DNA of 64,000 nt from an uncultured Clostridium sp. Its GTDB lineage: Bacteria > Bacillota_I > Bacilli_A > RF39 > UBA660. The translations under genes were made by a program, and so were the position numbers. Position 1 is the stretch's first letter, and each line of letters starts with the position of its first letter. Location of the stretch: contig CABULC010000004.1 of assembly GCA_902492325.1 (NCBI GenBank), positions 24,833 to 88,832 of the forward strand, read 5' to 3'. Below, piece by piece: positions 1 through 64,000 of this stretch. The notes beneath the pieces are model-generated. The model made no database searches and had not been told where the DNA came from. It saw only the letters and a program-made list of their open reading frames with translations.

Positions 1-1258
1 AAATTTCTATCATTTCTATATTTTGTGAAGCAGGAACACTAGTAATTTGAGTAACTGGTTCTACAGAACTAACTGTTTTAACCTCCTCTACAGGTTCTTG
101 ATTTACTACTTCTTCCTTAACTTCAACTTTAGTATCATTATTAGTAGCTTCTTCTACCTTCATATCATTAGTTTCTTCAGTACTTTGAAGTTCACTTCCC
201 TTTGGTATGAATGGATCTTCCTGCATCATAACACCTTGAGAAGCTAAATAATCTATCAAGTGTGATGTTGGATTATTATAAACTTCATTTTCCATCAAAT
301 CACGAGCATATAATACATTTACCTTAGCTTCATTAGTTTCATCATCTACATAAAATTCTACAACTTGAGTAATCTCTCTTTGAAACCTATTATATTTCTT
401 TGAGAAGAAACCTTTAACATGTATACCTAGTTGAATATATCTATGCATACCTTTAACAAATTGATCAATATCTTGACTACTTTCAAGTAGCGAATAAAGA
501 CGCATTGGAATACTTGAAGCTTTATCAGAGTGTATTGTTGATAAAATATTATGTCCTGAAGAAATTGAGTTACGAACAGCAAGAACTGCTTCCGCAGAAC
601 GAACCTCTGAAAGCAAAATCCATCTTGGGTTTTGACGCATACAAGCTACCAAAACATCTGAATATGAAGCAATATTATTTGTTTTCATTGCAACTATATC
701 ACGAGTTGGATAAATCTTATCTAAGTGAAGCTCTAATGTATCTTCTATAGTTATTATCTTTTCATCTTCCTTAATGTGACTAGCTAAATACTTAACTAGC
801 TCAGTTTTACCTGAACCAGTTTCTCCACTTACAAGTATATTACAGTGGCCACCAACACAAGTCATTAAGAAATCATGAAGTTTTAATGATACATAATCTT
901 CTTTGACTAACTTATCTTTATTTAATCTTATCTTTGCCGGAGTTTTTCTTATTAATACAGCTATTCCATTAGTAGCAATAGATTCATGTACAAAGTTAAG
1001 ACGTAACTCAGCGCTTTCGGCATCAAGTAATGGATGAGCCATATTAAATGTTTTACCCATAACGTTTGAACATTGAAACGCTAGTTTTTCCATTACTTCA
1101 TTATTAAGACCATCTATATGAGTAGGTTTAACACCTTGTGACAATGTTTTAATCCATAACTGGCCATTATTTGAGTATGAGATATCGGTAACATCATCAT
1201 CTTCTAAAAGAGGCATTAATAAACCAAAGTCTATTTGTGAAAATACAGCATCCTCCAT
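1..1258 (-). CDS. cpaF: Tad/Flp pilus assembly ATPase, CpaF/TadA (VirB11-like) family. The window holds the N-terminal ~420 aa; the gene continues past the window start.
   Basis: Reverse translation from an ATG at ~1258 (RBS aaggaagggaaaaagattaATG) reads MEDAVFSQIDFGLL... The motifs ILVSGETGSGKTEL (Walker A), IITIEDTLELHL, ILLSEVRSAEA and SSGHNILSTIHS match the CpaF family. No stop codon occurs down to position 1, and it is absent from the ORF track only because it is incomplete. Confidence 0.8.
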   Translation of the reverse strand, partial: MEDAVFSQIDFGLLMPLLEDDDVTDISYSNNGQLWIKTLSQGVKPTHIDGLNNEVMEKLAFQCSNVMGKTFNMAHPLLDAESAELRLNFVHESIATNGIAVLIRKTPAKIRLNKDKLVKEDYVSLKLHDFLMTCVGGHCNILVSGETGSGKTELVKYLASHIKEDEKIITIEDTLELHLDKIYPTRDIVAMKTNNIASYSDVLVACMRQNPRWILLSEVRSAEAVLAVRNSISSGHNILSTIHSDKASSIPMRLYSLLESSQDIDQFVKGMHRYIQLGIHVKGFFSKKYNRFQREITQVVEFYVDDETNEAKVNVLYARDLMENEVYNNPTSHLIDYLASQGVMMQEDPFIPKGSELQSTEETNDMKVEEATNNDTKVEVKEEVVNQEPVEEVKTVSSVEPVTQITSVPASQNIEMIEI

Positions 1259-1284
1259 TAATCTTTTTCCCTTCCTTCTTCTTT

Positions 1285-2151
1285 TTATTCAGTAATATCT
1301 ATATTATTGTCTCCACTATTATTATTGTTATTATTATTATTATTATTATCATTATTAGTATTATCACCATCAGTAGTTTCATCTATATAATCTAGCGGAA
1401 CTTCTCTAGTATTTTGTAATATTAAATTCTTTAAGTAATCACTACTAATAGTAGTAGTTGGATTATAATTAGCATTTCTAGGTATTGGTATTAAATTTTC
1501 AGAACCTGAAATAGCATAAGCCTTTCTAAATAATAAGTGTAAATCTTCAGGTACTGCAAATATAAACGCAGCAGCTTCAGTTTGAGAAGCACTCTTCTTA
1601 AAGATATGGTTTCCTTGACCATCTTTAACAGCAAGAATTTCAATACCCTCAATTAATTTTCCATAAACAAGCTTACCACTATCATATGTTGAATAATATA
1701 AGTCTATTTTATCTCCCGGGAATATTGAGTTACCATATGTTGTCTTTTCATTAACTGGGAAAGAAACAACAGTATAACCTTCTGGTATATTACTCCATGC
1801 TGAATCAGGCATTGTATCCCAAGTTACTACGGATGATGCATAAAATAAACTACCAGCAGGAATAAATGTATTATAGTTTACATACTTACCAATAACATTA
1901 GCATCACTTGTAATAACATTGTCAGTAACCATAGATGAAGCAACTTTAACAATTCCAACATCTTCTTGTGTTATTTCAGATCTTGCTTTAATATCTCTTA
2001 AAGCATAAGGAACACTAATAGCATTAATTGCTTTGTCAACTCTATATCTATATGCAAAGAACAAAATAACTAAACATAAGACACCTGCAGCTATAGTAAC
2101 AACACCTTTATTACCTAAAAGTTTTTTTAATGGATTAGTTTTAGTTTGCAT
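1285..2151 (-). CDS. CpaB/RcpC-like Flp pilus assembly protein (N-terminal TM plus SAF-like domain), paralog B. The C-terminus carries a poly-Asn tract.
   Basis: N-terminal TM VVTIAAGVLCLVILFFAY is followed by a SAF-like motif VKVASSMVTDNVITSDANVIGKYV...PAGSL. It sits immediately upstream of cpaF on the same strand. The C-terminus reads DNNNNNNNNNNSGDNN. Confidence 0.55.
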   Translation of the reverse strand: MQTKTNPLKKLLGNKGVVTIAAGVLCLVILFFAYRYRVDKAINAISVPYALRDIKARSEITQEDVGIVKVASSMVTDNVITSDANVIGKYVNYNTFIPAGSLFYASSVVTWDTMPDSAWSNIPEGYTVVSFPVNEKTTYGNSIFPGDKIDLYYSTYDSGKLVYGKLIEGIEILAVKDGQGNHIFKKSASQTEAAAFIFAVPEDLHLLFRKAYAISGSENLIPIPRNANYNPTTTISSDYLKNLILQNTREVPLDYIDETTDGDNTNNDNNNNNNNNNNSGDNNIDITE

Positions 2152-2956
2152 CAGTTACACCTCCGCTTACATTAATATTCTTTAAATCTTCTTCTTTAAC
2201 ATCAACAGTTTGAGATAATATTAAATTTTGAAGATATGAACTAACAATACGTGTTTCTTTAGGGTTTTCAGAATACTTAGCATTTCTTGGTACTGGGAAT
2301 AGCGTACCTCCGACATACATAGTTTTTCTTAATAATAAGTGCATTTCTTCAGGAACATTAAATATTAAATATTCAGGTTGTGCCGAACCATCAGTATTTT
2401 CAAATATATTATTAAATGAAGCATCAGTAACAGCCATTACTCTAATACTTTCAATAAATTTTCCTACTAATAACTTGCCATCATAATCATCACCAGAATA
2501 ATATAAATCAATATAGTTTCCTGGGAATATTGAGTTACCATATGTTGATTCCATTGAAACAGGTAATGCTACAATTGTATTTCCTTCAGGAATATTGCCA
2601 TAAATACTAGTTGGTAATTCTTCCCATGTTAATAATGTATTTGCATAAAATAAACTATTAATTGGAATATCAACTTCGTTACTTACATACTTACCAATTA
2701 TTAAACTTGATTCAGTAATAACATTAGCAGTTACAATACTTCCTGGAACCTTTCTTGTACCAACCATATCTTCAGTTATAAGTGTTCTAGGTGGTAATTC
2801 TTTAATAGCATAAGGAACCATAGTTGGTTGTGTAGCCTTTTTAATTCTATATGAATAAGCAAAATATATAATAACTAAACAAACAACAACAGCAAAAATA
2901 GTAACAGTATTTTTATTCTTAAAAAATCTTTTAACCCCTACCATAATATTATTCAT
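2141..2956 (-). CDS. CpaB/RcpC-like Flp pilus assembly protein, paralog A
   Basis: Same architecture as 1285..2151 (TM TVTIFAVVVCLVIIYFAY; VPGSIVTANVITESSLIIGKYV; YGNSIFPGNYIDLYY). The tandem paralogs overlap by 11 nt. Confidence 0.55.
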   Translation of the reverse strand: MNNIMVGVKRFFKNKNTVTIFAVVVCLVIIYFAYSYRIKKATQPTMVPYAIKELPPRTLITEDMVGTRKVPGSIVTANVITESSLIIGKYVSNEVDIPINSLFYANTLLTWEELPTSIYGNIPEGNTIVALPVSMESTYGNSIFPGNYIDLYYSGDDYDGKLLVGKFIESIRVMAVTDASFNNIFENTDGSAQPEYLIFNVPEEMHLLLRKTMYVGGTLFPVPRNAKYSENPKETRIVSSYLQNLILSQTVDVKEEDLKNINVSGGVTDAN

Positions 2957-3024
2957 TCTTTATTCCTCCAAATTTCATATCACTCTATTCTAATTAATTA
3001 TAGCACACTAATATCTATTTTTTC

Positions 3025-3064
3025 AATATAGGAAAACAAAATAAAAGAGAAAATATTTTCTCTT
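3025..3064 (-). terminator. Rho-independent terminator separating the upstream surface-protein operon from the Tad genes
   Basis: Palindrome agagaaaat/attttctct at ~3045-3062, followed on the minus-strand RNA by UUUUAUUUUGUUUU. Confidence 0.5.
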
Positions 3065-3754
3065 TTACATCTCTATTTTAGCAATCATATATTTATTAAT
3101 ATCTTTTAGTAAATATGAAGCATATAAATTACCATTGGAATCATAAAGTAATATCACATCTTTATAAGATTCTCTAATTTTATACTTTTTATTATCATAT
3201 TCATTCATTATATTAATTGAAGAATCAATAGCTTCTTTTATCTTAGCATCAGATAATTTAATCTTTTCTTTGAATTCTTCTTGACTTAACATTTTACCTT
3301 CTTTTATATCATAAATATATGATGTTGTAGGTATTGGATCATTTTTATCATCACAAACATAATAACCATTTCTAACTACACCAAATGTAACAAAGTCATC
3401 ATTTGTATATTGATAATAATTAGAATTAACAAAATATTTATATTTAATATTCTCTTTACAAACTTCATCTTCAACTTCAGAATTTAAAGTTTTCTCACGA
3501 TACTTTTTAGTATCTTCATTAATAGTATTTAAAGCATCCTTTAGTTCCTTAACATCAGTTGAATAACTCATATTTCCAAAATATGTTGTAGCAGTAACAG
3601 GGCACGTAGATTCATCATCACATATCTTTACATATTCTAATTCTTTTAAATCATAATCAATTTTTTTAAAGTCTTCACTTGTATTTTTCTTGCCACATCC
3701 AGTAAGTGAAACAAGAATTAACAAGGAAAAAAACAATATAGAATTTTTTTTCAT
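3065..3754 (-). CDS. Lipoprotein, function unknown
   Basis: Signal peptide with lipobox LTGC (MKKNSILFFSLLILVSLTGCGKK). Confidence 0.55.
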   Translation of the reverse strand: MKKNSILFFSLLILVSLTGCGKKNTSEDFKKIDYDLKELEYVKICDDESTCPVTATTYFGNMSYSTDVKELKDALNTINEDTKKYREKTLNSEVEDEVCKENIKYKYFVNSNYYQYTNDDFVTFGVVRNGYYVCDDKNDPIPTTSYIYDIKEGKMLSQEEFKEKIKLSDAKIKEAIDSSINIMNEYDNKKYKIRESYKDVILLYDSNGNLYASYLLKDINKYMIAKIEM

Positions 3755-3767
3755 TTATTACCTCCTA

Positions 3768-5189
3768 TTAAGGACAATCAGCTGGTTCACAATCGTCAGT
3801 TCTACTAGCATCATATAAACAATTACTATAAATCCAAAAATACTCATCACCATAATATGAACTGTAATATTTTTCACCAGTTGGAGATTGTGATTCTGAT
3901 TTAATTAACTTAACATATGTCATGCCATTAACCTCTTTTATCTTATAAAGTCTTGCTTGTTTCTTTACAGTACCAGCATATAAACTATTTGTATTAGATT
4001 CCTTATATGCATAAACATTTCCATCTCTACAAAATCTTACTTTAGAGCAACCTTCTGGATTTTCTTTACTACAAGCAGAACTCCATACCGCATAAATTGT
4101 AGTATTAGATGTAAATGCTGTATTTGAATTTACATTAACACTTCCGCCATTAGTTTTAGACCATCCTGCAAAAGTATAACCACTTCTACTTGGTTTACAT
4201 AAGTCGCCAACTTTAACATTATACTCAATTGTTTTCACAGTACATCCACTGCCACCTGTATTATTATAAGTTAATGTTAATTTTTTAGGTTTCCAACAAG
4301 CATAATATTTCATATCTTTGGTTATTGTAGTTGTTGTTTCAGCTTTAGTTCCCTTGCATCCAGTTTGATCATACCAACCATTAAAATCATATCCGTCTTT
4401 CTTTGGTGTACACAAGGTTCCTAATTCAGAACCATTAGTTAAACTCTTAGTATCACATTTTGTACCACCAACACTATCGAATTCAACAACCTTATTCTTA
4501 CATGCAGGCTTACTAACTGTTAATTCTTTTCTCTTTACATAAATAGTGCTTCCTTGATATATAACTTTACAATATTCATCACCACTGAAATATTTTTTAC
4601 ATACAGAATTTATTCCATCAGTTTCATTTTTGTATTTTACTGAATCATATTTTAATAATACAGTAGCACCACGAGTTAAATCATATTGATATACACTTCC
4701 ATTAAGATTATATCCATCAGCAGTTGCATTACAGATTATATATCTTTTTACAGATTTAGTTGTAACCTTTTGTTCATTAGAAGTACTATAAATAGTTTCT
4801 AAAATTCCTGTTACTAATGTATCTAAATTTATATCAAATGATTCATTATCAAGTTCTGTAGTACCAGCTCTAGTTCTAATTTTTATGGTAGCCTTAGGTG
4901 GCTCCTCATATATATCATAAAAACTAATTTGATATGTTTTATTATTTGTTACAGATTCAGAGAATCTTCTTAAGAATACCTCAACAAATTTTTGTTCAGA
5001 CATTACTAATTTACCGGTAGTACGGTAAGTGCCATAATCGACAGCGTCGATCATAGCAGCTTCCATAACCTCTCTAGCTAAGTAAAAGTCTTCTTCAGTT
5101 GTTGTAGTCATTCTTTGTATCAATAACATTATTACGATAATAGCAAGTCCCATTGCAATTACGAAATAACCCCAAAACGAATGTTTCAT
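3768..5189 (-). CDS. N-terminally membrane-anchored surface protein with Listeria/Bacteroides-type Flg_new repeats
   Basis: N-terminal TM FVIAMGLAIIVIMLLI. Repeats KDGYDFNGWYD... and RSGYTFAGWSKT...TTIYAVW are typical of PF09479-like repeats. Confidence 0.55.
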   Translation of the reverse strand: MKHSFWGYFVIAMGLAIIVIMLLIQRMTTTTEEDFYLAREVMEAAMIDAVDYGTYRTTGKLVMSEQKFVEVFLRRFSESVTNNKTYQISFYDIYEEPPKATIKIRTRAGTTELDNESFDINLDTLVTGILETIYSTSNEQKVTTKSVKRYIICNATADGYNLNGSVYQYDLTRGATVLLKYDSVKYKNETDGINSVCKKYFSGDEYCKVIYQGSTIYVKRKELTVSKPACKNKVVEFDSVGGTKCDTKSLTNGSELGTLCTPKKDGYDFNGWYDQTGCKGTKAETTTTITKDMKYYACWKPKKLTLTYNNTGGSGCTVKTIEYNVKVGDLCKPSRSGYTFAGWSKTNGGSVNVNSNTAFTSNTTIYAVWSSACSKENPEGCSKVRFCRDGNVYAYKESNTNSLYAGTVKKQARLYKIKEVNGMTYVKLIKSESQSPTGEKYYSSYYGDEYFWIYSNCLYDASRTDDCEPADCP

Positions 5190-5202
5190 ACTCTACTACC
5201 TC

Positions 5203-8200
5203 CTAACTCTTACTTCCGCTTACTTTAATATCACCGAATTTACCATTTTTAACTTCATTTAAGAATGAACTCTTACATTCAGTGAAAGCTTTTAATCCAC
5301 CAGCATCATTTACCATCTTACAATTAGATAATGTTTCATTTAGATATCCACCATTAGAATTTTGAGAAGAGTTATAATCTCTTATTTGTCTAATATTACT
5401 TGGTGTTAATACATATCTATATTCTAAATAATCATCAGTTGTATAAATAGTATCAGCAGTTTTTTCAATTGCATCTATAACATCAGTCTTACTACTCCAG
5501 TTAATACCAGTGTCTCTAATATTTTCTCCTGGGAATAAGTTGCCAACATCAACGTTTCTATAAATAAATCCATATGTTTTAGAATTGGTATCTTTTGGTG
5601 TCCAAACATCACACGAATCAGTTATAACAGGAACACCATCTTTTAATTCATAACAAGGGTTTTTACATTTAGTTAAATCTGTTACACCATCTTCATTAGT
5701 TTCACAGTCATAATATTTAGTTGTGTTATAAACTTCATAATTACATGCATATTCAAAGTCAAACTTATCATTAGATGTTAATCCTAAATTAGAATATTTA
5801 TGTTTAACATCATATGAACCAGTTGAACCAATGTCTTTACCATTTTTATCTTTTCTTGTTTTATTACTTACAGGGAATACTTCTTTTCCAAGTGGAGTAC
5901 TATCTCCTGCACTAGCAGAACCATCATCTTCACTTACAATACCTGTATAAACAGATGTTTTATAAGATTTAGGTTGCCAGAAATCAGCTTCAGTAACTGT
6001 AATGAATGTAGCATAATCATTTGTTGGTAATGTAATAGTTTTAGTAGAACAAGTAGCACTAGTTCCAACACCAGAACATACAATTCTATCAACAGAACCA
6101 GTTTTATTAGTGTTTTCAATTTCTACTTCTTCATCTTGCTTATATTCATAACACTTAATTTTATTGCCATCATTCTTGCAATAATAGTTATTGTTTAAAA
6201 CAGAAGGAACATTATCAACATTTTTACTAAATTCAGTATTAGCTCCATAATCATCTTCATATCCAAGAATTAATGATACGCAATCTTCTTTAGTTTTACA
6301 ATAAGCTTGTTTAAGTAAGTAATCTTTAATTGTACCACTAGCATTAGAATTAGTTGGTGAAACACTAGTTTCAGAAGTATGATATGTAGCTTTTAAATCA
6401 GTATAGAAACGTGAAATCTTTTCTGCGAAAGTCTTTTTATTTTCAGTAGAATCTACATAGAAATTACAACTTTGTAAATCATAATATAATTGCTCAACAG
6501 CTTTAACAGCAGCTTTAAAGTTATTCCATGCTTCTTTTTCATCGTTTCTTAAAGTACCATCTTTTCCCATATTAGTACTTTCCACATCATTATATGCAGT
6601 ACCATTTGTACATGTAGAACTAGTACTCTTCGTAGAATAACAATTACATTTATAAGTTGTTTTTTTAGGTTTGCAGCCTTTTGGTGCCTTAGGTCCACAC
6701 GTTACGCCATCATGACAACTACAAGTTTTAGCATAAACACACCTCTCAGCACCACATGTTGTACCAGTATTAGGTTTACCAGCCATCAAAGTAGTTGATG
6801 ATTGTGAAGGTTTACTTAATGAACATGTAACTTTACCATTACTAGTAGAACAATTACTCTTTAAATTCCAATTATTATAATTTTTATATTTAACAGTATA
6901 TGTATCTACTCCATTGGATACACAATTATAATTAGTGTACTTAGGCCATGTATAAATCTTCTTTGCTCCACATACATTTGTTGCAGAATCTGTACATTTA
7001 GTATTTTGTGTTCTCGTACAACTAGATGCACCTACCTTACTCTTCTTTTCGCAAGCTGTAAAGTATCTATCAGAAGCTGTTGCTTTATATTCCCAATCGT
7101 ATAATACTTCTATTTTCTTCCATTCATTATATTTAGTGAGCATATTTTTAACAGCAGCATTATATAGGTCTAACCATGTTTGACCATCAGCATTCTTTTT
7201 ATTGTAATATATTTCACTAGTACACTGCCTCTTTTGAAGAACTATACTTGTTAATTTATGATTAGTAGTTAAAACTTTATCAATATCGCCTTCGCCTTCA
7301 ATTACTTTAGATGCGATATCATAACTAAATTGCATTCCTGCATATACTTTAGTTTTATTTGCTAAGTAGAAAGTTAACTCTTTTCTACAATAAATATTAC
7401 ATACCTTACTATTAGCACCAGTTTCTTTAGTATAACTGAAGTCTTCTTTCTTACTTGGATCACATGCATTTAAGATACAGTTCATGTAAGGATCTTCATA
7501 AGTCGCTTTTTCATATGTATCATAAGCACCAGCACCTTGTATTCCATAACCTTCACAAGTATTTTTTAAATAACCTTTTGCTTTAAAATTATCACAATAT
7601 TTTTTAGGGTCACAATAACAAGGAACCTTTATAGTATAATGATAAGTTGAGAAACTACTAGAATTTTCACCATTAACATTTTCAACTTCATTTCTTTTTT
7701 CGTTAAATGCAAATGTAAGCATTATTTGAGAAGCATCAGCTCCACTAGCATTATAGTATTGACGAACATAGCCACCCCTACTATAACCTTTAAGTCCTAA
7801 ATCAAGTGTTAATTTTGATTCTGTTTTAACAATTTTTCCACCTGTTCTAGAACATTCTTTTCTTTTTGCTTTTATAACGAAATCGCAAGTTTCTTTTCCT
7901 TCACATTTAGCATCTTCTATTAATGTATTAACAATTTTACCATTTTCATCTTTTAATTCGGCATAAACTTTGCAATCTGATCTTTTATTTAAAATTTCTT
8001 GCTTAGTACAATCAACCATCTTTTCTTGGAATGTCTCTGGAATTTCAGCAACTATAGTATAAGTTGCATCACCATCATCAGTATTTGAAGATTGTGAGAA
8101 AGTAGGATTAGTTGCTGTATTAGATTCATATTTAACAAACTCGTGTTCACCTTTTAAAGCATAATTAAATAATTCAATAGCTTTTTGATATCTTTTATAT

Positions 8201-9363
8201 TTATCATATGTACATAATACACCACGTCCAGGATTAGAATTACATGCAACACCAGTATATCCACTTGCTGCCTTATTTGCAGTCTTTAAATATGCATCTG
8301 TTCTTGTAACAACATTATATTCATCTTCTGCTTCACCTAAACCTGTTACTATTTCACCATCAGATAAGGTGATAGCTCCTTTAGCAGCATAAGCAACCCA
8401 CATTCTAAGTGCAGTAGTAATTTCTGGATAATCATATTTTCCATTATCTACAAATTTAACAGAACCATCAGAATATGTTCCATCTTCTTTAACTGTTTGA
8501 TATAAAATATCAGCAAATCCACAGAAATAATGGTTTTCTGTTTTACATCTAGACAAATCAAAATCTTGATTCAAACAATATTCAGTTCCACCATTAGCTT
8601 CAGTCCTAGGTCCAACCTTACCTGGTTGAATACAATAAGTTTTATCACCATCATCTGTAATATATTTATATATAGCTAATGGGAAATTTCCTATTTTCCA
8701 ACTCTCATCAACACCAGAAGTAACAGTTTTAGCTTTCCAAACATATCCATATTTTACATTGTTCGAACTAAAATTATCATTACTAACACATGAGTTACCA
8801 CATTTTTTAGTAGTAGCCTTACAAGTACCGCAACTAGAAGCACTCGCTCCAACACATGTTTTAAATGTTGTTGTACATCTATATTTTATGCAATTTTTTG
8901 TACAATTCGATTTAAATGTATATGATTTACCATCAAGTGAACATACATGATTTGCAAATTTATCAGAGCATGTTCCAGTAGTTACCTTATTCCAATAACC
9001 AGATATCGTATAAGTATGATTTTGACATGCATATTCACTACTAAACGAAGCACCTTGACAATAATACTTATTAGAAACATATCGGTAAGATCTTAAACAA
9101 ACTATTTTACCATTCTTATAATTAGTAGTTTTTCTACATGCTTCCAATGCTTCTCTAGAGGTATCCCATCTTGCACCAGATTGGTGTTCATCACCATAAG
9201 AAACCTTTTCCCAAGTTTTTTTATCTAAATATTCTTGTTCATAATACCCAACAATAACGCCCTGACCAGCAGAATTAATCTTAAGGCATTCTTTGGCACC
9301 AACACCACTTAGGCAAAAAAGAAAAGAAAATATAATTAATACTTTTAAAAACTTCTTTTTCAT
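5203..9363 (-). CDS. Large (1386 aa) secreted, extremely Cys-rich protein of unknown function
   Basis: Sec-type signal peptide MKKKFLKVLIIFSFLFCLSGVGA. Dozens of Cys residues are spread through the sequence. There is no C-terminal TM or sorting motif and no recognisable catalytic motif. Confidence 0.55.
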   Translation of the reverse strand: MKKKFLKVLIIFSFLFCLSGVGAKECLKINSAGQGVIVGYYEQEYLDKKTWEKVSYGDEHQSGARWDTSREALEACRKTTNYKNGKIVCLRSYRYVSNKYYCQGASFSSEYACQNHTYTISGYWNKVTTGTCSDKFANHVCSLDGKSYTFKSNCTKNCIKYRCTTTFKTCVGASASSCGTCKATTKKCGNSCVSNDNFSSNNVKYGYVWKAKTVTSGVDESWKIGNFPLAIYKYITDDGDKTYCIQPGKVGPRTEANGGTEYCLNQDFDLSRCKTENHYFCGFADILYQTVKEDGTYSDGSVKFVDNGKYDYPEITTALRMWVAYAAKGAITLSDGEIVTGLGEAEDEYNVVTRTDAYLKTANKAASGYTGVACNSNPGRGVLCTYDKYKRYQKAIELFNYALKGEHEFVKYESNTATNPTFSQSSNTDDGDATYTIVAEIPETFQEKMVDCTKQEILNKRSDCKVYAELKDENGKIVNTLIEDAKCEGKETCDFVIKAKRKECSRTGGKIVKTESKLTLDLGLKGYSRGGYVRQYYNASGADASQIMLTFAFNEKRNEVENVNGENSSSFSTYHYTIKVPCYCDPKKYCDNFKAKGYLKNTCEGYGIQGAGAYDTYEKATYEDPYMNCILNACDPSKKEDFSYTKETGANSKVCNIYCRKELTFYLANKTKVYAGMQFSYDIASKVIEGEGDIDKVLTTNHKLTSIVLQKRQCTSEIYYNKKNADGQTWLDLYNAAVKNMLTKYNEWKKIEVLYDWEYKATASDRYFTACEKKSKVGASSCTRTQNTKCTDSATNVCGAKKIYTWPKYTNYNCVSNGVDTYTVKYKNYNNWNLKSNCSTSNGKVTCSLSKPSQSSTTLMAGKPNTGTTCGAERCVYAKTCSCHDGVTCGPKAPKGCKPKKTTYKCNCYSTKSTSSTCTNGTAYNDVESTNMGKDGTLRNDEKEAWNNFKAAVKAVEQLYYDLQSCNFYVDSTENKKTFAEKISRFYTDLKATYHTSETSVSPTNSNASGTIKDYLLKQAYCKTKEDCVSLILGYEDDYGANTEFSKNVDNVPSVLNNNYYCKNDGNKIKCYEYKQDEEVEIENTNKTGSVDRIVCSGVGTSATCSTKTITLPTNDYATFITVTEADFWQPKSYKTSVYTGIVSEDDGSASAGDSTPLGKEVFPVSNKTRKDKNGKDIGSTGSYDVKHKYSNLGLTSNDKFDFEYACNYEVYNTTKYYDCETNEDGVTDLTKCKNPCYELKDGVPVITDSCDVWTPKDTNSKTYGFIYRNVDVGNLFPGENIRDTGINWSSKTDVIDAIEKTADTIYTTDDYLEYRYVLTPSNIRQIRDYNSSQNSNGGYLNETLSNCKMVNDAGGLKAFTECKSSFLNEVKNGKFGDIKVSGSKS

Positions 9364-10056
9364 TTAATTCACCTTCTTTTTCTTTTCCATATAAATTGTA
9401 ATTCCATAAAATATTGAAATTAAAACTATAGGTATAACAGCATAATAACAATACTTCTTTATATATAACCAAAGTTTAGCAGACCATGACATATTTTTTA
9501 TTTCTTCGGCTGAATTTTGTTTGGCAACATAAGCATTAAACTCTTCTTCAGTCATTGTACCAGCATCAGAATCAAATAAACATTTTTCATCTCCAGGATT
9601 ATTAATACAAAATTCAGTAGTCATATATTTATTATATGGATTTGCCTCATAAGTTAAAGTTTTTAACTTCTCATTAGGACAAGCACTATTGCTACTACCA
9701 TATATTGTAATAGTATATTTCTTTTTCTTATTGTGTATTTTTGATCCAATAGCCACAGTACTAAAATCAGAATTAGGATATACAGTATACTCTTCATTTG
9801 TTAAAGAATCTCTAACCTTAGCGTAAATTATATTTGCTTGAGGATACACTAATAAATAATAATGATATTCTTTTTTATGAGTACCTATTAGATTTCCTTC
9901 TTCATCATAAGTATCCATATCTTGGTCTTCAATAGCTTCTATTCTAGCGCTCTCAGCCCAACTATTCAATTGTTCATCTTCGCAAACAGCTAATACTTTA
10001 TCACTGAAAACAAAAACAAGCATTAAGCTAAATAATAGAAATTTTACTTTCTTCAT
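9364..10056 (-). CDS. Small exported protein with a C-terminal TM and a basic tail
   Basis: Signal peptide MKKVKFLLFSLMLVFVFS. C-terminal AVIPIVLISIFYGITIY followed by EKKKKVN. Confidence 0.4.
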   Translation of the reverse strand: MKKVKFLLFSLMLVFVFSDKVLAVCEDEQLNSWAESARIEAIEDQDMDTYDEEGNLIGTHKKEYHYYLLVYPQANIIYAKVRDSLTNEEYTVYPNSDFSTVAIGSKIHNKKKKYTITIYGSSNSACPNEKLKTLTYEANPYNKYMTTEFCINNPGDEKCLFDSDAGTMTEEEFNAYVAKQNSAEEIKNMSWSAKLWLYIKKYCYYAVIPIVLISIFYGITIYMEKKKKVN

Positions 10057-10144
10057 AATTCACCTACTCTTCTATTCAAAATTATAACATAAATGCATTT
10101 TCGTTTTCAATAGATTATAACAAATAAAAAGAGAAATAAATCTC

Positions 10145-10780
10145 TTAAATTCCATGTTTTACTTTTCTAAGTTTAGCATTAAAAGGAATAATTGTTATAA
10201 CACTAACTACTACAACTATTGCTATTTGAATACCCCAATCTTTCATAAAATCAACTATATCATCTATAATAGTTCTATTATCTGGTTCTTGTATTGGTTT
10301 TTCTAGTTCTATACCACCTAAGTTTTTAACTTGTAATTCAAAAATGTCTAAAGTTGGTTTATAATTCAAAAATTGAGATGAACATATACTTAATTTTCCT
10401 TTATATTCATCACATCTATCAGTTTCATAGAATGTATTATAATATGGAAAATTAATACTAATAGTTTTTATTAAAGAACCACAATCAGTCTCAGAAGTAT
10501 TAATTATATATGAAACACTCTTTCCTTCTTCTATATTGCTTATATATATAGTATTTTCAAGATCAGCACTATAATAATTTGTACTATCAGTAATATATAA
10601 ACCAGGTACAACATTATAAAATGTTACACTAAACTTATTAGCAGATTTACTATATGATGTTTCATAAGTTACATTATCTGCTAACTTTTGATATTGCACG
10701 AACGCTTTAGTATCACAAGCAGCAGATACAACATTTGGAAATAGGATCGTCAATAATAATATAATTATATTTTTTTTCAT
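10145..10780 (-). CDS. Small exported protein with a C-terminal TM and a basic tail
   Basis: Signal peptide MKKNIIILLLTILFPNVVSA. C-terminal IQIAIVVVVSVITIIPF followed by NAKLRKVKHGI. Confidence 0.4.
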   Translation of the reverse strand: MKKNIIILLLTILFPNVVSAACDTKAFVQYQKLADNVTYETSYSKSANKFSVTFYNVVPGLYITDSTNYYSADLENTIYISNIEEGKSVSYIINTSETDCGSLIKTISINFPYYNTFYETDRCDEYKGKLSICSSQFLNYKPTLDIFELQVKNLGGIELEKPIQEPDNRTIIDDIVDFMKDWGIQIAIVVVVSVITIIPFNAKLRKVKHGI

Positions 10781-10792
10781 ATCTATGCCTCT

Positions 10793-12415
10793 CTATTCTT
10801 TTATAAGTACAGCATGTACTACTAATCTCTTCTTACCACTAGCACATGTAGATAAAGTTAATATTTTATCACCATACTCTACTTTATCTTTAGTTTTAAA
10901 AGTACTTCTTCCTCTAATTAATTTAACAAATGCATCAAACTCTTTTTTATTTTCAAAATCAGTTTTTAAATAATCTGTAGTATATTCAACTCTATACCCA
11001 GCAAAAATTTTAAATTTATATTGTCCATTAGGAGTGTCATAACTAATTATCATATTTTCACTATTTTTTCTAAAATTAGAAGTTAATACATTTTTCAAAG
11101 TACCAAACATAGTACCATTAAGCATACTATGTCCATATATAATATTATTAGAATCAAATTCATTTTTAGAATTTCTATAGTCTAAATAAACCCACCCCAT
11201 AGAACTCTTCTTTTTATATATATCTCTTTTCAAATAATAACTATTATCATTATGTTGTACTATTGGATAATTAATATTAGTACCTTTAACTGTTAAAAAA
11301 CCAATTGTTTCATTATTAATCTTTTTTAATTTAGAAAATACTTTTTCAAACTGATATTTTGTACTTGCAGGTTTACTAGTATTATTTTTATTACTATTAT
11401 TTCCACCATTTGCATCACTAGTATCATCATCTTCTTCATCAACATCATCTAATCTATCAAGTTCAAAATCATTACCATAAGTGCCATTACTTATAGTAGC
11501 ATTTATTTCATCTATACTCATTTTTTCTACATATTCATAAGATTTAATAATTATTAAGCTAACTAAACTAACATAGATGCATAATAAAGATATAAGTTTT
11601 AAATTATTAAAAGTTAATTGCTTAAATAAATTATTAACAAGAAAAGAATTAGAATAAACTATTCTAAACTCACAAGTATATTCATTCTTACATTTCTTGT
11701 TTACTTCTTTTAACCAAAGAAAATTCTTAGAAATAAAGTTATATTCATCATATCCTTGATGTAAAAAAACTATAATTTCTCTAGATTCATCTTTCTTAAT
11801 TAAATCCATTATTGAAGAAATTAATTCTTTAGAAAATATATATAAATGAATAGATTTAAGATTATAATTTATTCTTAAGAATTCTTTTAAATCACTAACT
11901 AAATTATCATATTTTTCTCTTATTTCTATATTCTTTTTATAATATAAAGTTTCATAATCAAATGCATCCTGCATTAACATAAATCTATCAGATACTTTTT
12001 CTTTATTATATAGTGTTACATTAACACCTTTTCTATTAAATTTATCAATAATAAATTTAGGCATATAATAACAATCTATTTCTTTTAAACTACCTACTTC
12101 TAAGAACATTTCATAATCTTGTAAACTTACTGTTGAAGCAAAATCAAGTCTCAATCTTTTTATATTCAATTCATTTAATAAATAAATACTATATTTAAAA
12201 GTAATTAATCGTTTAATAGTAAGTATTTCTAATCCTTTATCTTTTAATAAATTAATAATTTTACTATAGTTCTTTTTATAATATTTAAGGGAAATATATA
12301 ATGAAGCATTATAAAACTCTAAACTATTAACAAATTTATTTTCTTTTTCATTAATAGTTTTAAAGTCAAAAAATAATGTTTTATCATTAACTGTAAGTAC
12401 AATATACTCTTTCAT
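10793..12415 (-). CDS. Class B sortase domain fused to a ~290-aa N-terminal cytoplasmic extension and a central TM
   Basis: C-terminal domain carries NIIYGHSM and the catalytic TLSTC motif (ILTLSTCASGKKRLVVHAVLI). A TM (LISLLCIYVSLVSLIII) sits around residue 290. The N-terminal 290 aa is uncharacterised. Confidence 0.6.
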   Translation of the reverse strand: MKEYIVLTVNDKTLFFDFKTINEKENKFVNSLEFYNASLYISLKYYKKNYSKIINLLKDKGLEILTIKRLITFKYSIYLLNELNIKRLRLDFASTVSLQDYEMFLEVGSLKEIDCYYMPKFIIDKFNRKGVNVTLYNKEKVSDRFMLMQDAFDYETLYYKKNIEIREKYDNLVSDLKEFLRINYNLKSIHLYIFSKELISSIMDLIKKDESREIIVFLHQGYDEYNFISKNFLWLKEVNKKCKNEYTCEFRIVYSNSFLVNNLFKQLTFNNLKLISLLCIYVSLVSLIIIKSYEYVEKMSIDEINATISNGTYGNDFELDRLDDVDEEDDDTSDANGGNNSNKNNTSKPASTKYQFEKVFSKLKKINNETIGFLTVKGTNINYPIVQHNDNSYYLKRDIYKKKSSMGWVYLDYRNSKNEFDSNNIIYGHSMLNGTMFGTLKNVLTSNFRKNSENMIISYDTPNGQYKFKIFAGYRVEYTTDYLKTDFENKKEFDAFVKLIRGRSTFKTKDKVEYGDKILTLSTCASGKKRLVVHAVLIKE

Positions 12416-12475
12416 TACTTTCTCCTAATATACAAGTATATAATATCATAATTTTAATCAAAAAAAAATATGAAA

Positions 12476-13006
12476 CTATTCAATTCCATATTTTTCAATC
12501 ATTTTATTTAGTACTTTATAATCAATAGTTTTAAGTTCACTACTCATTGCTTCTACTGCTTCACCATCTTTAATATATATTAATAATGGAGCATTAGTTA
12601 TTTCATCTCTTATATTAGAAAATTGTTTTTTTAAAGTTGATATATAATCAGTACTATCACCATAATCAGATACATTCCAATAAATAATATCATCTAATAA
12701 ATCTTTTTTCTCTAAAACTTCATACATTTTCTTTTCATTATTATATATTTCACTATTTCCAGTATAACTTACATATAGAAGTACATCCCCAGTTTCTGTT
12801 AAAGCAAAGTTAACATCTTTGGTATTTATTTGTTTAATTTTTTGATCTGAAAATACACTAGTACTTAATTTATTATTTCTATATGTTAAATAGAATGTCC
12901 TTAAATATAAACAAGCTATGATAACAAGTACTGACACAACTAATACTATAAAATAATTACGTGTTGGTATTTTTTTATCAAATAATTTAAATTTAAATTT
13001 TTTCAT
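12476..13006 (-). CDS. Membrane-anchored protein of unknown function
   Basis: Single N-terminal TM NYFIVLVVSVLVIIACLYL. No motif recognised. Confidence 0.35.
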   Translation of the reverse strand: MKKFKFKLFDKKIPTRNYFIVLVVSVLVIIACLYLRTFYLTYRNNKLSTSVFSDQKIKQINTKDVNFALTETGDVLLYVSYTGNSEIYNNEKKMYEVLEKKDLLDDIIYWNVSDYGDSTDYISTLKKQFSNIRDEITNAPLLIYIKDGEAVEAMSSELKTIDYKVLNKMIEKYGIE

Positions 13007-13147
13007 CTACGTTCCTCCGTTTATCTTACATATTCATTTTAACATAAATGAATATCTTTTTCAAACTATTTATTAATTTAATATATATTATTTATTGTAG
13101 AAAAATTTATTATTTTATTATATAATTCTTTCTAGAGGTATTTTATT

Positions 13148-13714
13148 ATGTATGAAGCTTTCAATAAAGAATTAAGTTATATAAAAGATGAAAAAATTAA
13201 AAATAGTTTAAAAACAATGTTAAATTTATTACCAGAGTATTTTTATCAAATACCAGCAAGTTCTACTGGTAAATATCATCCTGAATTTACTTTAGGTGAT
13301 GGTGGTCTTGTGAGACATACAAAAGCTGCTGTAAGAATAGCATATGAGCTTTTACAAAATCCAGCTATTAATAACTTCACTGATGAAGAAAAAGATTTAA
13401 TATTATTTGCATTAACTGTTCATGATGGCCTTAAGAATGGTAAAGTCAAAAGTAGATATACAGCATTTGATCACCCTATCCAAATGAGTAACTATATTAA
13501 AGAAAATAAAGATAAACTAGAATTAAATGATAATCAAATTGATTTAGTTTGCAGATGTATAGCTACTCATATGGGCCCATGGACAACTGATTTTAATGGT
13601 AACGAAATATTAGAAGCCCCAAAAGACAAATATCAAAGATTTGTACATATGTGTGACTATCTAGCAAGTAGAAAATTCTTAAACATTAAATTTGAAAATA
13701 ATGAAATAAATTAA
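13148..13714 (+). CDS. HD-domain metal-dependent phosphohydrolase
   Basis: H..H and HD motifs (GKYHPEF...VRHTKAAV...ALTVHDGLK...ATHMGPW). Confidence 0.55.
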   Translation: MYEAFNKELSYIKDEKIKNSLKTMLNLLPEYFYQIPASSTGKYHPEFTLGDGGLVRHTKAAVRIAYELLQNPAINNFTDEEKDLILFALTVHDGLKNGKVKSRYTAFDHPIQMSNYIKENKDKLELNDNQIDLVCRCIATHMGPWTTDFNGNEILEAPKDKYQRFVHMCDYLASRKFLNIKFENNEIN

Positions 13715-13715
13715 A

Positions 13716-13742
13716 ACTGAAGACGAAATCTTCAGCTTTTTT
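13716..13742. terminator. Bidirectional rho-independent terminator
   Basis: Hairpin ctgaagac-gaaa-tcttcag flanked by a T-run on the plus strand and an A-run (U-run on the minus transcript). Confidence 0.6.
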
Positions 13743-13926
13743 AATCATAGAATTCTTGCTTTTTAGAATCACTAACACAAGCATAATCTTTAAGACTTTT
13801 AAACTCTTTATTATTTTTAAAAAGTTCGTTAGCCTTTTCTATATTACAAAAATTAGCAATATATTCTTTAAAGATACTTTTATCTTTTTTTAATGAATCA
13901 ATTTTTACTTTAATTTTATTATTCAT
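13741..13926 (-). CDS. Small (61 aa) Lys-rich cytoplasmic protein
   Basis: Perfect RBS aggaggactaATG. Lies 8 nt downstream of the 874-aa gene. Confidence 0.45.
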   Translation of the reverse strand: MNNKIKVKIDSLKKDKSIFKEYIANFCNIEKANELFKNNKEFKSLKDYACVSDSKKQEFYD

Positions 13927-13934
13927 TAGTCCTC

Positions 13935-16523
13935 CTAATTATTTTGAATATAAACAATCTTTAAGTTGTTCTTTTTAGCAATCGCAAGAAGATCATCAGT
14001 TAATTTACCAACAATTACTAAAAATGCTGGATTCATAGTATATTTAACAGTTCTATCTTTATTTACCTTAATTAAAGTATGATCATCATATGTAGTAAAT
14101 CTAAGAGAACCTGTTTTAACTAATTTATTATAACCATAACAATTCTTTTCAAGATCACTTATATTCATACATGCATAATGTGTTCCATCATTAGTATAAG
14201 AACATAATATTTTAAAGTCTTGATTATTTATTTCATAAACTACTACACCATCTTCTACTCTTTTTTCAACTATATCAGGACTATCTATATATAATAACTC
14301 TATATCATCAATCGTTACAATTTGATCATTTATTATTTCACATCTATATTTCTTTAATTTATTAAAGAAGTCAATAACACCAATTAAATTTCTATTAGTT
14401 TTATTATTAACTAAATTATCAATGTATCCAAGATATAAATCAGTATCGTTTACATTAAATAATAATTTAATCATGCTAAATAAATTAATTTCTTCAGTGC
14501 TAAATACTTTATTACCATCGTCTTCAATATTTTCTAAATTTTCAGCATCAAATACATCACATAATTCTTTAATAGTAGATATTTCTAACCATCCACTATT
14601 TCCATTTTTATCATAACCTTTATTGAATAAATATCTACATAATAAATTCTTATAAATAGATACATCTTTTATAGCAGATAGTTCATTTATTAATTTTTTA
14701 AGAAGTGATATATCATAAGAAGCAAGTTCACTAGTCTTAGTAATATGTAAATAGTTACCATAAGTGGCAATTAAATCTATTAAATTATCAGTTTCAACAT
14801 CAGTTAACTCTTTACCATCTATATCAGCAATAATCTCTTTATAATAAGTAAAATTCTCTACTGCTTTATATAAAGACTCTTTACTCTCACCATAGATAGA
14901 TTTAAATATATCATAATATTTAATAAATAATTCTCTGTTTTTATTACTCTTCGCTATTAAAAGTAACGTAGACATATTAACAAAATTATATTTAAAATAA
15001 TTATTAAGTAACAAACTAGGTATAAATGATAATCTATTATCAAAAATCTCAAGTGAATAAATATTATATATTTCCGTATCTAATTTAATTTCTTTATTGT
15101 ATGCTGTTGATAATAAATCACTTAATAATTTAATAGCTGATTCTTGAGTTTTACCCTCTTTACCTTTATATAACAAAGATATACCCATAAATAAAGTAAT
15201 CTTTTCAACGTTATTCTTTGTCATAATATTTTTATTAAATAAAACTTTAAATAAATCAAATACACAATTATAATCAACATTAAAATCATATTTATCTATA
15301 TTTTCTAAATATTCATTATATATTTTATTTATAACTTTATAAAAATTATTATACATTTCTTGATCGTAATAAGCTTTAAATAAATTTAAACATCTAGAAT
15401 CACAATCTATAATTATACTTTCTTTTGTTTTTCTATCAGTATCATTATTATAAACTGGTACAACATAAGGAAGTACATAGTTAACATCTATATTAATAAG
15501 TAACATCATTTGTTCAATACTAAGACCTTGTATTATCTTAATTAATCTCTTAGTATATTGGTAACTTATATTATTACTTTTAGCATCAAATCTATATAGT
15601 TTACCTTTGGCATTCAGTAACCCTTTATCTATTAATATATTAACTATATCATTTATATTCTTATTACCTATTTCTTCTAAAAGTCCATAAACAACTTCAT
15701 GATCTTTATTATCTTTACTTTTTAAAGCAGCTATATTTAAATATTTAATTAATTCTATATCATATTTTAATAATTCAGTAAGTGTTGATGTATCTAAATA
15801 ATTTATCATAAATGGATATTCTTTTATAAATTCTTTTTGTACATCTATAGGCATAGTATTAAGAAGTGTGAAATCATTTTTAATTTTATCTACTTGCTTC
15901 TTAACAAAATTATTTCTAGCATCTCCACTAATATACATATTATATGCTTCATCTTCAGCATATTTATTTTGAATTGTTTGACTAGCATATTTTATAAAAC
16001 ATGGATTTACTTTTATAACAAATTCCCATTGTTTATCAGTTAATTTATCTTTAATTTTATTTATTAAATCCTCAGTTGATTTTAAATCACTATTAGATAA
16101 AACAGTTATAACTTCTTTTAAATCTTCCATATAAAGTTTAGCTACATCATCAGGTTGTGAAAAATATAATTTAATATATGAAGTATATTCTTCTGGATCT
16201 AAATCAAGAACATTACTATTCATAAAAAATTTATTACCCGCAAGCCAATCACATACCAAAGCCTTACGTGCCTCTATAGAACCATATCTAAACATAGAAA
16301 GATTACTATTAAGACGAGATTTTTGAAAATCGATTGGTAATATTCTAATTAAAGATGGATGATGAAAAAATAAATAGCTTAAAACAATTTCATTATTTTC
16401 AAATTCTTTAGTGTTTAAATAAGCTTGCTCTATTTCTTTTTCACTTTTATTACTAAGACTCTTAATGAAATCATTTGCTCTTCTTTGAATTTGTCTGCTT
16501 TTCATTTGTTTGAATAGTGACAT
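13935..16523 (-). CDS. Large cytoplasmic protein of unknown function
   Basis: Long ORF with typical codon usage. The likely start is the internal MSLFKQ (RBS agaggtgtgtatATG) rather than the first M of the ORF track. No motif recognised. Confidence 0.5.
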   Translation of the reverse strand: MSLFKQMKSRQIQRRANDFIKSLSNKSEKEIEQAYLNTKEFENNEIVLSYLFFHHPSLIRILPIDFQKSRLNSNLSMFRYGSIEARKALVCDWLAGNKFFMNSNVLDLDPEEYTSYIKLYFSQPDDVAKLYMEDLKEVITVLSNSDLKSTEDLINKIKDKLTDKQWEFVIKVNPCFIKYASQTIQNKYAEDEAYNMYISGDARNNFVKKQVDKIKNDFTLLNTMPIDVQKEFIKEYPFMINYLDTSTLTELLKYDIELIKYLNIAALKSKDNKDHEVVYGLLEEIGNKNINDIVNILIDKGLLNAKGKLYRFDAKSNNISYQYTKRLIKIIQGLSIEQMMLLINIDVNYVLPYVVPVYNNDTDRKTKESIIIDCDSRCLNLFKAYYDQEMYNNFYKVINKIYNEYLENIDKYDFNVDYNCVFDLFKVLFNKNIMTKNNVEKITLFMGISLLYKGKEGKTQESAIKLLSDLLSTAYNKEIKLDTEIYNIYSLEIFDNRLSFIPSLLLNNYFKYNFVNMSTLLLIAKSNKNRELFIKYYDIFKSIYGESKESLYKAVENFTYYKEIIADIDGKELTDVETDNLIDLIATYGNYLHITKTSELASYDISLLKKLINELSAIKDVSIYKNLLCRYLFNKGYDKNGNSGWLEISTIKELCDVFDAENLENIEDDGNKVFSTEEINLFSMIKLLFNVNDTDLYLGYIDNLVNNKTNRNLIGVIDFFNKLKKYRCEIINDQIVTIDDIELLYIDSPDIVEKRVEDGVVVYEINNQDFKILCSYTNDGTHYACMNISDLEKNCYGYNKLVKTGSLRFTTYDDHTLIKVNKDRTVKYTMNPAFLVIVGKLTDDLLAIAKKNNLKIVYIQNN

Positions 16524-16577
16524 ATACACACCTCTATTATAATAATTATTATAACACAATTATTATTTTAAAAATAG

Positions 16578-16620
16578 ATTTAAATATATAAAAAAATAGA
16601 TTATATCTATAATCTATTTT
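16578..16620 (-). terminator. Rho-independent terminator of the prepilin-like gene, overlapping its stop codon
   Basis: Perfect palindrome aatagattata-tc-tataatctatt, followed by a U-run on the minus transcript. Confidence 0.55.
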
Positions 16621-18185
16621 ACTTTGAATACTAAACCAGATGGTTTATAACTTGAATTATTTAAAAGTGTAGCAATAGTATCATTTTTAGCATAACCAAT
16701 TCTAACTTGAGCACCTCTAAAAATATCAGTTATATTGGTTGAACTACTGATATCAAAGCTACTTAAATCAAGTGAAGTAACTTTACTACTTGAAAACATT
16801 CCACCCATATCTGTAACCTTTCTAGTATCAAAACTCGTTAAATTTAAACTAGATGCTTTATTAGCATAAAACATATGATGCATATTAGTAACTTTACTTG
16901 TGTTAAAATTTCTTAAATCAAGTGTAGGAACAACACAATCATAAAACATAGAGCTCATATCAGTAACATTTGATGTATCGAAATTACTAACATCCAAACT
17001 GGTTGCAACACTATTCCAAAACATAAAGCCCATATCCCATACCTTACTAGTGTTAAATTTATTTAAGCCTTTAATTTGCGTTGCAGCTGCCCATCCAAAC
17101 ATATATCTCATATTAGTTACATTGGACGTATCAAAATTACTAACATCTAATGAAGTAGCTTTTGAAGTATAAAACATATATCCCATATCTGTAACTTTAC
17201 TTGTATTAAATTTACTTAAATCTAATGAAGTTGCTCTAGATCCAAAAAACATTCCACTCATATTTTTCACATTACTTGTATCAAAGCTACTCAAATCTAA
17301 ACTGGTTGCTGGATTACTTCTAAACATTCCATTCATATTAGTAACATTGCTTGTATCAAAATTATTTAATCCTTTTATTTCTTTAGCTCTACTTTCATAA
17401 AACATACCACCCATATTTATTATATTAGAAGTATTAATTTTTTCTAAATCAATAGAAGATGCTTTAGTTTGATAAAACATACACGATGTAGATACAACTG
17501 GCTTATTATTTATATACGTGCAAACTTGACTTGTTACAGGGTCAGTTGATTCTTGATCCGTTAAAGCTACACCCCATCCATCAGTGTTCATATTGCTCCA
17601 TCTAAATTTAATATTATAAATGCCACCTTGTTGCTTGTATCTATATGTATATTGTCCATTTACATATTCAGCACCCTGCACCATATCTCCATCAAAAGTA
17701 CAATTAATATAATTAGGGAGATCTGGATTGCTTGGTTTATCTGGCTGATTAGGATTATCAGGATTACTTGGCTCATTTGACCCACAATTATAATCATCTA
17801 AATTTCCATTTTCTAAATCATCTATAGTTAAATCTTCAACAGCTTTGCCATTTAAACTTGCTATCCATTTACCATTAGATACTTTCATATCAGTTACTTT
17901 ACCACTACTATTTAAAATGACACAATATTGAAGTTTCTTTCCTGTCATATCGAGTTTAGAATTGTCTTTTGAATTAATAACATTTGTTTTATTGCCACTT
18001 ATTGAATTTGATAAATACTTTTTTTCTGATTCACTATAAACCTTTTTTGCCTCAGTTAAAAAAATTTCTTTTTGTGCTTTGTTATACATATTTATTACAT
18101 TAGGTAGCGCTATAATTACTAGTATAGCTAAGATTGCTATCACTGCCAGTAACTCTACCAATGTAAAACCTCTTTTATTTTTCAT
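16614..18185 (-). CDS. Type IV prepilin-like N-terminus fused to DUF285/BspA-type repeats (putative minor pilin or tip adhesin)
   Basis: MKNKRGFTLVELLAVIAILAILVIIALP is a class III signal (G at -1, F at +1, E at +5). It is followed by about 10 repeats of F(D/N)TS(N/K)VT(N/D)M..MF, the DUF285 signature. Confidence 0.65.
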   Translation of the reverse strand: MKNKRGFTLVELLAVIAILAILVIIALPNVINMYNKAQKEIFLTEAKKVYSESEKKYLSNSISGNKTNVINSKDNSKLDMTGKKLQYCVILNSSGKVTDMKVSNGKWIASLNGKAVEDLTIDDLENGNLDDYNCGSNEPSNPDNPNQPDKPSNPDLPNYINCTFDGDMVQGAEYVNGQYTYRYKQQGGIYNIKFRWSNMNTDGWGVALTDQESTDPVTSQVCTYINNKPVVSTSCMFYQTKASSIDLEKINTSNIINMGGMFYESRAKEIKGLNNFDTSNVTNMNGMFRSNPATSLDLSSFDTSNVKNMSGMFFGSRATSLDLSKFNTSKVTDMGYMFYTSKATSLDVSNFDTSNVTNMRYMFGWAAATQIKGLNKFNTSKVWDMGFMFWNSVATSLDVSNFDTSNVTDMSSMFYDCVVPTLDLRNFNTSKVTNMHHMFYANKASSLNLTSFDTRKVTDMGGMFSSSKVTSLDLSSFDISSSTNITDIFRGAQVRIGYAKNDTIATLLNNSSYKPSGLVFKVK

Positions 18186-18361
18186 ATCATCACCAATTAT
18201 AAGTATAACACAATAAAACTATATTGTAATTAAAAAAACACATAGCTTTTTACATCCAATGTTTGTTCGCACTTACATTGTAACATAGGTAAACACTATG
18301 TGTCTTTTTTTATGTTATTTTCGGACATTTAATTTTTCTAGTTATATTCTAAATAGAACTC
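18186..18361 (-). promoter_or_regulatory. Structured intergenic leader (lemA terminator and/or attenuator-like element upstream of the prepilin gene)
   Basis: On the minus strand, nested inverted repeats (acacatag...ctatgtgt; catag/ctatg; ttaca/tgtaa) end in a U7 run about 48 nt before the prepilin ATG. Confidence 0.25.
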
Positions 18362-18919
18362 TTAGAATTGTACTTTAACGTTTTTACGTTCTTCAACACT
18401 ATCTACTTCATACATTTTTTGTTCTTTATAACCTAACATATTAGCAACTATATTACTTGGAAACATCATTACTTTGTTATTAAATATTTTAACAACGCCA
18501 TTATAATATTTTCTAGAATTAGCTATATCTGCTTCTACATTAGATAAATCAGAACTTAAACTTAAGAAGTTTTGATTAGCTTTTAACTCTGGATAAGCTT
18601 CAGCTAAAGCCATTATTTTAGTAATACCTGCAGATAACTTAGCATTATTTTCTATTTTTTCATCTGGACTCATCTTATCGTAAGCACCACTTCTTAATTT
18701 AACAACTTCTTCTAAAGTTCCTTTTTCATGCTTAGCATAACCTTTAACAGTTTCAACTAAATTTGGTATTAAATCCCATCTCTTTTTTAGATATACATCC
18801 ATTGTAGAAAAAGCTTCTTTAACATTATTATTTAATTTAACTAATGAGTTATAAACACTAATAAAATAAATAACTAATATTACCAAAACTGCTATGATTA
18901 TATAACCAACTGGACCCAT
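18362..18919 (-). CDS. lemA: LemA family membrane protein
   Basis: N-terminal TM and the LemA-type sequence (YNSLVKLNNNVKEAFSTMDVYLKKRWDLIPNLV...YYNGVV). Confidence 0.75.
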   Translation of the reverse strand: MGPVGYIIIAVLVILVIYFISVYNSLVKLNNNVKEAFSTMDVYLKKRWDLIPNLVETVKGYAKHEKGTLEEVVKLRSGAYDKMSPDEKIENNAKLSAGITKIMALAEAYPELKANQNFLSLSSDLSNVEADIANSRKYYNGVVKIFNNKVMMFPSNIVANMLGYKEQKMYEVDSVEERKNVKVQF

Positions 18920-19015
18920 ATATATTCCTCCTAACTTATTAAGAACATTATATCATTAATGTTCTTAATTGTAAATTGACAAAGCATTTACAAATTAAAA
19001 AGAAATAACTTTACA

Positions 19016-21103
19016 TTATTTCTTTGTCAAATATTTATGATTAGCAGCAATACTCTTTATACCTACTCCATGAGCAAATGCAATAGTTGCAATTCCACCA
19101 CTAATTTTAATAACAACACCTTCACCAAATACTGTGTGAATAACATTATCTCCAGCTTTGATTCCATCACTAGTAGCATTATTATTATACATATTTCCAA
19201 GTGTTCTCTTAGGTCTATCATCTGGTCTTACTGACATATTAGTTTTATTTATTAAATCATCATCTATTTCTTTAATAAATCTACTTTCTACAGTACCACT
19301 AGTTTTACCAAATAAAGTTCTTTGTCTAGCACTTAGTAAATATAGAATACTCTTAGCTCTAGTAATTCCAACGTAACATAGTCTTCTTTCTTCTTCAAGC
19401 TCACTAGCACTTTCAAAACTTCTATTATGTGGGAATATGCCTTCTTCCATACCAAGAATAAATACGACTTTAAATTCAAGTCCTTTTGCTGAATGAAGAG
19501 TCATTAAATTAACAGCATCTTTATTCTCTTTATATTGACCTGCATCACTAACAAGTAATATATTTTCCAAGAATGTTGATAAATCATAAACTCCACTTTC
19601 TTCAAAAGCAACAGCTACAGATTTAAATTCATTTAAGTTTTCTATTTTAGCATCACTTTCAAGTGATTTATCTAGTTCATATTCTGCTCTGATACCACTT
19701 TTAACAAGTGTGTCTTCTATTAATTCAGATAAACTAAGAGTTTTAGCATCTTCTTGTAATTCTAGAATTAATTTCTTAAATTCAAGTTCTTTTCCAGACT
19801 CTATCGCATCAAACATAGATATATTATTTTCACGTGCTTTATTACGAATATTTTCTATAGTTTTAGTACCTATTCCTCTTTTAGGAGTATTAATTACTCT
19901 TTCCAAACTAACTGAATCATTAGAGTTATATACTAAATTTAAGTATGCTATTAAATCCTTAATTTCTTTTCTACTATAGAAGTAATAACTACCAATAATA
20001 TTATATGGAATATTACTTCTTACAAAAGCTTCTTCAATTGTTCTACTTTGAGCATTAGTTCTATAAAGTACAGCAAAATCACTATATTGATATCCTTCAT
20101 CTATCATCTCTTTTATCTTTTTGATAACAAATGAACTTTCTTTAATTTCATCTTCAAGTCTAATATATTCAATTTTTTCTCCATCTCCACTAGATGTCCA
20201 TAGATTCAATTTAGTACCTTCACGATTATTCTTAATTACAGAGTTTGCTGCTTTTAGTATTGTATTAGTACTTCTATAATTTTCTTCTAAAAGAACTACT
20301 TTAGCATCTTTATAATCTTTTTCAAAATTAAGAATATTTTTATAATCAGCATTTCTCCATGAATATATAGATTGATTAGCATCTCCTACTACAAAAATAT
20401 TATGATACTTACTAGCAAGTAACTTACATAGTTCATACTGAATACTGTTAGTATCTTGATATTCATCAACAAGAATATATTTAAATCTTTCTTGATATTT
20501 TTCCAATATATCTTTACGTTTTTTAAATAACTCTACTGGTTTTAATAATAAATCATCAAAATCTACTGAATTATTCTCTTTTAATAGCTTAATATATTTT
20601 TCATATACAAAAGATATTACTTTATCTTCATCTCTTAAAAATAATTTAGAATATTCTAAAGGACTTAATCCATCATTTTTAGCACTACTAATTCTAGATA
20701 TAATATGTTTAATATCATAGTTAGCTGGGTCGTAAGAATTTTCTTTTAATATTCTTTTGATAAGTGCTTTCGTATCATCTGTATCAAGTATTGTTATATT
20801 AGATGTATATCCTATATCACTATAATTTTCTCTAAGTATTCTAAGACCAAATGAATGGAAAGTTCCAATAAATATAGAATCAGCTATTGTATCTATTTTA
20901 GCTTCTACTCTTTCTCTCATTTCTTTAGCTGCTTTATTAGTAAAAGTTATTGCAAGTATATTATATGGACTTACTCCTTCGTCTATTAATTTTATTATTC
21001 TTTCAGTTAATACTCTTGTTTTACCACTACCTGCTCCTGCAAGAACTAAACAAGGCCCTTCTTTATGATTAACTGCTTCCATTTGTTTATTATTTAACAT
21101 CAT
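19016..21103 (-). CDS. pcrA: ATP-dependent DNA helicase PcrA/UvrD
   Basis: AGAGSGKTRVLTERI, the DEYQDTN Walker B motif, and the UvrD/Rep motifs throughout. Confidence 0.9.
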   Translation of the reverse strand: MMLNNKQMEAVNHKEGPCLVLAGAGSGKTRVLTERIIKLIDEGVSPYNILAITFTNKAAKEMRERVEAKIDTIADSIFIGTFHSFGLRILRENYSDIGYTSNITILDTDDTKALIKRILKENSYDPANYDIKHIISRISSAKNDGLSPLEYSKLFLRDEDKVISFVYEKYIKLLKENNSVDFDDLLLKPVELFKKRKDILEKYQERFKYILVDEYQDTNSIQYELCKLLASKYHNIFVVGDANQSIYSWRNADYKNILNFEKDYKDAKVVLLEENYRSTNTILKAANSVIKNNREGTKLNLWTSSGDGEKIEYIRLEDEIKESSFVIKKIKEMIDEGYQYSDFAVLYRTNAQSRTIEEAFVRSNIPYNIIGSYYFYSRKEIKDLIAYLNLVYNSNDSVSLERVINTPKRGIGTKTIENIRNKARENNISMFDAIESGKELEFKKLILELQEDAKTLSLSELIEDTLVKSGIRAEYELDKSLESDAKIENLNEFKSVAVAFEESGVYDLSTFLENILLVSDAGQYKENKDAVNLMTLHSAKGLEFKVVFILGMEEGIFPHNRSFESASELEEERRLCYVGITRAKSILYLLSARQRTLFGKTSGTVESRFIKEIDDDLINKTNMSVRPDDRPKRTLGNMYNNNATSDGIKAGDNVIHTVFGEGVVIKISGGIATIAFAHGVGIKSIAANHKYLTKK

Positions 21104-21147
21104 ATTTATTACCTCTTAATCATTATAACATTATCGCCTGTTTAAGA

Positions 21148-21188
21148 AAAGCAAACAAATAAAAAAACAAAAGTAAATTTACTTTTGT
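21148..21188 (-). terminator. Rho-independent terminator after the giant surface protein gene
   Basis: Palindrome caaaagtaaa/tttacttttg, followed by UUUUUUUAUUUGUUUG on the minus transcript. Confidence 0.6.
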
Positions 21189-21189
21189 T

Positions 21190-24100
21190 TTAATTAGCTA
21201 CTAAATAATTACTATAAGCTTTAAAGTATGTATTAGATCTATAATTACTTATATAGTCAGTAGGAACATACATTTGTAATTGATATGAAGTATCAAATGT
21301 ATCAAATCCAGTCAACTTAGGTACATCTGTATAAAAGTAATAAGCTGATAAATTTGTACATCCATTAAATGCATAAGCACCAATACTTTCAAGTATATTA
21401 TTCATATATATAGTATTTATATTAGTTTGATTAGCAAATGCTCTATAACCAATTGTTTTAACAGTAGATGGTACTGTAAAAGTAATAGCTGTTTTTCCAT
21501 TTGGATATCTAATTAATGAACTAGCATCTTTATTATAAAGAACTCCTGAAGTACTTGAAAATGTTGCATTGTTAGCATCAACATTTATATTACTAATATT
21601 AGAGTTTCCATCTAAGAATCCCCCCGGAATATCATCTAAATATCTTGGAAGTTTTAATGTTGTTACATATCTATTTCCATCAAATGCATCAGCTGTAATA
21701 CTAGTAACATTATAACTTCTACCATTAACATCTAATGTATCAGGAATAGTTACAGAAGCTGAACTTCCTGTATAAGATGTTATCTTAATTTCATTGTTAT
21801 TATTAAGTATATATAAGAAATCAGATGAATATTGGGCGCTCGAATAATTATGATAACTCCAAGGTGTAGCATTTCTAAAGTCACTTAGTACACTAGATGG
21901 TACAGAATAAGTAAAGTGTGAATTATACCATAAACCTAAGAATCCTCTTTCATATCCTGGAAGTGCATTAGACGCAGTATTTGGAACACTATTTACTTGC
22001 ATACTTAATGTAGTTGTTGGTCCACCTTGATATGGGTTATATAAAGCATAATCATTAATATTTGTTGTACCAGTACCAAATTGAATATATGAAATAGAGC
22101 CACAACTATAAAGACAATAATCATCAGCTACCACTACACTATTAAATATTGCATTAGTTAATTTTTCACAATCAGCAAATGAATATTTACCAAGTCTTGT
22201 TATTTGGTTTCCAGTTACTCTTGTAACATCTGTTTGATAGAATGCATAATCATCAATAAGAACTACACTATTAGGAAGATTAACTACCCATGTTTGACCA
22301 GTAACAACCTCTACTCCATAATAAGCATAAGTACCAATTGATACAACATCATGTGTTATACCACCAGCAGTAATCTCATTTGGAATTTCAAATGATGAAG
22401 TAACATCAGGTCCATGATATTCAATAATTTCCCAACCAGTTACATCAGCATTCATCATATTTTTAAGTGTTACTTCACGTACACTATATTCTCCAATATC
22501 ATATGGAAGTGTACCAAATTTATAACTACCAATTATATATCCAGTTGGATAAATATAATCTTTAACATTAGATGGGAATGTATTCTTATATGCTTCTTGA
22601 TAAGTTACATTTGAAGTACCTATCTTACCATCTGGAACATATATTCTAAATCTCTTTCCAATTGTAGTACCTACATTATAGAATGCATTACTTCCTACAC
22701 CAATTTTCATACCACTTGCTTGTGTATCAGCATTAGTAGAAGTAAAGAACATTTGCTCCATTCCAGTACATCCATAGAAAGCACCTTCACCAATACTTGT
22801 AACAGGTCCGGCATTAACATAGTTAAGAGTTATATTATTAGCATAAGCATAATTACCAAGTTCTACAAGTTTAGGAGTTGTTGCTTTATAAAGTTTATTA
22901 TTAAATAATGCGTACTCACCAATGTAATCAACATTTGAAAGATTAAGTTCACGAACACCTTGTAAATTATAGAATGCATAGTTTCCAATATATCTTAAAT
23001 TTGTATTAACTATATCAAATGTACTACCAGAACTCATTGTTACCCATCTAAATGCTCTCTCACCTACACCAATTACTTCATAACTTTGACCATCAATAGC
23101 TAATGTAGTTGGTAACATATAAGTAGCATTTAAGTCAGCACCATGATATTCAACAATTTCTAATCCTTTAACACTTTGATTATCTTTTGTTATATATTCA
23201 CGACTTACAACACTATATTCACCAATATTATATGGAATATTTGTAGAACTATAAGTACCCATTATTGTTCCATAATCATAGAAATAATCTTTATATTCTT
23301 TTCTAAATGAATTAGCATATACATCAGTTAAATAATCAGTTGAAGTTGTAATTGTAGTTGTATAGTAAGTACCAGTTGAACCAGATAAATGACCATATAA
23401 GTTTGTCCAAGTGCTACTATTTGTTGTTCTAACTGTATAACTAAATGTTGTACTTGAACCATTAGTTAACGTACCATTACTAGAAGTATTATTAAATACT
23501 ATTCTAGAACTTGATGCTTCATATAAAGCATTAGTAGCAGTTTGAAGTGTAGTATTTCCAAGAGTAACAGATGTAGTCCATGCTTCTATATCATGTCCAG
23601 AATCATTTCTAACTGTTACAGTACATACATAAGTATATCTTCTACTAGTACCATTACCCCTTTGACTTCTAGAACAACTATCAGTAACATTGATATTTAC
23701 ATTATTTGGAGTTTTAACTTCAGTTGAAGTATTAGAAGAACCAACATAGAATCTAATTCTATTATTAGTAAGTGTTCCAACATCAGTAAATGCATATTGA
23801 TCAAATACTCTAGTTTCACTTCCTGGAGTAAAGAATACTTGTACTAAATTTGGAAGAGCATAAACAGCGTTTGTATCCATTTGATATACAGAACCTAAAT
23901 TAATTTTATAAAGTGTATTCATATTAGCAAGTGCATAAGAACCAATGCTTCTTAAATTAGGTGTTTCTAAATATACAAGGCCACCATTATTAAATGCATA
24001 ACTTCCTATATCAAGTAAACTAGTAGATGTAAATGATTTAATAGCTGTAATTCCTTCGAAACTATGATCTCCTAATTTCATAAGTTTATTATTAACTATA

Positions 24101-27100
24101 TCACTACCACCGCTACCATTAACAGTAGTATGTTTAAATGCATGATCACCTACAGCTATAACATCTTTAGTAACTCCTTTTATTGTATACGTAAGTGGAA
24201 TATTAAATGTATTAGATATATCTGCTCCATGATATTCAATAATTTCCCAACCATTAACATCTTGATTATTTCTATCTTTTATAGTTGTCTCTCTTACACT
24301 ATACTCACCAATATCATATGGAATTGGTGTATTGATAAATGAACCAACTATATATCCAGTTGGATAAATATAATCTTGATAATTACTAAATAATGCTTTA
24401 TAGAAATCAACTTTTCCTTCAGGTACATATATTCTAAGTCTATTATTAGCATTAGTACCAATATTATTCATCGCTGTACTATGAACTGACATGTTATCAG
24501 TATTAGTAGTACCTATAAATATTTGTTCTAAGTTAGGGTTATTACTAATAGCATTCTCTCCCATTACTTGAATATTACCAAGGTTAACACTATATAAAGT
24601 ATCCATATCCGACATAGCATATTTACCCATAGAATTTAAATTTGGAAGGTCTACTGTTTGAAGACCAGTATTATATAAACTATAGTCTCCAATAGAAATT
24701 AAACTCTCTGAAGTAAGTGATTTAACTTTAATATTTTCAAGACCATGATTATCTATATTTATTAAATTATTCGCAAGTAAATCAATAGTTTGATTTGATG
24801 ATGAAGCAGTATGTCTATATGCATACTCGCCTACTGAAATTATATTCATTAAAGGACTAGTCGAAGAATATACACTCAAGATACCAATACTTAAACTTTG
24901 AGAAGACATATCATAATAGAATGACAATTGTTTACTTTCTCCAGGAGCAATAGTTCCATTATAATCTTTACTTGTTAAGATTAATAAGTTACCATTTACA
25001 CTTTCATTAGCTCCAGTATAAGTAGAACCCCATGTAACACCCGTTGGAAGATTTATTCTAACAGTCCAATCATTTATAGTAGCTGTTGTATTATTTGTAA
25101 TTGTTAAGTTACCACCAAATCTGTATCCACTACCATTTTGCCATGAGTTACCAGTTATAGATGCAGATAATCCTTCGTCAGATACTATAACATCTGGTAT
25201 TTGATAACTACTAGTTAAATCAGCTCCATGATATTCAATAATTTCATAAGCAGTTACATCTTCGCCCTGAGCATTCTTTTTAGTAACACCACGTACACTA
25301 TATTCACCCCAATCATATGGAATAGCTACGTGTTTATAACTACCAATTATTGTTCCTTTAGGATATACAAATGATTCATTAGCAGCAAATATCTTCTTAT
25401 ACCCTTGTAAATAATCAAATCCTTCAGCATCTGTTCCTGATGGAACATACACTCTAAGTCTACCATCTAAGTACATTCCCCAATTTGTAAATACAGCATC
25501 TTCACCAACAGTTAAATCAATACTTTTACCATTATTTACAACCTTAGTAGAAATATTACTAAACCAAACTCTACCAAGTTGAGGACAATTATAAAATGCT
25601 TTATCACCTATTACTTTAACAGTTCCAAGGTCCATCTCATAAAGAGTTGTACTATTCATAAACGCATATGACATTATTTCATCAACATTAGGAAGACTAA
25701 TATAAGTTATTGGATTTTGATAGAAACCATAAGAACCAATATATTCAAGTTTATTAGAAACAAGTGTAGTTAACTTTGTATCATAAAATGCATATGAATT
25801 TATTTTACTAACTTCACCTAAATTTATTTCAGTTATATTATCTTTATAGAATGCATATGAATCAATTAATGACACAGTATTTGGAATAGTTATCTTAGTA
25901 CCAGTAGCAGCTGTATTTAAATTCCTATATGAATTATATCCAAGTGCAGTAACAGGTTTAGTAACAGATGATTTAGTTATATTATTTGGAATAGTAATAC
26001 TAGAACCAACTGATACACTATTTATAAAGTATGAAATTCCATATCCTTCACCATAATCATAAACAAAATATTGTTTATTATCAGATAATTCTCCGTGATA
26101 ATATACATATGCTTCATTAATATTTTTAGTATTTCTAAATGTTTCAATTGCTCCTTGACTTACAAAGAACTTAGTACCATTAGAACTATCATTAAATGTA
26201 TTACTTCCAATAGTTGGAGGAATTTGTCCTCCAAACTTAACATATCTTGCATTAGCAAATGCTCCATCACCTATATTAGTTACAGTAGATGGAATTGATA
26301 AGAATGTAAATGCTCTAGAAGTAGATATACGGCCTAGGTTAACATTAGCAAATGCATTAGAACCAATAGTTGTTAATGTTTTAGGAAGAATTAATGTCTT
26401 AATACTTGTCTTATCTTTTAAAGTATTATTAGCTATTTTATTAATTGTTGTTCCATCGCTAACAGTAGCATTCGCAAGTCCTAAATATTCTATAGAATGC
26501 ATTTCATCACTAGCTATATAAGTAAAATCTTCATTTTCAAAATAAGCACTATTTAATGTATATATTATTAATTTCTTAATATTATAAATATTTTCAGTAG
26601 TAGTTGTAGGATCAATATCATCAAAGTATGCTTTTAATAGCTTTTCTAATGATTCGTTATTATCACGAATATAAACATAATATGAATTTTCTTCACCTTG
26701 AATTGGTATTACAGAATCTTCAGGAGCACCCTGATTGATATCATCTCCAGTAAAGTTATCAGATCCGCCAACTGTAATATTGTTAGATGAAACTCCTCTT
26801 ATAATTAATGTATTACCAGTGTTAGGACCAGTATATGGTGTTGAGTTAGATGGAAGCATAATAGAAGGTCCATTTAATACCCCAAGAATTGTATTTAAGT
26901 TGTATACATATATTTGATATTTAGAGAATGAATCAATAAGTTTCATGTTTTGAAGTTGTATTTGAGTAATAGTACCATTATTAAGAATCTCAATGTTAGT
27001 TGAACCATCTGCTCCTATTACATAACCTACTTCTACATTAGGTGCAATAGTTAAACGAGTATTTGATTCAACAATTATATCAACAGGTATATTACCTACT

Positions 27101-28530
27101 TTATTTTTAACAATTCTAACAGCTTCTAATAAAACACCATCTTCCTCTTCATTTTGAATACCATTAACAGTAAATTCTTTACCAACAAATATATCATAAT
27201 CTTGATTTAAACCAACAATATGTATTTGACTCTTTGGAGTATTTATATATAAATTTCCATCAACATCTATTTTTCCACCAGAGGAAGTATCAATGTTAAG
27301 TTTACCCATCTCAACGAAATCATAAACTAAGTCTCCAGTAAAATGTAAGTTGTATCCAGCAGTATCTAAATGTACTCTACGTTGAAAATCAACACTACCA
27401 TCAATCTTAATATCATCAGCAAGCTTAATTGTATCTCCACTAAGAGCATTAAGTGCAGCATCTCTAAATTGACTTTCATTTTCTACTAACCAAATTTGTC
27501 CTTCATTAGCAAGGCTAACATCTATTCCTCTTTGAGTACAATACACGTTCGCATGAACACTTACTGAAGCTCCACTATATAATGACGAATTAACATTTTG
27601 ATACATACCATAATCTATTCTAAAGTATCTATAATTATTTTCATCATCATCTTTATCTTTATCTATTTCACCTTTAATAATTATTTGAGGTATTGTAGTT
27701 AAATTTGATACTGGGTTTAATGCATCAGTTTCAAGATTATCAGGTGTTGGATTTGAAGCAGCATATGCTTTTAACTTAGTATCATTAGTAGCAGTAACTG
27801 TACTTGAAAGTACTTCATCAGTAATATCTATAACTCTATAATATAGTACTCCTGCATTAGACATTGTTCCATCTAACGTAAATGATAAGTTATAATCTAT
27901 ATTTAATGAACCAGTATTTTTAATCTCAATATATCTTGTATTCTTAAATGTATTACTTAAATCTGTTTCACGTACTACAGTAACGGTGTCACCTTCAGTA
28001 CCAATTAAAACACCAGATTTATCATATTGATTAACTATATGTTCTACAGTACCTAATTTAATTTCAGTACCTTTACTAACATATTCATTATAAAACCAAC
28101 TATAAGCATCATATATTAAGAAAACACTAAGTATGACAAGTACAAATGATTTAGCCATAATTCTAGGAGTCATATATTTAGAATATTCACTTCTGTAACC
28201 GTCTATTCTCTCTTTATTTTTAGTTTTAGCTAAACTCAAGTACTCTTTAAATTCACTATAATATTCTTTTGCATATCTCTTAAACTTTTTACAATATAGT
28301 ACTATATAAAGTCTAATCTTTTTTAAGAATCTTAAATTATAAATTGAATCAATAAATCTATATAGATAAACAGATACTACTATTACACCAAGTATTTCAT
28401 AATAGTAAAACTTTCTTAATTTCTTTCTAATTTTTTTATAACATCTTTTAAATCTTTTTTTAGCAACATGAAAGAAATCAATTAAATAATTGATTAATGC
28501 ATTATAAATTTTATTAATGCTTTCTTTCAT
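21190..28530 (-). CDS. Giant (2446 aa) surface protein. It has a Lys/Arg-rich N-terminal region, a TM or signal segment ending in a SipW-type AYSWF motif, multiple BspA-type leucine-rich repeat blocks and four ~230-aa internal modules.
   Basis: A strong RBS aaggagtagatATG sits at the first ATG. AKSFVLVILSVFLIYDAYSWFYNE resembles SipW-cognate signals. LRR_5-like stretches include IGSNAFANV... and IGDKAFYNCPQL... The module IPY(D/N)(W/I)GEYSV...EI(I/V)EYHG(A/P)D recurs four times. There is no LPXTG motif. Confidence 0.7.
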   Translation of the reverse strand: MKESINKIYNALINYLIDFFHVAKKRFKRCYKKIRKKLRKFYYYEILGVIVVSVYLYRFIDSIYNLRFLKKIRLYIVLYCKKFKRYAKEYYSEFKEYLSLAKTKNKERIDGYRSEYSKYMTPRIMAKSFVLVILSVFLIYDAYSWFYNEYVSKGTEIKLGTVEHIVNQYDKSGVLIGTEGDTVTVVRETDLSNTFKNTRYIEIKNTGSLNIDYNLSFTLDGTMSNAGVLYYRVIDITDEVLSSTVTATNDTKLKAYAASNPTPDNLETDALNPVSNLTTIPQIIIKGEIDKDKDDDENNYRYFRIDYGMYQNVNSSLYSGASVSVHANVYCTQRGIDVSLANEGQIWLVENESQFRDAALNALSGDTIKLADDIKIDGSVDFQRRVHLDTAGYNLHFTGDLVYDFVEMGKLNIDTSSGGKIDVDGNLYINTPKSQIHIVGLNQDYDIFVGKEFTVNGIQNEEEDGVLLEAVRIVKNKVGNIPVDIIVESNTRLTIAPNVEVGYVIGADGSTNIEILNNGTITQIQLQNMKLIDSFSKYQIYVYNLNTILGVLNGPSIMLPSNSTPYTGPNTGNTLIIRGVSSNNITVGGSDNFTGDDINQGAPEDSVIPIQGEENSYYVYIRDNNESLEKLLKAYFDDIDPTTTTENIYNIKKLIIYTLNSAYFENEDFTYIASDEMHSIEYLGLANATVSDGTTINKIANNTLKDKTSIKTLILPKTLTTIGSNAFANVNLGRISTSRAFTFLSIPSTVTNIGDGAFANARYVKFGGQIPPTIGSNTFNDSSNGTKFFVSQGAIETFRNTKNINEAYVYYHGELSDNKQYFVYDYGEGYGISYFINSVSVGSSITIPNNITKSSVTKPVTALGYNSYRNLNTAATGTKITIPNTVSLIDSYAFYKDNITEINLGEVSKINSYAFYDTKLTTLVSNKLEYIGSYGFYQNPITYISLPNVDEIMSYAFMNSTTLYEMDLGTVKVIGDKAFYNCPQLGRVWFSNISTKVVNNGKSIDLTVGEDAVFTNWGMYLDGRLRVYVPSGTDAEGFDYLQGYKKIFAANESFVYPKGTIIGSYKHVAIPYDWGEYSVRGVTKKNAQGEDVTAYEIIEYHGADLTSSYQIPDVIVSDEGLSASITGNSWQNGSGYRFGGNLTITNNTTATINDWTVRINLPTGVTWGSTYTGANESVNGNLLILTSKDYNGTIAPGESKQLSFYYDMSSQSLSIGILSVYSSTSPLMNIISVGEYAYRHTASSSNQTIDLLANNLINIDNHGLENIKVKSLTSESLISIGDYSLYNTGLQTVDLPNLNSMGKYAMSDMDTLYSVNLGNIQVMGENAISNNPNLEQIFIGTTNTDNMSVHSTAMNNIGTNANNRLRIYVPEGKVDFYKALFSNYQDYIYPTGYIVGSFINTPIPYDIGEYSVRETTIKDRNNQDVNGWEIIEYHGADISNTFNIPLTYTIKGVTKDVIAVGDHAFKHTTVNGSGGSDIVNNKLMKLGDHSFEGITAIKSFTSTSLLDIGSYAFNNGGLVYLETPNLRSIGSYALANMNTLYKINLGSVYQMDTNAVYALPNLVQVFFTPGSETRVFDQYAFTDVGTLTNNRIRFYVGSSNTSTEVKTPNNVNINVTDSCSRSQRGNGTSRRYTYVCTVTVRNDSGHDIEAWTTSVTLGNTTLQTATNALYEASSSRIVFNNTSSNGTLTNGSSTTFSYTVRTTNSSTWTNLYGHLSGSTGTYYTTTITTSTDYLTDVYANSFRKEYKDYFYDYGTIMGTYSSTNIPYNIGEYSVVSREYITKDNQSVKGLEIVEYHGADLNATYMLPTTLAIDGQSYEVIGVGERAFRWVTMSSGSTFDIVNTNLRYIGNYAFYNLQGVRELNLSNVDYIGEYALFNNKLYKATTPKLVELGNYAYANNITLNYVNAGPVTSIGEGAFYGCTGMEQMFFTSTNADTQASGMKIGVGSNAFYNVGTTIGKRFRIYVPDGKIGTSNVTYQEAYKNTFPSNVKDYIYPTGYIIGSYKFGTLPYDIGEYSVREVTLKNMMNADVTGWEIIEYHGPDVTSSFEIPNEITAGGITHDVVSIGTYAYYGVEVVTGQTWVVNLPNSVVLIDDYAFYQTDVTRVTGNQITRLGKYSFADCEKLTNAIFNSVVVADDYCLYSCGSISYIQFGTGTTNINDYALYNPYQGGPTTTLSMQVNSVPNTASNALPGYERGFLGLWYNSHFTYSVPSSVLSDFRNATPWSYHNYSSAQYSSDFLYILNNNNEIKITSYTGSSASVTIPDTLDVNGRSYNVTSITADAFDGNRYVTTLKLPRYLDDIPGGFLDGNSNISNINVDANNATFSSTSGVLYNKDASSLIRYPNGKTAITFTVPSTVKTIGYRAFANQTNINTIYMNNILESIGAYAFNGCTNLSAYYFYTDVPKLTGFDTFDTSYQLQMYVPTDYISNYRSNTYFKAYSNYLVAN
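22000..26200 (-). repeat. Four diverged ~0.7-1.1 kb intragenic repeat modules within the giant gene (approximate bounds)
   Basis: Recurring protein module ...IPYD.GEYSVR..T.K......V.G.EIIEYHGAD..... flanked by LRR blocks. Confidence 0.45.
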
Positions 28531-28539
28531 ATCTACTCC

Positions 28540-29082
28540 TTATTGATTTTTTATTTTTTTAACATCCTTTACTATATCTTTTATTTCAAAGAAATATATA
28601 AGTCCTAAAGGTATAATTATTATAAGTATAAATCCTAATTTAGTATCCATTATTCTTTCTATAATACTAAATAAGAAAAATTTATATATGTATTTTCCAA
28701 GCATTTGTTCTTCATAAACCGCTGGGTCATTTGACACATTTTTAATACCTTTAGTATAAAATATTCTTCTATTGTTTTCTTTTGAAATTCCAACTATTTC
28801 GTGAGTAACTATTTTACCTTTTAAGTCTCCATCCATTCCTCTAAAAGTAACTATATCTCCAACTTTATAGTCAGATATTTTTTGTTTTTTTATAAGTATT
28901 ACATCACCTTTTTTTAGTTTAGGATACATACTATTAGTTATTATTGAGTAAGTTCTAAATCCAAAAACACTTGGATTATTTGGCACTACTTTTTGATAAG
29001 CAGTTGCTATTACAAATAGTACAAGTAAGATAAGTAATATTATTTTAATAACATCTAATATTTTAAGTAATACTTTTTTCAT
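28540..29082 (-). CDS. sipW: Signal peptidase I, archaeal/ER-type (SipW-like), paralog 1
   Basis: N-terminal TM, box B TNSMYPKLKKGDVILI, box D IVTHEIVGI. Confidence 0.75.
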   Translation of the reverse strand: MKKVLLKILDVIKIILLILLVLFVIATAYQKVVPNNPSVFGFRTYSIITNSMYPKLKKGDVILIKKQKISDYKVGDIVTFRGMDGDLKGKIVTHEIVGISKENNRRIFYTKGIKNVSNDPAVYEEQMLGKYIYKFFLFSIIERIMDTKLGFILIIIIPLGLIYFFEIKDIVKDVKKIKNQ

Positions 29083-29093
29083 ATATATCCTTT

Positions 29094-29669
29094 CTATGGT
29101 TTAATAAACATTATTTTGTTAACTTTTAGTGATGTTCCCTGTAATGCATTTGGAGCATCTATATCTATTTCTAAATTCCAATAATAATTTAATGTTGAGT
29201 TCGCAGGAATTGTAACACTTTTAGCAAAATCGAAGAAATATCTATCATCCTCTTCATTATGTTCAAGTCTATCATTAAGCATAAATGAGAATGTTTCAGG
29301 GTTAGTAGCACTTATTTTTAAATAATTCTTCATAAAATTTATATTACCTGTTATTTCAGTAAATACAATCTTAACTTTAGCAGCTACCTTATTTTTATTA
29401 GTTAATTCAAACCTATATCTTTGTATTTTTCCTGGATACATTTCATCAAGAGTAATAAGTGCATCAGCACTTTGTTGTCCTTGAAGAACATAAGTATTAT
29501 TAACAAGAGCATAAAGTTTAACATCTATATCACTATCAGTTATATAAAAGTCACGATTATATTCAATGTTTTCGCCTAAAGATGGTTCTGTTTGCATCCA
29601 TCCATAAGCTATTCCTATTAATAAAGCAATTATTAGAATATTTAATATTATTGATATATTCTTTTTCAT
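29094..29669 (-). CDS. TasA/camelysin-like SipW-dependent secreted protein (small paralog, family 1)
   Basis: Likely ATG start at MKKNISII (RBS GGGGG); the track's upstream start is a TTG. Signal ends IAYGWMQTE. C-terminal motif is shared with the neighbouring paralogs. Confidence 0.5.
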   Translation of the reverse strand: MKKNISIILNILIIALLIGIAYGWMQTEPSLGENIEYNRDFYITDSDIDVKLYALVNNTYVLQGQQSADALITLDEMYPGKIQRYRFELTNKNKVAAKVKIVFTEITGNINFMKNYLKISATNPETFSFMLNDRLEHNEEDDRYFFDFAKSVTIPANSTLNYYWNLEIDIDAPNALQGTSLKVNKIMFIKP

Positions 29670-29670
29670 A

Positions 29671-30723
29671 TTAACCCCCAAATGTTACCAGTGTTGCATA
29701 ACTTTCTGGAGATACACCAACCACTTCAGCAATTCTAACATATACACTTTGATATCCTGTAAATTGTTGATTTGGATCAGTTACCTTAGTCCATACAGTA
29801 TTTTGATCATTAGTAGTTGCCCATTCCATTGTAGTATCAAGTCCAGTAATTGTATAGTTAGTATTTCCAGTTAATGAAGGAGCCGCTAATAATTCATTCG
29901 CACTACCAAACTTAAATAATACATTTATTATTGTAGAAGCAAGAGCATTAGTACAATCAACATCTCCCCCTTCTAACCATATCTTAAGATTAACTTGCAT
30001 TCTAGAGTTTTTAGGAATAGTAAACAGCACTTTATTAAGATCAATATTATCACTATCACTAGAACTTCTTCCACCATCTTTAAAACTAAAATTACGAACT
30101 AATTGGTTAGTAGAATATTCACTAGGTACATTACCAAAAGTAAATTTTCCAGTTTTAATTATAGCCTTAGTTGTATACGGATCAGTTATACCATTTTCAG
30201 GTGTTTTACCAAATATCACTGTCGCAGTTGAACTACTTGAAGTTGGATAAGTAATTGCTATTCTAAGAGCATCCCACGCAGGACCAGTAACTTTAGTATC
30301 CCTATGTATATATACATGTTTTGGATAGTCTTCAGTTTGTAAATAAAAATTAAAATCAACGTAACCATTCTCTATCATTTGAGATACACTTCCATCAGAC
30401 TTAGGAAGTAAAATAAATTCTGGATCAGTCAATGATAAACCTTCATTAAAATCAATTGTATAAAAGTTAGCAGCATCTACACTAGATACTTGTTTTAACT
30501 CAAATTCATCAAAATTATCTAACATATTATTTAAATTAACAACACTTCTAGCAGCAGAATCTGGTTGAAGTTTTATAACCAATCCTTCAGCAGCACTAAC
30601 CTGAATATTAGATAAGTTTATTTGAGGATTTGATCTATCTTGAAACCATGCATATGAAGTCATAAATAATATAACAGTAAATCCAACAAGTAATATTATT
30701 TTTACTATTATTTTCTTATTCAT
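29671..30723 (-). CDS. TasA/camelysin-like SipW-dependent secreted protein (family 1)
   Basis: Signal peptide ending SYAWFQD (matches the B. subtilis TasA GTWAAFND logic). C-terminal motif NLKIWLEGGDVDC. Confidence 0.5.
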   Translation of the reverse strand: MNKKIIVKIILLVGFTVILFMTSYAWFQDRSNPQINLSNIQVSAAEGLVIKLQPDSAARSVVNLNNMLDNFDEFELKQVSSVDAANFYTIDFNEGLSLTDPEFILLPKSDGSVSQMIENGYVDFNFYLQTEDYPKHVYIHRDTKVTGPAWDALRIAITYPTSSSSTATVIFGKTPENGITDPYTTKAIIKTGKFTFGNVPSEYSTNQLVRNFSFKDGGRSSSDSDNIDLNKVLFTIPKNSRMQVNLKIWLEGGDVDCTNALASTIINVLFKFGSANELLAAPSLTGNTNYTITGLDTTMEWATTNDQNTVWTKVTDPNQQFTGYQSVYVRIAEVVGVSPESYATLVTFGG

Positions 30724-31892
30724 TAATTTTCACCCCCAAACTTAACAATTACTGCTTTAGATGCTAATAACTCATCTGTTTCTTTATATCTAACATATAC
30801 AGTAGAATTCTTATCAAATGTTACAATATTTTTATATTCAATGTATGTAAGACCATTATCAGTTGAATACTCCATGTGTTCATTTATACCATCTATAGTT
30901 TTACTAACATCATCAGCTTTAACATTTGGAACATTGGTGTTTTCCTCTTTAGTAATACCTACAAAAGATAAATTTATTTTAAATATTCCACCTTTTAAAG
31001 CAGAAACAGCATCTCTATCATTTCCTTCTACCCATACTCTAACTTTAAGTCCAGCTTTTTTCTCTAGCCCATCTTCTGTATCTATAGATACAAGTACTGG
31101 ATCTCCATTAGCCATTTTGGTATCATATGAAGCGCTTATATCATCTTTTAAATTATCTAAATCTTCTTCACGAAAAGTATTTGAATCTTCAACTTTAATA
31201 TATTTATAACTTTGACTATTAGTTGATTCAACATCAGCTGTAAACCAACCATCATTTTCAATTATTTCATATGTTTTATTTGGAGCCCAAATTAGAACTG
31301 GTTTATCTTCAAGTTCAAAACTATTAGTTTCCTCATTAAAATTATATCTTATAAATGCGACTCTAACAGCCCCAGCTATTAAGTCTCTACTAAAGTCTCC
31401 ATAAGCACTAGCTCTAACAATATCATCTATCTTTTTATCACTACCTGGAGTTAATACCAAGTCTTCTTTTTTAGTACCACACTCTGGAGTAACACTAGAA
31501 TCTTCTTCTAAAAATAATTTAACAGAAGAATCATTCTTAAACCAAACATCAAATTCTAAATAATCTTCATTAAGAGTAGCATTAGTAAAACTTAAAGGAG
31601 TTCCATACTCATCTTTTAAATTAGCTTTATAGAAATTAATACCATCACTAGTTACTTCATTATTAAATCTAAATCCTTCACCAACATCAATATTAAATGA
31701 GTCTCCCCAACCTTGATTTCCATCTTCAGAAATCATAATATTATTTGTTTTAGCAGTACCAATATTAACTCCTTCTACATTACTATCACTTTCATGAACA
31801 AACCAAGCATAAGAAAAAACAAATATAGATACAATTATAGCTATAAGTTTAAACATTGTAACATAAATATTTTTACTTGCTTCCTTATTCAT
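30723..31892 (-). CDS. TasA/camelysin-like SipW-dependent secreted protein (family 1)
   Basis: Signal peptide ending SYAWFVHE. C-terminal motif VRVWVEGNDRDA. Confidence 0.5.
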   Translation of the reverse strand: MNKEASKNIYVTMFKLIAIIVSIFVFSYAWFVHESDSNVEGVNIGTAKTNNIMISEDGNQGWGDSFNIDVGEGFRFNNEVTSDGINFYKANLKDEYGTPLSFTNATLNEDYLEFDVWFKNDSSVKLFLEEDSSVTPECGTKKEDLVLTPGSDKKIDDIVRASAYGDFSRDLIAGAVRVAFIRYNFNEETNSFELEDKPVLIWAPNKTYEIIENDGWFTADVESTNSQSYKYIKVEDSNTFREEDLDNLKDDISASYDTKMANGDPVLVSIDTEDGLEKKAGLKVRVWVEGNDRDAVSALKGGIFKINLSFVGITKEENTNVPNVKADDVSKTIDGINEHMEYSTDNGLTYIEYKNIVTFDKNSTVYVRYKETDELLASKAVIVKFGGEN

Positions 31893-31895
31893 ATA

Positions 31896-33008
31896 CTACC
31901 TCAAATATGCAAATGCATCTTGTTTATTCTTTCTATATCCTTTAAGAAGTCCTTTAAACTTCTTAATAATCTCTTTGTCTGTTTTTAACTCTTTTTCATG
32001 AGCTAATTTAAACTCTTCAGTAAGAATCTTTTTGAATTCCTTTTCAGAATATTTTCGATTATTAATCATAAAGTCAGCAATCAACTTGCGAAGAGCATAT
32101 CTATTAATTTTATCTTCTTTAAATGTTTTATTAGAATCGCTCTCATTAAGTATTACATAATCTAAGAAGAATGCCATGTCCATTCTATTTTTAGTTTTTT
32201 CATCATCTACTTTTTCATGAGAATCATTAACTTCCTTCTTATCTTTAACATCATATTGCTCTATAAATTCCCATAATTCTAATGCTTTTTGAAAGTTTGG
32301 ATTTTTAAGAATAGTATTTGTCTTTCTAATTGGAGATTTTACTGGAGCAGCACTTGCAAGTTCTTTAACAAATGGTGTTTTTAAAAAGTCAGCAACTACT
32401 AACTCAATCTTAGCAAGTCTTTGTTCAACACTCTCTCCACTTGATGAAGTACCACTTAAATCTTCAAATGAATTAGTTTCCATATTTAAAGTTATATTTA
32501 CTTCATCTTTTCCTAACTTAGTTTTACCATTATAAGTCATTATTCTCTTTTTCTTAGCATAACTTCCACTCGCAGTAGCTTCTTTTCTAAGTTTAAAGAA
32601 ATAATTAAGGTTATTTAATAATGATATTACAAATCTATTCTCATAAATATCAAAGCTTTCTTCCTTGTTTACATTAAGTACTTTACTAGGAGTAATTGTT
32701 CCATCTTCACTAACATCTTGTATTAAATCAGTATGTTGTGCTAAATGTTTTATAGTTTCTTGACTAATCTTTTTAGCTTTTTCTACTGGAACTATTTCTT
32801 CTTCTTGCATTATGAATCTTTTAGGGTTTCTAATGATATTATCAAGATAAATAAGAGTTTCTTCTATTTTATCTATCCATGAGTAATCATACTCTACACT
32901 TTGAAAAGATGAATTAACAACAACTTTAGATTCATTAGAACCAACAAATTGTTGCATAGCTAAATTATCTGTATCATCTAATAAATTTAATAATTCGTTT
33001 TTATTCAT
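31896..33008 (-). CDS. Hypothetical cytoplasmic protein in the McrC position downstream of the McrB-like GTPase. No nuclease motif is evident, and the C-terminus is K/E-rich.
   Basis: Tightly coupled to the upstream AAA+ gene (13-nt gap). No PD-(D/E)xK motif recognisable by eye. Confidence 0.4.
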   Translation of the reverse strand: MNKNELLNLLDDTDNLAMQQFVGSNESKVVVNSSFQSVEYDYSWIDKIEETLIYLDNIIRNPKRFIMQEEEIVPVEKAKKISQETIKHLAQHTDLIQDVSEDGTITPSKVLNVNKEESFDIYENRFVISLLNNLNYFFKLRKEATASGSYAKKKRIMTYNGKTKLGKDEVNITLNMETNSFEDLSGTSSSGESVEQRLAKIELVVADFLKTPFVKELASAAPVKSPIRKTNTILKNPNFQKALELWEFIEQYDVKDKKEVNDSHEKVDDEKTKNRMDMAFFLDYVILNESDSNKTFKEDKINRYALRKLIADFMINNRKYSEKEFKKILTEEFKLAHEKELKTDKEIIKKFKGLLKGYRKNKQDAFAYLR

Positions 33009-33021
33009 CTTTTATTCCTTT

Positions 33022-34623
33022 CTACATTGCTTTCTTAAGTCTAGCTAAATATTCTTTACATTCACTCATATTTTCTTTTCCAAATGTTTTATCTAAGAAT
33101 TTAACATATCCATCTATCTCATCACGAATGAATGATAAGTTTAATTGTTCAAACTTTCTAAGTACTTTTTTACAAAGTATATAATCAAATCCATCTAACT
33201 CAGTACCACCACATGCTACATATACTGGAATGAATTCTTTAATATGTTTTACGATACGGTTTCCAAAGGCTAGTCTGAAATGTTCAATAACATAATTGTC
33301 CATATCTTCTAACTTATTAAGTGTATCTTGACTAACTGCATGTTCTTGCTTAGCTTTAGTAAATAAGCTTTCTAAGTAACTACTATTAATTCTAATACCT
33401 TCTGTATCAGGTGCATCAAATGGTTGACCTTTATCATTAATATCTATAGGCATCGCACGGTCGTATACCTTATCTGTTACCATAAATGTTGAATCATCAT
33501 TATTGATTGTACCAATGTACCACATGTTATCTGGTATCTTAAGTTTACCATCAGGTAAATGTTTAGGATCGTTTGGCCATACATTTGGTACCAAATCTAT
33601 TACCCATTCATCACGAGAAGGCATTTCTAATATAGATAGCATTTCTGCGAAATAGTATTCAACACGAGCTATATTCATTTCATCTAGTATTGTTAAATAC
33701 ATTTCATCATTATAACTTGCTTCATACATAGCTTTTAATACTTCTGTTTCGTTAAACTTTTTAGTAAACTCGTTGAAGTAACCAAATAGCTCTGTTCTAT
33801 CTCTCCATGAAGGTTGAACTGAAGCAATAGTTGCATCTCTACTAATAAATTTTCCCCAAGCATATGGAAGTGATGTTTTACCAGTACCAGAGATACCTTG
33901 TAAAATTACAAGTCTTGTTGCTCCAAGAGCTGCTACAAACAAACGAATAATTTTAACTTTATAATATAGTTTCATACGACTAGCAGCAAAGTTTCTAAAA
34001 GTATCACATAATTCTTCAAGTGTGAATGTATTACCAAAGTTTTCTGGTTCTTTATTTGCATACTCTTCATCAATTTGAGTTAACTTGAAGAAACGACTTC
34101 CATTAGCCGCTTCAGGTATAGCTTCAGCTGGAGTCTCTTCACCTTCACCAGTTTCACCTTCAGTAGTAGTACTTTCACTAGTACTCTTAATATCACTAGG
34201 TAAATCTACATTCAAAGCACTCTCTTGAGGTTTAAGACCAATTTGTGAAACTTTCAAAGCATATAATTCTTCTTTTTCTTGATTAAGTCTTATAACATCT
34301 CTATCAAGTTTAGCCACTTCTTCTAATAAACTTTCTTGCTCAACTAAAGTTTTCTTAAACTTAAATATTTTTCTAATTAACAAAAATACCAAATATATAA
34401 TTCCAAGTAAGAATGCAAGTATAAGTAATACTGCTAAACCTACTAATATCCATTGACCAACTGAAAATTCTCCAGAATATTCTTTTAATATTTTCAAATA
34501 TGCTTTAAAGTTAAACATCTTAATAATGCCTTTAAAAAATCCCATAAAAATATTTATTATTCCGGAAAAGAATTGTTCAAATAAATCATATAAAAATCTA
34601 ATATATGTTGACAATTCTTCCAC
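33022..34623 (-). CDS. Membrane-anchored McrB-family AAA+ GTPase (AAA_5), with N-terminal TM helices and a coiled coil
   Basis: Walker A VILQGISGTGKTS. Walker B region YLTILDEMNIARVEYYFAEMLSILE (compare McrB IDEINRAN). McrB signature WYIGTINNDDSTFMVTDKVYDRAM (compare IIGTMNTADRS...D.ALRRRF). Two hydrophobic helices occupy the first ~100 aa. The start codon is ambiguous: GTG at 34623 or TTG ~9 nt downstream, after RBS agaggtgg. Confidence 0.65.
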   Translation of the reverse strand: MEELSTYIRFLYDLFEQFFSGIINIFMGFFKGIIKMFNFKAYLKILKEYSGEFSVGQWILVGLAVLLILAFLLGIIYLVFLLIRKIFKFKKTLVEQESLLEEVAKLDRDVIRLNQEKEELYALKVSQIGLKPQESALNVDLPSDIKSTSESTTTEGETGEGEETPAEAIPEAANGSRFFKLTQIDEEYANKEPENFGNTFTLEELCDTFRNFAASRMKLYYKVKIIRLFVAALGATRLVILQGISGTGKTSLPYAWGKFISRDATIASVQPSWRDRTELFGYFNEFTKKFNETEVLKAMYEASYNDEMYLTILDEMNIARVEYYFAEMLSILEMPSRDEWVIDLVPNVWPNDPKHLPDGKLKIPDNMWYIGTINNDDSTFMVTDKVYDRAMPIDINDKGQPFDAPDTEGIRINSSYLESLFTKAKQEHAVSQDTLNKLEDMDNYVIEHFRLAFGNRIVKHIKEFIPVYVACGGTELDGFDYILCKKVLRKFEQLNLSFIRDEIDGYVKFLDKTFGKENMSECKEYLARLKKAM

Positions 34624-34651
34624 CTCTATTCTTAATTCTATACTCAGTTTA

Positions 34652-34681
34652 ATTTTATCATATTTTAGGACTAAATTACAA
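34652..34681 (-). promoter_or_regulatory. Candidate sigma-A promoter for the mcrB-like to giant-protein operon
   Basis: Minus strand TTGTAA, 18-nt spacer, TAAAAT. It lies just downstream of the sipW2 terminator. Confidence 0.35.
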
Positions 34682-34697
34682 GGAAATATACTACTTT

Positions 34698-34730
34698 TAT
34701 CAAAATAAAAAAGCTATTCAATGAATAGCA
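34698..34730 (-). terminator. Rho-independent terminator after sipW paralog 2
   Basis: Inverted repeat gctattca-a-tgaatagc, followed by UUUUUUAUUUUG on the minus transcript. Confidence 0.5.
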
Positions 34731-34748
34731 ATTTTTATATTAAACAAA

Positions 34749-35303
34749 TCATTTAACTTTCTTATAATCTAGTAACAACATTATAAATTTATATAATTGA
34801 TATATAAAGAATGCTGCTAAAGGTAAAATGATACATACAAAGAATCCAACTTTAGCTTTTAAGAATGTTAGGATTGAACCTAAAACCGGTAATCTTGTTC
34901 CATTCCATACAGAGATAATATCTCCAGGAGCAACTTGTTGTGGATCTTCTCCAGTATTAGCATCACCTTGAGTAACATAAGATGTCATACCATTTACTGT
35001 AAGTACTGATTTAATTCTGTGTGTTTTAATTATTTTAGTATTTTCTTCCATTGCGAAGAATGCAATAACATCCCCCTCTTTTAATACAGTTTTTCCATCA
35101 TAACTCTTAGTAACAATTAAGTCACCAGTCTTAATAACAGGTTCCATTGATCCTGTTTGAATATTTAGAGGGATGTATCCAAATATTTTAGAAACTCCTT
35201 TTTCACGAGAAGTTAATGTAATCAAAGTTACACTAGCTGCTAAAATAATAACAACCCAAATTATTATATCTAAAATAACTTTTAAAATCTTTTTTCCTTT
35301 CAT
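34749..35303 (-). CDS. sipW: Signal peptidase I, archaeal/ER-type (SipW-like), paralog 2
   Basis: Box B TGSMEPVIKTGDLIV, box D IIKTHRIKSV, N-terminal TM. Confidence 0.8.
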   Translation of the reverse strand: MKGKKILKVILDIIIWVVIILAASVTLITLTSREKGVSKIFGYIPLNIQTGSMEPVIKTGDLIVTKSYDGKTVLKEGDVIAFFAMEENTKIIKTHRIKSVLTVNGMTSYVTQGDANTGEDPQQVAPGDIISVWNGTRLPVLGSILTFLKAKVGFFVCIILPLAAFFIYQLYKFIMLLLDYKKVK

Positions 35304-35321
35304 ATTACGCCTCCAAAATTA

Positions 35322-36446
35322 CTATACACCAGCATTTTTAGATATTTGAATGTTGAAAGTAATATTAGAACCAGAAGCATTATTTTCACAGTCATAATCT
35401 TGTCCTTCAACCCATCCATATATTCTAACCTTATTAATACCAGCAGCTAAGTTAAATAATGTTTTATATTCTCCATTAGCAGTATTTCCATTTGGAGTTT
35501 GAATATCAGGAGTTACTTGATCAAAATATGTAGTAACTTTTGATTGATAGTCTACTGCAGGATTTGCAGCAATAGCAGCTTTAATACCATAGTAATTAGG
35601 TACAACTGTAGTCGTATCATATGTAGTTTCACCATAGTTGTTTGCTTGTGCTACACCAGCAGCTGTGTGTATATTTGAGTTTGGTTCCCAGAACATATTA
35701 GTAGCACCACCAGCACTATGACTAGCAGCACCTTTTAATGCAATAGCATCTGCACTAGCACCTGTAGCAGCACTACCTTCATAAAGGAATGCAACTCTAG
35801 CGGCATTCTTAAGTCCAGTATCAGCAGCAGTAGCTACAACATCTGATGAAGTTGTTAAATATACTGTAGTAGCTTGTGTAGTTAATAAGAATAAATCAAA
35901 TGCAATAAAGTCACCTGTAGTACCTGCTTTTTCAATAGATTGTTCTGCAACTAATCTATAACCATGAGCAGTAGTAGCATCAGCTTCAATACTACCTTTA
36001 TACATTTTCATAAATCCTGTAGTAGCATCTACATCACCTATAGTAGATACAGGAACAATTTGATTTGGTAATTGGTTTGTATTACCAGCATAAGCATTAG
36101 CAGTAATATCATTAGTTGAAATATTTGCTTTCCAGTTAACAGCATCTACAGAAACTTGGATACCATTAGCAGCACTAACATTTACATCAATGCTATCAAC
36201 AGTAACAGTTGTATTTTCAGTGAACCATGCATAAGATGCAGTAGTTAAAGAAATAGCAGTAACTATCAACATAAGGAATGCAGTAAGAATCTTTTTACTA
36301 TTATTATTTGATTCTTCATGATTTTCTTTTACAACATTGTTTTCAACAACATTAGTTGCTTGTGGTTGAGCAGGAGTATTATTAACAACTGCTTGATCAA
36401 CAGGTGTTGTTTGAACATTGTTTTTTACATTGTTTTCATTTTCCAT
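35322..36446 (-). CDS. TasA/camelysin-like SipW-dependent protein (family 1) with a ~50-aa N-terminal cytoplasmic extension
   Basis: TM ILTAFLMLIVTAISLTTASYAWFTEN. C-terminal motif VRIYGWVEGQDYDC. Confidence 0.5.
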   Translation of the reverse strand: MENENNVKNNVQTTPVDQAVVNNTPAQPQATNVVENNVVKENHEESNNNSKKILTAFLMLIVTAISLTTASYAWFTENTTVTVDSIDVNVSAANGIQVSVDAVNWKANISTNDITANAYAGNTNQLPNQIVPVSTIGDVDATTGFMKMYKGSIEADATTAHGYRLVAEQSIEKAGTTGDFIAFDLFLLTTQATTVYLTTSSDVVATAADTGLKNAARVAFLYEGSAATGASADAIALKGAASHSAGGATNMFWEPNSNIHTAAGVAQANNYGETTYDTTTVVPNYYGIKAAIAANPAVDYQSKVTTYFDQVTPDIQTPNGNTANGEYKTLFNLAAGINKVRIYGWVEGQDYDCENNASGSNITFNIQISKNAGV

Positions 36447-36461
36447 AATTTAATCCTTTCA

Positions 36462-37151
36462 TTAATCAGTTTTTTCAGTAATTATCATAGACATTTTCAT
36501 TTCCCCTCCAATGATATCATCGATACATTCAGGGTCTTTACCTTCAAGCCAAACAATTACAGTGTACCTGTCTATTTCACCAGGTTTAATGTTATTTCTA
36601 TCTTGTTGCATTATTAAATGATTTGATAAAAACGATATTGTATTTGGTTCAGCTTTGCCATCTTTAGACTTTTTAGCATAAACCTTTTTTTCGCCATTAG
36701 TATAAAGAGCAACTCTAACAGCCTCATCAACATTCTTTATAACAGATTCTATAACAATCTTAGATTTATAACTAACATTCTCTTTTCCATCATTTTTTAC
36801 AAAGAACGTATATGCGATATAGTTATCTTCACTATGATCACCTTCTTTTGATATTAAACTATCAAAAGGAATCCACCCTTCAGTAATGTTATCCATATAC
36901 TCTAAACCTTTTACTTTGATTTCAACAGTTTCCGCAGAAAACTCTGAATCAGAAGATAAAAGTATATGTCTTTCAGACTTTAAATTTTTATCTAGTTTAA
37001 TTGTAAAATAACCATTGCTATTCACAACATATAATATTAAATATAATATTGAGAAAAACAGTAATAAAACTAATAAAGCCATTTTTACAATTCTAGTAAA
37101 TAATTTTCGTCTATAAACTTTTTCAGCAGTTACTTTAACAATATTATCCAT
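36462..37151 (-). CDS. Family-1 paralog with an uncleavable-looking N-terminal anchor (possible TapA-like anchoring or accessory protein)
   Basis: TM LLVLLLFFSILYLILYVV lacks the A-W-F motif. The C-terminus shares the family motif VIVWLEGKDPEC. Confidence 0.4.
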   Translation of the reverse strand: MDNIVKVTAEKVYRRKLFTRIVKMALLVLLLFFSILYLILYVVNSNGYFTIKLDKNLKSERHILLSSDSEFSAETVEIKVKGLEYMDNITEGWIPFDSLISKEGDHSEDNYIAYTFFVKNDGKENVSYKSKIVIESVIKNVDEAVRVALYTNGEKKVYAKKSKDGKAEPNTISFLSNHLIMQQDRNNIKPGEIDRYTVIVWLEGKDPECIDDIIGGEMKMSMIITEKTD

Positions 37152-37159
37152 AAAGTCAC

Positions 37160-38281
37160 CTACTTATACATTTTATAAGTTCCATTATCATATTCTTCTA
37201 CAATTGTGGCATTAATACTTCTAGAAAAATTGATAATACTTTCATAATTAGTAACTTCGCCAGGCTTTAAAAATAAATAATTTACAAGACCTTTAAGTTT
37301 AATAGATTTTTGCTCTAGAGTATTTAAATGATAAACGCCAATCATAACACCAGCATTCTTCAGCTCTTTTACTTTAATATCTCTAGAAATTAGTTCACTA
37401 TATGGTACTAAAAATACAAAATGATTTAGAGTTTTAGGCTCAATAATATTAAGCATCTTAGTAACATTAGTTCTAAGTCTAAAAAATCCATTCGGAAGTT
37501 TTATAAAATATAATGTATTCTTTTTATCAGAGAAAACATCTTTAACTATTTGAAAACTTACATTTTCAGCTTCAATATACTTAAAATCTATCGCAAATTC
37601 ATATTTAATAAATGCATCATATACATGACTAGAATCAATACCACTAAATTCTTCTTTATCAAAATGAATTCTTGACATATAGTAATTAATACCATTTAAA
37701 TTACCAACAATGTCATAATAAACTTTCAAAGGTGATTTCGATAATTCTCTTAAACACTTTTTATAATTTTTACTTTCTTTAGTAATATTTTTAATTATTT
37801 TAATATAATTTTCATCAAATAATTCTTTTACTTCAGAATCAAAAAGTGACTTATTCTTAACTTCAAACATCTTTATGATTTCTTCATAACTGTATTTATC
37901 TTTAGTTAATGAATTAGAATATTCTTCTAAAGCAATATTTAAAAGAATAAGTTTAGCTACTAAATAATACCAATTGAATAACTTTTTATTATCAATCAAA
38001 TCTAAGTAATCAACTACATTTTCAAAAATAAGTAAAAGCATTCTTTTTGGTACAATACTAACTACACCATATTTTTCAAATATTTCTGTATATTCTTCTA
38101 GAGCTTTATCTATGTTTCTATTTCCAAAAAAGAAGTCTTGATAGAATTTATCTATACATATTTCAAAGTCTTCTATATTTTTTGGATATGGAACAATCTC
38201 ATCACGAATAAGTATATCTACGTTTTTAAGAATGCATTTAGCTTTTTGTTTTAAAAAAACATCTGCTATGCACCTCATCAT
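37160..38281 (-). CDS. Cytoplasmic hypothetical protein at the head of the fibre operon
   Basis: ORF with no signal peptide and no motif recognised. Confidence 0.4.
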   Translation of the reverse strand: MMRCIADVFLKQKAKCILKNVDILIRDEIVPYPKNIEDFEICIDKFYQDFFFGNRNIDKALEEYTEIFEKYGVVSIVPKRMLLLIFENVVDYLDLIDNKKLFNWYYLVAKLILLNIALEEYSNSLTKDKYSYEEIIKMFEVKNKSLFDSEVKELFDENYIKIIKNITKESKNYKKCLRELSKSPLKVYYDIVGNLNGINYYMSRIHFDKEEFSGIDSSHVYDAFIKYEFAIDFKYIEAENVSFQIVKDVFSDKKNTLYFIKLPNGFFRLRTNVTKMLNIIEPKTLNHFVFLVPYSELISRDIKVKELKNAGVMIGVYHLNTLEQKSIKLKGLVNYLFLKPGEVTNYESIINFSRSINATIVEEYDNGTYKMYK

Positions 38282-38383
38282 TTCCTCCTTACCCTATACA
38301 TTATACAAACTAATTATATACTAGTTTTAGAAAAAACACAATATTTTAACGATAAAAAAAGAAAGATAAACCCTTAAACATTT

Positions 38384-38722
38384 TTATAAGACTATATGTC
38401 TACTTTTAGAAATTATATTTTTATAGTTTTTTAAGTTATTTTGATTATTATTTTGGTTTAATGTTTTACCCAAAGCATTTATACATCCAAGCTTTTGATT
38501 TGGTGTTAATTTTGCTAATTTAACAACTTTACAAGACATTAAAAATCTCATGATATTGTCTACATGACCTAATGTACGACTTGCAGAATTATAAGCATAA
38601 TATACTATATCACCATTACCCATTTCTTTAGAAAAGAATAAATATGAGCCATCCTTTTTTAATTTACCATTTACTACCTTTAATGGAACATATACTTCCA
38701 CATCAGAATGTTCATCAATCAT
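38384..38722 (-). CDS. Small hypothetical cytoplasmic protein
   Basis: 112-aa ORF; function not inferable. Confidence 0.3.
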   Translation of the reverse strand: MIDEHSDVEVYVPLKVVNGKLKKDGSYLFFSKEMGNGDIVYYAYNSASRTLGHVDNIMRFLMSCKVVKLAKLTPNQKLGCINALGKTLNQNNNQNNLKNYKNIISKSRHIVL

Positions 38723-38853
38723 ATAAACACCTCTAGTATTATTTTACATTAAATGAATACTTATTGTCAAACTTGTTTATAATACTTAATCAAAGTTATG
38801 TTGGTAACTTTAATCTTTTATGTTATACTAATATAAGAATAAGGAGAATATCT

Positions 38854-40317
38854 ATGATAGTAAATTCAAACTATGATACAAGGATTAAAGTAATTGAAGA
38901 TGATATTATCAACACTATTAAACCTGAATGGAATAAAGATGAAATAATAAGATATGTTTATTTATATATAGGTAAAATAATATCAAAAAATGTAGATTTC
39001 TTCTATTCATTAGGAAGAAAACTAGAATATAAAAATTATCCATTTGATAGACTAAAAAGAACATATGAAAGTAAAAGAATAGCTAATTTATCAGTTATAT
39101 GTAAATCTTCTGCAATCATTTTAAAAAGAATATATGATAGACTTGGTATAGAGAGCAATCTTATGGAAACAGTTGATTACAATCAATTCACTGATGAAGA
39201 AACAAAAGAAACATTAGATGTTCACCATTGGTTTTTATGTGTCACTGGAGAAAACAATAGAAAATATTTTTTAACAATTATACCTGACTTATTTTTTATA
39301 CAATTTAATATGAAAACTAAACACTTTGCTAATAGAATCGATTACTATAGAGAAGTAGATGGTAAAAAACTTCAAATATACAAAGGTCCACCAATAAATA
39401 ATACGATGTTAACTGATGAAGAAATAGAAAAAATAGATGAAAAAATTGGATATATTATCCCCTACTATGTCGAAGAAAAGAATGGTAAAAGAAAAAGATA
39501 TAATGGTTACGATGATATATTTATAGAAAACTTAAAAATGTATTCAAGAAAAAATAGTTATCTTATAGAACTTGGATATGATACTGATTTCTTTAAAGAT
39601 ATTACAAACTATAAAGTTGGAGATTTAACTATTGAAGAATATTTAAATACAAAAGAATTTAGTATGGATAAAGTAGATAAATGGATAGATTACATTAAAG
39701 AAAGAGCAACATTTTATGGACACGATCCAGAGCAAGATAAAGACACTAATGGAAAAATAAAAGCATTAAGAAAAACTCTTGAAAATAGAGATGCCAAAAA
39801 ATACAGAAATGTTATTGGCCAACTCGGAATTTCTTTCGTAGATGATAAATACAAAATTGATGAAAATGGATACTGTTCACTAACTTATATAGAGAAAAAA
39901 TTTGAATATTTATTTCCTAAATTCTTCTCTTGTAATGAAACAGTAAAACCTTTAACATCAAAATTTACAGGTTTAGCAGAAAAATTAGATTTCATTGATA
40001 TGTTTATTGATAACATGTTTCCTGAATTAAAAGAATCTAAAGCAAATGCAGGAATCAAAATAAATCCTAAATATTCTTTAGTAAGAAATAGAATTCAAAG
40101 ATATGTTGTATACTCAACAAAAAGAAAAAAATATGACATAATATTTTCAATAGATAATAGTAATACTTATTATTACTTTAATCCTATTAGTGGAAAATTT
40201 GCTAAAATTGGTAACTTACTTAATTTAATAAGTGATGAATTTATAATAGTAAGTGATGAACTAAAAAATAGAATGAGAGAAGTTGAAAATATAGAAAAAC
40301 CAACTAAAGCATTATAA
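38854..40317 (+). CDS. Hypothetical cytoplasmic protein
   Basis: Probable start MIVNSNYDTRIK, with RBS aaggagaatatctATG (the track ORF starts upstream). No motif recognised. Confidence 0.5.
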   Translation: MIVNSNYDTRIKVIEDDIINTIKPEWNKDEIIRYVYLYIGKIISKNVDFFYSLGRKLEYKNYPFDRLKRTYESKRIANLSVICKSSAIILKRIYDRLGIESNLMETVDYNQFTDEETKETLDVHHWFLCVTGENNRKYFLTIIPDLFFIQFNMKTKHFANRIDYYREVDGKKLQIYKGPPINNTMLTDEEIEKIDEKIGYIIPYYVEEKNGKRKRYNGYDDIFIENLKMYSRKNSYLIELGYDTDFFKDITNYKVGDLTIEEYLNTKEFSMDKVDKWIDYIKERATFYGHDPEQDKDTNGKIKALRKTLENRDAKKYRNVIGQLGISFVDDKYKIDENGYCSLTYIEKKFEYLFPKFFSCNETVKPLTSKFTGLAEKLDFIDMFIDNMFPELKESKANAGIKINPKYSLVRNRIQRYVVYSTKRKKYDIIFSIDNSNTYYYFNPISGKFAKIGNLLNLISDEFIIVSDELKNRMREVENIEKPTKAL

Positions 40318-40340
40318 AAGACTATAAAGTCTTTTTAATT
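40318..40340 (+). terminator. Rho-independent terminator
   Basis: Hairpin aaagacta-ta-aagtcttt followed by TTT. Confidence 0.5.
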
Positions 40341-40387
40341 TAACAAAAATATTTATTTAGAATATATTACTATGAAAGCGAGGTTAT

Positions 40388-41356
40388 ATGAAAAAAATAA
40401 TTCTTATAGTAGTAACTATATTTTTAATATTTATAATTGGTTTTTCTTTTAAGAAAGATGAAAGCAAAAGAATTGTTGTTTCAGAAGTTACACATTCAGT
40501 ATTTTATAGTCCTTGGTATGTGGCTCTTGAAAATAAATATTTTGAAAGTGAAGGACTTGATATTGAAGTCGTTTTAACACCAGGTGCTGATAAGGTAGCT
40601 GCATCTGTTATATCTGAAGATGCAACTATTGGATTCTCCGGACCAGAAGCAACTGTTTATATTTATAATAATAGTAATGAAAAATTAGTAACATTTGCAT
40701 CTCTTACTAAAAGAGACGGACAATTTATAGTTGGAGATTGTAAATATAAAGATAATTTTAGTGTACAGGATTTAAAAGGTAAAAAAGTATTAGCTGGAAG
40801 AAGTGGTGGTATGCCATTACTTATGTTTAAGTATGCTTTAAAAGAAACAAACATTAATGAAAATGAAGTTAATATAGATACATCTATAGACTTTGCATCC
40901 CTAACAGGAGCATATATAAGTGGTCAAGGTGACTTTGTTAATCTTTTTGAACCAAATGCATTAAAAGTAGAAAAAGAAGGAAAAGGATGTGTATTATCTT
41001 CACTAGGTAATATATCAGGTACTGTTCCCTACACTGCTTTCTATGCTAAAGAAAGTTACATTAAAAAGAATAAAGATGTCATAAAGAAATTTAATAAAGC
41101 ACTAAATAAAGGATTAGAATTTGTACATAAAAATGATGCTAAAACTATAGCTAATGCTATTAAAAACCAATTTAGTGATACTTCTATTGAAGACCTAACA
41201 ACTATAGTAGAAAGATATAAAAGTGCTGACTCATGGTATAATTCAACATACATAAACAAAAAAGACTATAATAGATTATTAGATATTATGATATATGGTA
41301 AAACAATAGAAAAAAAAGTTAATATAGATGATTTAATAACAAATGAATACAACTAA
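40388..41356 (+). CDS. ABC transporter substrate-binding protein, NMT1/THI5-like (NitT/TauT family)
   Basis: Signal anchor, periplasmic-binding-like sequence, and operon context with a NitT/TauT ATPase and permease. Confidence 0.65.
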   Translation: MKKIILIVVTIFLIFIIGFSFKKDESKRIVVSEVTHSVFYSPWYVALENKYFESEGLDIEVVLTPGADKVAASVISEDATIGFSGPEATVYIYNNSNEKLVTFASLTKRDGQFIVGDCKYKDNFSVQDLKGKKVLAGRSGGMPLLMFKYALKETNINENEVNIDTSIDFASLTGAYISGQGDFVNLFEPNALKVEKEGKGCVLSSLGNISGTVPYTAFYAKESYIKKNKDVIKKFNKALNKGLEFVHKNDAKTIANAIKNQFSDTSIEDLTTIVERYKSADSWYNSTYINKKDYNRLLDIMIYGKTIEKKVNIDDLITNEYN

Positions 41357-42095
41357 TATTTTAGAAGTTAAAAACATATCTAAAGTTTACCATACAACCG
41401 AAGGAGAAATAGAAGCACTAAATAATATAAGTTTTAATATTGACTCTGGTGACTTTATTGGTCTTATAGGTCCTTCAGGTTGCGGAAAAAGTTCTATACT
41501 AAATATAATATCTAATCTTGATAAAAATTATAAAGGAAATATAAATATTAAAAATGGCATAAAAGTTTCATATATGCTTCAAGAAGATGCATTATTTCCA
41601 TGGTTAACTGTTCTTGATAATGCCCTACTTGGTTTAAAAATAAAACATAAACTTACTAAAGATAACAAAGAGTATATTTTATCTCTATTAAAAAAATATG
41701 ATCTATATGATTTTATTAATAAGTATCCAAATTCTCTATCAGGTGGTATGAAACAAAGATTAGCACTTATTAGAACATTAGCAATGAAACCTGATATTTT
41801 ACTTCTAGATGAACCTTATAGTGCTCTTGATTATCAAACAAGATTAAAAGTTGGAGATGATGTATTTAAAATAATCAAAGAAGAAAATAAAACTGTTGTA
41901 ATAGTGACTCATGATATTGCTGAAGCAATTTCTATGTGTAATAAAATAATAGTTTTCTCTAAAAGACCAGCAACTATTAAAAATATACATGAAATAAATT
42001 TATCTAACAAAAGTACACCAATAAATAATAGAGAAGCAAAAGAATTTAAAGATTACTACAAACTTATCTGGAAGGAAATAGATAATAGTGAGTAA
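41343..42095 (+). CDS. ABC transporter ATP-binding protein (NitT/TauT family)
   Basis: GLIGPSGCGKSS; LSGGMKQRLALIRTLAMKPDILLLDEP; VTHD. Confidence 0.85.
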   Translation: MNTTNILEVKNISKVYHTTEGEIEALNNISFNIDSGDFIGLIGPSGCGKSSILNIISNLDKNYKGNINIKNGIKVSYMLQEDALFPWLTVLDNALLGLKIKHKLTKDNKEYILSLLKKYDLYDFINKYPNSLSGGMKQRLALIRTLAMKPDILLLDEPYSALDYQTRLKVGDDVFKIIKEENKTVVIVTHDIAEAISMCNKIIVFSKRPATIKNIHEINLSNKSTPINNREAKEFKDYYKLIWKEIDNSE

Positions 42096-42864
42096 TGAAC
42101 ATAAAAAATATTTAAAAAGAATTAAGCTCAATAAGTTATTAGTAACTATTACACAGTTTAGTATATTTATATTTTTTATTATTATTTGGCAATATCTAGC
42201 TAATCATAATTATATAAATTCTTTTATCACTAGTTCCCCCTCTAAAATAATAAAAACTATTTCTAGACTTTATATTGAAAATAATCTATTTATTCATATA
42301 TGGATTACTATAAAAGAAACTCTTATTTCTTTTATTATAACTACTCTTATATCTATTATTATATCTATAATTTTATATGAAAGTAATTTTCTTTCTAAAG
42401 TTATTGATCCATATCTTACAATATTAAATAGTCTTCCAAAAGTAGCATTAGGTCCTATAATTATTATATGGATTGGTGCTAATCAAAATGGAATTATTAC
42501 TATGGCAATATTAATTTCAGTTATTGTAAGTATTCAAACTATCTATAATGGTTTTATAAATACAGATAAATTAAAAATTAAATTATTAAAAACATTCAAC
42601 GCTACAAAGAAAGACATATTATTTTATTTAGTAATTCCATCTAATAAAAACACTATTATTAATACTTTAAAAATAAATATATCAATGTGCTTAATAGGAG
42701 TTATTATGGGAGAATTTCTAACTTCAAAAGCCGGGATTGGATATTTAATATTATATGGTTCTCAAGTATTTAATTTAGATTTAGTAATGACAGGTATATT
42801 CTTATTAACAATTATATCGATTGTTATGTATAAAGTTATTTCAAAGATAAGTAAAAGAAGTTAA
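42088..42864 (+). CDS. ABC transporter permease (NitT/TauT family)
   Basis: Six-TM permease directly after the ATPase, with an 8-nt overlap. Confidence 0.7.
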   Translation: MSNEHKKYLKRIKLNKLLVTITQFSIFIFFIIIWQYLANHNYINSFITSSPSKIIKTISRLYIENNLFIHIWITIKETLISFIITTLISIIISIILYESNFLSKVIDPYLTILNSLPKVALGPIIIIWIGANQNGIITMAILISVIVSIQTIYNGFINTDKLKIKLLKTFNATKKDILFYLVIPSNKNTIINTLKINISMCLIGVIMGEFLTSKAGIGYLILYGSQVFNLDLVMTGIFLLTIISIVMYKVISKISKRS

Positions 42865-42888
42865 CTATCTATTAACTTCTTTTTTATT
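42856..42888. terminator. Bidirectional terminator hairpin between convergent genes
   Basis: agaagttaa-ctatctat-taacttct followed by TTTTTT. Confidence 0.4.
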
Positions 42889-43358
42889 CTACAATACCAT
42901 CCCAATTGACAAATTTATCTCTTAAAGTATCTGCGTAATCAGTTGTAATTATTATCTCATTTTCAGATATTTCTTTTTCTTCTACTACTATAGGATTACA
43001 TCCATCTTTCTCTACTCCTATTTTGTCTATGTGAAATAAACTAGCACAGTTTTCACATTTTAAGTATTCTCCCTCTTGAACAAAATATGCTCTTGGAGAA
43101 GGATTACATGCTTGACATGTATTGAATGCAATTTTAACTTCACCATCAGTATCACGTACAACGATAAACTGTATTATTACTCCATTACTATCATAATTAA
43201 CAAATGTAACATCACTAGTTATATTAGTAGTATCAAGCACTAATTTTCCATCTACTGAGTTTACAGTTATAATATTATTCTTCTTTTCTGCTTCTTCTTG
43301 CTTATCACAACCATATAGAATAAATATTGAAAAAAGTAACCAAAATACTAAAAAATTT
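42884..43358 (-). CDS. Cys-rich (CxxC...CxxC) putative metal-binding lipoprotein. The N-terminal signal peptide appears frameshifted relative to the body.
   Basis: The body ORF (from 43240) lacks an ATG. Upstream, ATG-aag-aaa-ttt-ttt-agt... (MKKFFSILVTFFNIYSIWL*) terminates early. Removing one T from the T6 run gives MKKFLVFWLLFSIFILYGCDKQEE..., an in-frame lipobox signal. Confidence 0.45.
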
Positions 43359-43365
43359 CTTCATA

Positions 43366-43593
43366 TTACTCTTTTACACCTACAAATGTAAACCCTGTTT
43401 CATTTACATTTTCTTTTACACTATTAATGTCAATCGAATTTTTACTAGTAATAATTACTCCACCACTCTTTAAATCTACTTTAACTTTAGCACTATCATC
43501 TACTTTAAGTATTGCATCAGTAACTTTCTTAGCACAATGTTCGCAATGCATACCATCCACTATAATTATTATTTTGTTTTTCTTTCCAAACAT
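43366..43593 (-). CDS. copZ: Copper chaperone CopZ (HMA domain)
   Basis: GMHCEHCAKKV metal-binding motif; 75 aa. Confidence 0.8.
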   Translation of the reverse strand: MFGKKNKIIIIVDGMHCEHCAKKVTDAILKVDDSAKVKVDLKSGGVIITSKNSIDINSVKENVNETGFTFVGVKE

Positions 43594-43594
43594 A

Positions 43595-45784
43595 TTAACA
43601 CTTCCTTACCTTTACTCTTTTTAATCTTAATGTATTTAACATAACAGTAACGCTACTTAATGTCATTGATAAACCTGCTATCATAGGATTCATATTAATA
43701 CCAAATCTACTTAGTAATCCTATTGATATAGGTATCATACATATATTATAAAAGAATGCCCAAAATAAATTTTCTTTTATAATTTTAATAGTACTTTTAC
43801 TAATATTAATTAAATTAACTATATTTACTAAATTATCATTCATAAGTATTACATCTGATGAATCATTAGCTATATCAGTACCACTTCCAATAGAAACACC
43901 AATAGAAGATGTTGCAAGACTAGGAGCATCATTTATTCCATCCCCTATCATCATAACTGTTTTTTCTTTCATTAAATTATTTATTTCTTTTACCTTTTCA
44001 CTTGGAAGTACATTAGAAATAACTTTATTTATATTTAATTCTTTTGCAATAACATTTGCAGTAACTTCATTATCACCAGTTAACATAATTACTTCTCTAC
44101 TAACATTTAATTCATTAATTATTTTTTTAGCATCATCTCTAATAATATCTTTCACACCAACTAATGCAATTACCTTTTTATTCTCAATAACATAAAGAAT
44201 ACTATTACCATCATTAGTTAACTCTTTTTCATCATTAGAGTAATTATTTTCAATTTTCAATTTTTCAAATAACCTAGCATTACCAATATAATATTTATTA
44301 TCTTCTATCTTTCCTTGTAAACCTATACCATCAATATTTTTATAATTAGTTACTTCTTTTAACTTTAATTTTTCATTCTTAAACGCACTTGCAATTGGAT
44401 GACTAGATTTACTTTCAAGAGACGAAATTATTATATTAAGTTCACTATCTTTATAATCACTATAATTATTTACTTTATTTATTTTTAAATTACCATATGT
44501 TAATGTACCAGTTTTATCAAATACCATAGTATTAACTTTATACGAATTTTCAAGTGTCTCACTATTCTTTACAAGAATACCATTTTTAGCACATACTCCT
44601 TCACTCACGACTATCGCAAGTGGTGTTGCAAGTCCTAAAGCACAAGGGCATGAAACAACTAATACATTAACAAAATGAACTAAACTATTGTTAATACCTT
44701 TACCAAGTAACAAATAACTAGCAAATGTTATAACAGCTATTAAGATTATACTTGGTACAAAGTAACCACTAACCTTATCAGCAAATCTAGCAATTGGAGC
44801 CTTCGTATTACTAGCATCAACAACTAATCTGACTATTTCAGATATTGTTGAATTTTTTCCTATAGCCTTCGCTTCATATAAAACAGAACCATCTATATTT
44901 AAACTACCAGCAACCACTTTATCATTAATACTCTTTTTATTTGGTTTACTCTCTCCTGTAATAAAAGATTCATCTGCATGAGTACTACCATCAACAATAA
45001 TACCATCAACTGCAAACTTCATACCAGGTTTACAAATTAAAATATCTCCCACTTTAACTTCATCAATAGTTACTTCTTTTTCTCTATCTTTAGTTTTAAC
45101 TAAAGCTTTCATTGGAGTTATTTGTACTAAAGACTTTATTGCATCTTTAGTTTTTTCTTTACTTTTAGAATCTATATATCTTCCAAGTTTTATGAAATAT
45201 ATAACTACTCCAGCACTTTCATAATATAAATTATGGACAAACATATCTTTATCAAGAATAATCATAATACTACTAAATAAGCTATAAATAAAGCTTGATA
45301 AGACACCAATAGACACAAGAGTATCCATGTTAGGTGTTTTATGTATTAAGTTCTTATAACCGCCCTTAAATATGTCTAAGCCATAAATCATAAACGGAAT
45401 AGTAAGAACTAATAAACATATAGAATAATTATTAGCATAATTTTCCATATTAAGAAAATCAATAGTTGGAAGTCCTACCATATGAGACATAGATACATAT
45501 AATAAAATCAAAACCAATACACTATATATAATTAAATTTCTTTTAATATTTTTATTTTTTTTCTCTTTAAATAAATCATAAGGTCCTAAACTTTCAAAGC
45601 CTGCTTCCTTAATATATCTTTCAATATCTTTAATATCAATTCCTTCATATTTTATAGTAGCCATCGCAAGAACTAAATTAACTGAAGCGTCCACTATACC
45701 CTTTTGTTTATTTAAATATTTTTCAAGTCCAGAAGAACAAGCACTACAACTCATTCCCCCAATACTAAGATCAATCTTATTCAT
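43595..45784 (-). CDS. copA: Copper-translocating P1B-type ATPase CopA
   Basis: N-terminal HMA GGMSCSACSS, the CPC motif SCPCALGLATP, DKTGTLT, GDGINDAP. The real start is probably MNKIDLS; the track start lies inside the promoter -35 region. Confidence 0.9.
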   Translation of the reverse strand: MNKIDLSIGGMSCSACSSGLEKYLNKQKGIVDASVNLVLAMATIKYEGIDIKDIERYIKEAGFESLGPYDLFKEKKNKNIKRNLIIYSVLVLILLYVSMSHMVGLPTIDFLNMENYANNYSICLLVLTIPFMIYGLDIFKGGYKNLIHKTPNMDTLVSIGVLSSFIYSLFSSIMIILDKDMFVHNLYYESAGVVIYFIKLGRYIDSKSKEKTKDAIKSLVQITPMKALVKTKDREKEVTIDEVKVGDILICKPGMKFAVDGIIVDGSTHADESFITGESKPNKKSINDKVVAGSLNIDGSVLYEAKAIGKNSTISEIVRLVVDASNTKAPIARFADKVSGYFVPSIILIAVITFASYLLLGKGINNSLVHFVNVLVVSCPCALGLATPLAIVVSEGVCAKNGILVKNSETLENSYKVNTMVFDKTGTLTYGNLKINKVNNYSDYKDSELNIIISSLESKSSHPIASAFKNEKLKLKEVTNYKNIDGIGLQGKIEDNKYYIGNARLFEKLKIENNYSNDEKELTNDGNSILYVIENKKVIALVGVKDIIRDDAKKIINELNVSREVIMLTGDNEVTANVIAKELNINKVISNVLPSEKVKEINNLMKEKTVMMIGDGINDAPSLATSSIGVSIGSGTDIANDSSDVILMNDNLVNIVNLINISKSTIKIIKENLFWAFFYNICMIPISIGLLSRFGINMNPMIAGLSMTLSSVTVMLNTLRLKRVKVRKC

Positions 45785-45800
45785 TTTTATCACCATACAC

Positions 45801-45829
45801 ATTATAGGGTATAGGGATTTCCCTGTCAA
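45801..45829 (-). promoter_or_regulatory. copAZ promoter with an embedded palindrome (candidate copper-repressor operator)
   Basis: Minus strand TTGACA, 17 nt, TATAAT. The spacer contains GGGAAATCCC and a TACCCTA element that resembles CsoR-type operators. Confidence 0.5.
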
Positions 45830-45866
45830 CGCTAAAACAAATAAAAAGTACTATTTCTAGTACTAA
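45830..45866 (-). terminator. Rho-independent terminator after the lipoprotein gene, overlapping its stop codon
   Basis: agtacta-tttc-tagtact followed by UUUUUAUUUGUUUU on the minus transcript. Confidence 0.5.
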
Positions 45867-46567
45867 TTAATTTTCTTGTATAAGAATAAAGTTATAACCA
45901 ATAATATACCAATTATTACACCACTAGCAATATACCAGCCACTTATTCCACTTCCAACTTTATCTTTACTAATTGCAAAATAAATATTATTGTCTTCTTG
46001 ATCAATAGTCCAAGTAGCAGTATCTCCATTTACATTTTTCGAATTCGTATTTAATAACTTATCTTTTGCTTCAATTTTAAATTGCATACCTTCTACATAT
46101 CTACATGTATAATATCCAGATAAGCTATAATAATATGCTTCATCATCATCTCTTATATATTTAATACTAAAGCAATTATTAAATATATTATTATTTTTAA
46201 ATTCATCATATTTATATTTATAGGTATACTCATATATAAAGTCATTATTATTTTGTGTTAATTTTCCATTGTATTTATAAGTATCCATATTAGCAAAACT
46301 ATTTATTTTGTTTTCATCAAATAATTTTTCAGAACCAGTTTTTACTTGATAACTAGTATATGTTCTACTAACATTAAATTCTTCATCAGTATCATTTACA
46401 TATTTTGTATATTCATTTGCATTGTATTTTATTGTTATTTTTGAATCAATACCATCTTCTCCAAAGTTATAATATATTTCACTAGTACAACCCGTACACA
46501 AAATAATAACGAATACTAATAAAAATAATTCTTTAAATTTAAGCAATTTTGTAACTTGCATATCCAT
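45863..46567 (-). CDS. Lipoprotein with an additional C-terminal TM
   Basis: Lipobox ILCTGCTS. C-terminal GWYIASGVIIGILLVITLFLY. The start is probably MQVTK. Confidence 0.5.
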   Translation of the reverse strand: MDMQVTKLLKFKELFLLVFVIILCTGCTSEIYYNFGEDGIDSKITIKYNANEYTKYVNDTDEEFNVSRTYTSYQVKTGSEKLFDENKINSFANMDTYKYNGKLTQNNNDFIYEYTYKYKYDEFKNNNIFNNCFSIKYIRDDDEAYYYSLSGYYTCRYVEGMQFKIEAKDKLLNTNSKNVNGDTATWTIDQEDNNIYFAISKDKVGSGISGWYIASGVIIGILLVITLFLYKKIN

Positions 46568-47492
46568 CAACTCCAGAATAATCAAATAAATTTGTTATAT
46601 TAGCACCAGGATCTATAATGTAAACATTACTTCCTTCTACTCTATCAACAAAAACCCAATGTCCCCCACCTTTTACATAAGCAATAACATATTCTCCTCT
46701 ATTTAATGCTTGTCTTAATTGTTCAGCTTTATGAGCATTAGAACCAGTTAAACTAGTTTGTCCTTGATATTTAAAATTTGGTGCTAAATTTGTTACGGCA
46801 CCCCAAACTAATAAATTACCAGAATATCCGCCATTATTATTCATCCAGTTAACAAAAGTTGCCGGATTAAGTGTTGGAACATTTACTCTTACACCACTTT
46901 TAGCTAAAGCTATTGCTACAGAAGTAGAAGTACATCCTGCACCACAAATAGTTTGACTTTTTCCCATTCTATTACTTCCCCAATTTTGAGAACATTGTTT
47001 CCAAGTTCTATAGTCACCTGTAGAAAAATAATTAGAACTACCACCATAAGTTGCACCTTGTGCATTTTTTTCAACTCTTTCGGCTTCTAATCTAGCAGCC
47101 TCTTCAGCAACTTTTTTATTATACTCTGCAAGTCTTTCATCATTTATTTTTTGCATTGCTTCTTCTTCGCTTTTTCTTTGTGCTATATATTCAGATGTAG
47201 CATTAGAAAAACAAGTTCTATATTCACTATTACCAGGAGATAATCTAGTCAAAACATTAACTAATGTTGGAATCATAAATATAACTACAGTAGCAATCAT
47301 CTTTTTAACAGCAGTAGTTTTAATTTTATTTAATAATTCAGGATCTCCATTCATTAATTCTCTAACAATATTAATCATTAAAGAAACCATTAAAATAATA
47401 GGAACAGCTATACTAATAATCATAATTACAGTTTTAACAATCAGCATTACATTAAGTATAGCAGAATTATCACATATAGCTAAAAAATACAT
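46539..47492 (-). CDS. Polytopic membrane protein with a coiled coil and a C-terminal papain-like (peptidase C39-like / C39_2) domain
   Basis: SQTICGAGCTSTSVAIALAKSG gives the Gln/Cys arrangement typical of C39-like peptidases. It is followed by GGGHWVFVD (His). Two to three N-terminal TM helices. Confidence 0.5.
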   Translation of the reverse strand: MYFLAICDNSAILNVMLIVKTVIMIISIAVPIILMVSLMINIVRELMNGDPELLNKIKTTAVKKMIATVVIFMIPTLVNVLTRLSPGNSEYRTCFSNATSEYIAQRKSEEEAMQKINDERLAEYNKKVAEEAARLEAERVEKNAQGATYGGSSNYFSTGDYRTWKQCSQNWGSNRMGKSQTICGAGCTSTSVAIALAKSGVRVNVPTLNPATFVNWMNNNGGYSGNLLVWGAVTNLAPNFKYQGQTSLTGSNAHKAEQLRQALNRGEYVIAYVKGGGHWVFVDRVEGSNVYIIDPGANITNLFDYSGVDGYASYKIA

Positions 47493-47504
47493 TTAATACA
47501 CCCC

Positions 47505-48125
47505 CTAAATATTTCCATGCTCATTTTCCATACTTAATAATTTACTTTTAAGTAAAACTAATCTAAATATTTTATAAATATCATATGAAATAATAACAAG
47601 AGCAGGAATCATTATAGCAATAATCCATCCACCTTTAGATGCTAAGAAAAATTGTACTCTTCCAAGCTGTGGTATTTTAAATAAAACTTTACCAACAACA
47701 TTACTAGGAATAACTTTTTCTTCATCAGCTTTAGGATTAGCATCCCCTTTTACTCTAAACATTTTACCTGATTCAGGTACATTAACAATTTCTATAATTC
47801 TATGTGTTATAGGAGTTCCACCAAAGAAAGAGTTAGTAGAATAAAAAGTAATTATATCTCCTTCTTTTAATTTGTCTGTATCAACTCTCATAGTAAAAGC
47901 AACATCATACACATTTAAAGTACCAGTCATACTAGGACTTATTATTGTATATAAACCAAACAATGGTTTTTTACCTTGCTTTTGAGCAATCTTTCCACTA
48001 ATAACATAAAATATTAAAAATGCAGCTATTGCCATAAGAATACAAATAATAGTATAACTTATGACTTTATAAATCATTTTAAATATTTTTTTTCTCTTAA
48101 TTTTCTTATCCTCTTCCATAAACAA
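47505..48125 (-). CDS. sipW: Signal peptidase I, archaeal/ER-type (SipW-like), paralog 3 (more divergent)
   Basis: TM, box B ISPSMTGTL, box D ITHRIIEI. Confidence 0.6.
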   Translation of the reverse strand: MFMEEDKKIKRKKIFKMIYKVISYTIICILMAIAAFLIFYVISGKIAQKQGKKPLFGLYTIISPSMTGTLNVYDVAFTMRVDTDKLKEGDIITFYSTNSFFGGTPITHRIIEIVNVPESGKMFRVKGDANPKADEEKVIPSNVVGKVLFKIPQLGRVQFFLASKGGWIIAIMIPALVIISYDIYKIFRLVLLKSKLLSMENEHGNI

Positions 48126-48131
48126 ACTCCA

Positions 48132-48692
48132 TTATTCATAAACATAAAGAACTGTTATTTTAGCAATAAACATTTTACCATTTAAATAATTTTGATCTTT
48201 ACCATTATCTTTTAATTTAAGTTTTAATTCATAATCATGTAATGAACCAACACTTATATCACCTATTCCTAATTCAGTTGAAGTAACAGGTATAGCTTGT
48301 TCACTTTTAGTAACCACTTTATCATTATTATTTTTAGAAGATTTACCAGTTAATTCAAAAACAAAACTATCTTCTATAGAATCAGTAAGAGGTTTTTCAA
48401 TATCAAAAATTATTTTATACTTACCTACTGTATCAGGACTATAGTTTTCTACTGAAAATTTATATGTAGACTCCCAATTAGGTTCTATATCGTATGCATT
48501 TATTTGATTTCCATCATAAAATCTTAAAAGCATATTTGAACTTTTTATTATAACTCTAGTTTCATCACCATTTTTAATTGTTTTAATATAGTAAGCATAA
48601 GAAGTACCAATTAACATAGTAAATAAAGCTACTAAAACCAATAAATAAATAACAATATTAAATTTTCTTGCCTTTTCTTTTTCATTGTTCAT
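48132..48692 (-). CDS. Small SipW-dependent fibre-subunit-like protein (family 2, minor)
   Basis: Signal ends GTSYAYYIKT. C-terminus ...NGKMFIAKITVLYVYE. Confidence 0.5.
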   Translation of the reverse strand: MNNEKEKARKFNIVIYLLVLVALFTMLIGTSYAYYIKTIKNGDETRVIIKSSNMLLRFYDGNQINAYDIEPNWESTYKFSVENYSPDTVGKYKIIFDIEKPLTDSIEDSFVFELTGKSSKNNNDKVVTKSEQAIPVTSTELGIGDISVGSLHDYELKLKLKDNGKDQNYLNGKMFIAKITVLYVYE

Positions 48693-48767
48693 AATCTCGT
48701 CACCATACTATATATATAATAACAAAAAACGTACTAGTTTACAAGAAATAATACTAACATAAACTTT

Positions 48768-48803
48768 TATTTACAAATAAAAAAAGTAGTAATTAAACTA
48801 CTT
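48768..48803 (-). terminator. Strong rho-independent terminator directly after the candidate major subunit gene
   Basis: agtagt-aattaa-actact followed by UUUUUUUAUUUG on the minus transcript. Confidence 0.55.
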
Positions 48804-48821
48804 ATTTTATCCTAAATTAAA

Positions 48822-49388
48822 CTATTGTGCATTTTCAACAACAAGTTTACCAGCGAATGTTTTGCCTTGAGCAGCATTTTGATCAGAACCTGATTCCTTA
48901 AATTGAATTGAATAAGTATATGTATGAGTTTCAGTACCATTTAAAGTACCATTTCCTAATACATTTTTTCCAACTCCAGGAACAACTTGCTCAGTGATAG
49001 CTTTAGCAACAGTACCACTATTGTTAGCTTTACCACTTAATGAATGAACAAAATAACCATTTGCAGCGTCACTTAATGTATTTGCAGTAACATCTAAATA
49101 AATAACATAATTAATTTTTTCTGTTGCACCAGATGTTGTATTTACAATAGTAAATGTTTTAGTAGTTTGTGGACTTTCTTCTGGTCTAATATTTGTCATA
49201 TTAATTTCATCACCATCAGTAAATACTACACTACCTAATGTTGCAGTAGTTACGATAATACTAGAAGCTTTATCATTTCCTTGGATAGTAATACTAAACC
49301 ATGCAAATGTTGCTCCAATAATTGCTACTAATAATGTTGCGATACCTATAACAGATAAAAATATTGTTTGTCCTTTATTGTTATCCAT
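48822..49388 (-). CDS. Small SipW-dependent fibre-subunit-like protein (family 2, candidate major subunit)
   Basis: Signal ends GATFAWFSIT. Strong RBS aaagggaggatgaatcATG and its own promoter and terminator. C-terminus ...QGKTFAGKLVVENAQ. Confidence 0.55.
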   Translation of the reverse strand: MDNNKGQTIFLSVIGIATLLVAIIGATFAWFSITIQGNDKASSIIVTTATLGSVVFTDGDEINMTNIRPEESPQTTKTFTIVNTTSGATEKINYVIYLDVTANTLSDAANGYFVHSLSGKANNSGTVAKAITEQVVPGVGKNVLGNGTLNGTETHTYTYSIQFKESGSDQNAAQGKTFAGKLVVENAQ

Positions 49389-49413
49389 GATTCATCCTCC
49401 CTTTGCTATAATA

Positions 49414-49442
49414 ATATTAGCATTTTTAAAAAAAACTTTCAA
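49414..49442 (-). promoter_or_regulatory. Sigma-A-type promoter of the candidate major subunit gene
   Basis: Minus strand TTGAAA, 17 nt, TAATAT, about 25 nt upstream of the GGGAGG RBS. Confidence 0.45.
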
Positions 49443-49497
49443 TAGATTTTTTAAAAGTTTCATCATTGTGATATAATTTTTTTACAAGGGTGATAAC

Positions 49498-52050
49498 ATG
49501 AAAATAAAAATTAAGAAATATATTCCAGAAATAATTTCAATAATTATACCAATAATTATTTTATCTATAGCATGCTTTTTTACAAACACACAACCCTTTG
49601 GCGATTACCTATTACCAAAATATGATGGATTATCACAATATGCAAGTTTTACAATGAATTTCAAGAATGCACTTCTTGGAAAAAATAGTTTGTTCTACTC
49701 TTTTGGAGGATCACTCGGATATAATTTCTATGCAACAAGCATTTATTATATGTTTAATCCAACAAACTTACTTTGTTTATTCGCGACAGAAAAAACAATA
49801 ACAGAATATTATACATTTTTAATATTTTTAAGAATTAGTCTTTCAGCATTCACAATGTGTAAATACTTAAAATATAAATTCAAAAACCAAAGTAATATAT
49901 TTTATATTTCATTAAGTATATGTTATGCATTAATGGGATACAATGTTTGTTATTTCTTTAACTATATGTATTTTGACAATGTAATGTTATTCCCTATTCT
50001 AATGATTGGACTAGACAAATTAATAAATGAAAGAAAAAAAGTTCTCTATATAATAATGTTAACAATCTCAATATTATCTAACTTCTATATTGGATATATG
50101 GAATGTATATTTTGTTTACTTTATTTTATTTATAATTATATTAACTTAAAGAAAAAAGATAATAAAATTATTAAAGATTTTATTATCTCGAGTTTATTAT
50201 CTGGATTTATGTGTATGATAACATTAATACCCGAAATATTAGAATTAATGCAAGGTAAATTAGAACACTTTAGTAGTGAATTTCAAACAAACTATTTTGC
50301 TTTCAACAGTAATTACTTAAATTTCTTCTATAAACTCACTCCAGGAAGTATGATAGAATGTGACATTAAATATGGATATGTTAATATATATGTTTCACTA
50401 CTAGTCGCAGTGTTAGTAATTAAATACTTTTTTCTTAAAAATGTGTCAAAAAAAGAAAAAATAACAACGTTAGTATTTATATTATTCTTCATACTAAGCA
50501 TAAGTTTTAATTTATTAGATTACGCATGGCAAATGTTTCAAAGACCAATATGGTATCCTAATAGATATATATTTACATTCTCATTCTTTTTAATAACAAT
50601 AGCAGCAAAAACATATGCTAATAAAGACAAAATAAATCAACCAATTAAATGGAAAATTATTACAAGTATTATTTATATCATATTAATAACACTAGCAGTA
50701 ATTATTAATGAAAGATTCACATATATGTACGGAGCAATCAAAATCGCAGCATTCATCTTCAGTATAATGTTATTGCTAGAATATATATTCTTATTCGAAA
50801 ATAAGAAAGCAATATTATTAATAACATCAATGCTAATTATAGAACTAACGTTTAACACAATAGTTACATTTAAAGAACAAGAAACAATTTATCCATACAA
50901 TAACTTTCAAAATTCAACACAAGAAAAATTAGATATAACTAATTATATCAAAGAAACTGATAATAAAACAAATAACTTTTATAGAGTAAATCTAGAAAAA
51001 ACAAATATACACACAGAAGGTTCATTCTATCAATATAATGGAATTAACTCATTTAGTTCAATAAAAAACTCAAAATTGCTTCATTTCTTCAAAGATCAAA
51101 TGCTTTATGACGTTATTGACAATACACGATTAATATTTAACTATTATAATCCATATATTACATCATTAATCGGAGTCAAATACATAGATGGAAATGAAAT
51201 AGAATATTACTATGAAAAAGTATATGATAAATATGCATCAACAACAATATATAAAAATAATGATGCATTATCTTTAGGTTTCATGATAAATAAAGATATT
51301 ATAAATTATAAATATATAGAAAATAATTCATATGAAAATACAAAAAACTTAACAAACAAAATGATTAATAAAAATAATAAAGTATATGAATCACTAAACA
51401 AAAACATAAAATTACACAACTCCGAAATAAAAACGATAGATAATACAAAATATGTAATAATAAATAATAAAGATGATAATTACATATCTATAGAAGGAAC
51501 AATAACTAAAGATGGTTTTGTAACATTAAACGAGAGTATTGATTTCTATGTTCTAACAGAAGTTTATATAAACAATAAAAGATTAGAAGGTTATGGAAGA
51601 AACAAAACACCACTAACACTTAAAAAAGGTGATAAATATAAAATAATATTTAGAAGCAATAAAGATAAATATGAATATAAATATATAGAATGGTTCTTAA
51701 TATATATAGAAGATTATAAAGAATTTATAAATGAATTAAAAAAGAATGAATTACAAATAACAGAATATAAAAAAGATGATTATATAAAAGGAATAATAAA
51801 TGTTACAAATGATAAAACCACTCTATTTACATCTATACCATATAATAAAGGATGGAAAGTATTAATAGATGGTAAAGAAAGAAATTATGAAGATTGCGCT
51901 AATGCATTTATATGTGTAAATAATCTAAATGAAGGAAAACATACAATTGAATTTAAATTTATACCGCAAGGATTTATTCCAGGAAGCTTAATATCACTAG
52001 TAACTTTAATTCTAACAATTATTTACATAAAAAAAGAGCGTACCAAATAG
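49498..52050 (+). CDS. yfhO: YfhO-family polytopic membrane protein (glycosyltransferase-like)
   Basis: 850 aa with an N-terminal multi-TM region plus a large extracytoplasmic C-terminal domain, typical of the YfhO family. An extended -10 TGtgaTATAAT lies upstream. Confidence 0.7.
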   Translation: MKIKIKKYIPEIISIIIPIIILSIACFFTNTQPFGDYLLPKYDGLSQYASFTMNFKNALLGKNSLFYSFGGSLGYNFYATSIYYMFNPTNLLCLFATEKTITEYYTFLIFLRISLSAFTMCKYLKYKFKNQSNIFYISLSICYALMGYNVCYFFNYMYFDNVMLFPILMIGLDKLINERKKVLYIIMLTISILSNFYIGYMECIFCLLYFIYNYINLKKKDNKIIKDFIISSLLSGFMCMITLIPEILELMQGKLEHFSSEFQTNYFAFNSNYLNFFYKLTPGSMIECDIKYGYVNIYVSLLVAVLVIKYFFLKNVSKKEKITTLVFILFFILSISFNLLDYAWQMFQRPIWYPNRYIFTFSFFLITIAAKTYANKDKINQPIKWKIITSIIYIILITLAVIINERFTYMYGAIKIAAFIFSIMLLLEYIFLFENKKAILLITSMLIIELTFNTIVTFKEQETIYPYNNFQNSTQEKLDITNYIKETDNKTNNFYRVNLEKTNIHTEGSFYQYNGINSFSSIKNSKLLHFFKDQMLYDVIDNTRLIFNYYNPYITSLIGVKYIDGNEIEYYYEKVYDKYASTTIYKNNDALSLGFMINKDIINYKYIENNSYENTKNLTNKMINKNNKVYESLNKNIKLHNSEIKTIDNTKYVIINNKDDNYISIEGTITKDGFVTLNESIDFYVLTEVYINNKRLEGYGRNKTPLTLKKGDKYKIIFRSNKDKYEYKYIEWFLIYIEDYKEFINELKKNELQITEYKKDDYIKGIINVTNDKTTLFTSIPYNKGWKVLIDGKERNYEDCANAFICVNNLNEGKHTIEFKFIPQGFIPGSLISLVTLILTIIYIKKERTK

Positions 52051-52066
52051 TACGTTCTTTTATTGC
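52030..52066. terminator. Bidirectional terminator between convergent yfhO and the repeat-protein gene
   Basis: agagcgtac-caaata-gtacgttct followed by TTTT. Confidence 0.45.
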
Positions 52067-53634
52067 TTAACTATAATTTTTATTTTCGCATCGAATATTT
52101 TACCTTTATCAACATCTTGATTTATACTAGTATTTTTAAATTCAAAACTAAATTTAAAAGTATAAGTTGTTTTAGCTGGTATTGTAACATTAGAAACAAT
52201 ATTTGAATCTTTATAAGGTGCTCTAGCATTTTTTACAAGAACTGTATTATTTCTACTAATTGTATAATATAAATTATTAACTGAAGTAAAAGTATTCTTA
52301 ACATTCAACCATTTCATGTTAATAACTTGTGGAGAATTTGTATTGTTTGATAGTTTAAAACTTTTAGAACCAGTCCAACCAGGAACAATATTATTTCTAT
52401 TATATGTTGCAGAATCAGTAAGAGTTAATACATATTCTTCGCCTTCAACAATATCTATTGTTGGATCATTACATTTCTCATCACACTTGCCGTCTCCATT
52501 TGTATCACAGTACAAATCACATTTTCCATCCCCATCAGTGTCACAGTTTAAATCGCATTTTCCATCTTTATTATTATCACAATTTAAGTCACACTTGCCG
52601 TCATTATTAGTATCACAATTTAAATCACATTTGCCATCTTTATTTGTATCGCAATTTAAATCGCACTTTCCATCGTTATTTGTATCACAGTTTAAATCAC
52701 ATTTACCATCTTTATCAGTGTCACAATTTAAGTCACACTTGCCGTCATTATTAGTATCACAGTTTAAATCACATTTGCCATCTTTATCGGTGTCACAATT
52801 TAAATCACATTTACCATCTTTATCGGTGTCACAATTTAAGTCGCACTTTCCATCTTTATTGGTATCACAGTTAAGTTCACATTTACCGTCACCATCTATA
52901 TCACAATCTAAATCACACTTTCCATCGTTATTAGTATCACAACTATGATTACATTTACCATCATTATCAGTATCACAATTCAAATCGCAATAACCATCTT
53001 TATTATTATCGCAATTTAAGTCGCATTTACCATCTCCATCAGTATCACAGTTTAAATCACAAATTCCGTCTTTATTAGTATCGCAATTCAAATCACACTT
53101 TCCATCATTGTCAGTGTCACAATTAGTGTTACAAACATCATCTTTATCAGTATCACAATTTAAATCACATTTTCCATCATCATCTAAATCAAGGTTTGAA
53201 TCTGGCCACCCATCACCATCCGTATCACAGTTTAAATCGCACTTTCCATCTCCATCTTTATCTTGATTTATTAAATTTGAATCGGGTTTACCATCACCAT
53301 CTTTATCGATATTAAATGTAGGCTTATTATTCTTTTTAAAATCAATATTAGTATTTGGTTTCTTTTTATCATTACTACAATTAACAAGACACTTACCAGT
53401 ACCATTATCAATATTAATATCAGCAATACCATCACCATCTATATCAATATTCAAGTCTCCATTACCCTTGTGTTTAATATAAAGTCCAGTACCTCCAAGA
53501 ATAAGTATTATGAAAAATAAAAGTAACAATAATAATAGTAATAATCTTCTTTTACGTTTCTTCTCATCCTCTTCTTGTTGATTTTGATTATCATTGTATT
53601 CATAATTGTCATTTAAAGTCACATTATCTTCCAT
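52060..53634 (-). CDS. Membrane-anchored surface protein. It has about 20 tandem 10-aa Asp/Cys calcium-binding-like repeats and a C-terminal domain resembling the family-2 fibre subunits.
   Basis: N-terminal TM LLLLLLLLLFFIILILGG. Repeats DLNCDT(D/N)(K/N)DGKC. C-terminus ...DKGKIFDAKIKIIVKQ parallels the ends of the 186-aa and 188-aa proteins. Confidence 0.6.
   Translation of the reverse strand: MEDNVTLNDNYEYNDNQNQQEEDEKKRKRRLLLLLLLLLFFIILILGGTGLYIKHKGNGDLNIDIDGDGIADINIDNGTGKCLVNCSNDKKKPNTNIDFKKNNKPTFNIDKDGDGKPDSNLINQDKDGDGKCDLNCDTDGDGWPDSNLDLDDDGKCDLNCDTDKDDVCNTNCDTDNDGKCDLNCDTNKDGICDLNCDTDGDGKCDLNCDNNKDGYCDLNCDTDNDGKCNHSCDTNNDGKCDLDCDIDGDGKCELNCDTNKDGKCDLNCDTDKDGKCDLNCDTDKDGKCDLNCDTNNDGKCDLNCDTDKDGKCDLNCDTNNDGKCDLNCDTNKDGKCDLNCDTNNDGKCDLNCDNNKDGKCDLNCDTDGDGKCDLYCDTNGDGKCDEKCNDPTIDIVEGEEYVLTLTDSATYNRNNIVPGWTGSKSFKLSNNTNSPQVINMKWLNVKNTFTSVNNLYYTISRNNTVLVKNARAPYKDSNIVSNVTIPAKTTYTFKFSFEFKNTSINQDVDKGKIFDAKIKIIVKQ
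52490..53230 (-). repeat. Tandem 30-bp-period coding repeats (imperfect, ~20 or more units)
   Basis: Recurring tcacatttgccatctttatcggtgtcacaatttaaa-like units are visible on the plus strand. They generate the plus-strand shadow ORF 52316..52948. Confidence 0.7.
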
Positions 53635-53683
53635 AATCTATCTCCTATTATCAAAATAATTTTAACACAAAGAATTAAATACT

Positions 53684-54883
53684 TCAATATTTAGAAATAG
53701 TGAAAACAGGTTTAACATCTAATTTAGTAGTATAATTTTCTTTTACATAAACATCATAATTAAATTGAACTGAAGAACCATAATTTTCTATACCGCTACT
53801 TATTAACCAATAATTTCCAATTAACAACTTTTTATTTTTCATTTTATCAAATATATTAGCATATTCACTATAAGATAATATTCTAATCTTACTTTTACTA
53901 TAATTATTACATGACCAATTATTAGAATTTATTTCATCTTTAGTAAATCCTCCACATCCTTCATCATTTAAACAACCACTAGTGATAAAGTCATCACATA
54001 TTGGTGTATCTTTTAATTTATTTTGAATTTTTTCATTTAAAGTTTTAATATAAACATTATTAAGATAATAATTTATATATGAATTGCTCCATTTATAATT
54101 AACTGTTTTATCATTTGTATAATAACAATAATTACTTTCAACATCTAAACAATGATATAACTTTTCATCAAGTGAATTTTGTTTCATAAGAGTTATATCA
54201 TCTTTATTATCATTAAGAACAATATAATTAATATCATCAATTGATATTATAGAACCATCACAATAATATTTATTTTCGTCATACTCCGCTTTATTTCCTA
54301 AAAAGCATTCTACTGTATAAGAATATGATTTACTTAAATTTCCATCTTTATCTTTAAACCAAATATAATGCTTTCCTTCATCAAATGATTTAATAATAAT
54401 ATTATCAGTATAATTTGGTTTAATCCATTCACCTTTTAAATTATCAGAATCAGATATTAAATATTCTAAATTCTTTTGATTTACACTAAATGAAATAATA
54501 TTGTTGTTCTTATTAATTTGCGCATTTATCAAAATAAAATCAGGGCATTCTTTTTTATCAATTTTTATTTCATCAAGTTGAGTCTTACTAATACAATAAT
54601 CACCTGATTGTATTATAAAACTAACATTTTTATAATCATCAACTTTAATATTACCATTGCCCTCAAAATAATAATCAGTATTTAATATTTTAGTTTCAGT
54701 ATATATCGCACCACTCTTATACTTATATTCACCACTATCTAAAGTATATAAATACTCAAGTAAATTTCTTGATTTATTAAGCAAATGAATATTATTAAAT
54801 CTAAATATAAAAAATAATAGAATCAGTAGCATAACCACTACGAATAAAATAATTGTAATAATATATTTTTTTGCGTTTTTCAT
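53684..54883 (-). CDS. N-terminally anchored extracellular protein of unknown function
   Basis: TM YIITIILFVVVMLLILLFFIF followed by a Cys-containing extracellular region. Confidence 0.45.
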   Translation of the reverse strand: MKNAKKYIITIILFVVVMLLILLFFIFRFNNIHLLNKSRNLLEYLYTLDSGEYKYKSGAIYTETKILNTDYYFEGNGNIKVDDYKNVSFIIQSGDYCISKTQLDEIKIDKKECPDFILINAQINKNNNIISFSVNQKNLEYLISDSDNLKGEWIKPNYTDNIIIKSFDEGKHYIWFKDKDGNLSKSYSYTVECFLGNKAEYDENKYYCDGSIISIDDINYIVLNDNKDDITLMKQNSLDEKLYHCLDVESNYCYYTNDKTVNYKWSNSYINYYLNNVYIKTLNEKIQNKLKDTPICDDFITSGCLNDEGCGGFTKDEINSNNWSCNNYSKSKIRILSYSEYANIFDKMKNKKLLIGNYWLISSGIENYGSSVQFNYDVYVKENYTTKLDVKPVFTISKY

Positions 54884-54931
54884 AATAATTATTATAAATT
54901 AAATAAAAAGAAAAGGAAATACTTTTATTTC

Positions 54932-56302
54932 CTAATCACACCATAAACATTTAGTAACACCAATTTTATCCAATGTATTTTTATTACCCTCAATTGTTAT
55001 TTCTAATTTTCTTTCAACATCATAATTATAAAATCTACCATGTTTTACATCATCTAATATTCTATTTAATAATTTATTTGTTGAGTTTCTATAATATATA
55101 GTTGCAGCTGTAGAACCAAGACTATAGTTATGTTCATAATAGTATGGACTTGAATATTCAGGACCATATACTTTAACAATTATAGTTCCATCTTCCATAT
55201 CTTTCACTTCATTTTTATTTACAATCTTACAATAATCACATTCTATTTTATTAATTACATTTGTATCAAAAGTATATTCTTTTCTTAAAATATATTCTGG
55301 TTCTATATCATTAAAATCAAGACCAGCTACTTCCACAGCAAATAAACCAATTCCAGAGCCAAATAATACAACTGCAGCAATAAATGTAATTAATAATCTT
55401 AATTTATTCTGTTTATAATTAAATATAAATCTATATAAAATTTCACAAAACCAAATTGCTCCTAATAAAAGTCCAAAAGAACCAATAATAGCACCTAAGA
55501 ATAAATAATATTTAAGTGAGAATTCTACTGCAACTGCAAATAATACTGAAACAGTAACCAATGCACAAGCAGCCATAATTAATATCAAGAAAGCATTAAA
55601 CTTAAATATCCAGACAAATACATTACCAATAAAATCCATAAAAGAGTTATCATGCTTATGTAAATCTTTCTTTTCACTCTTTTCTATTTTTTCTTCTTTA
55701 ATCTTTTTACTATTAACATTTTTCTTTTTAGTAACATCTTTTTTATCATTAAGTTCAAAACTATTTAATATTTTTTCACTCATAAGTTTGATAAAGACAA
55801 CGTATGCAATTATTATATAAATGATATTTATAACTACTGCTACGATACCACTAATTACATTATAAATTCTATATGGTAATGGTGAAATAATACTTTCAAA
55901 TCCATCTTGTATAAAATAAAATGGTATTTTAACAAAAGCACATATAATTAAAGCAATTAAAATATAAATTAGTAACTGCAAAATATCTTTAAAAGTACCC
56001 GATGAAACAATTTTAATAGTTTTATTAAACACACTCTTTGTAGTATCTATTAAGTCATTAACTATATTACTATTACCCTTATTATAATTTTTATTTATTT
56101 TATATGCATCTAAAATATTAGTAACTAATTCATTAAAATCACCAAATTCTAAAATAGCATCTTCTTCAGAAACACCAGATTTTACTTTTTCATCTATATG
56201 TTCACTATATTCATTTATTATATCTTCTACTTCATCACTTTTTAATATTTCCAATTTTCCTCTTAACTTGTCTAAAAAATCTTTTTTAGTCATTACTTTC
56301 AC
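54932..56302 (-). CDS. DUF1700 (HAAS)-type membrane sensor partner of PadR
   Basis: N-terminal MTKKDFLDKLRGKL...DIINEYSEHIDE is the DUF1700 signature. It has polytopic TM helices and overlaps the upstream padR by 17 nt. Confidence 0.6.
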   Translation of the reverse strand: MKVMTKKDFLDKLRGKLEILKSDEVEDIINEYSEHIDEKVKSGVSEEDAILEFGDFNELVTNILDAYKINKNYNKGNSNIVNDLIDTTKSVFNKTIKIVSSGTFKDILQLLIYILIALIICAFVKIPFYFIQDGFESIISPLPYRIYNVISGIVAVVINIIYIIIAYVVFIKLMSEKILNSFELNDKKDVTKKKNVNSKKIKEEKIEKSEKKDLHKHDNSFMDFIGNVFVWIFKFNAFLILIMAACALVTVSVLFAVAVEFSLKYYLFLGAIIGSFGLLLGAIWFCEILYRFIFNYKQNKLRLLITFIAAVVLFGSGIGLFAVEVAGLDFNDIEPEYILRKEYTFDTNVINKIECDYCKIVNKNEVKDMEDGTIIVKVYGPEYSSPYYYEHNYSLGSTAATIYYRNSTNKLLNRILDDVKHGRFYNYDVERKLEITIEGNKNTLDKIGVTKCLWCD

Positions 56303-56609
56303 TCTCCTTTATAAAAGAATTAACACTACTCTCAAATTTTTTCCATTCATCAAGTAAACTATCTTTTCTTTTAATGCCAAGTACTGTCAATTTATAATAT
56401 TTTCTACTTGGACCTCCTGTTGACTCTTTAAGATATGTTTCAAAGTATCCTTCATTAGTTAATCTCTTAAGTATTGGATATATAGTGCCTTCATTAACAT
56501 TAACAACTTTACTAATCTCTTCAACTAGTTCATAACCATATCTATCTTTTTTTGATGCAAATAAAAGAACCAACAATTCTAAAACACCTTTTTTAAATTG
56601 TGTATCCAT
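56286..56609 (-). CDS. PadR-family transcriptional regulator
   Basis: GVLELLVLLFASKKDRYGYELVEEISK...GTIYPILKRLTNEGY. Confidence 0.8.
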   Translation of the reverse strand: MDTQFKKGVLELLVLLFASKKDRYGYELVEEISKVVNVNEGTIYPILKRLTNEGYFETYLKESTGGPSRKYYKLTVLGIKRKDSLLDEWKKFESSVNSFIKESESND

Positions 56610-56665
56610 TTAGTCACCTCACGATAATAATATCATTGCTACTATGTATTGTCAAGTAGTGTTTA

Positions 56666-57337
56666 TTACATAAGAGTAAAATATTTAATTAAAAATATAA
56701 TTAATAAATGTATTGGATAAAAGAAATAAAAGAAATATTTATTAATTTTAATATTAGTTTTAGTATTTATTAATATAAAGGGAAGAGCAAAAACCGCACA
56801 AGTATCTATACATGAAGGTATGTTATTAATATAAATATAATTACTAATCGCATAATTAAAATAAAAAGTAATATATGCTAAAAACATTATAAATTTATTG
56901 CTTCTAAAATAATAGAATAATGGTACTAAAAATAAATATGTAACTGCATAATCAACTTTAAATAAGAATGATAATATTACAAAGAATGGCAAATAAAACC
57001 ATTTCTTATTATCAAGAGTATAATAAAGAAGAACTTCAAGTAATATTGTAAACATAATATTAGGATTATAAGTATTAAACAAAATAGTATAAAATGGTTG
57101 ACTAATTATTCCTAAAATAAATAATCTCAAAATATATTTTTTTAAATCTTTAGTTTTAAAATATCCTATCATCGCACAATATGTAAATATAGGAAAAGCA
57201 ATTCTACCAATAGAACGCATTATTAAATCATTAGAAAAAAGTGCATAACCAATATGATCTATTACCATAGAAATAATTGCTATAAATTTCAAAAAATTAG
57301 TATCCATATTAGTAACTATTTCACTATTCTTTTTCAT
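56666..57337 (-). CDS. TraX-family membrane protein
   Basis: LKFIAIISMVIDHIGYALF signature; multi-TM. Confidence 0.6.
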   Translation of the reverse strand: MKKNSEIVTNMDTNFLKFIAIISMVIDHIGYALFSNDLIMRSIGRIAFPIFTYCAMIGYFKTKDLKKYILRLFILGIISQPFYTILFNTYNPNIMFTILLEVLLYYTLDNKKWFYLPFFVILSFLFKVDYAVTYLFLVPLFYYFRSNKFIMFLAYITFYFNYAISNYIYINNIPSCIDTCAVFALPFILINTKTNIKINKYFFYFFYPIHLLIIFLIKYFTLM

Positions 57338-57394
57338 ATATATTCACCATCTAAATTTTAACATAATGATCATTATATGTAAATTAACGAATAT

Positions 57395-57434
57395 TTTACA
57401 CATAAAAAATAGATTGTATGTAAACAATCTATTT
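57395..57434 (-). terminator. metG terminator overlapping the stop codon
   Basis: aatagattgt-atgtaa-acaatctatt followed by UUUUUUAUGUGU on the minus transcript. Confidence 0.55.
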
Positions 57435-58961
57435 AGTTTCTATTCTATTAAATAGTATTTCTGCTTCATTAAGAGTAATATTTGTTTCTAAATTACCAAA
57501 TTCTAAAGTGTCAAATTCTATATTTTTTGTATTTAACATTTTAAATATTCTATCACTAGTTCCAGGTATATATGCTCTTAAAAGTACAGCAGATATTCTA
57601 ATACATTCAAGTAAATTATAAAGTACTGTTTTTAATCTATCAGCTTTTGTTTCATCTTTAGCAAGTACCCATGGAGTTGTATCATCAATATATTTATTAC
57701 TTCTCTTTAATAATTCAAATATATCTTCAAGAGCTTCATTAACTTTTAATGAATTCATTTTTTCATCAACAAGTTGAGGTAAATTTTTAGCATAGTTAAT
57801 TAATTCCGCATCAACTTCTTCACTTACTTTAGGATTCTCAACTTTAGATTCAAAATATTTCTTACTCATCGCGATAGTTCTATTTACTAAATTACCAAGA
57901 GTATTCACAAGATCGGCATTAGTTCTAGTTATTAATGCTTCTTCACTAAAGTTACCATCATTTCCAAAAGGAACTTCACGAAGAGCAAAATATCTAACCG
58001 CATCAACACCATAAGTATTAATATATTCTCTTGGATCTTTATAATTACCAAGTGACTTAGAAATTTTACCACCATTTATAATTAACCATCCATGGCCAAA
58101 TACTTGTTTTGGTAAATCAATACCAAGACTCATACACATACAAGGCCAAATAATAGTATGGAATCTTACGATTTCTTTTCCAACTAAATGTAAATCAGCA
58201 GGCCAATACTTTTTAAACATTTCACTATTTCTATCAGGATATCCAAGTGAAGTAATATAGTTAGAAAGAGCATCAACCCAAACATAAACTACATGCTTAT
58301 CATCAAAAGAAACTGGAATACCCCAAGTAAATGATGTTCTTGAAACACATAAATCAGCAAGTCCGGGTTTAATAAAATTATTTAACATTTCATTTTTTCT
58401 AGTAAGTGGTTGTATAAAATTAGGATTATCTTCATAAAACTTTTCTAAATCTTTTTGATATTTAGATAATTTAAAGAAATATGCTTCTTCACTTACTTCA
58501 TGAACTTCTCTATGACAGTCAGGACACATTCCATTTTCATCTAATTGACTTTCAGTCCAGAATGATTCACATGGTGTACAATAAAGCCCTTTATATTCAC
58601 CTTTGTAAATATCACCTTTATCATACATTTCTTTGAATATAGCTTGAACTCCTTTAACATGATATTCATCAGTAGTTCTAATGAAATGATCATAAGAAAT
58701 ACCAAGCTTATTCCATAAATCTTTAGCATTTTCTACAATTGGATTAACATATTCAATTGGAGTAACACCAGCAGCCTCTGCTTTCTTTTCAATCTTTTGT
58801 CCATGTTCATCTGTTCCAGTTTGAAAATAAACATCATAACCTTTTAATCTTTTATAACGTGCAATTGCATCAGCAACAATAGTTGTGTAACAATGACCAA
58901 TATGAAAATCAGCACTTGGATAATATATTGGTGTTGTTATATAAAATTTTTCCTTTTCCAT
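57429..58961 (-). CDS. metG: Methionine--tRNA ligase (short form)
   Basis: HIGH motif (FHIGHCYTT), KISKS motif (KISKSLGN), and a CxxC...CxxC zinc knuckle. Confidence 0.9.
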   Translation of the reverse strand: MEKEKFYITTPIYYPSADFHIGHCYTTIVADAIARYKRLKGYDVYFQTGTDEHGQKIEKKAEAAGVTPIEYVNPIVENAKDLWNKLGISYDHFIRTTDEYHVKGVQAIFKEMYDKGDIYKGEYKGLYCTPCESFWTESQLDENGMCPDCHREVHEVSEEAYFFKLSKYQKDLEKFYEDNPNFIQPLTRKNEMLNNFIKPGLADLCVSRTSFTWGIPVSFDDKHVVYVWVDALSNYITSLGYPDRNSEMFKKYWPADLHLVGKEIVRFHTIIWPCMCMSLGIDLPKQVFGHGWLIINGGKISKSLGNYKDPREYINTYGVDAVRYFALREVPFGNDGNFSEEALITRTNADLVNTLGNLVNRTIAMSKKYFESKVENPKVSEEVDAELINYAKNLPQLVDEKMNSLKVNEALEDIFELLKRSNKYIDDTTPWVLAKDETKADRLKTVLYNLLECIRISAVLLRAYIPGTSDRIFKMLNTKNIEFDTLEFGNLETNITLNEAEILFNRIETK

Positions 58962-59170
58962 TTTTTCCCTCCTAAAATAAAAAAGTCATAAACTAAGGAC
59001 GACTTATGCCGCGGTACCACCTTAATTCATGACTTATCATGCTTCTTAAATTCTTAACGCGAATAACGATTTAACTCCAGAACCATTTTCAAGTATCTTC
59101 ATATTAGTTTTCACCAGCCACTAACTCTCTACAAATAGGATATCTATCTCTTTCCTTCTTCGTTAATTAC
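58962..59170 (-). promoter_or_regulatory. T-box riboswitch leader of metG
   Basis: The minus-strand RNA contains AAUUAAGGUGGUACCGCGG (T-box consensus AAUUAGGGUGGNACCGCGG). Downstream lies the terminator AAGUCGU...AUGACUU plus a U-run, then RBS AGGAGGG. Upstream are an AGAGA-box and a candidate specifier GAAAACUAAU-AUG-A (Met codon). Confidence 0.7.
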
Positions 59171-59205
59171 AACTGATTTTAACACAAAATAATAAGTTTG
59201 TCTAG
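59171..59205 (-). promoter_or_regulatory. Candidate metG promoter (extended -10)
   Basis: Minus strand TAGACA, 17 nt, TGtTAAAAT. It sits immediately after the upstream ABC gene stop. Confidence 0.35.
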
Positions 59206-59209
59206 TATT

Positions 59210-61651
59210 TTATATATCACTTCTACTCATTATTTCTGCAGGTGTTTTTCTAAGAGTAAATGCACAAGGTAATAAACCTACCAATAAATTAAATAAATAA
59301 ACAATTATTACAATAGTTAAAACCGTAGTACCATTCATTAAAAATTTATTTGCATAATAACTTACAGTTGTTAATTGATAAATAACATAAGATGAAAAGA
59401 ATACACCAGTCATACTACCTAAAGTAGTAATTGCTATTATTTCACCAATAAACATTTTATAAATGTCCAATCTTTTCATACCTATAGCTCTATAAATGCC
59501 TACTTCTTTAATTCTAGATAAGAAAGAAGATCTCATCATCAAATATATTTCAATCAATGATATTAGTAAAATAACAACACTAAATATCAAAGTAGAAGCC
59601 ATAGAATCCATTCTAGTATTATAATATTTATCTCTAGAATATTGATATGAATCCTTAATATTTAAACCCATAGCTTTAAAATCATTTAAAGCTTTATTCT
59701 TATCTTTAACACTAAGAGTCATATCACTACTATTAGAAATTAAACTATATTTAATAGTATTAGTATTTGATAACAAATAACTAATATTATCATCGCTAGT
59801 ATAAAAACCAACTACTTTTAATTTTTTATCATTTATCTTAACATCTATTTCTTGATTTATTTTGTATGAATCCTTATAGAAATTATTTACTATAACTTCA
59901 TAATCATTCAAAGGAAATCTTCCTCCTTTTATAGTTATTTTATTTTTATAAATATTATAATCATATATTAAATTTTCAACCATTTTGTCATCAACAATAT
60001 ATTCTTCATAATAATTATCTGTAAAAGCAGTATCATTTGTATTATAAAGAATATTAATAAATTCACTTTCATCAGTATAAATTGATGGACTACCTAAATC
60101 AACTACACCAACTATTTTATAATTTTCTAATACACCAACTGTTAATTCTCTATCAAATAATTTTTCAGGAGTGTTAATACCTAACATAGATGCAAACGGA
60201 TTACTATAATAAGTATCAAATACTAATTTATCAATAACTATTTCATTAGATTTATTAGGCATTCTACCACTTATGATATCATTCTCACTAATCATATTTA
60301 AACTAGATAAAGAACCATATATTAAATCTTTATAATTAAGAGTTTGATAATAGTCATCATATTCTATATAAAATGAAACCAAACTACCACCTGGTAATAT
60401 ATAATTAACATTATCATTCTTTTCATATTTTAAGAAATCATTAACATCTATTTTTTTAGAATCTATTACTAAATAATTTTTATTAATTGTAACAAACTTA
60501 CTATCATCTATATTATAAATGCCATATAAAGATGATACAGAATATGTTATAAATATACCCGATAAAAAGAAACCAACTAATAATAATTTCTTTATCGCTG
60601 AATAATTAATTACCTTTTTAAATCCATTTTTAATTAATGTAATTGGATTAAATATAGAAGAATATTTTTTATTGATATTTTTATTTATTATCTTATCAAA
60701 ATCAAATTTATATTCTTGATAAATATCTTTGGATATTTTTTTATAATGATCATTCACTAATTCTATGCTTGAATTATTATCAATAACTTCTACTTTATTT
60801 GAACTTTCTATATAAACATTACCATTTTTAACAATTAATTTTATATTTAGTTTTTCTTTAATATCACTATAAAAATCAACTTTTAAATTTTCTTTATCTA
60901 TAGTTTCGTGATTTTCTAAATCTTTAAGATATATTTTATTTTCTAATCTATAATCTAAATCATTATCATGATTATTTACTATATCTTCTATTATTTTTCC
61001 ATCTTCTATTTTTAAAATTCTATCCGCATAAAAATCAGCAAGTTCTGTTTCATGAGTAACAAGAATTACAAGTCTATCTTTAGATATAGCTTTAATTATA
61101 TTCATTATTTCTATTGTATTTTTAGAATCTAAATTTCCAGTAGGTTCATCTGCAATTATTATACTAGGGTCTTTAACAATAGCTCTAGCAATACCTACTC
61201 TTTGTCTTTCACCTCCAGATAACATATTAGCATATCTATTTCTATATCTATACATTCCAACTTTTTCTAAAACATAATTTACTCTTTTTGTTATTTCATC
61301 TTTATCTTTTATACCATTGATTTTCAAAACTAATGCTACATTATCAAAAACAGTCATGTTATTAACAAGATAATAATCCTGAAATATATACCCTATATTT
61401 ATATTTCTAATTTTATCAACACTAGAAACACTTCTTCTAGATAATCTCTCTCCATTAATATATATTTTTCCACTATCAATCTTATCAAGTCCACCAATAG
61501 CATTTAATAAAGTAGTTTTTCCACAACCAGAAGGTCCAAGTAAAGAAACCATTCCTTTGTCTTCTAAAGTAAGAGATGTATTATTAATAACATGTATTTG
61601 ATTCTTCTTATGTCTATAGAAAAACTTATTAACATTTTCTAACTTTATCAT
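59210..61651 (-). CDS. Fused ABC transporter: N-terminal ATPase plus C-terminal FtsX/MacB-type permease
   Basis: LGPSGCGKTTLLN; LSGGERQRVGIARAIV...IIADEPTGNLD; the C-terminal half has FtsX-like TM helices. Confidence 0.8.
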   Translation of the reverse strand: MIKLENVNKFFYRHKKNQIHVINNTSLTLEDKGMVSLLGPSGCGKTTLLNAIGGLDKIDSGKIYINGERLSRRSVSSVDKIRNINIGYIFQDYYLVNNMTVFDNVALVLKINGIKDKDEITKRVNYVLEKVGMYRYRNRYANMLSGGERQRVGIARAIVKDPSIIIADEPTGNLDSKNTIEIMNIIKAISKDRLVILVTHETELADFYADRILKIEDGKIIEDIVNNHDNDLDYRLENKIYLKDLENHETIDKENLKVDFYSDIKEKLNIKLIVKNGNVYIESSNKVEVIDNNSSIELVNDHYKKISKDIYQEYKFDFDKIINKNINKKYSSIFNPITLIKNGFKKVINYSAIKKLLLVGFFLSGIFITYSVSSLYGIYNIDDSKFVTINKNYLVIDSKKIDVNDFLKYEKNDNVNYILPGGSLVSFYIEYDDYYQTLNYKDLIYGSLSSLNMISENDIISGRMPNKSNEIVIDKLVFDTYYSNPFASMLGINTPEKLFDRELTVGVLENYKIVGVVDLGSPSIYTDESEFINILYNTNDTAFTDNYYEEYIVDDKMVENLIYDYNIYKNKITIKGGRFPLNDYEVIVNNFYKDSYKINQEIDVKINDKKLKVVGFYTSDDNISYLLSNTNTIKYSLISNSSDMTLSVKDKNKALNDFKAMGLNIKDSYQYSRDKYYNTRMDSMASTLIFSVVILLISLIEIYLMMRSSFLSRIKEVGIYRAIGMKRLDIYKMFIGEIIAITTLGSMTGVFFSSYVIYQLTTVSYYANKFLMNGTTVLTIVIIVYLFNLLVGLLPCAFTLRKTPAEIMSRSDI

Positions 61652-61652
61652 A

Positions 61653-63869
61653 CTACACCTCTTCTCTATAACTATTCATAGCTGAATCTTTAAATAGTTT
61701 TCTTGAATATCTCATCGTAATAAATAATGACATAATAATTATAACAACATATATAACAACATAATTACTAAGATTCATAAATGTTGATAATTCATTTAAT
61801 AATTCATTGTTTATTAGAGAATATTTAACAAGCATCAAGAATATAACAAATATAAAATATGATAAATTTGCTAGTGTTAAGAGCTCTATATTTAAAAGTG
61901 ACTTAGTGCATTTATATGAAGAACCAAGAATTCTAAGAGTCGAATAATAAATATTTCTTGATTTAAACACTAACTTAATAATGAAATATGATATGAAGAA
62001 TAACGTAATGAATAAAATTGTTAAAACTAACATTCTAGCTATTTTTAAACCAGCTGTACCATCTGACATAGTATTAACTAATACATCAGGTATATATAAA
62101 GTTATATATCCTAAATCATTTAAAGTCTTAATCGTACTTCTAACATCTTTTACATCTTTTATGAATACACTACTTTGATAATAACCTTTATCAAATAAAT
62201 TATAATAATCTTTTTCATTTATAAAAATAGCTCCATTATATTTATCATAATTATATCCCGTAAATTTTTCAAAAGTCTTAGAATTATAATTGTCATAAAC
62301 AGTAAATTCTTTATCAAAATTAAAATACAAGTTATCAACATTTATTTTTACTTTACTATTTTTACAATCAAAATCTTTACATTGTATTTTCCATTCTTCA
62401 GGTATAACTATTTTACCAGTATCAACTTTTTTACTAGGAAGTACCTCGCCAGAAACAGTATCATAATAAGAATTTCCAGACAATTCGCCAAACTTATAAC
62501 TTAGGCTACTATAACTTTTATTAATTTCATCACTTAATTTTTTATGTAAATTATCAGTGATATAAAATATAGAATCAGAATTCAAAGATGAACTACTTTT
62601 TATCTTTTTAATACCTACAATTTTTAAATTATTAATTTCTCTTCCATTCACATCAATAGAAAAAGTACTTTCAAAAAATCTATTTCTATCAGTTTCATCA
62701 TATATAGAATAATCGTTTGTTAAAGCAACAACTATTTCATTATCATTAGATGGGATTCTTCCATAATCTACACCATCAATCTCATTCATATTTGAAATAG
62801 TTCCTGAAAAATATAAATAGTTTCCATTATTAATATAAACACTTTGATCTAGTAATAAATCATTTTTAATAATATTATCAACATTACTAAGTTCATTTAT
62901 TTTTTTATAATCTTCTTCACTTATATTAGATTTATCATTCTTTTTAATTATTATTCTTTTATCACTTATATTCTTAAAAAATGAACTAGCTCCATCAATT
63001 GATAACTGATACTCTAATTTTTCAAAAGCAGAATATGCAGAAAAAATAGATAAAACCATAAAGAAATATACAGCAGTAATTAAAAAGAATTTCGAAGGTA
63101 TATTAAAAGCATTACGAATACCTAAACAAAACTTATTAAACCAAGTAATATCACTAAAATTATTTTCTAATACTTTATCTACCTTATCATAATTTTTAAC
63201 TTTCTTATCTTCTAAAACTTTACCATCATGCATAGTTATTTTTCTAGTAACATATTTTTCTATTTGATCATAATTATGAGTAACTATAATAACTAATTTA
63301 TCTTTAGAAATTTCATATAAAAGTTTTAAAACACTTTCGCTAGATTTTTTATCTAAATTTCCAGTAGGTTCATCAGCAAGTATAATTGGTGTATTCATCG
63401 CTAATGCTCTAGCAATCGCAACTCTTTGTTTTTGACCACCAGATAGCTTCGATACTTTTCTATTTCTATATTTATATAAATCAACTTTTTTTATTAAAGA
63501 TATTATTTCATCTTTTATTTCACTTTTCTTTTTACCATTTAATAAAAGTACAAGTTCAATATTTTGATAAACAGTATAACTATTAACTAAATTAAAATTT
63601 TGAAATATATTACCAACATATTTCCTTCTATATATTTCATAATCTTTTTCTGTGTAATGACTTGTTTCATCACCATTAATATACATCTCTCCTTCTTCAT
63701 AAGAATCAAGACCACTTATAACATTTAATAGTGTACTCTTACCACTACCACTCTCTCCAGTAATCGCAACAAATTCACCTAAATCAAATTTTAAAGAGAC
63801 ACGTGAAAATCCAGTTGAAACCATACCATTACTAGAATAAAATTTTGAAACGTTTTTTAACTCTAACAT
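61653..63869 (-). CDS. Fused ABC transporter ATPase plus FtsX/MacB-type permease (paralog, translationally coupled)
   Basis: GESGSGKSTLLN; LSGGQKQRVAIARALA...ILADEPTGNLD; C-terminal TM region. Its stop lies 1 nt before the next gene's start. Confidence 0.8.
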   Translation of the reverse strand: MLELKNVSKFYSSNGMVSTGFSRVSLKFDLGEFVAITGESGSGKSTLLNVISGLDSYEEGEMYINGDETSHYTEKDYEIYRRKYVGNIFQNFNLVNSYTVYQNIELVLLLNGKKKSEIKDEIISLIKKVDLYKYRNRKVSKLSGGQKQRVAIARALAMNTPIILADEPTGNLDKKSSESVLKLLYEISKDKLVIIVTHNYDQIEKYVTRKITMHDGKVLEDKKVKNYDKVDKVLENNFSDITWFNKFCLGIRNAFNIPSKFFLITAVYFFMVLSIFSAYSAFEKLEYQLSIDGASSFFKNISDKRIIIKKNDKSNISEEDYKKINELSNVDNIIKNDLLLDQSVYINNGNYLYFSGTISNMNEIDGVDYGRIPSNDNEIVVALTNDYSIYDETDRNRFFESTFSIDVNGREINNLKIVGIKKIKSSSSLNSDSIFYITDNLHKKLSDEINKSYSSLSYKFGELSGNSYYDTVSGEVLPSKKVDTGKIVIPEEWKIQCKDFDCKNSKVKINVDNLYFNFDKEFTVYDNYNSKTFEKFTGYNYDKYNGAIFINEKDYYNLFDKGYYQSSVFIKDVKDVRSTIKTLNDLGYITLYIPDVLVNTMSDGTAGLKIARMLVLTILFITLFFISYFIIKLVFKSRNIYYSTLRILGSSYKCTKSLLNIELLTLANLSYFIFVIFLMLVKYSLINNELLNELSTFMNLSNYVVIYVVIIIMSLFITMRYSRKLFKDSAMNSYREEV

Positions 63870-64000
63870 ATTATTCTCCTATAAATTTAATTGTTGTAAT
63901 ATTAAGATAAAACTATACTTAAACAACTCTACTCTATAAAATATTATAACAAAAAAAATATAGATATGAATATCTATATTATTAATCTTTCTCTTTCTTT

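Follow-up and report, generated by a model that had tools for sequence, protein, structure and literature searches.

A likely TasA/SipW-type surface-fibre operon joined to a putative two-gene cell-wall hydrolase cassette in an uncultured gut bacterium

Genes and transcription signals of the locus

The window, that is, the whole stretch of 64,000 nucleotides analysed, stems from an uncultured gut 'Mollicutes/Bacilli' lineage of low GC content (~25%). Five open reading frames occupy positions 45863..49442, all on the minus strand and with the coordinates of the earlier note, and the five-gene layout and signals claimed there were all found. In the direction of transcription they encode a putative major fibre subunit of 188 amino acids (48822..49388), a minor subunit paralog of 186 amino acids (48132..48692), a SipW-type (archaeal/ER-type) signal peptidase I of 206 amino acids (47505..48125), a membrane-anchored putative hydrolase of 317 amino acids (46539..47492) and a lipoprotein partner (45863..46561). 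The sipW gene probably starts at the ATG at 48119 (204 amino acids), which matches the gene calls in relatives, and the hydrolase gene begins 12 nt after sipW. The lipoprotein frame is open from 46585 (240 amino acids), but its most likely start is the ATG at 46561 (232 amino acids), and the gene shares 23 nt with that of the hydrolase. The order major-minor-sipW is kept across related loci; the minor paralog lies directly 3' of the major gene in most of them, and in 45/67 loci a SipW gene follows downstream at a distance of no more than 4 kb from the major gene.

A sigma-70-type promoter for the major subunit gene (TTGAAA-17-TAATAT, TG-extended; 49414..49442, minus strand) was located by a consensus scan and by conservation. 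The match of 9/12 consensus positions alone is not above chance in such AT-rich DNA (43 sites vs 33.6 ± 5.7 in shuffles), yet the TTGAA -35 element, the spacing, the TG-extended -10 element and a GGAGG ribosome-binding site are kept across 18 aligned sequences from upstream of orthologs whose subunits are ~40% to 98% identical, while the flanks vary. It is in this conservation that the consensus-like promoter attributed to the gene by the earlier note finds its support. The GGGAGG ribosome-binding site, read from the sequence, is also where it had been described, at 49396..49401 (minus strand), 7 nt before the ATG. About 20 nt past the stop codon, an intrinsic terminator or attenuator (48779..48812, minus strand) is formed by the 7-bp hairpin core AAGUAGU-UUAAUU-ACUACUU (48803..48784) and a U7 tract, and a hairpin with a T-run occurs at the same spot in 46/52 related loci, with differing stem sequences. 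A terminator after this gene was thus correctly noted, but 'strong' was an overstatement, since the core contains only 2 G-C pairs and folds at about -6 kcal/mol; the extended RNA fold reaches -12.3 kcal/mol (z -3.1), and the hairpin is only modestly stable. Because promoter, ribosome-binding site and hairpin recur in related genomes, they support strong expression of a presumptive major subunit, with read-through beyond it being attenuated.

A second promoter-like site (TTGTAA-17-TATTAT, TG-extended; 48716..48744, minus strand), detected by the consensus scan only, precedes the minor subunit gene. At the end of the unit, RNA folding predicted a terminator-like hairpin (AGUACUA-GAAA-UAGUACU plus U-tract; 45840..45864, minus strand; -9.1 kcal/mol, z -1.95), after which follows a copA promoter matching 12/12 consensus positions (45829..45801).

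Upstream of the major gene, and transcribed divergently from it, lies a gene for a YfhO-family GT-C glycosyltransferase (49498..52050, plus strand; PF09586, 492 bits) with PgfM1/PgfM2-like matches. A YfhO match is found upstream of the major gene in ~35 related loci (19/58 under strict adjacency), and this conserved neighbour is possibly part of the fibre system. Beyond it, a 524-amino-acid protein (52060..53634, minus strand), kept in relatives, combines an N-terminal transmembrane segment, ~19 Asp/Cys-rich repeats of 12 residues (36-nt period in the gene, 19.4 copies) and a C-terminal domain of the subunit family. The C-terminal motif said to be common to this protein and the two subunits is real and extends to homology over the whole domain (residues 403-523; hhalign probability 94%, E 1.3e-7 against the A1 subunit profile).

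The two subunits and their signal peptidase

The signal of the major subunit (residues 1-29) is long and hydrophobic and has the ending described in the earlier note (...IGATFAWFS), with a predicted cleavage at A29|W30; in the minor subunit, cleavage is predicted at A33|Y34. Both proteins are indeed paralogs (30% identity and E 4e-22 in BLASTP; hhalign probability 98.9%). The ends of their signals can be aligned to the site at which TasA is cleaved, and this alignment puts F31 of the major subunit at P2', like F29 of TasA; an aromatic residue at P2' is described as a SipW-substrate feature of TasA (PMC10269814).

As judged from their sequences, the two subunits represent a diverged branch within the TasA/camelysin (PF12389) family. 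The PF12389 match spans nearly the whole 188-aa protein, with a score of 20.5 that is below the gathering score of 22.5, and it is also found in 28/56 relatives with a best E value of 9e-7. A comparison with TasA alone gave a weak match (hhalign probability 27%), and the A1 subunit profile had no match among PDB sequences. The earlier note had set both subunits apart as a 'family 2' unrelated in size to the family-1 TasA-like proteins; this separation is not maintained, because it is precisely family 2 that in this window carries the detectable PF12389 similarity.

Structure prediction of the family-2 mature domain, which had been proposed, yielded an AF2 model of the 188-aa protein with a disordered arm (residues 28-46; 30-46 when counted from the predicted cleavage site) ahead of a beta-sandwich (residues 47-186). 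The same disordered behaviour has been reported for residues 28-38 of BsaA (PMC11580942). In relatives, subunit paralogs form tandem arrays with identical N-termini. The 27 N-terminal residues show a column identity of 0.76-0.91, as compared to 0.2-0.35 for the mature domain, and in the codons of this segment position 3 is less often identical (0.54) than positions 1 and 2 (0.93), indicating that N-terminal conservation is due to selection at the protein level.

The 206-aa protein scored 90.2 bits against TIGR02228 (cut-off 51.85), and S65, H108 and D134 are invariant in an alignment with the two other SipW-like proteins of the window and B. subtilis SipW. It is therefore a third SipW-type signal peptidase, as had been noted, but not a more divergent one, the other two reaching 94 and 86 bits.

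The putative hydrolase and lipoprotein pair

The 317-aa protein consists of a PF18895-like N-terminal module with two transmembrane helices and invariant C7/P75/C94 (residues 1-~95), a long helix with a Gly/Ser linker, and a C39_2-like domain (residues 160-317). The Pfam C39_2 score (20.2) is below the gathering score (24), and a T4SS_pilin match is likewise sub-threshold. Q166, C187 and D294 are kept in 15-16/16 relatives, and H278 forms part of a conserved GHWVF motif. The C-terminal domain was modelled by AF2 with a pLDDT of ~90, its best Foldseek matches being the C39 domains 6mpz, 5xe9 and PCAT1. The C39-like character and the catalytic Gln/Cys...His arrangement read from this domain in the earlier note are thus borne out by the conserved motif and the predicted fold.

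Where related genomes have the corresponding gene, the same N-terminal module is fused to Peptidase_M15_4 (28.6-36 bits, over the gathering score of 25) or to CHAP (56 bits). In the module family as a whole (n=148), M23 and C39_2 domains (11 each), M15_4 (9), CHAP (7), VanY and NlpC/P60 (2 each) and glucosaminidase (1) were detected, besides esterase-like (Peptidase_S9, GDSL) and Lactamase_B domains, whose presence weighs against a peptidoglycan hydrolase role; PF18895 T4SS_pilin is matched by 26/148 members with a best E value of 6.9e-10. PF13529 is listed among the catalytic domains of lysins from phages that infect Gram-positive hosts (PMC8223927).

The last gene encodes, as previously described, a transmembrane-anchored lipoprotein, with ...LCTG|C and a C-terminal transmembrane helix; its homologs have canonical lipoboxes (LSGC, LAGC or MTGC), and one matches LPAM_1. 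The lipoprotein gene invariably accompanies the hydrolase gene, even on a contig (L088) that has neither SipW nor subunit genes. Only 9/42 species-level loci have the pair immediately after sipW, and it is absent from 29/42 SipW-bearing loci. In two loci (L034 and L038) unrelated genes separate it from sipW, so that the linkage may in part stem from inherited gene order rather than from a common function. In the present lineage the cassette is probably co-transcribed with sipW, since it directly follows it with no terminator between. From the domain context, we read the 317-aa protein and the lipoprotein as a membrane-anchored peptidoglycan hydrolase cassette and not as a subunit-specific protease, because lysin domains replace each other on the module, the pair occurs without SipW and subunits, and linkage to sipW is found in so few loci. 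The second processing or cross-linking step suggested for the C39-like domain is, for the domain replacement and the independent occurrence of the pair, not upheld.

Interpretation and comparison with known systems

An action of the C39-like enzyme on the subunits, either as a second proteolytic maturation or as a transglutaminase-like cross-linking after SipW cleavage, would be compatible with its papain-fold Cys/His/Asp triad, with leader-peptide-cleaving C39 domains as the closest solved folds and with the short distance to sipW; transglutaminases are among the papain-fold enzymes. We consider it unlikely, given that a zinc M15_4 peptidase or CHAP takes the place of the domain in related genomes, that the wider module family bears the usual lysin set, that the cassette both occurs without subunit genes and is missing from most SipW-bearing loci, and that no double-glycine leader was seen on reading the two subunit sequences. 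The pair might also have nothing to do with the fibre and instead be part of, or left over from, a monoderm conjugative type IV secretion system, with a VirB2-like module fused to a VirB1-like hydrolase. The relationship of the N-terminal module to PF18895, which serves as VirB2 marker (PMC12102498), and weak NCBIfam matches to Mycoplasma ICE membrane proteins point in this direction. However, neither VirB4 nor a coupling protein or relaxase was present in the window annotations or in the sampled contexts, which hold housekeeping genes, and the pair occupies a syntenic chromosomal position across genomes, making this origin quite unlikely.

That the 188-aa and 186-aa proteins do not polymerise, but are soluble secreted or surface proteins such as a camelysin-like protease or a monomeric adhesin, is improbable as well. 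The name of the Pfam family, Peptidase_M73, and fold matches to generic carbohydrate-binding or adhesin beta-sandwiches would favour it, but the protease label is considered a likely misidentification (PMC11580942), no metalloprotease HExxH motif was seen on reading either sequence, and the disordered arm, dedicated SipW, major/minor pair and tandem paralog arrays fit fibre subunits. Very improbable is a class-III, type-IV-pilin-like signal at the N-terminus (KG|QTIFLSVIGIATLLVAIIGA...), cut after Gly6, with the mature subunit retaining the hydrophobic helix as filament core or membrane anchor. The strong conservation of the 27 N-terminal residues at the protein level and the identical N-termini of the tandem arrays would suit such a signal, archaeal prepilin cleavage sites resemble the K-G-Q motif, and type IV pilus-related genes exist elsewhere in the window. 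Yet TasA and CalY signals are unusually conserved too, the minor subunit and other paralog classes lack KGQ but possess the TasA-type cleavage motif, PF07963 N_methyl gave no match in Pfam, and the locus is linked with SipW but with none of pilus ATPase, platform protein and prepilin peptidase.

The locus thus likely combines a TasA/SipW-type surface-fibre operon with a distinct cassette of two genes for cell-wall hydrolysis. It belongs to an already known kind of system, a new processing pathway being rejected, and the SipW-dependent fibre-subunit locus of the earlier note, with major subunit, terminator or attenuator, minor paralog and dedicated signal peptidase, is supported. The conserved promoter and strong ribosome-binding site would drive the major subunit gene, and the modest conserved hairpin would pass part of the transcripts on to the paralog and sipW, to whose transcription the promoter-like site in the major-minor gap may add; an excess of major subunit would be expected. 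Both subunits would be exported via a long hydrophobic signal ending in G-x-(T/S)-(F/Y)-A|(W/Y)-(F/Y), and, from the alignment with TasA (A27|A28), the SipW-type peptidase would cleave the major subunit after A29 and the minor one after A33. The mature subunit of ~159 amino acids, a predicted beta-sandwich with a flexible N-terminal arm, would most likely polymerise by donor-strand complementation, as do TasA and BsaA, and the minor paralog may nucleate, cap or anchor the fibre. Fibre operon and cassette would be two units fused into one transcription unit. The cassette, a putative extracytoplasmic membrane-anchored peptidoglycan peptidase (two-transmembrane module and C39_2-like papain-fold domain) with its lipoprotein partner, may make a local opening in the wall for the fibre, or be an autolysin that happens to share the operon.

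As in tapA-sipW-tasA of B. subtilis and sipW-tasA/calY of B. cereus, a dedicated ER-type signal peptidase adjoins its substrates, the signals end in G-x-T-(F/W)-A|x-F with an aromatic P2' residue, and both major and accessory subunits are encoded. The predicted beta-sandwich with N-terminal arm also resembles TasA and its donor-strand fibre (8aur). In contrast to TasA, the mature subunit has ~159 instead of 234 amino acids and sequence similarity is marginal; the genes are arranged as major, terminator, minor, sipW, and the accessory subunit, instead of being TapA-like, is paralogous to the major one. The C. perfringens operon sipW-bsaA-bsaB-bsaC (PMC11580942) likewise combines SipW with two TasA-like paralogs, of which one polymerises and the other is accessory, and the N-terminal arm of BsaA is also disordered in the monomer model. 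The conserved Asn/acidic/Lys residues N38/D58/K77 are placed similarly to N35/E56/K74 of BsaA, a positional parallel only to the isopeptide triad. The present locus differs from the bsa operon in lacking a von Willebrand A protein and an adjacent sortase and in being flanked by the hydrolase cassette and the YfhO gene. PrgK and TcpG/VirB1-like enzymes are specialised peptidoglycan hydrolases of monoderm type IV secretion systems, which are envelope-spanning machines. With them, the 317-aa protein shares membrane anchorage, a place inside the operon of a surface structure and modular lysin-type domains (CHAP, M23, NlpC/P60, glucosaminidase), although here secretion ATPase and channel genes are lacking and the cassette is also found alone in housekeeping contexts. 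With the bacteriocin-processing C39 domains of LahT150, ComA and PCAT1, the type that provides its best Foldseek matches (TM 0.52-0.58 on target), the domain has in common the papain-like fold and the Gln/Cys/His/Asp arrangement. Unlike these, it has no ABC transporter fused to it and no double-glycine substrate in sight, is extracytoplasmic by predicted topology and is interchangeable with cell-wall peptidase domains.

Gene order and transcription signals of a probable fibre locus

The region 45863..49442 on the minus strand (GC content of about 25%) holds five closely spaced ORFs of 188, 186, 206, 317 and 240 amino acids, which encode a putative major fibre subunit (48822..49388), its minor paralog (48132..48692), a SipW-like signal peptidase (47505..48125), a putative hydrolase (46539..47492) and a probable lipoprotein (45863..46561). 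Gaps of only 6-12 nt separate the gene for the 186-aa protein, sipW and the gene for the 317-aa protein, and the latter overlaps the lipoprotein gene by 23 nt; the sequence makes the ATG at 46561 the most likely start of the lipoprotein gene. The candidate promoter of the major subunit gene reads TTGAAA-17-TG-n-TAATAT, which is unremarkable on its own in AT-rich DNA. As a consensus scan is uninformative by itself at 25% GC, conservation over related loci was used instead, and an alignment of 18 orthologous upstream regions revealed that the -35 element TTGA, the spacing, the TG-extended -10 element and the GGAGG ribosome-binding site are kept amid variable flanks.

Downstream of the stop codon of the major subunit gene, a stem-loop followed by a U-tract has the form of an intrinsic (Rho-independent) terminator (T1). 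The hairpin is short, with a 7-bp core containing 2 G-C pairs and followed by U7, and it was missed by a consensus terminator scan because its stem has fewer than three G-C pairs. RNA folding of the extended structure gave -12.3 kcal/mol and a z-score of -3.1. A hairpin with a T-run occurs after the major gene in 46 of 52 related loci, with differing stem sequences at a constant position, as a functional terminator or attenuator would be expected to show. A promoter-like site was detected by consensus scan before the minor gene (minus strand), and RNA folding indicated a second hairpin with U-tract (T2) on the same strand after the stop codon of the lipoprotein gene. The next feature after T2 is the promoter of a copper ATPase gene (TTGACA-17-TATAAT, 12/12 in the consensus scan; 45801..45829, minus strand). 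The two hairpins, the promoters, the short gaps and the overlap together delimit a predicted unit with the order major gene, T1, minor gene, sipW, hydrolase gene, lipoprotein gene and T2. No RNA families from Rfam were found in 45000..50000. Attenuation at T1 would lead to an excess of the major subunit, and the locus would then illustrate cleanly, and with comparative support, how a promoter plus an attenuator can control stoichiometry.

The perfect promoter of the copper P-type ATPase gene coincides with the beginning of the listed ORF; translation therefore probably starts at a downstream ATG (MNKIDLS...) and not at the listed TTG. In relatives, a gene for a CsoR-type repressor is found at the junction between the fibre unit and the copper ATPase gene.

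Probable fibre subunits and their signal peptidase

The 188-aa and 186-aa proteins are paralogs (30% identity, E 4e-22; hhalign probability 98.9%), and a homolog search placed more than 558 proteins in the family of the former at E<=1e-3. The closest relatives of the locus are without exception from metagenome-assembled genomes of uncultured gut bacteria, which carry the labels Bacilli, Mollicutes, Tenericutes, Mycoplasmatota or 'Clostridium sp. CAG:524/CAG:628'. With PF12389 (IPR022121; Peptidase_M73, TasA/camelysin) the 188-aa protein scored 20.5 bits against a cut-off of 22.5, in an alignment that spans its residues 14-178 and positions 11-181 of the 196 in the profile; 28 of 56 close aligned relatives match PF12389 at E<=0.01 (best 9.2e-7), and the 186-aa protein reaches 14.5 bits. 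The 188-aa protein gave no match to NCBIfam TIGR04088, and a PDB sequence search with the A1 profile, built from the 188-aa family, returned nothing. The same profile found no other ORFs in the window related to this family. A C-terminal motif common to the two subunits and the repeat protein beyond the operon, pointed out in an earlier note made from the sequence alone, is real and forms part of a whole-domain homology that also takes in residues 403-523 of that 524-aa protein (hhalign probability 94%).

The AlphaFold monomer model of the 188-aa protein (pLDDT 77) consists of a hydrophobic helix (residues 6-27), a disordered arm (28-46) and a beta-sandwich (47-186). The family was also compared with TasA of B. 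subtilis, in a sequence identical to PDB 8aur, where the mature chain begins at A28. The hhalign match of the family to TasA is weak (probability 27%); it pairs GATFA|WFS with TasA GGTWA|AFN and INMTNIRPE..TKTFTIVN with TasA VNLSNLKPGD..TKDFQFEN. As GATFA|WF is thereby set on GGTWA|AF, the 188-aa protein is predicted to be cut at A29|W30, with Phe at P2'. It thus carries a SipW-type signal with a cleavage motif and an aromatic P2' residue, and the motif is retained in all paralog classes. According to PMC10269814, an aromatic P2' makes TasA a SipW substrate.

With TIGR02228 (90.2 bits versus a cut-off of 51.85), the 206-aa protein is recognized as a signal peptidase I of the archaeal/ER type, and S65, H108 and D134 are invariant in an alignment of four sequences that includes B. 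subtilis SipW. With 86.2 bits it does not reach the cut-off of 190 for the Bacillus SipW equivalog NF046067, and from its sequence we assign it to the same type as Bacillus SipW, not to an ortholog-level match. The earlier note had called this SipW more divergent, yet its divergence is comparable to that of the two further SipW-like copies recognized by profile match at 28540..29082 and 34749..35303. The neighbours of these two genes (28540..38722, minus strand) have N-termini ending in SYAWF/(S/T)YAWF-type or AYGWM motifs, and none of them matched PF12389 at E<=0.01. Those neighbours, labelled TasA-like family 1 in the earlier note, were considered as kin of the 188-aa subunits and rejected, as they show no similarity to the A1 profile.

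Conservation in the major family is concentrated at the N-terminus. Over the first 27 residues the column identity is 0.76-0.91, a figure somewhat inflated by picking the sequences with a permissive motif, versus 0.2-0.35 in the mature domain. When the protein encoded at 48822..49388 was compared with major-type paralogs from the related loci L007-L085, the segment KGQTIFLSVIGIATLLVAIIGATFA(W/Y)F (residues 5-31) was nearly invariant in about 100 paralogs, although identity in their mature domains drops to 25-40%. At the codon level, position 3 is 0.54 identical in this segment, compared with 0.93 for positions 1 and 2; position 3 is thus free to vary, and selection acts on the peptide. Such conservation exceeds what is expected for a cleaved Sec signal. 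The signals of TasA and CalY are likewise unusually conserved, and high N-terminal conservation may therefore be a property of SipW-cognate signals. A bolder reading makes the 27-residue segment a working part of assembly, either as a membrane anchor or core helix that is retained after a cut at K-G|Q, as in archaeal type IV pilins, or as a docking element that governs the transfer from SipW to the growing fibre, with the wall opened above the assembly site by the hydrolase and lipoprotein. The K-G-Q start of the major subunit resembles archaeal prepilin sites. If this reading were true, the locus would be a hybrid of pilin-like and TasA-like fibre assembly; we consider it very improbable.

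We favour a pathway modelled on TasA/TapA (PMC9674648, PMC10151520) and BsaA/BsaB (PMC11580942). The subunits would be exported by Sec and cut by SipW at A29|W30 in the 188-aa and at A33|Y34 in the 186-aa protein, the mature major subunit would polymerise by donor-strand complementation, and the minor paralog would act as nucleator, cap or anchor of the fibre. In loci L069, L080, L081, L083, L060, L016 and L027, between 2 and about 8 major-type genes are arranged in tandem, and their subunits have a common N-terminus and divergent mature domains. These arrays suggest heteropolymers or antigenic/adhesive variation.

A putative modular hydrolase and its probable lipoprotein partner

In the model of the 317-aa protein, two transmembrane helices and a long helix with a Gly/Ser linker precede a globular domain that is predicted with confidence (residues 160-317; pLDDT of about 90 in AF2). 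The C39-like description in the earlier note is borne out by the fold and by the conserved residues. The best Foldseek matches were the C39 domains of LahT150 (6mpz), ComA (5xe9) and PCAT1, with TM-scores of 0.52-0.58 on the target and an E-value of only 0.03 with the whole 317-aa model as query. Q166, C187 and D294 are kept in 15-16 of 16 relatives and H278 lies within a conserved GHWVF motif, so that a papain-like fold is combined with Gln, Cys, His and Asp in this order. The protein itself remains below the gathering threshold of PF13529 (Peptidase_C39_2; 20.2 versus 24 bits), which is reached by its relatives P0124, P0126 and P0137 according to precomputed annotation. A PDB sequence search with the A2 profile yielded low-complexity and coiled-coil noise and a marginal C39-like hit, 3erv (E 1.2). 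The features of a C39 bacteriocin leader peptidase, namely an ABC exporter fused to the domain and substrates with double-glycine leaders, were not seen: the 317-aa protein has no ABC domain, scores 14 versus 22 bits with PF03412 and is encoded next to SipW and the lipoprotein.

The N-terminal two-helix part of the protein (residues 1-140) defines a module shared with P0144-P0290. A word-indexed search with this part alone gave 5 proteins only, and an exhaustive representative search was used instead, which retrieved 1,644 representative clusters. In the 150 best of these 1,644 matches the module is always N-terminal; it is C-terminal in one weaker relative, in L037. Cys7, Pro75 and Cys94 are invariant, and the Lys/Arg-rich loop between the helices suggests that both ends of the module face outward, with the catalytic domain outside the membrane. 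PF18895 (T4SS_pilin/VirB2-like) is matched by 26 of 148 module proteins scanned, and the 317-aa protein falls short of it (18.3 versus 26.6 bits); T4SS genes were found neither in the window nor in the five contexts of module proteins that were sampled. No named family covering the module proteins was found, and the family appears to be uncharacterised.

The C-terminal domains of the 148 module proteins comprise M23 (11), C39_2 (11; best 9.3e-9), M15_4 (9) and CHAP (7), and further partners are VanY, NlpC/P60, glucosaminidase, esterase-like domains (Peptidase_S9, GDSL) and Lactamase_B. Apart from the esterase-like domains and Lactamase_B, this set corresponds to the catalytic domains of lysins. 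PF13529 too is catalogued among the catalytic domains in lysins of phages of Gram-positive hosts (PMC8223927; PMC10541714). The domains are also exchanged in loci with sipW: L006 has two module genes after sipW, with CHAP (56 bits) and Peptidase_M15_4, L021 has an M15_4 form directly after sipW, M15_4 forms lie further downstream in L032, L033 and L038, and L034 has another C39_2-like form. This swapping at an equivalent position, and the occurrence of the hydrolase-lipoprotein cassette without subunit genes, argue against the earlier proposal that the C39-like protein carries out a second processing or cross-linking step on the subunits.

In the predicted lipoprotein, a signal that ends with LCTG|C is followed by a domain of some 190 residues and a C-terminal transmembrane helix. 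Compared with the lipobox [LVI][ASTVI][GAS]C, its L-C-T-G-C carries a non-canonical Cys at -3; homologs have LSGC, LAGC or MTGC, and one matches LPAM_1 (22.1 bits versus 20). A PDB sequence search with the lipoprotein gave nothing meaningful. All lipoprotein homologs found are encoded directly after a hydrolase gene, and the partner is present in the four lineages examined. Unrelated genes, among them one for a UvrD/PcrA-type helicase, separate the pair from sipW by 1-4 kb in L034 and L038. Contig L088 encodes an M15_4 form together with a homolog of the lipoprotein (29% identity, E 6e-26) amid housekeeping genes, and this contig has no SipW and no subunit gene; four other module proteins likewise occur in housekeeping contexts. 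In a census of 79 species-level loci, with denominators restricted to loci where the feature could be judged, SipW was encoded within 4 kb downstream of the major gene in 45 of 67 loci, and the hydrolase module followed sipW directly in 9 of 42 and anywhere downstream in 13 of 42. From these counts and the L088 occurrence, we conclude that the pair is an autonomous cassette, which has joined the fibre operon in the lineage of the window.

The cassette would cleave peptidoglycan, perhaps for the fibre. Folded proteins meet a barrier in the peptidoglycan layer (PMC11580942), so that a local hydrolase would make sense, and its presence in the operon provides a testable idea for the passage of a folded subunit through peptidoglycan. 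That the cassette opens the wall for the fibre is nevertheless less likely than not, and it may simply be a co-transcribed autolysin. The family of module hydrolases with interchangeable lysin-type domains may outweigh the fibre finding in usefulness.

Flanking genes and relation to known fibre systems

In this locus, as in many relatives, a gene for a GT-C glycosyltransferase of the YfhO family is transcribed divergently from that of the major subunit; the protein here (49498..52050, plus strand; 850 aa; PF09586, 492 bits) matches the S. mutans protein-glycosylation enzymes PgfM1/PgfM2 (NCBIfam). Threonine accounts for 14.5% of the mature subunit, and glycosylation of the fibre is possible. 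Beyond this gene, the 524-aa repeat protein (52060..53634, minus strand) has an N-terminal transmembrane segment ending in LGGTGLYI and then about 19 Asp/Cys-rich 12-residue repeats, CDLNCDTDKDGK, with a 36-nt period. It is kept beside the operon in relatives and may serve as a stalk or tip subunit that binds calcium. The gene at 53684..54883 on the minus strand encodes a membrane-anchored protein of 399 aa, which ends in a DUF6273 domain (23.7 bits versus a cut-off of 23.5). Most relatives encode such a DUF6273 protein immediately upstream of their fibre genes, and its gene adjoins the major gene where the YfhO and repeat protein genes are absent (L031-L039).

Bacillus biofilms have TasA-type donor-strand fibres as their main protein scaffold, and relatives of these fibres are known in clostridia and archaea. 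The analysis establishes which genes the locus contains, their homologies, the conservation of its signals, its modularity and that its cassette is independent. The locus would extend the TasA family to a group of gut Bacilli/'Mollicutes' that is large, uncultured and so far seen in metagenome-assembled genomes only. N38, D58 and K77 of the 188-aa protein are kept in 51 of 56 close relatives, with N38 in the predicted donor arm, and the equivalents in the minor paralog are shifted by one position. In position, these residues parallel the intermolecular isopeptide triad N35/E56/K74 of BsaA with an offset of 2-3 residues, according to the numbers quoted in PMC11580942. TasA/BsaA-family proteins beside SipW, often as several paralogs, have been described as widespread (2,172 proteins; PMC11580942), and the fibre core is therefore a new, divergent member of an already known TasA/BsaA-type system. 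The hydrolase cassette is absent from the list of usual neighbours of BsaA systems (PMC11580942), and its putative link with the fibre is specific to this lineage.
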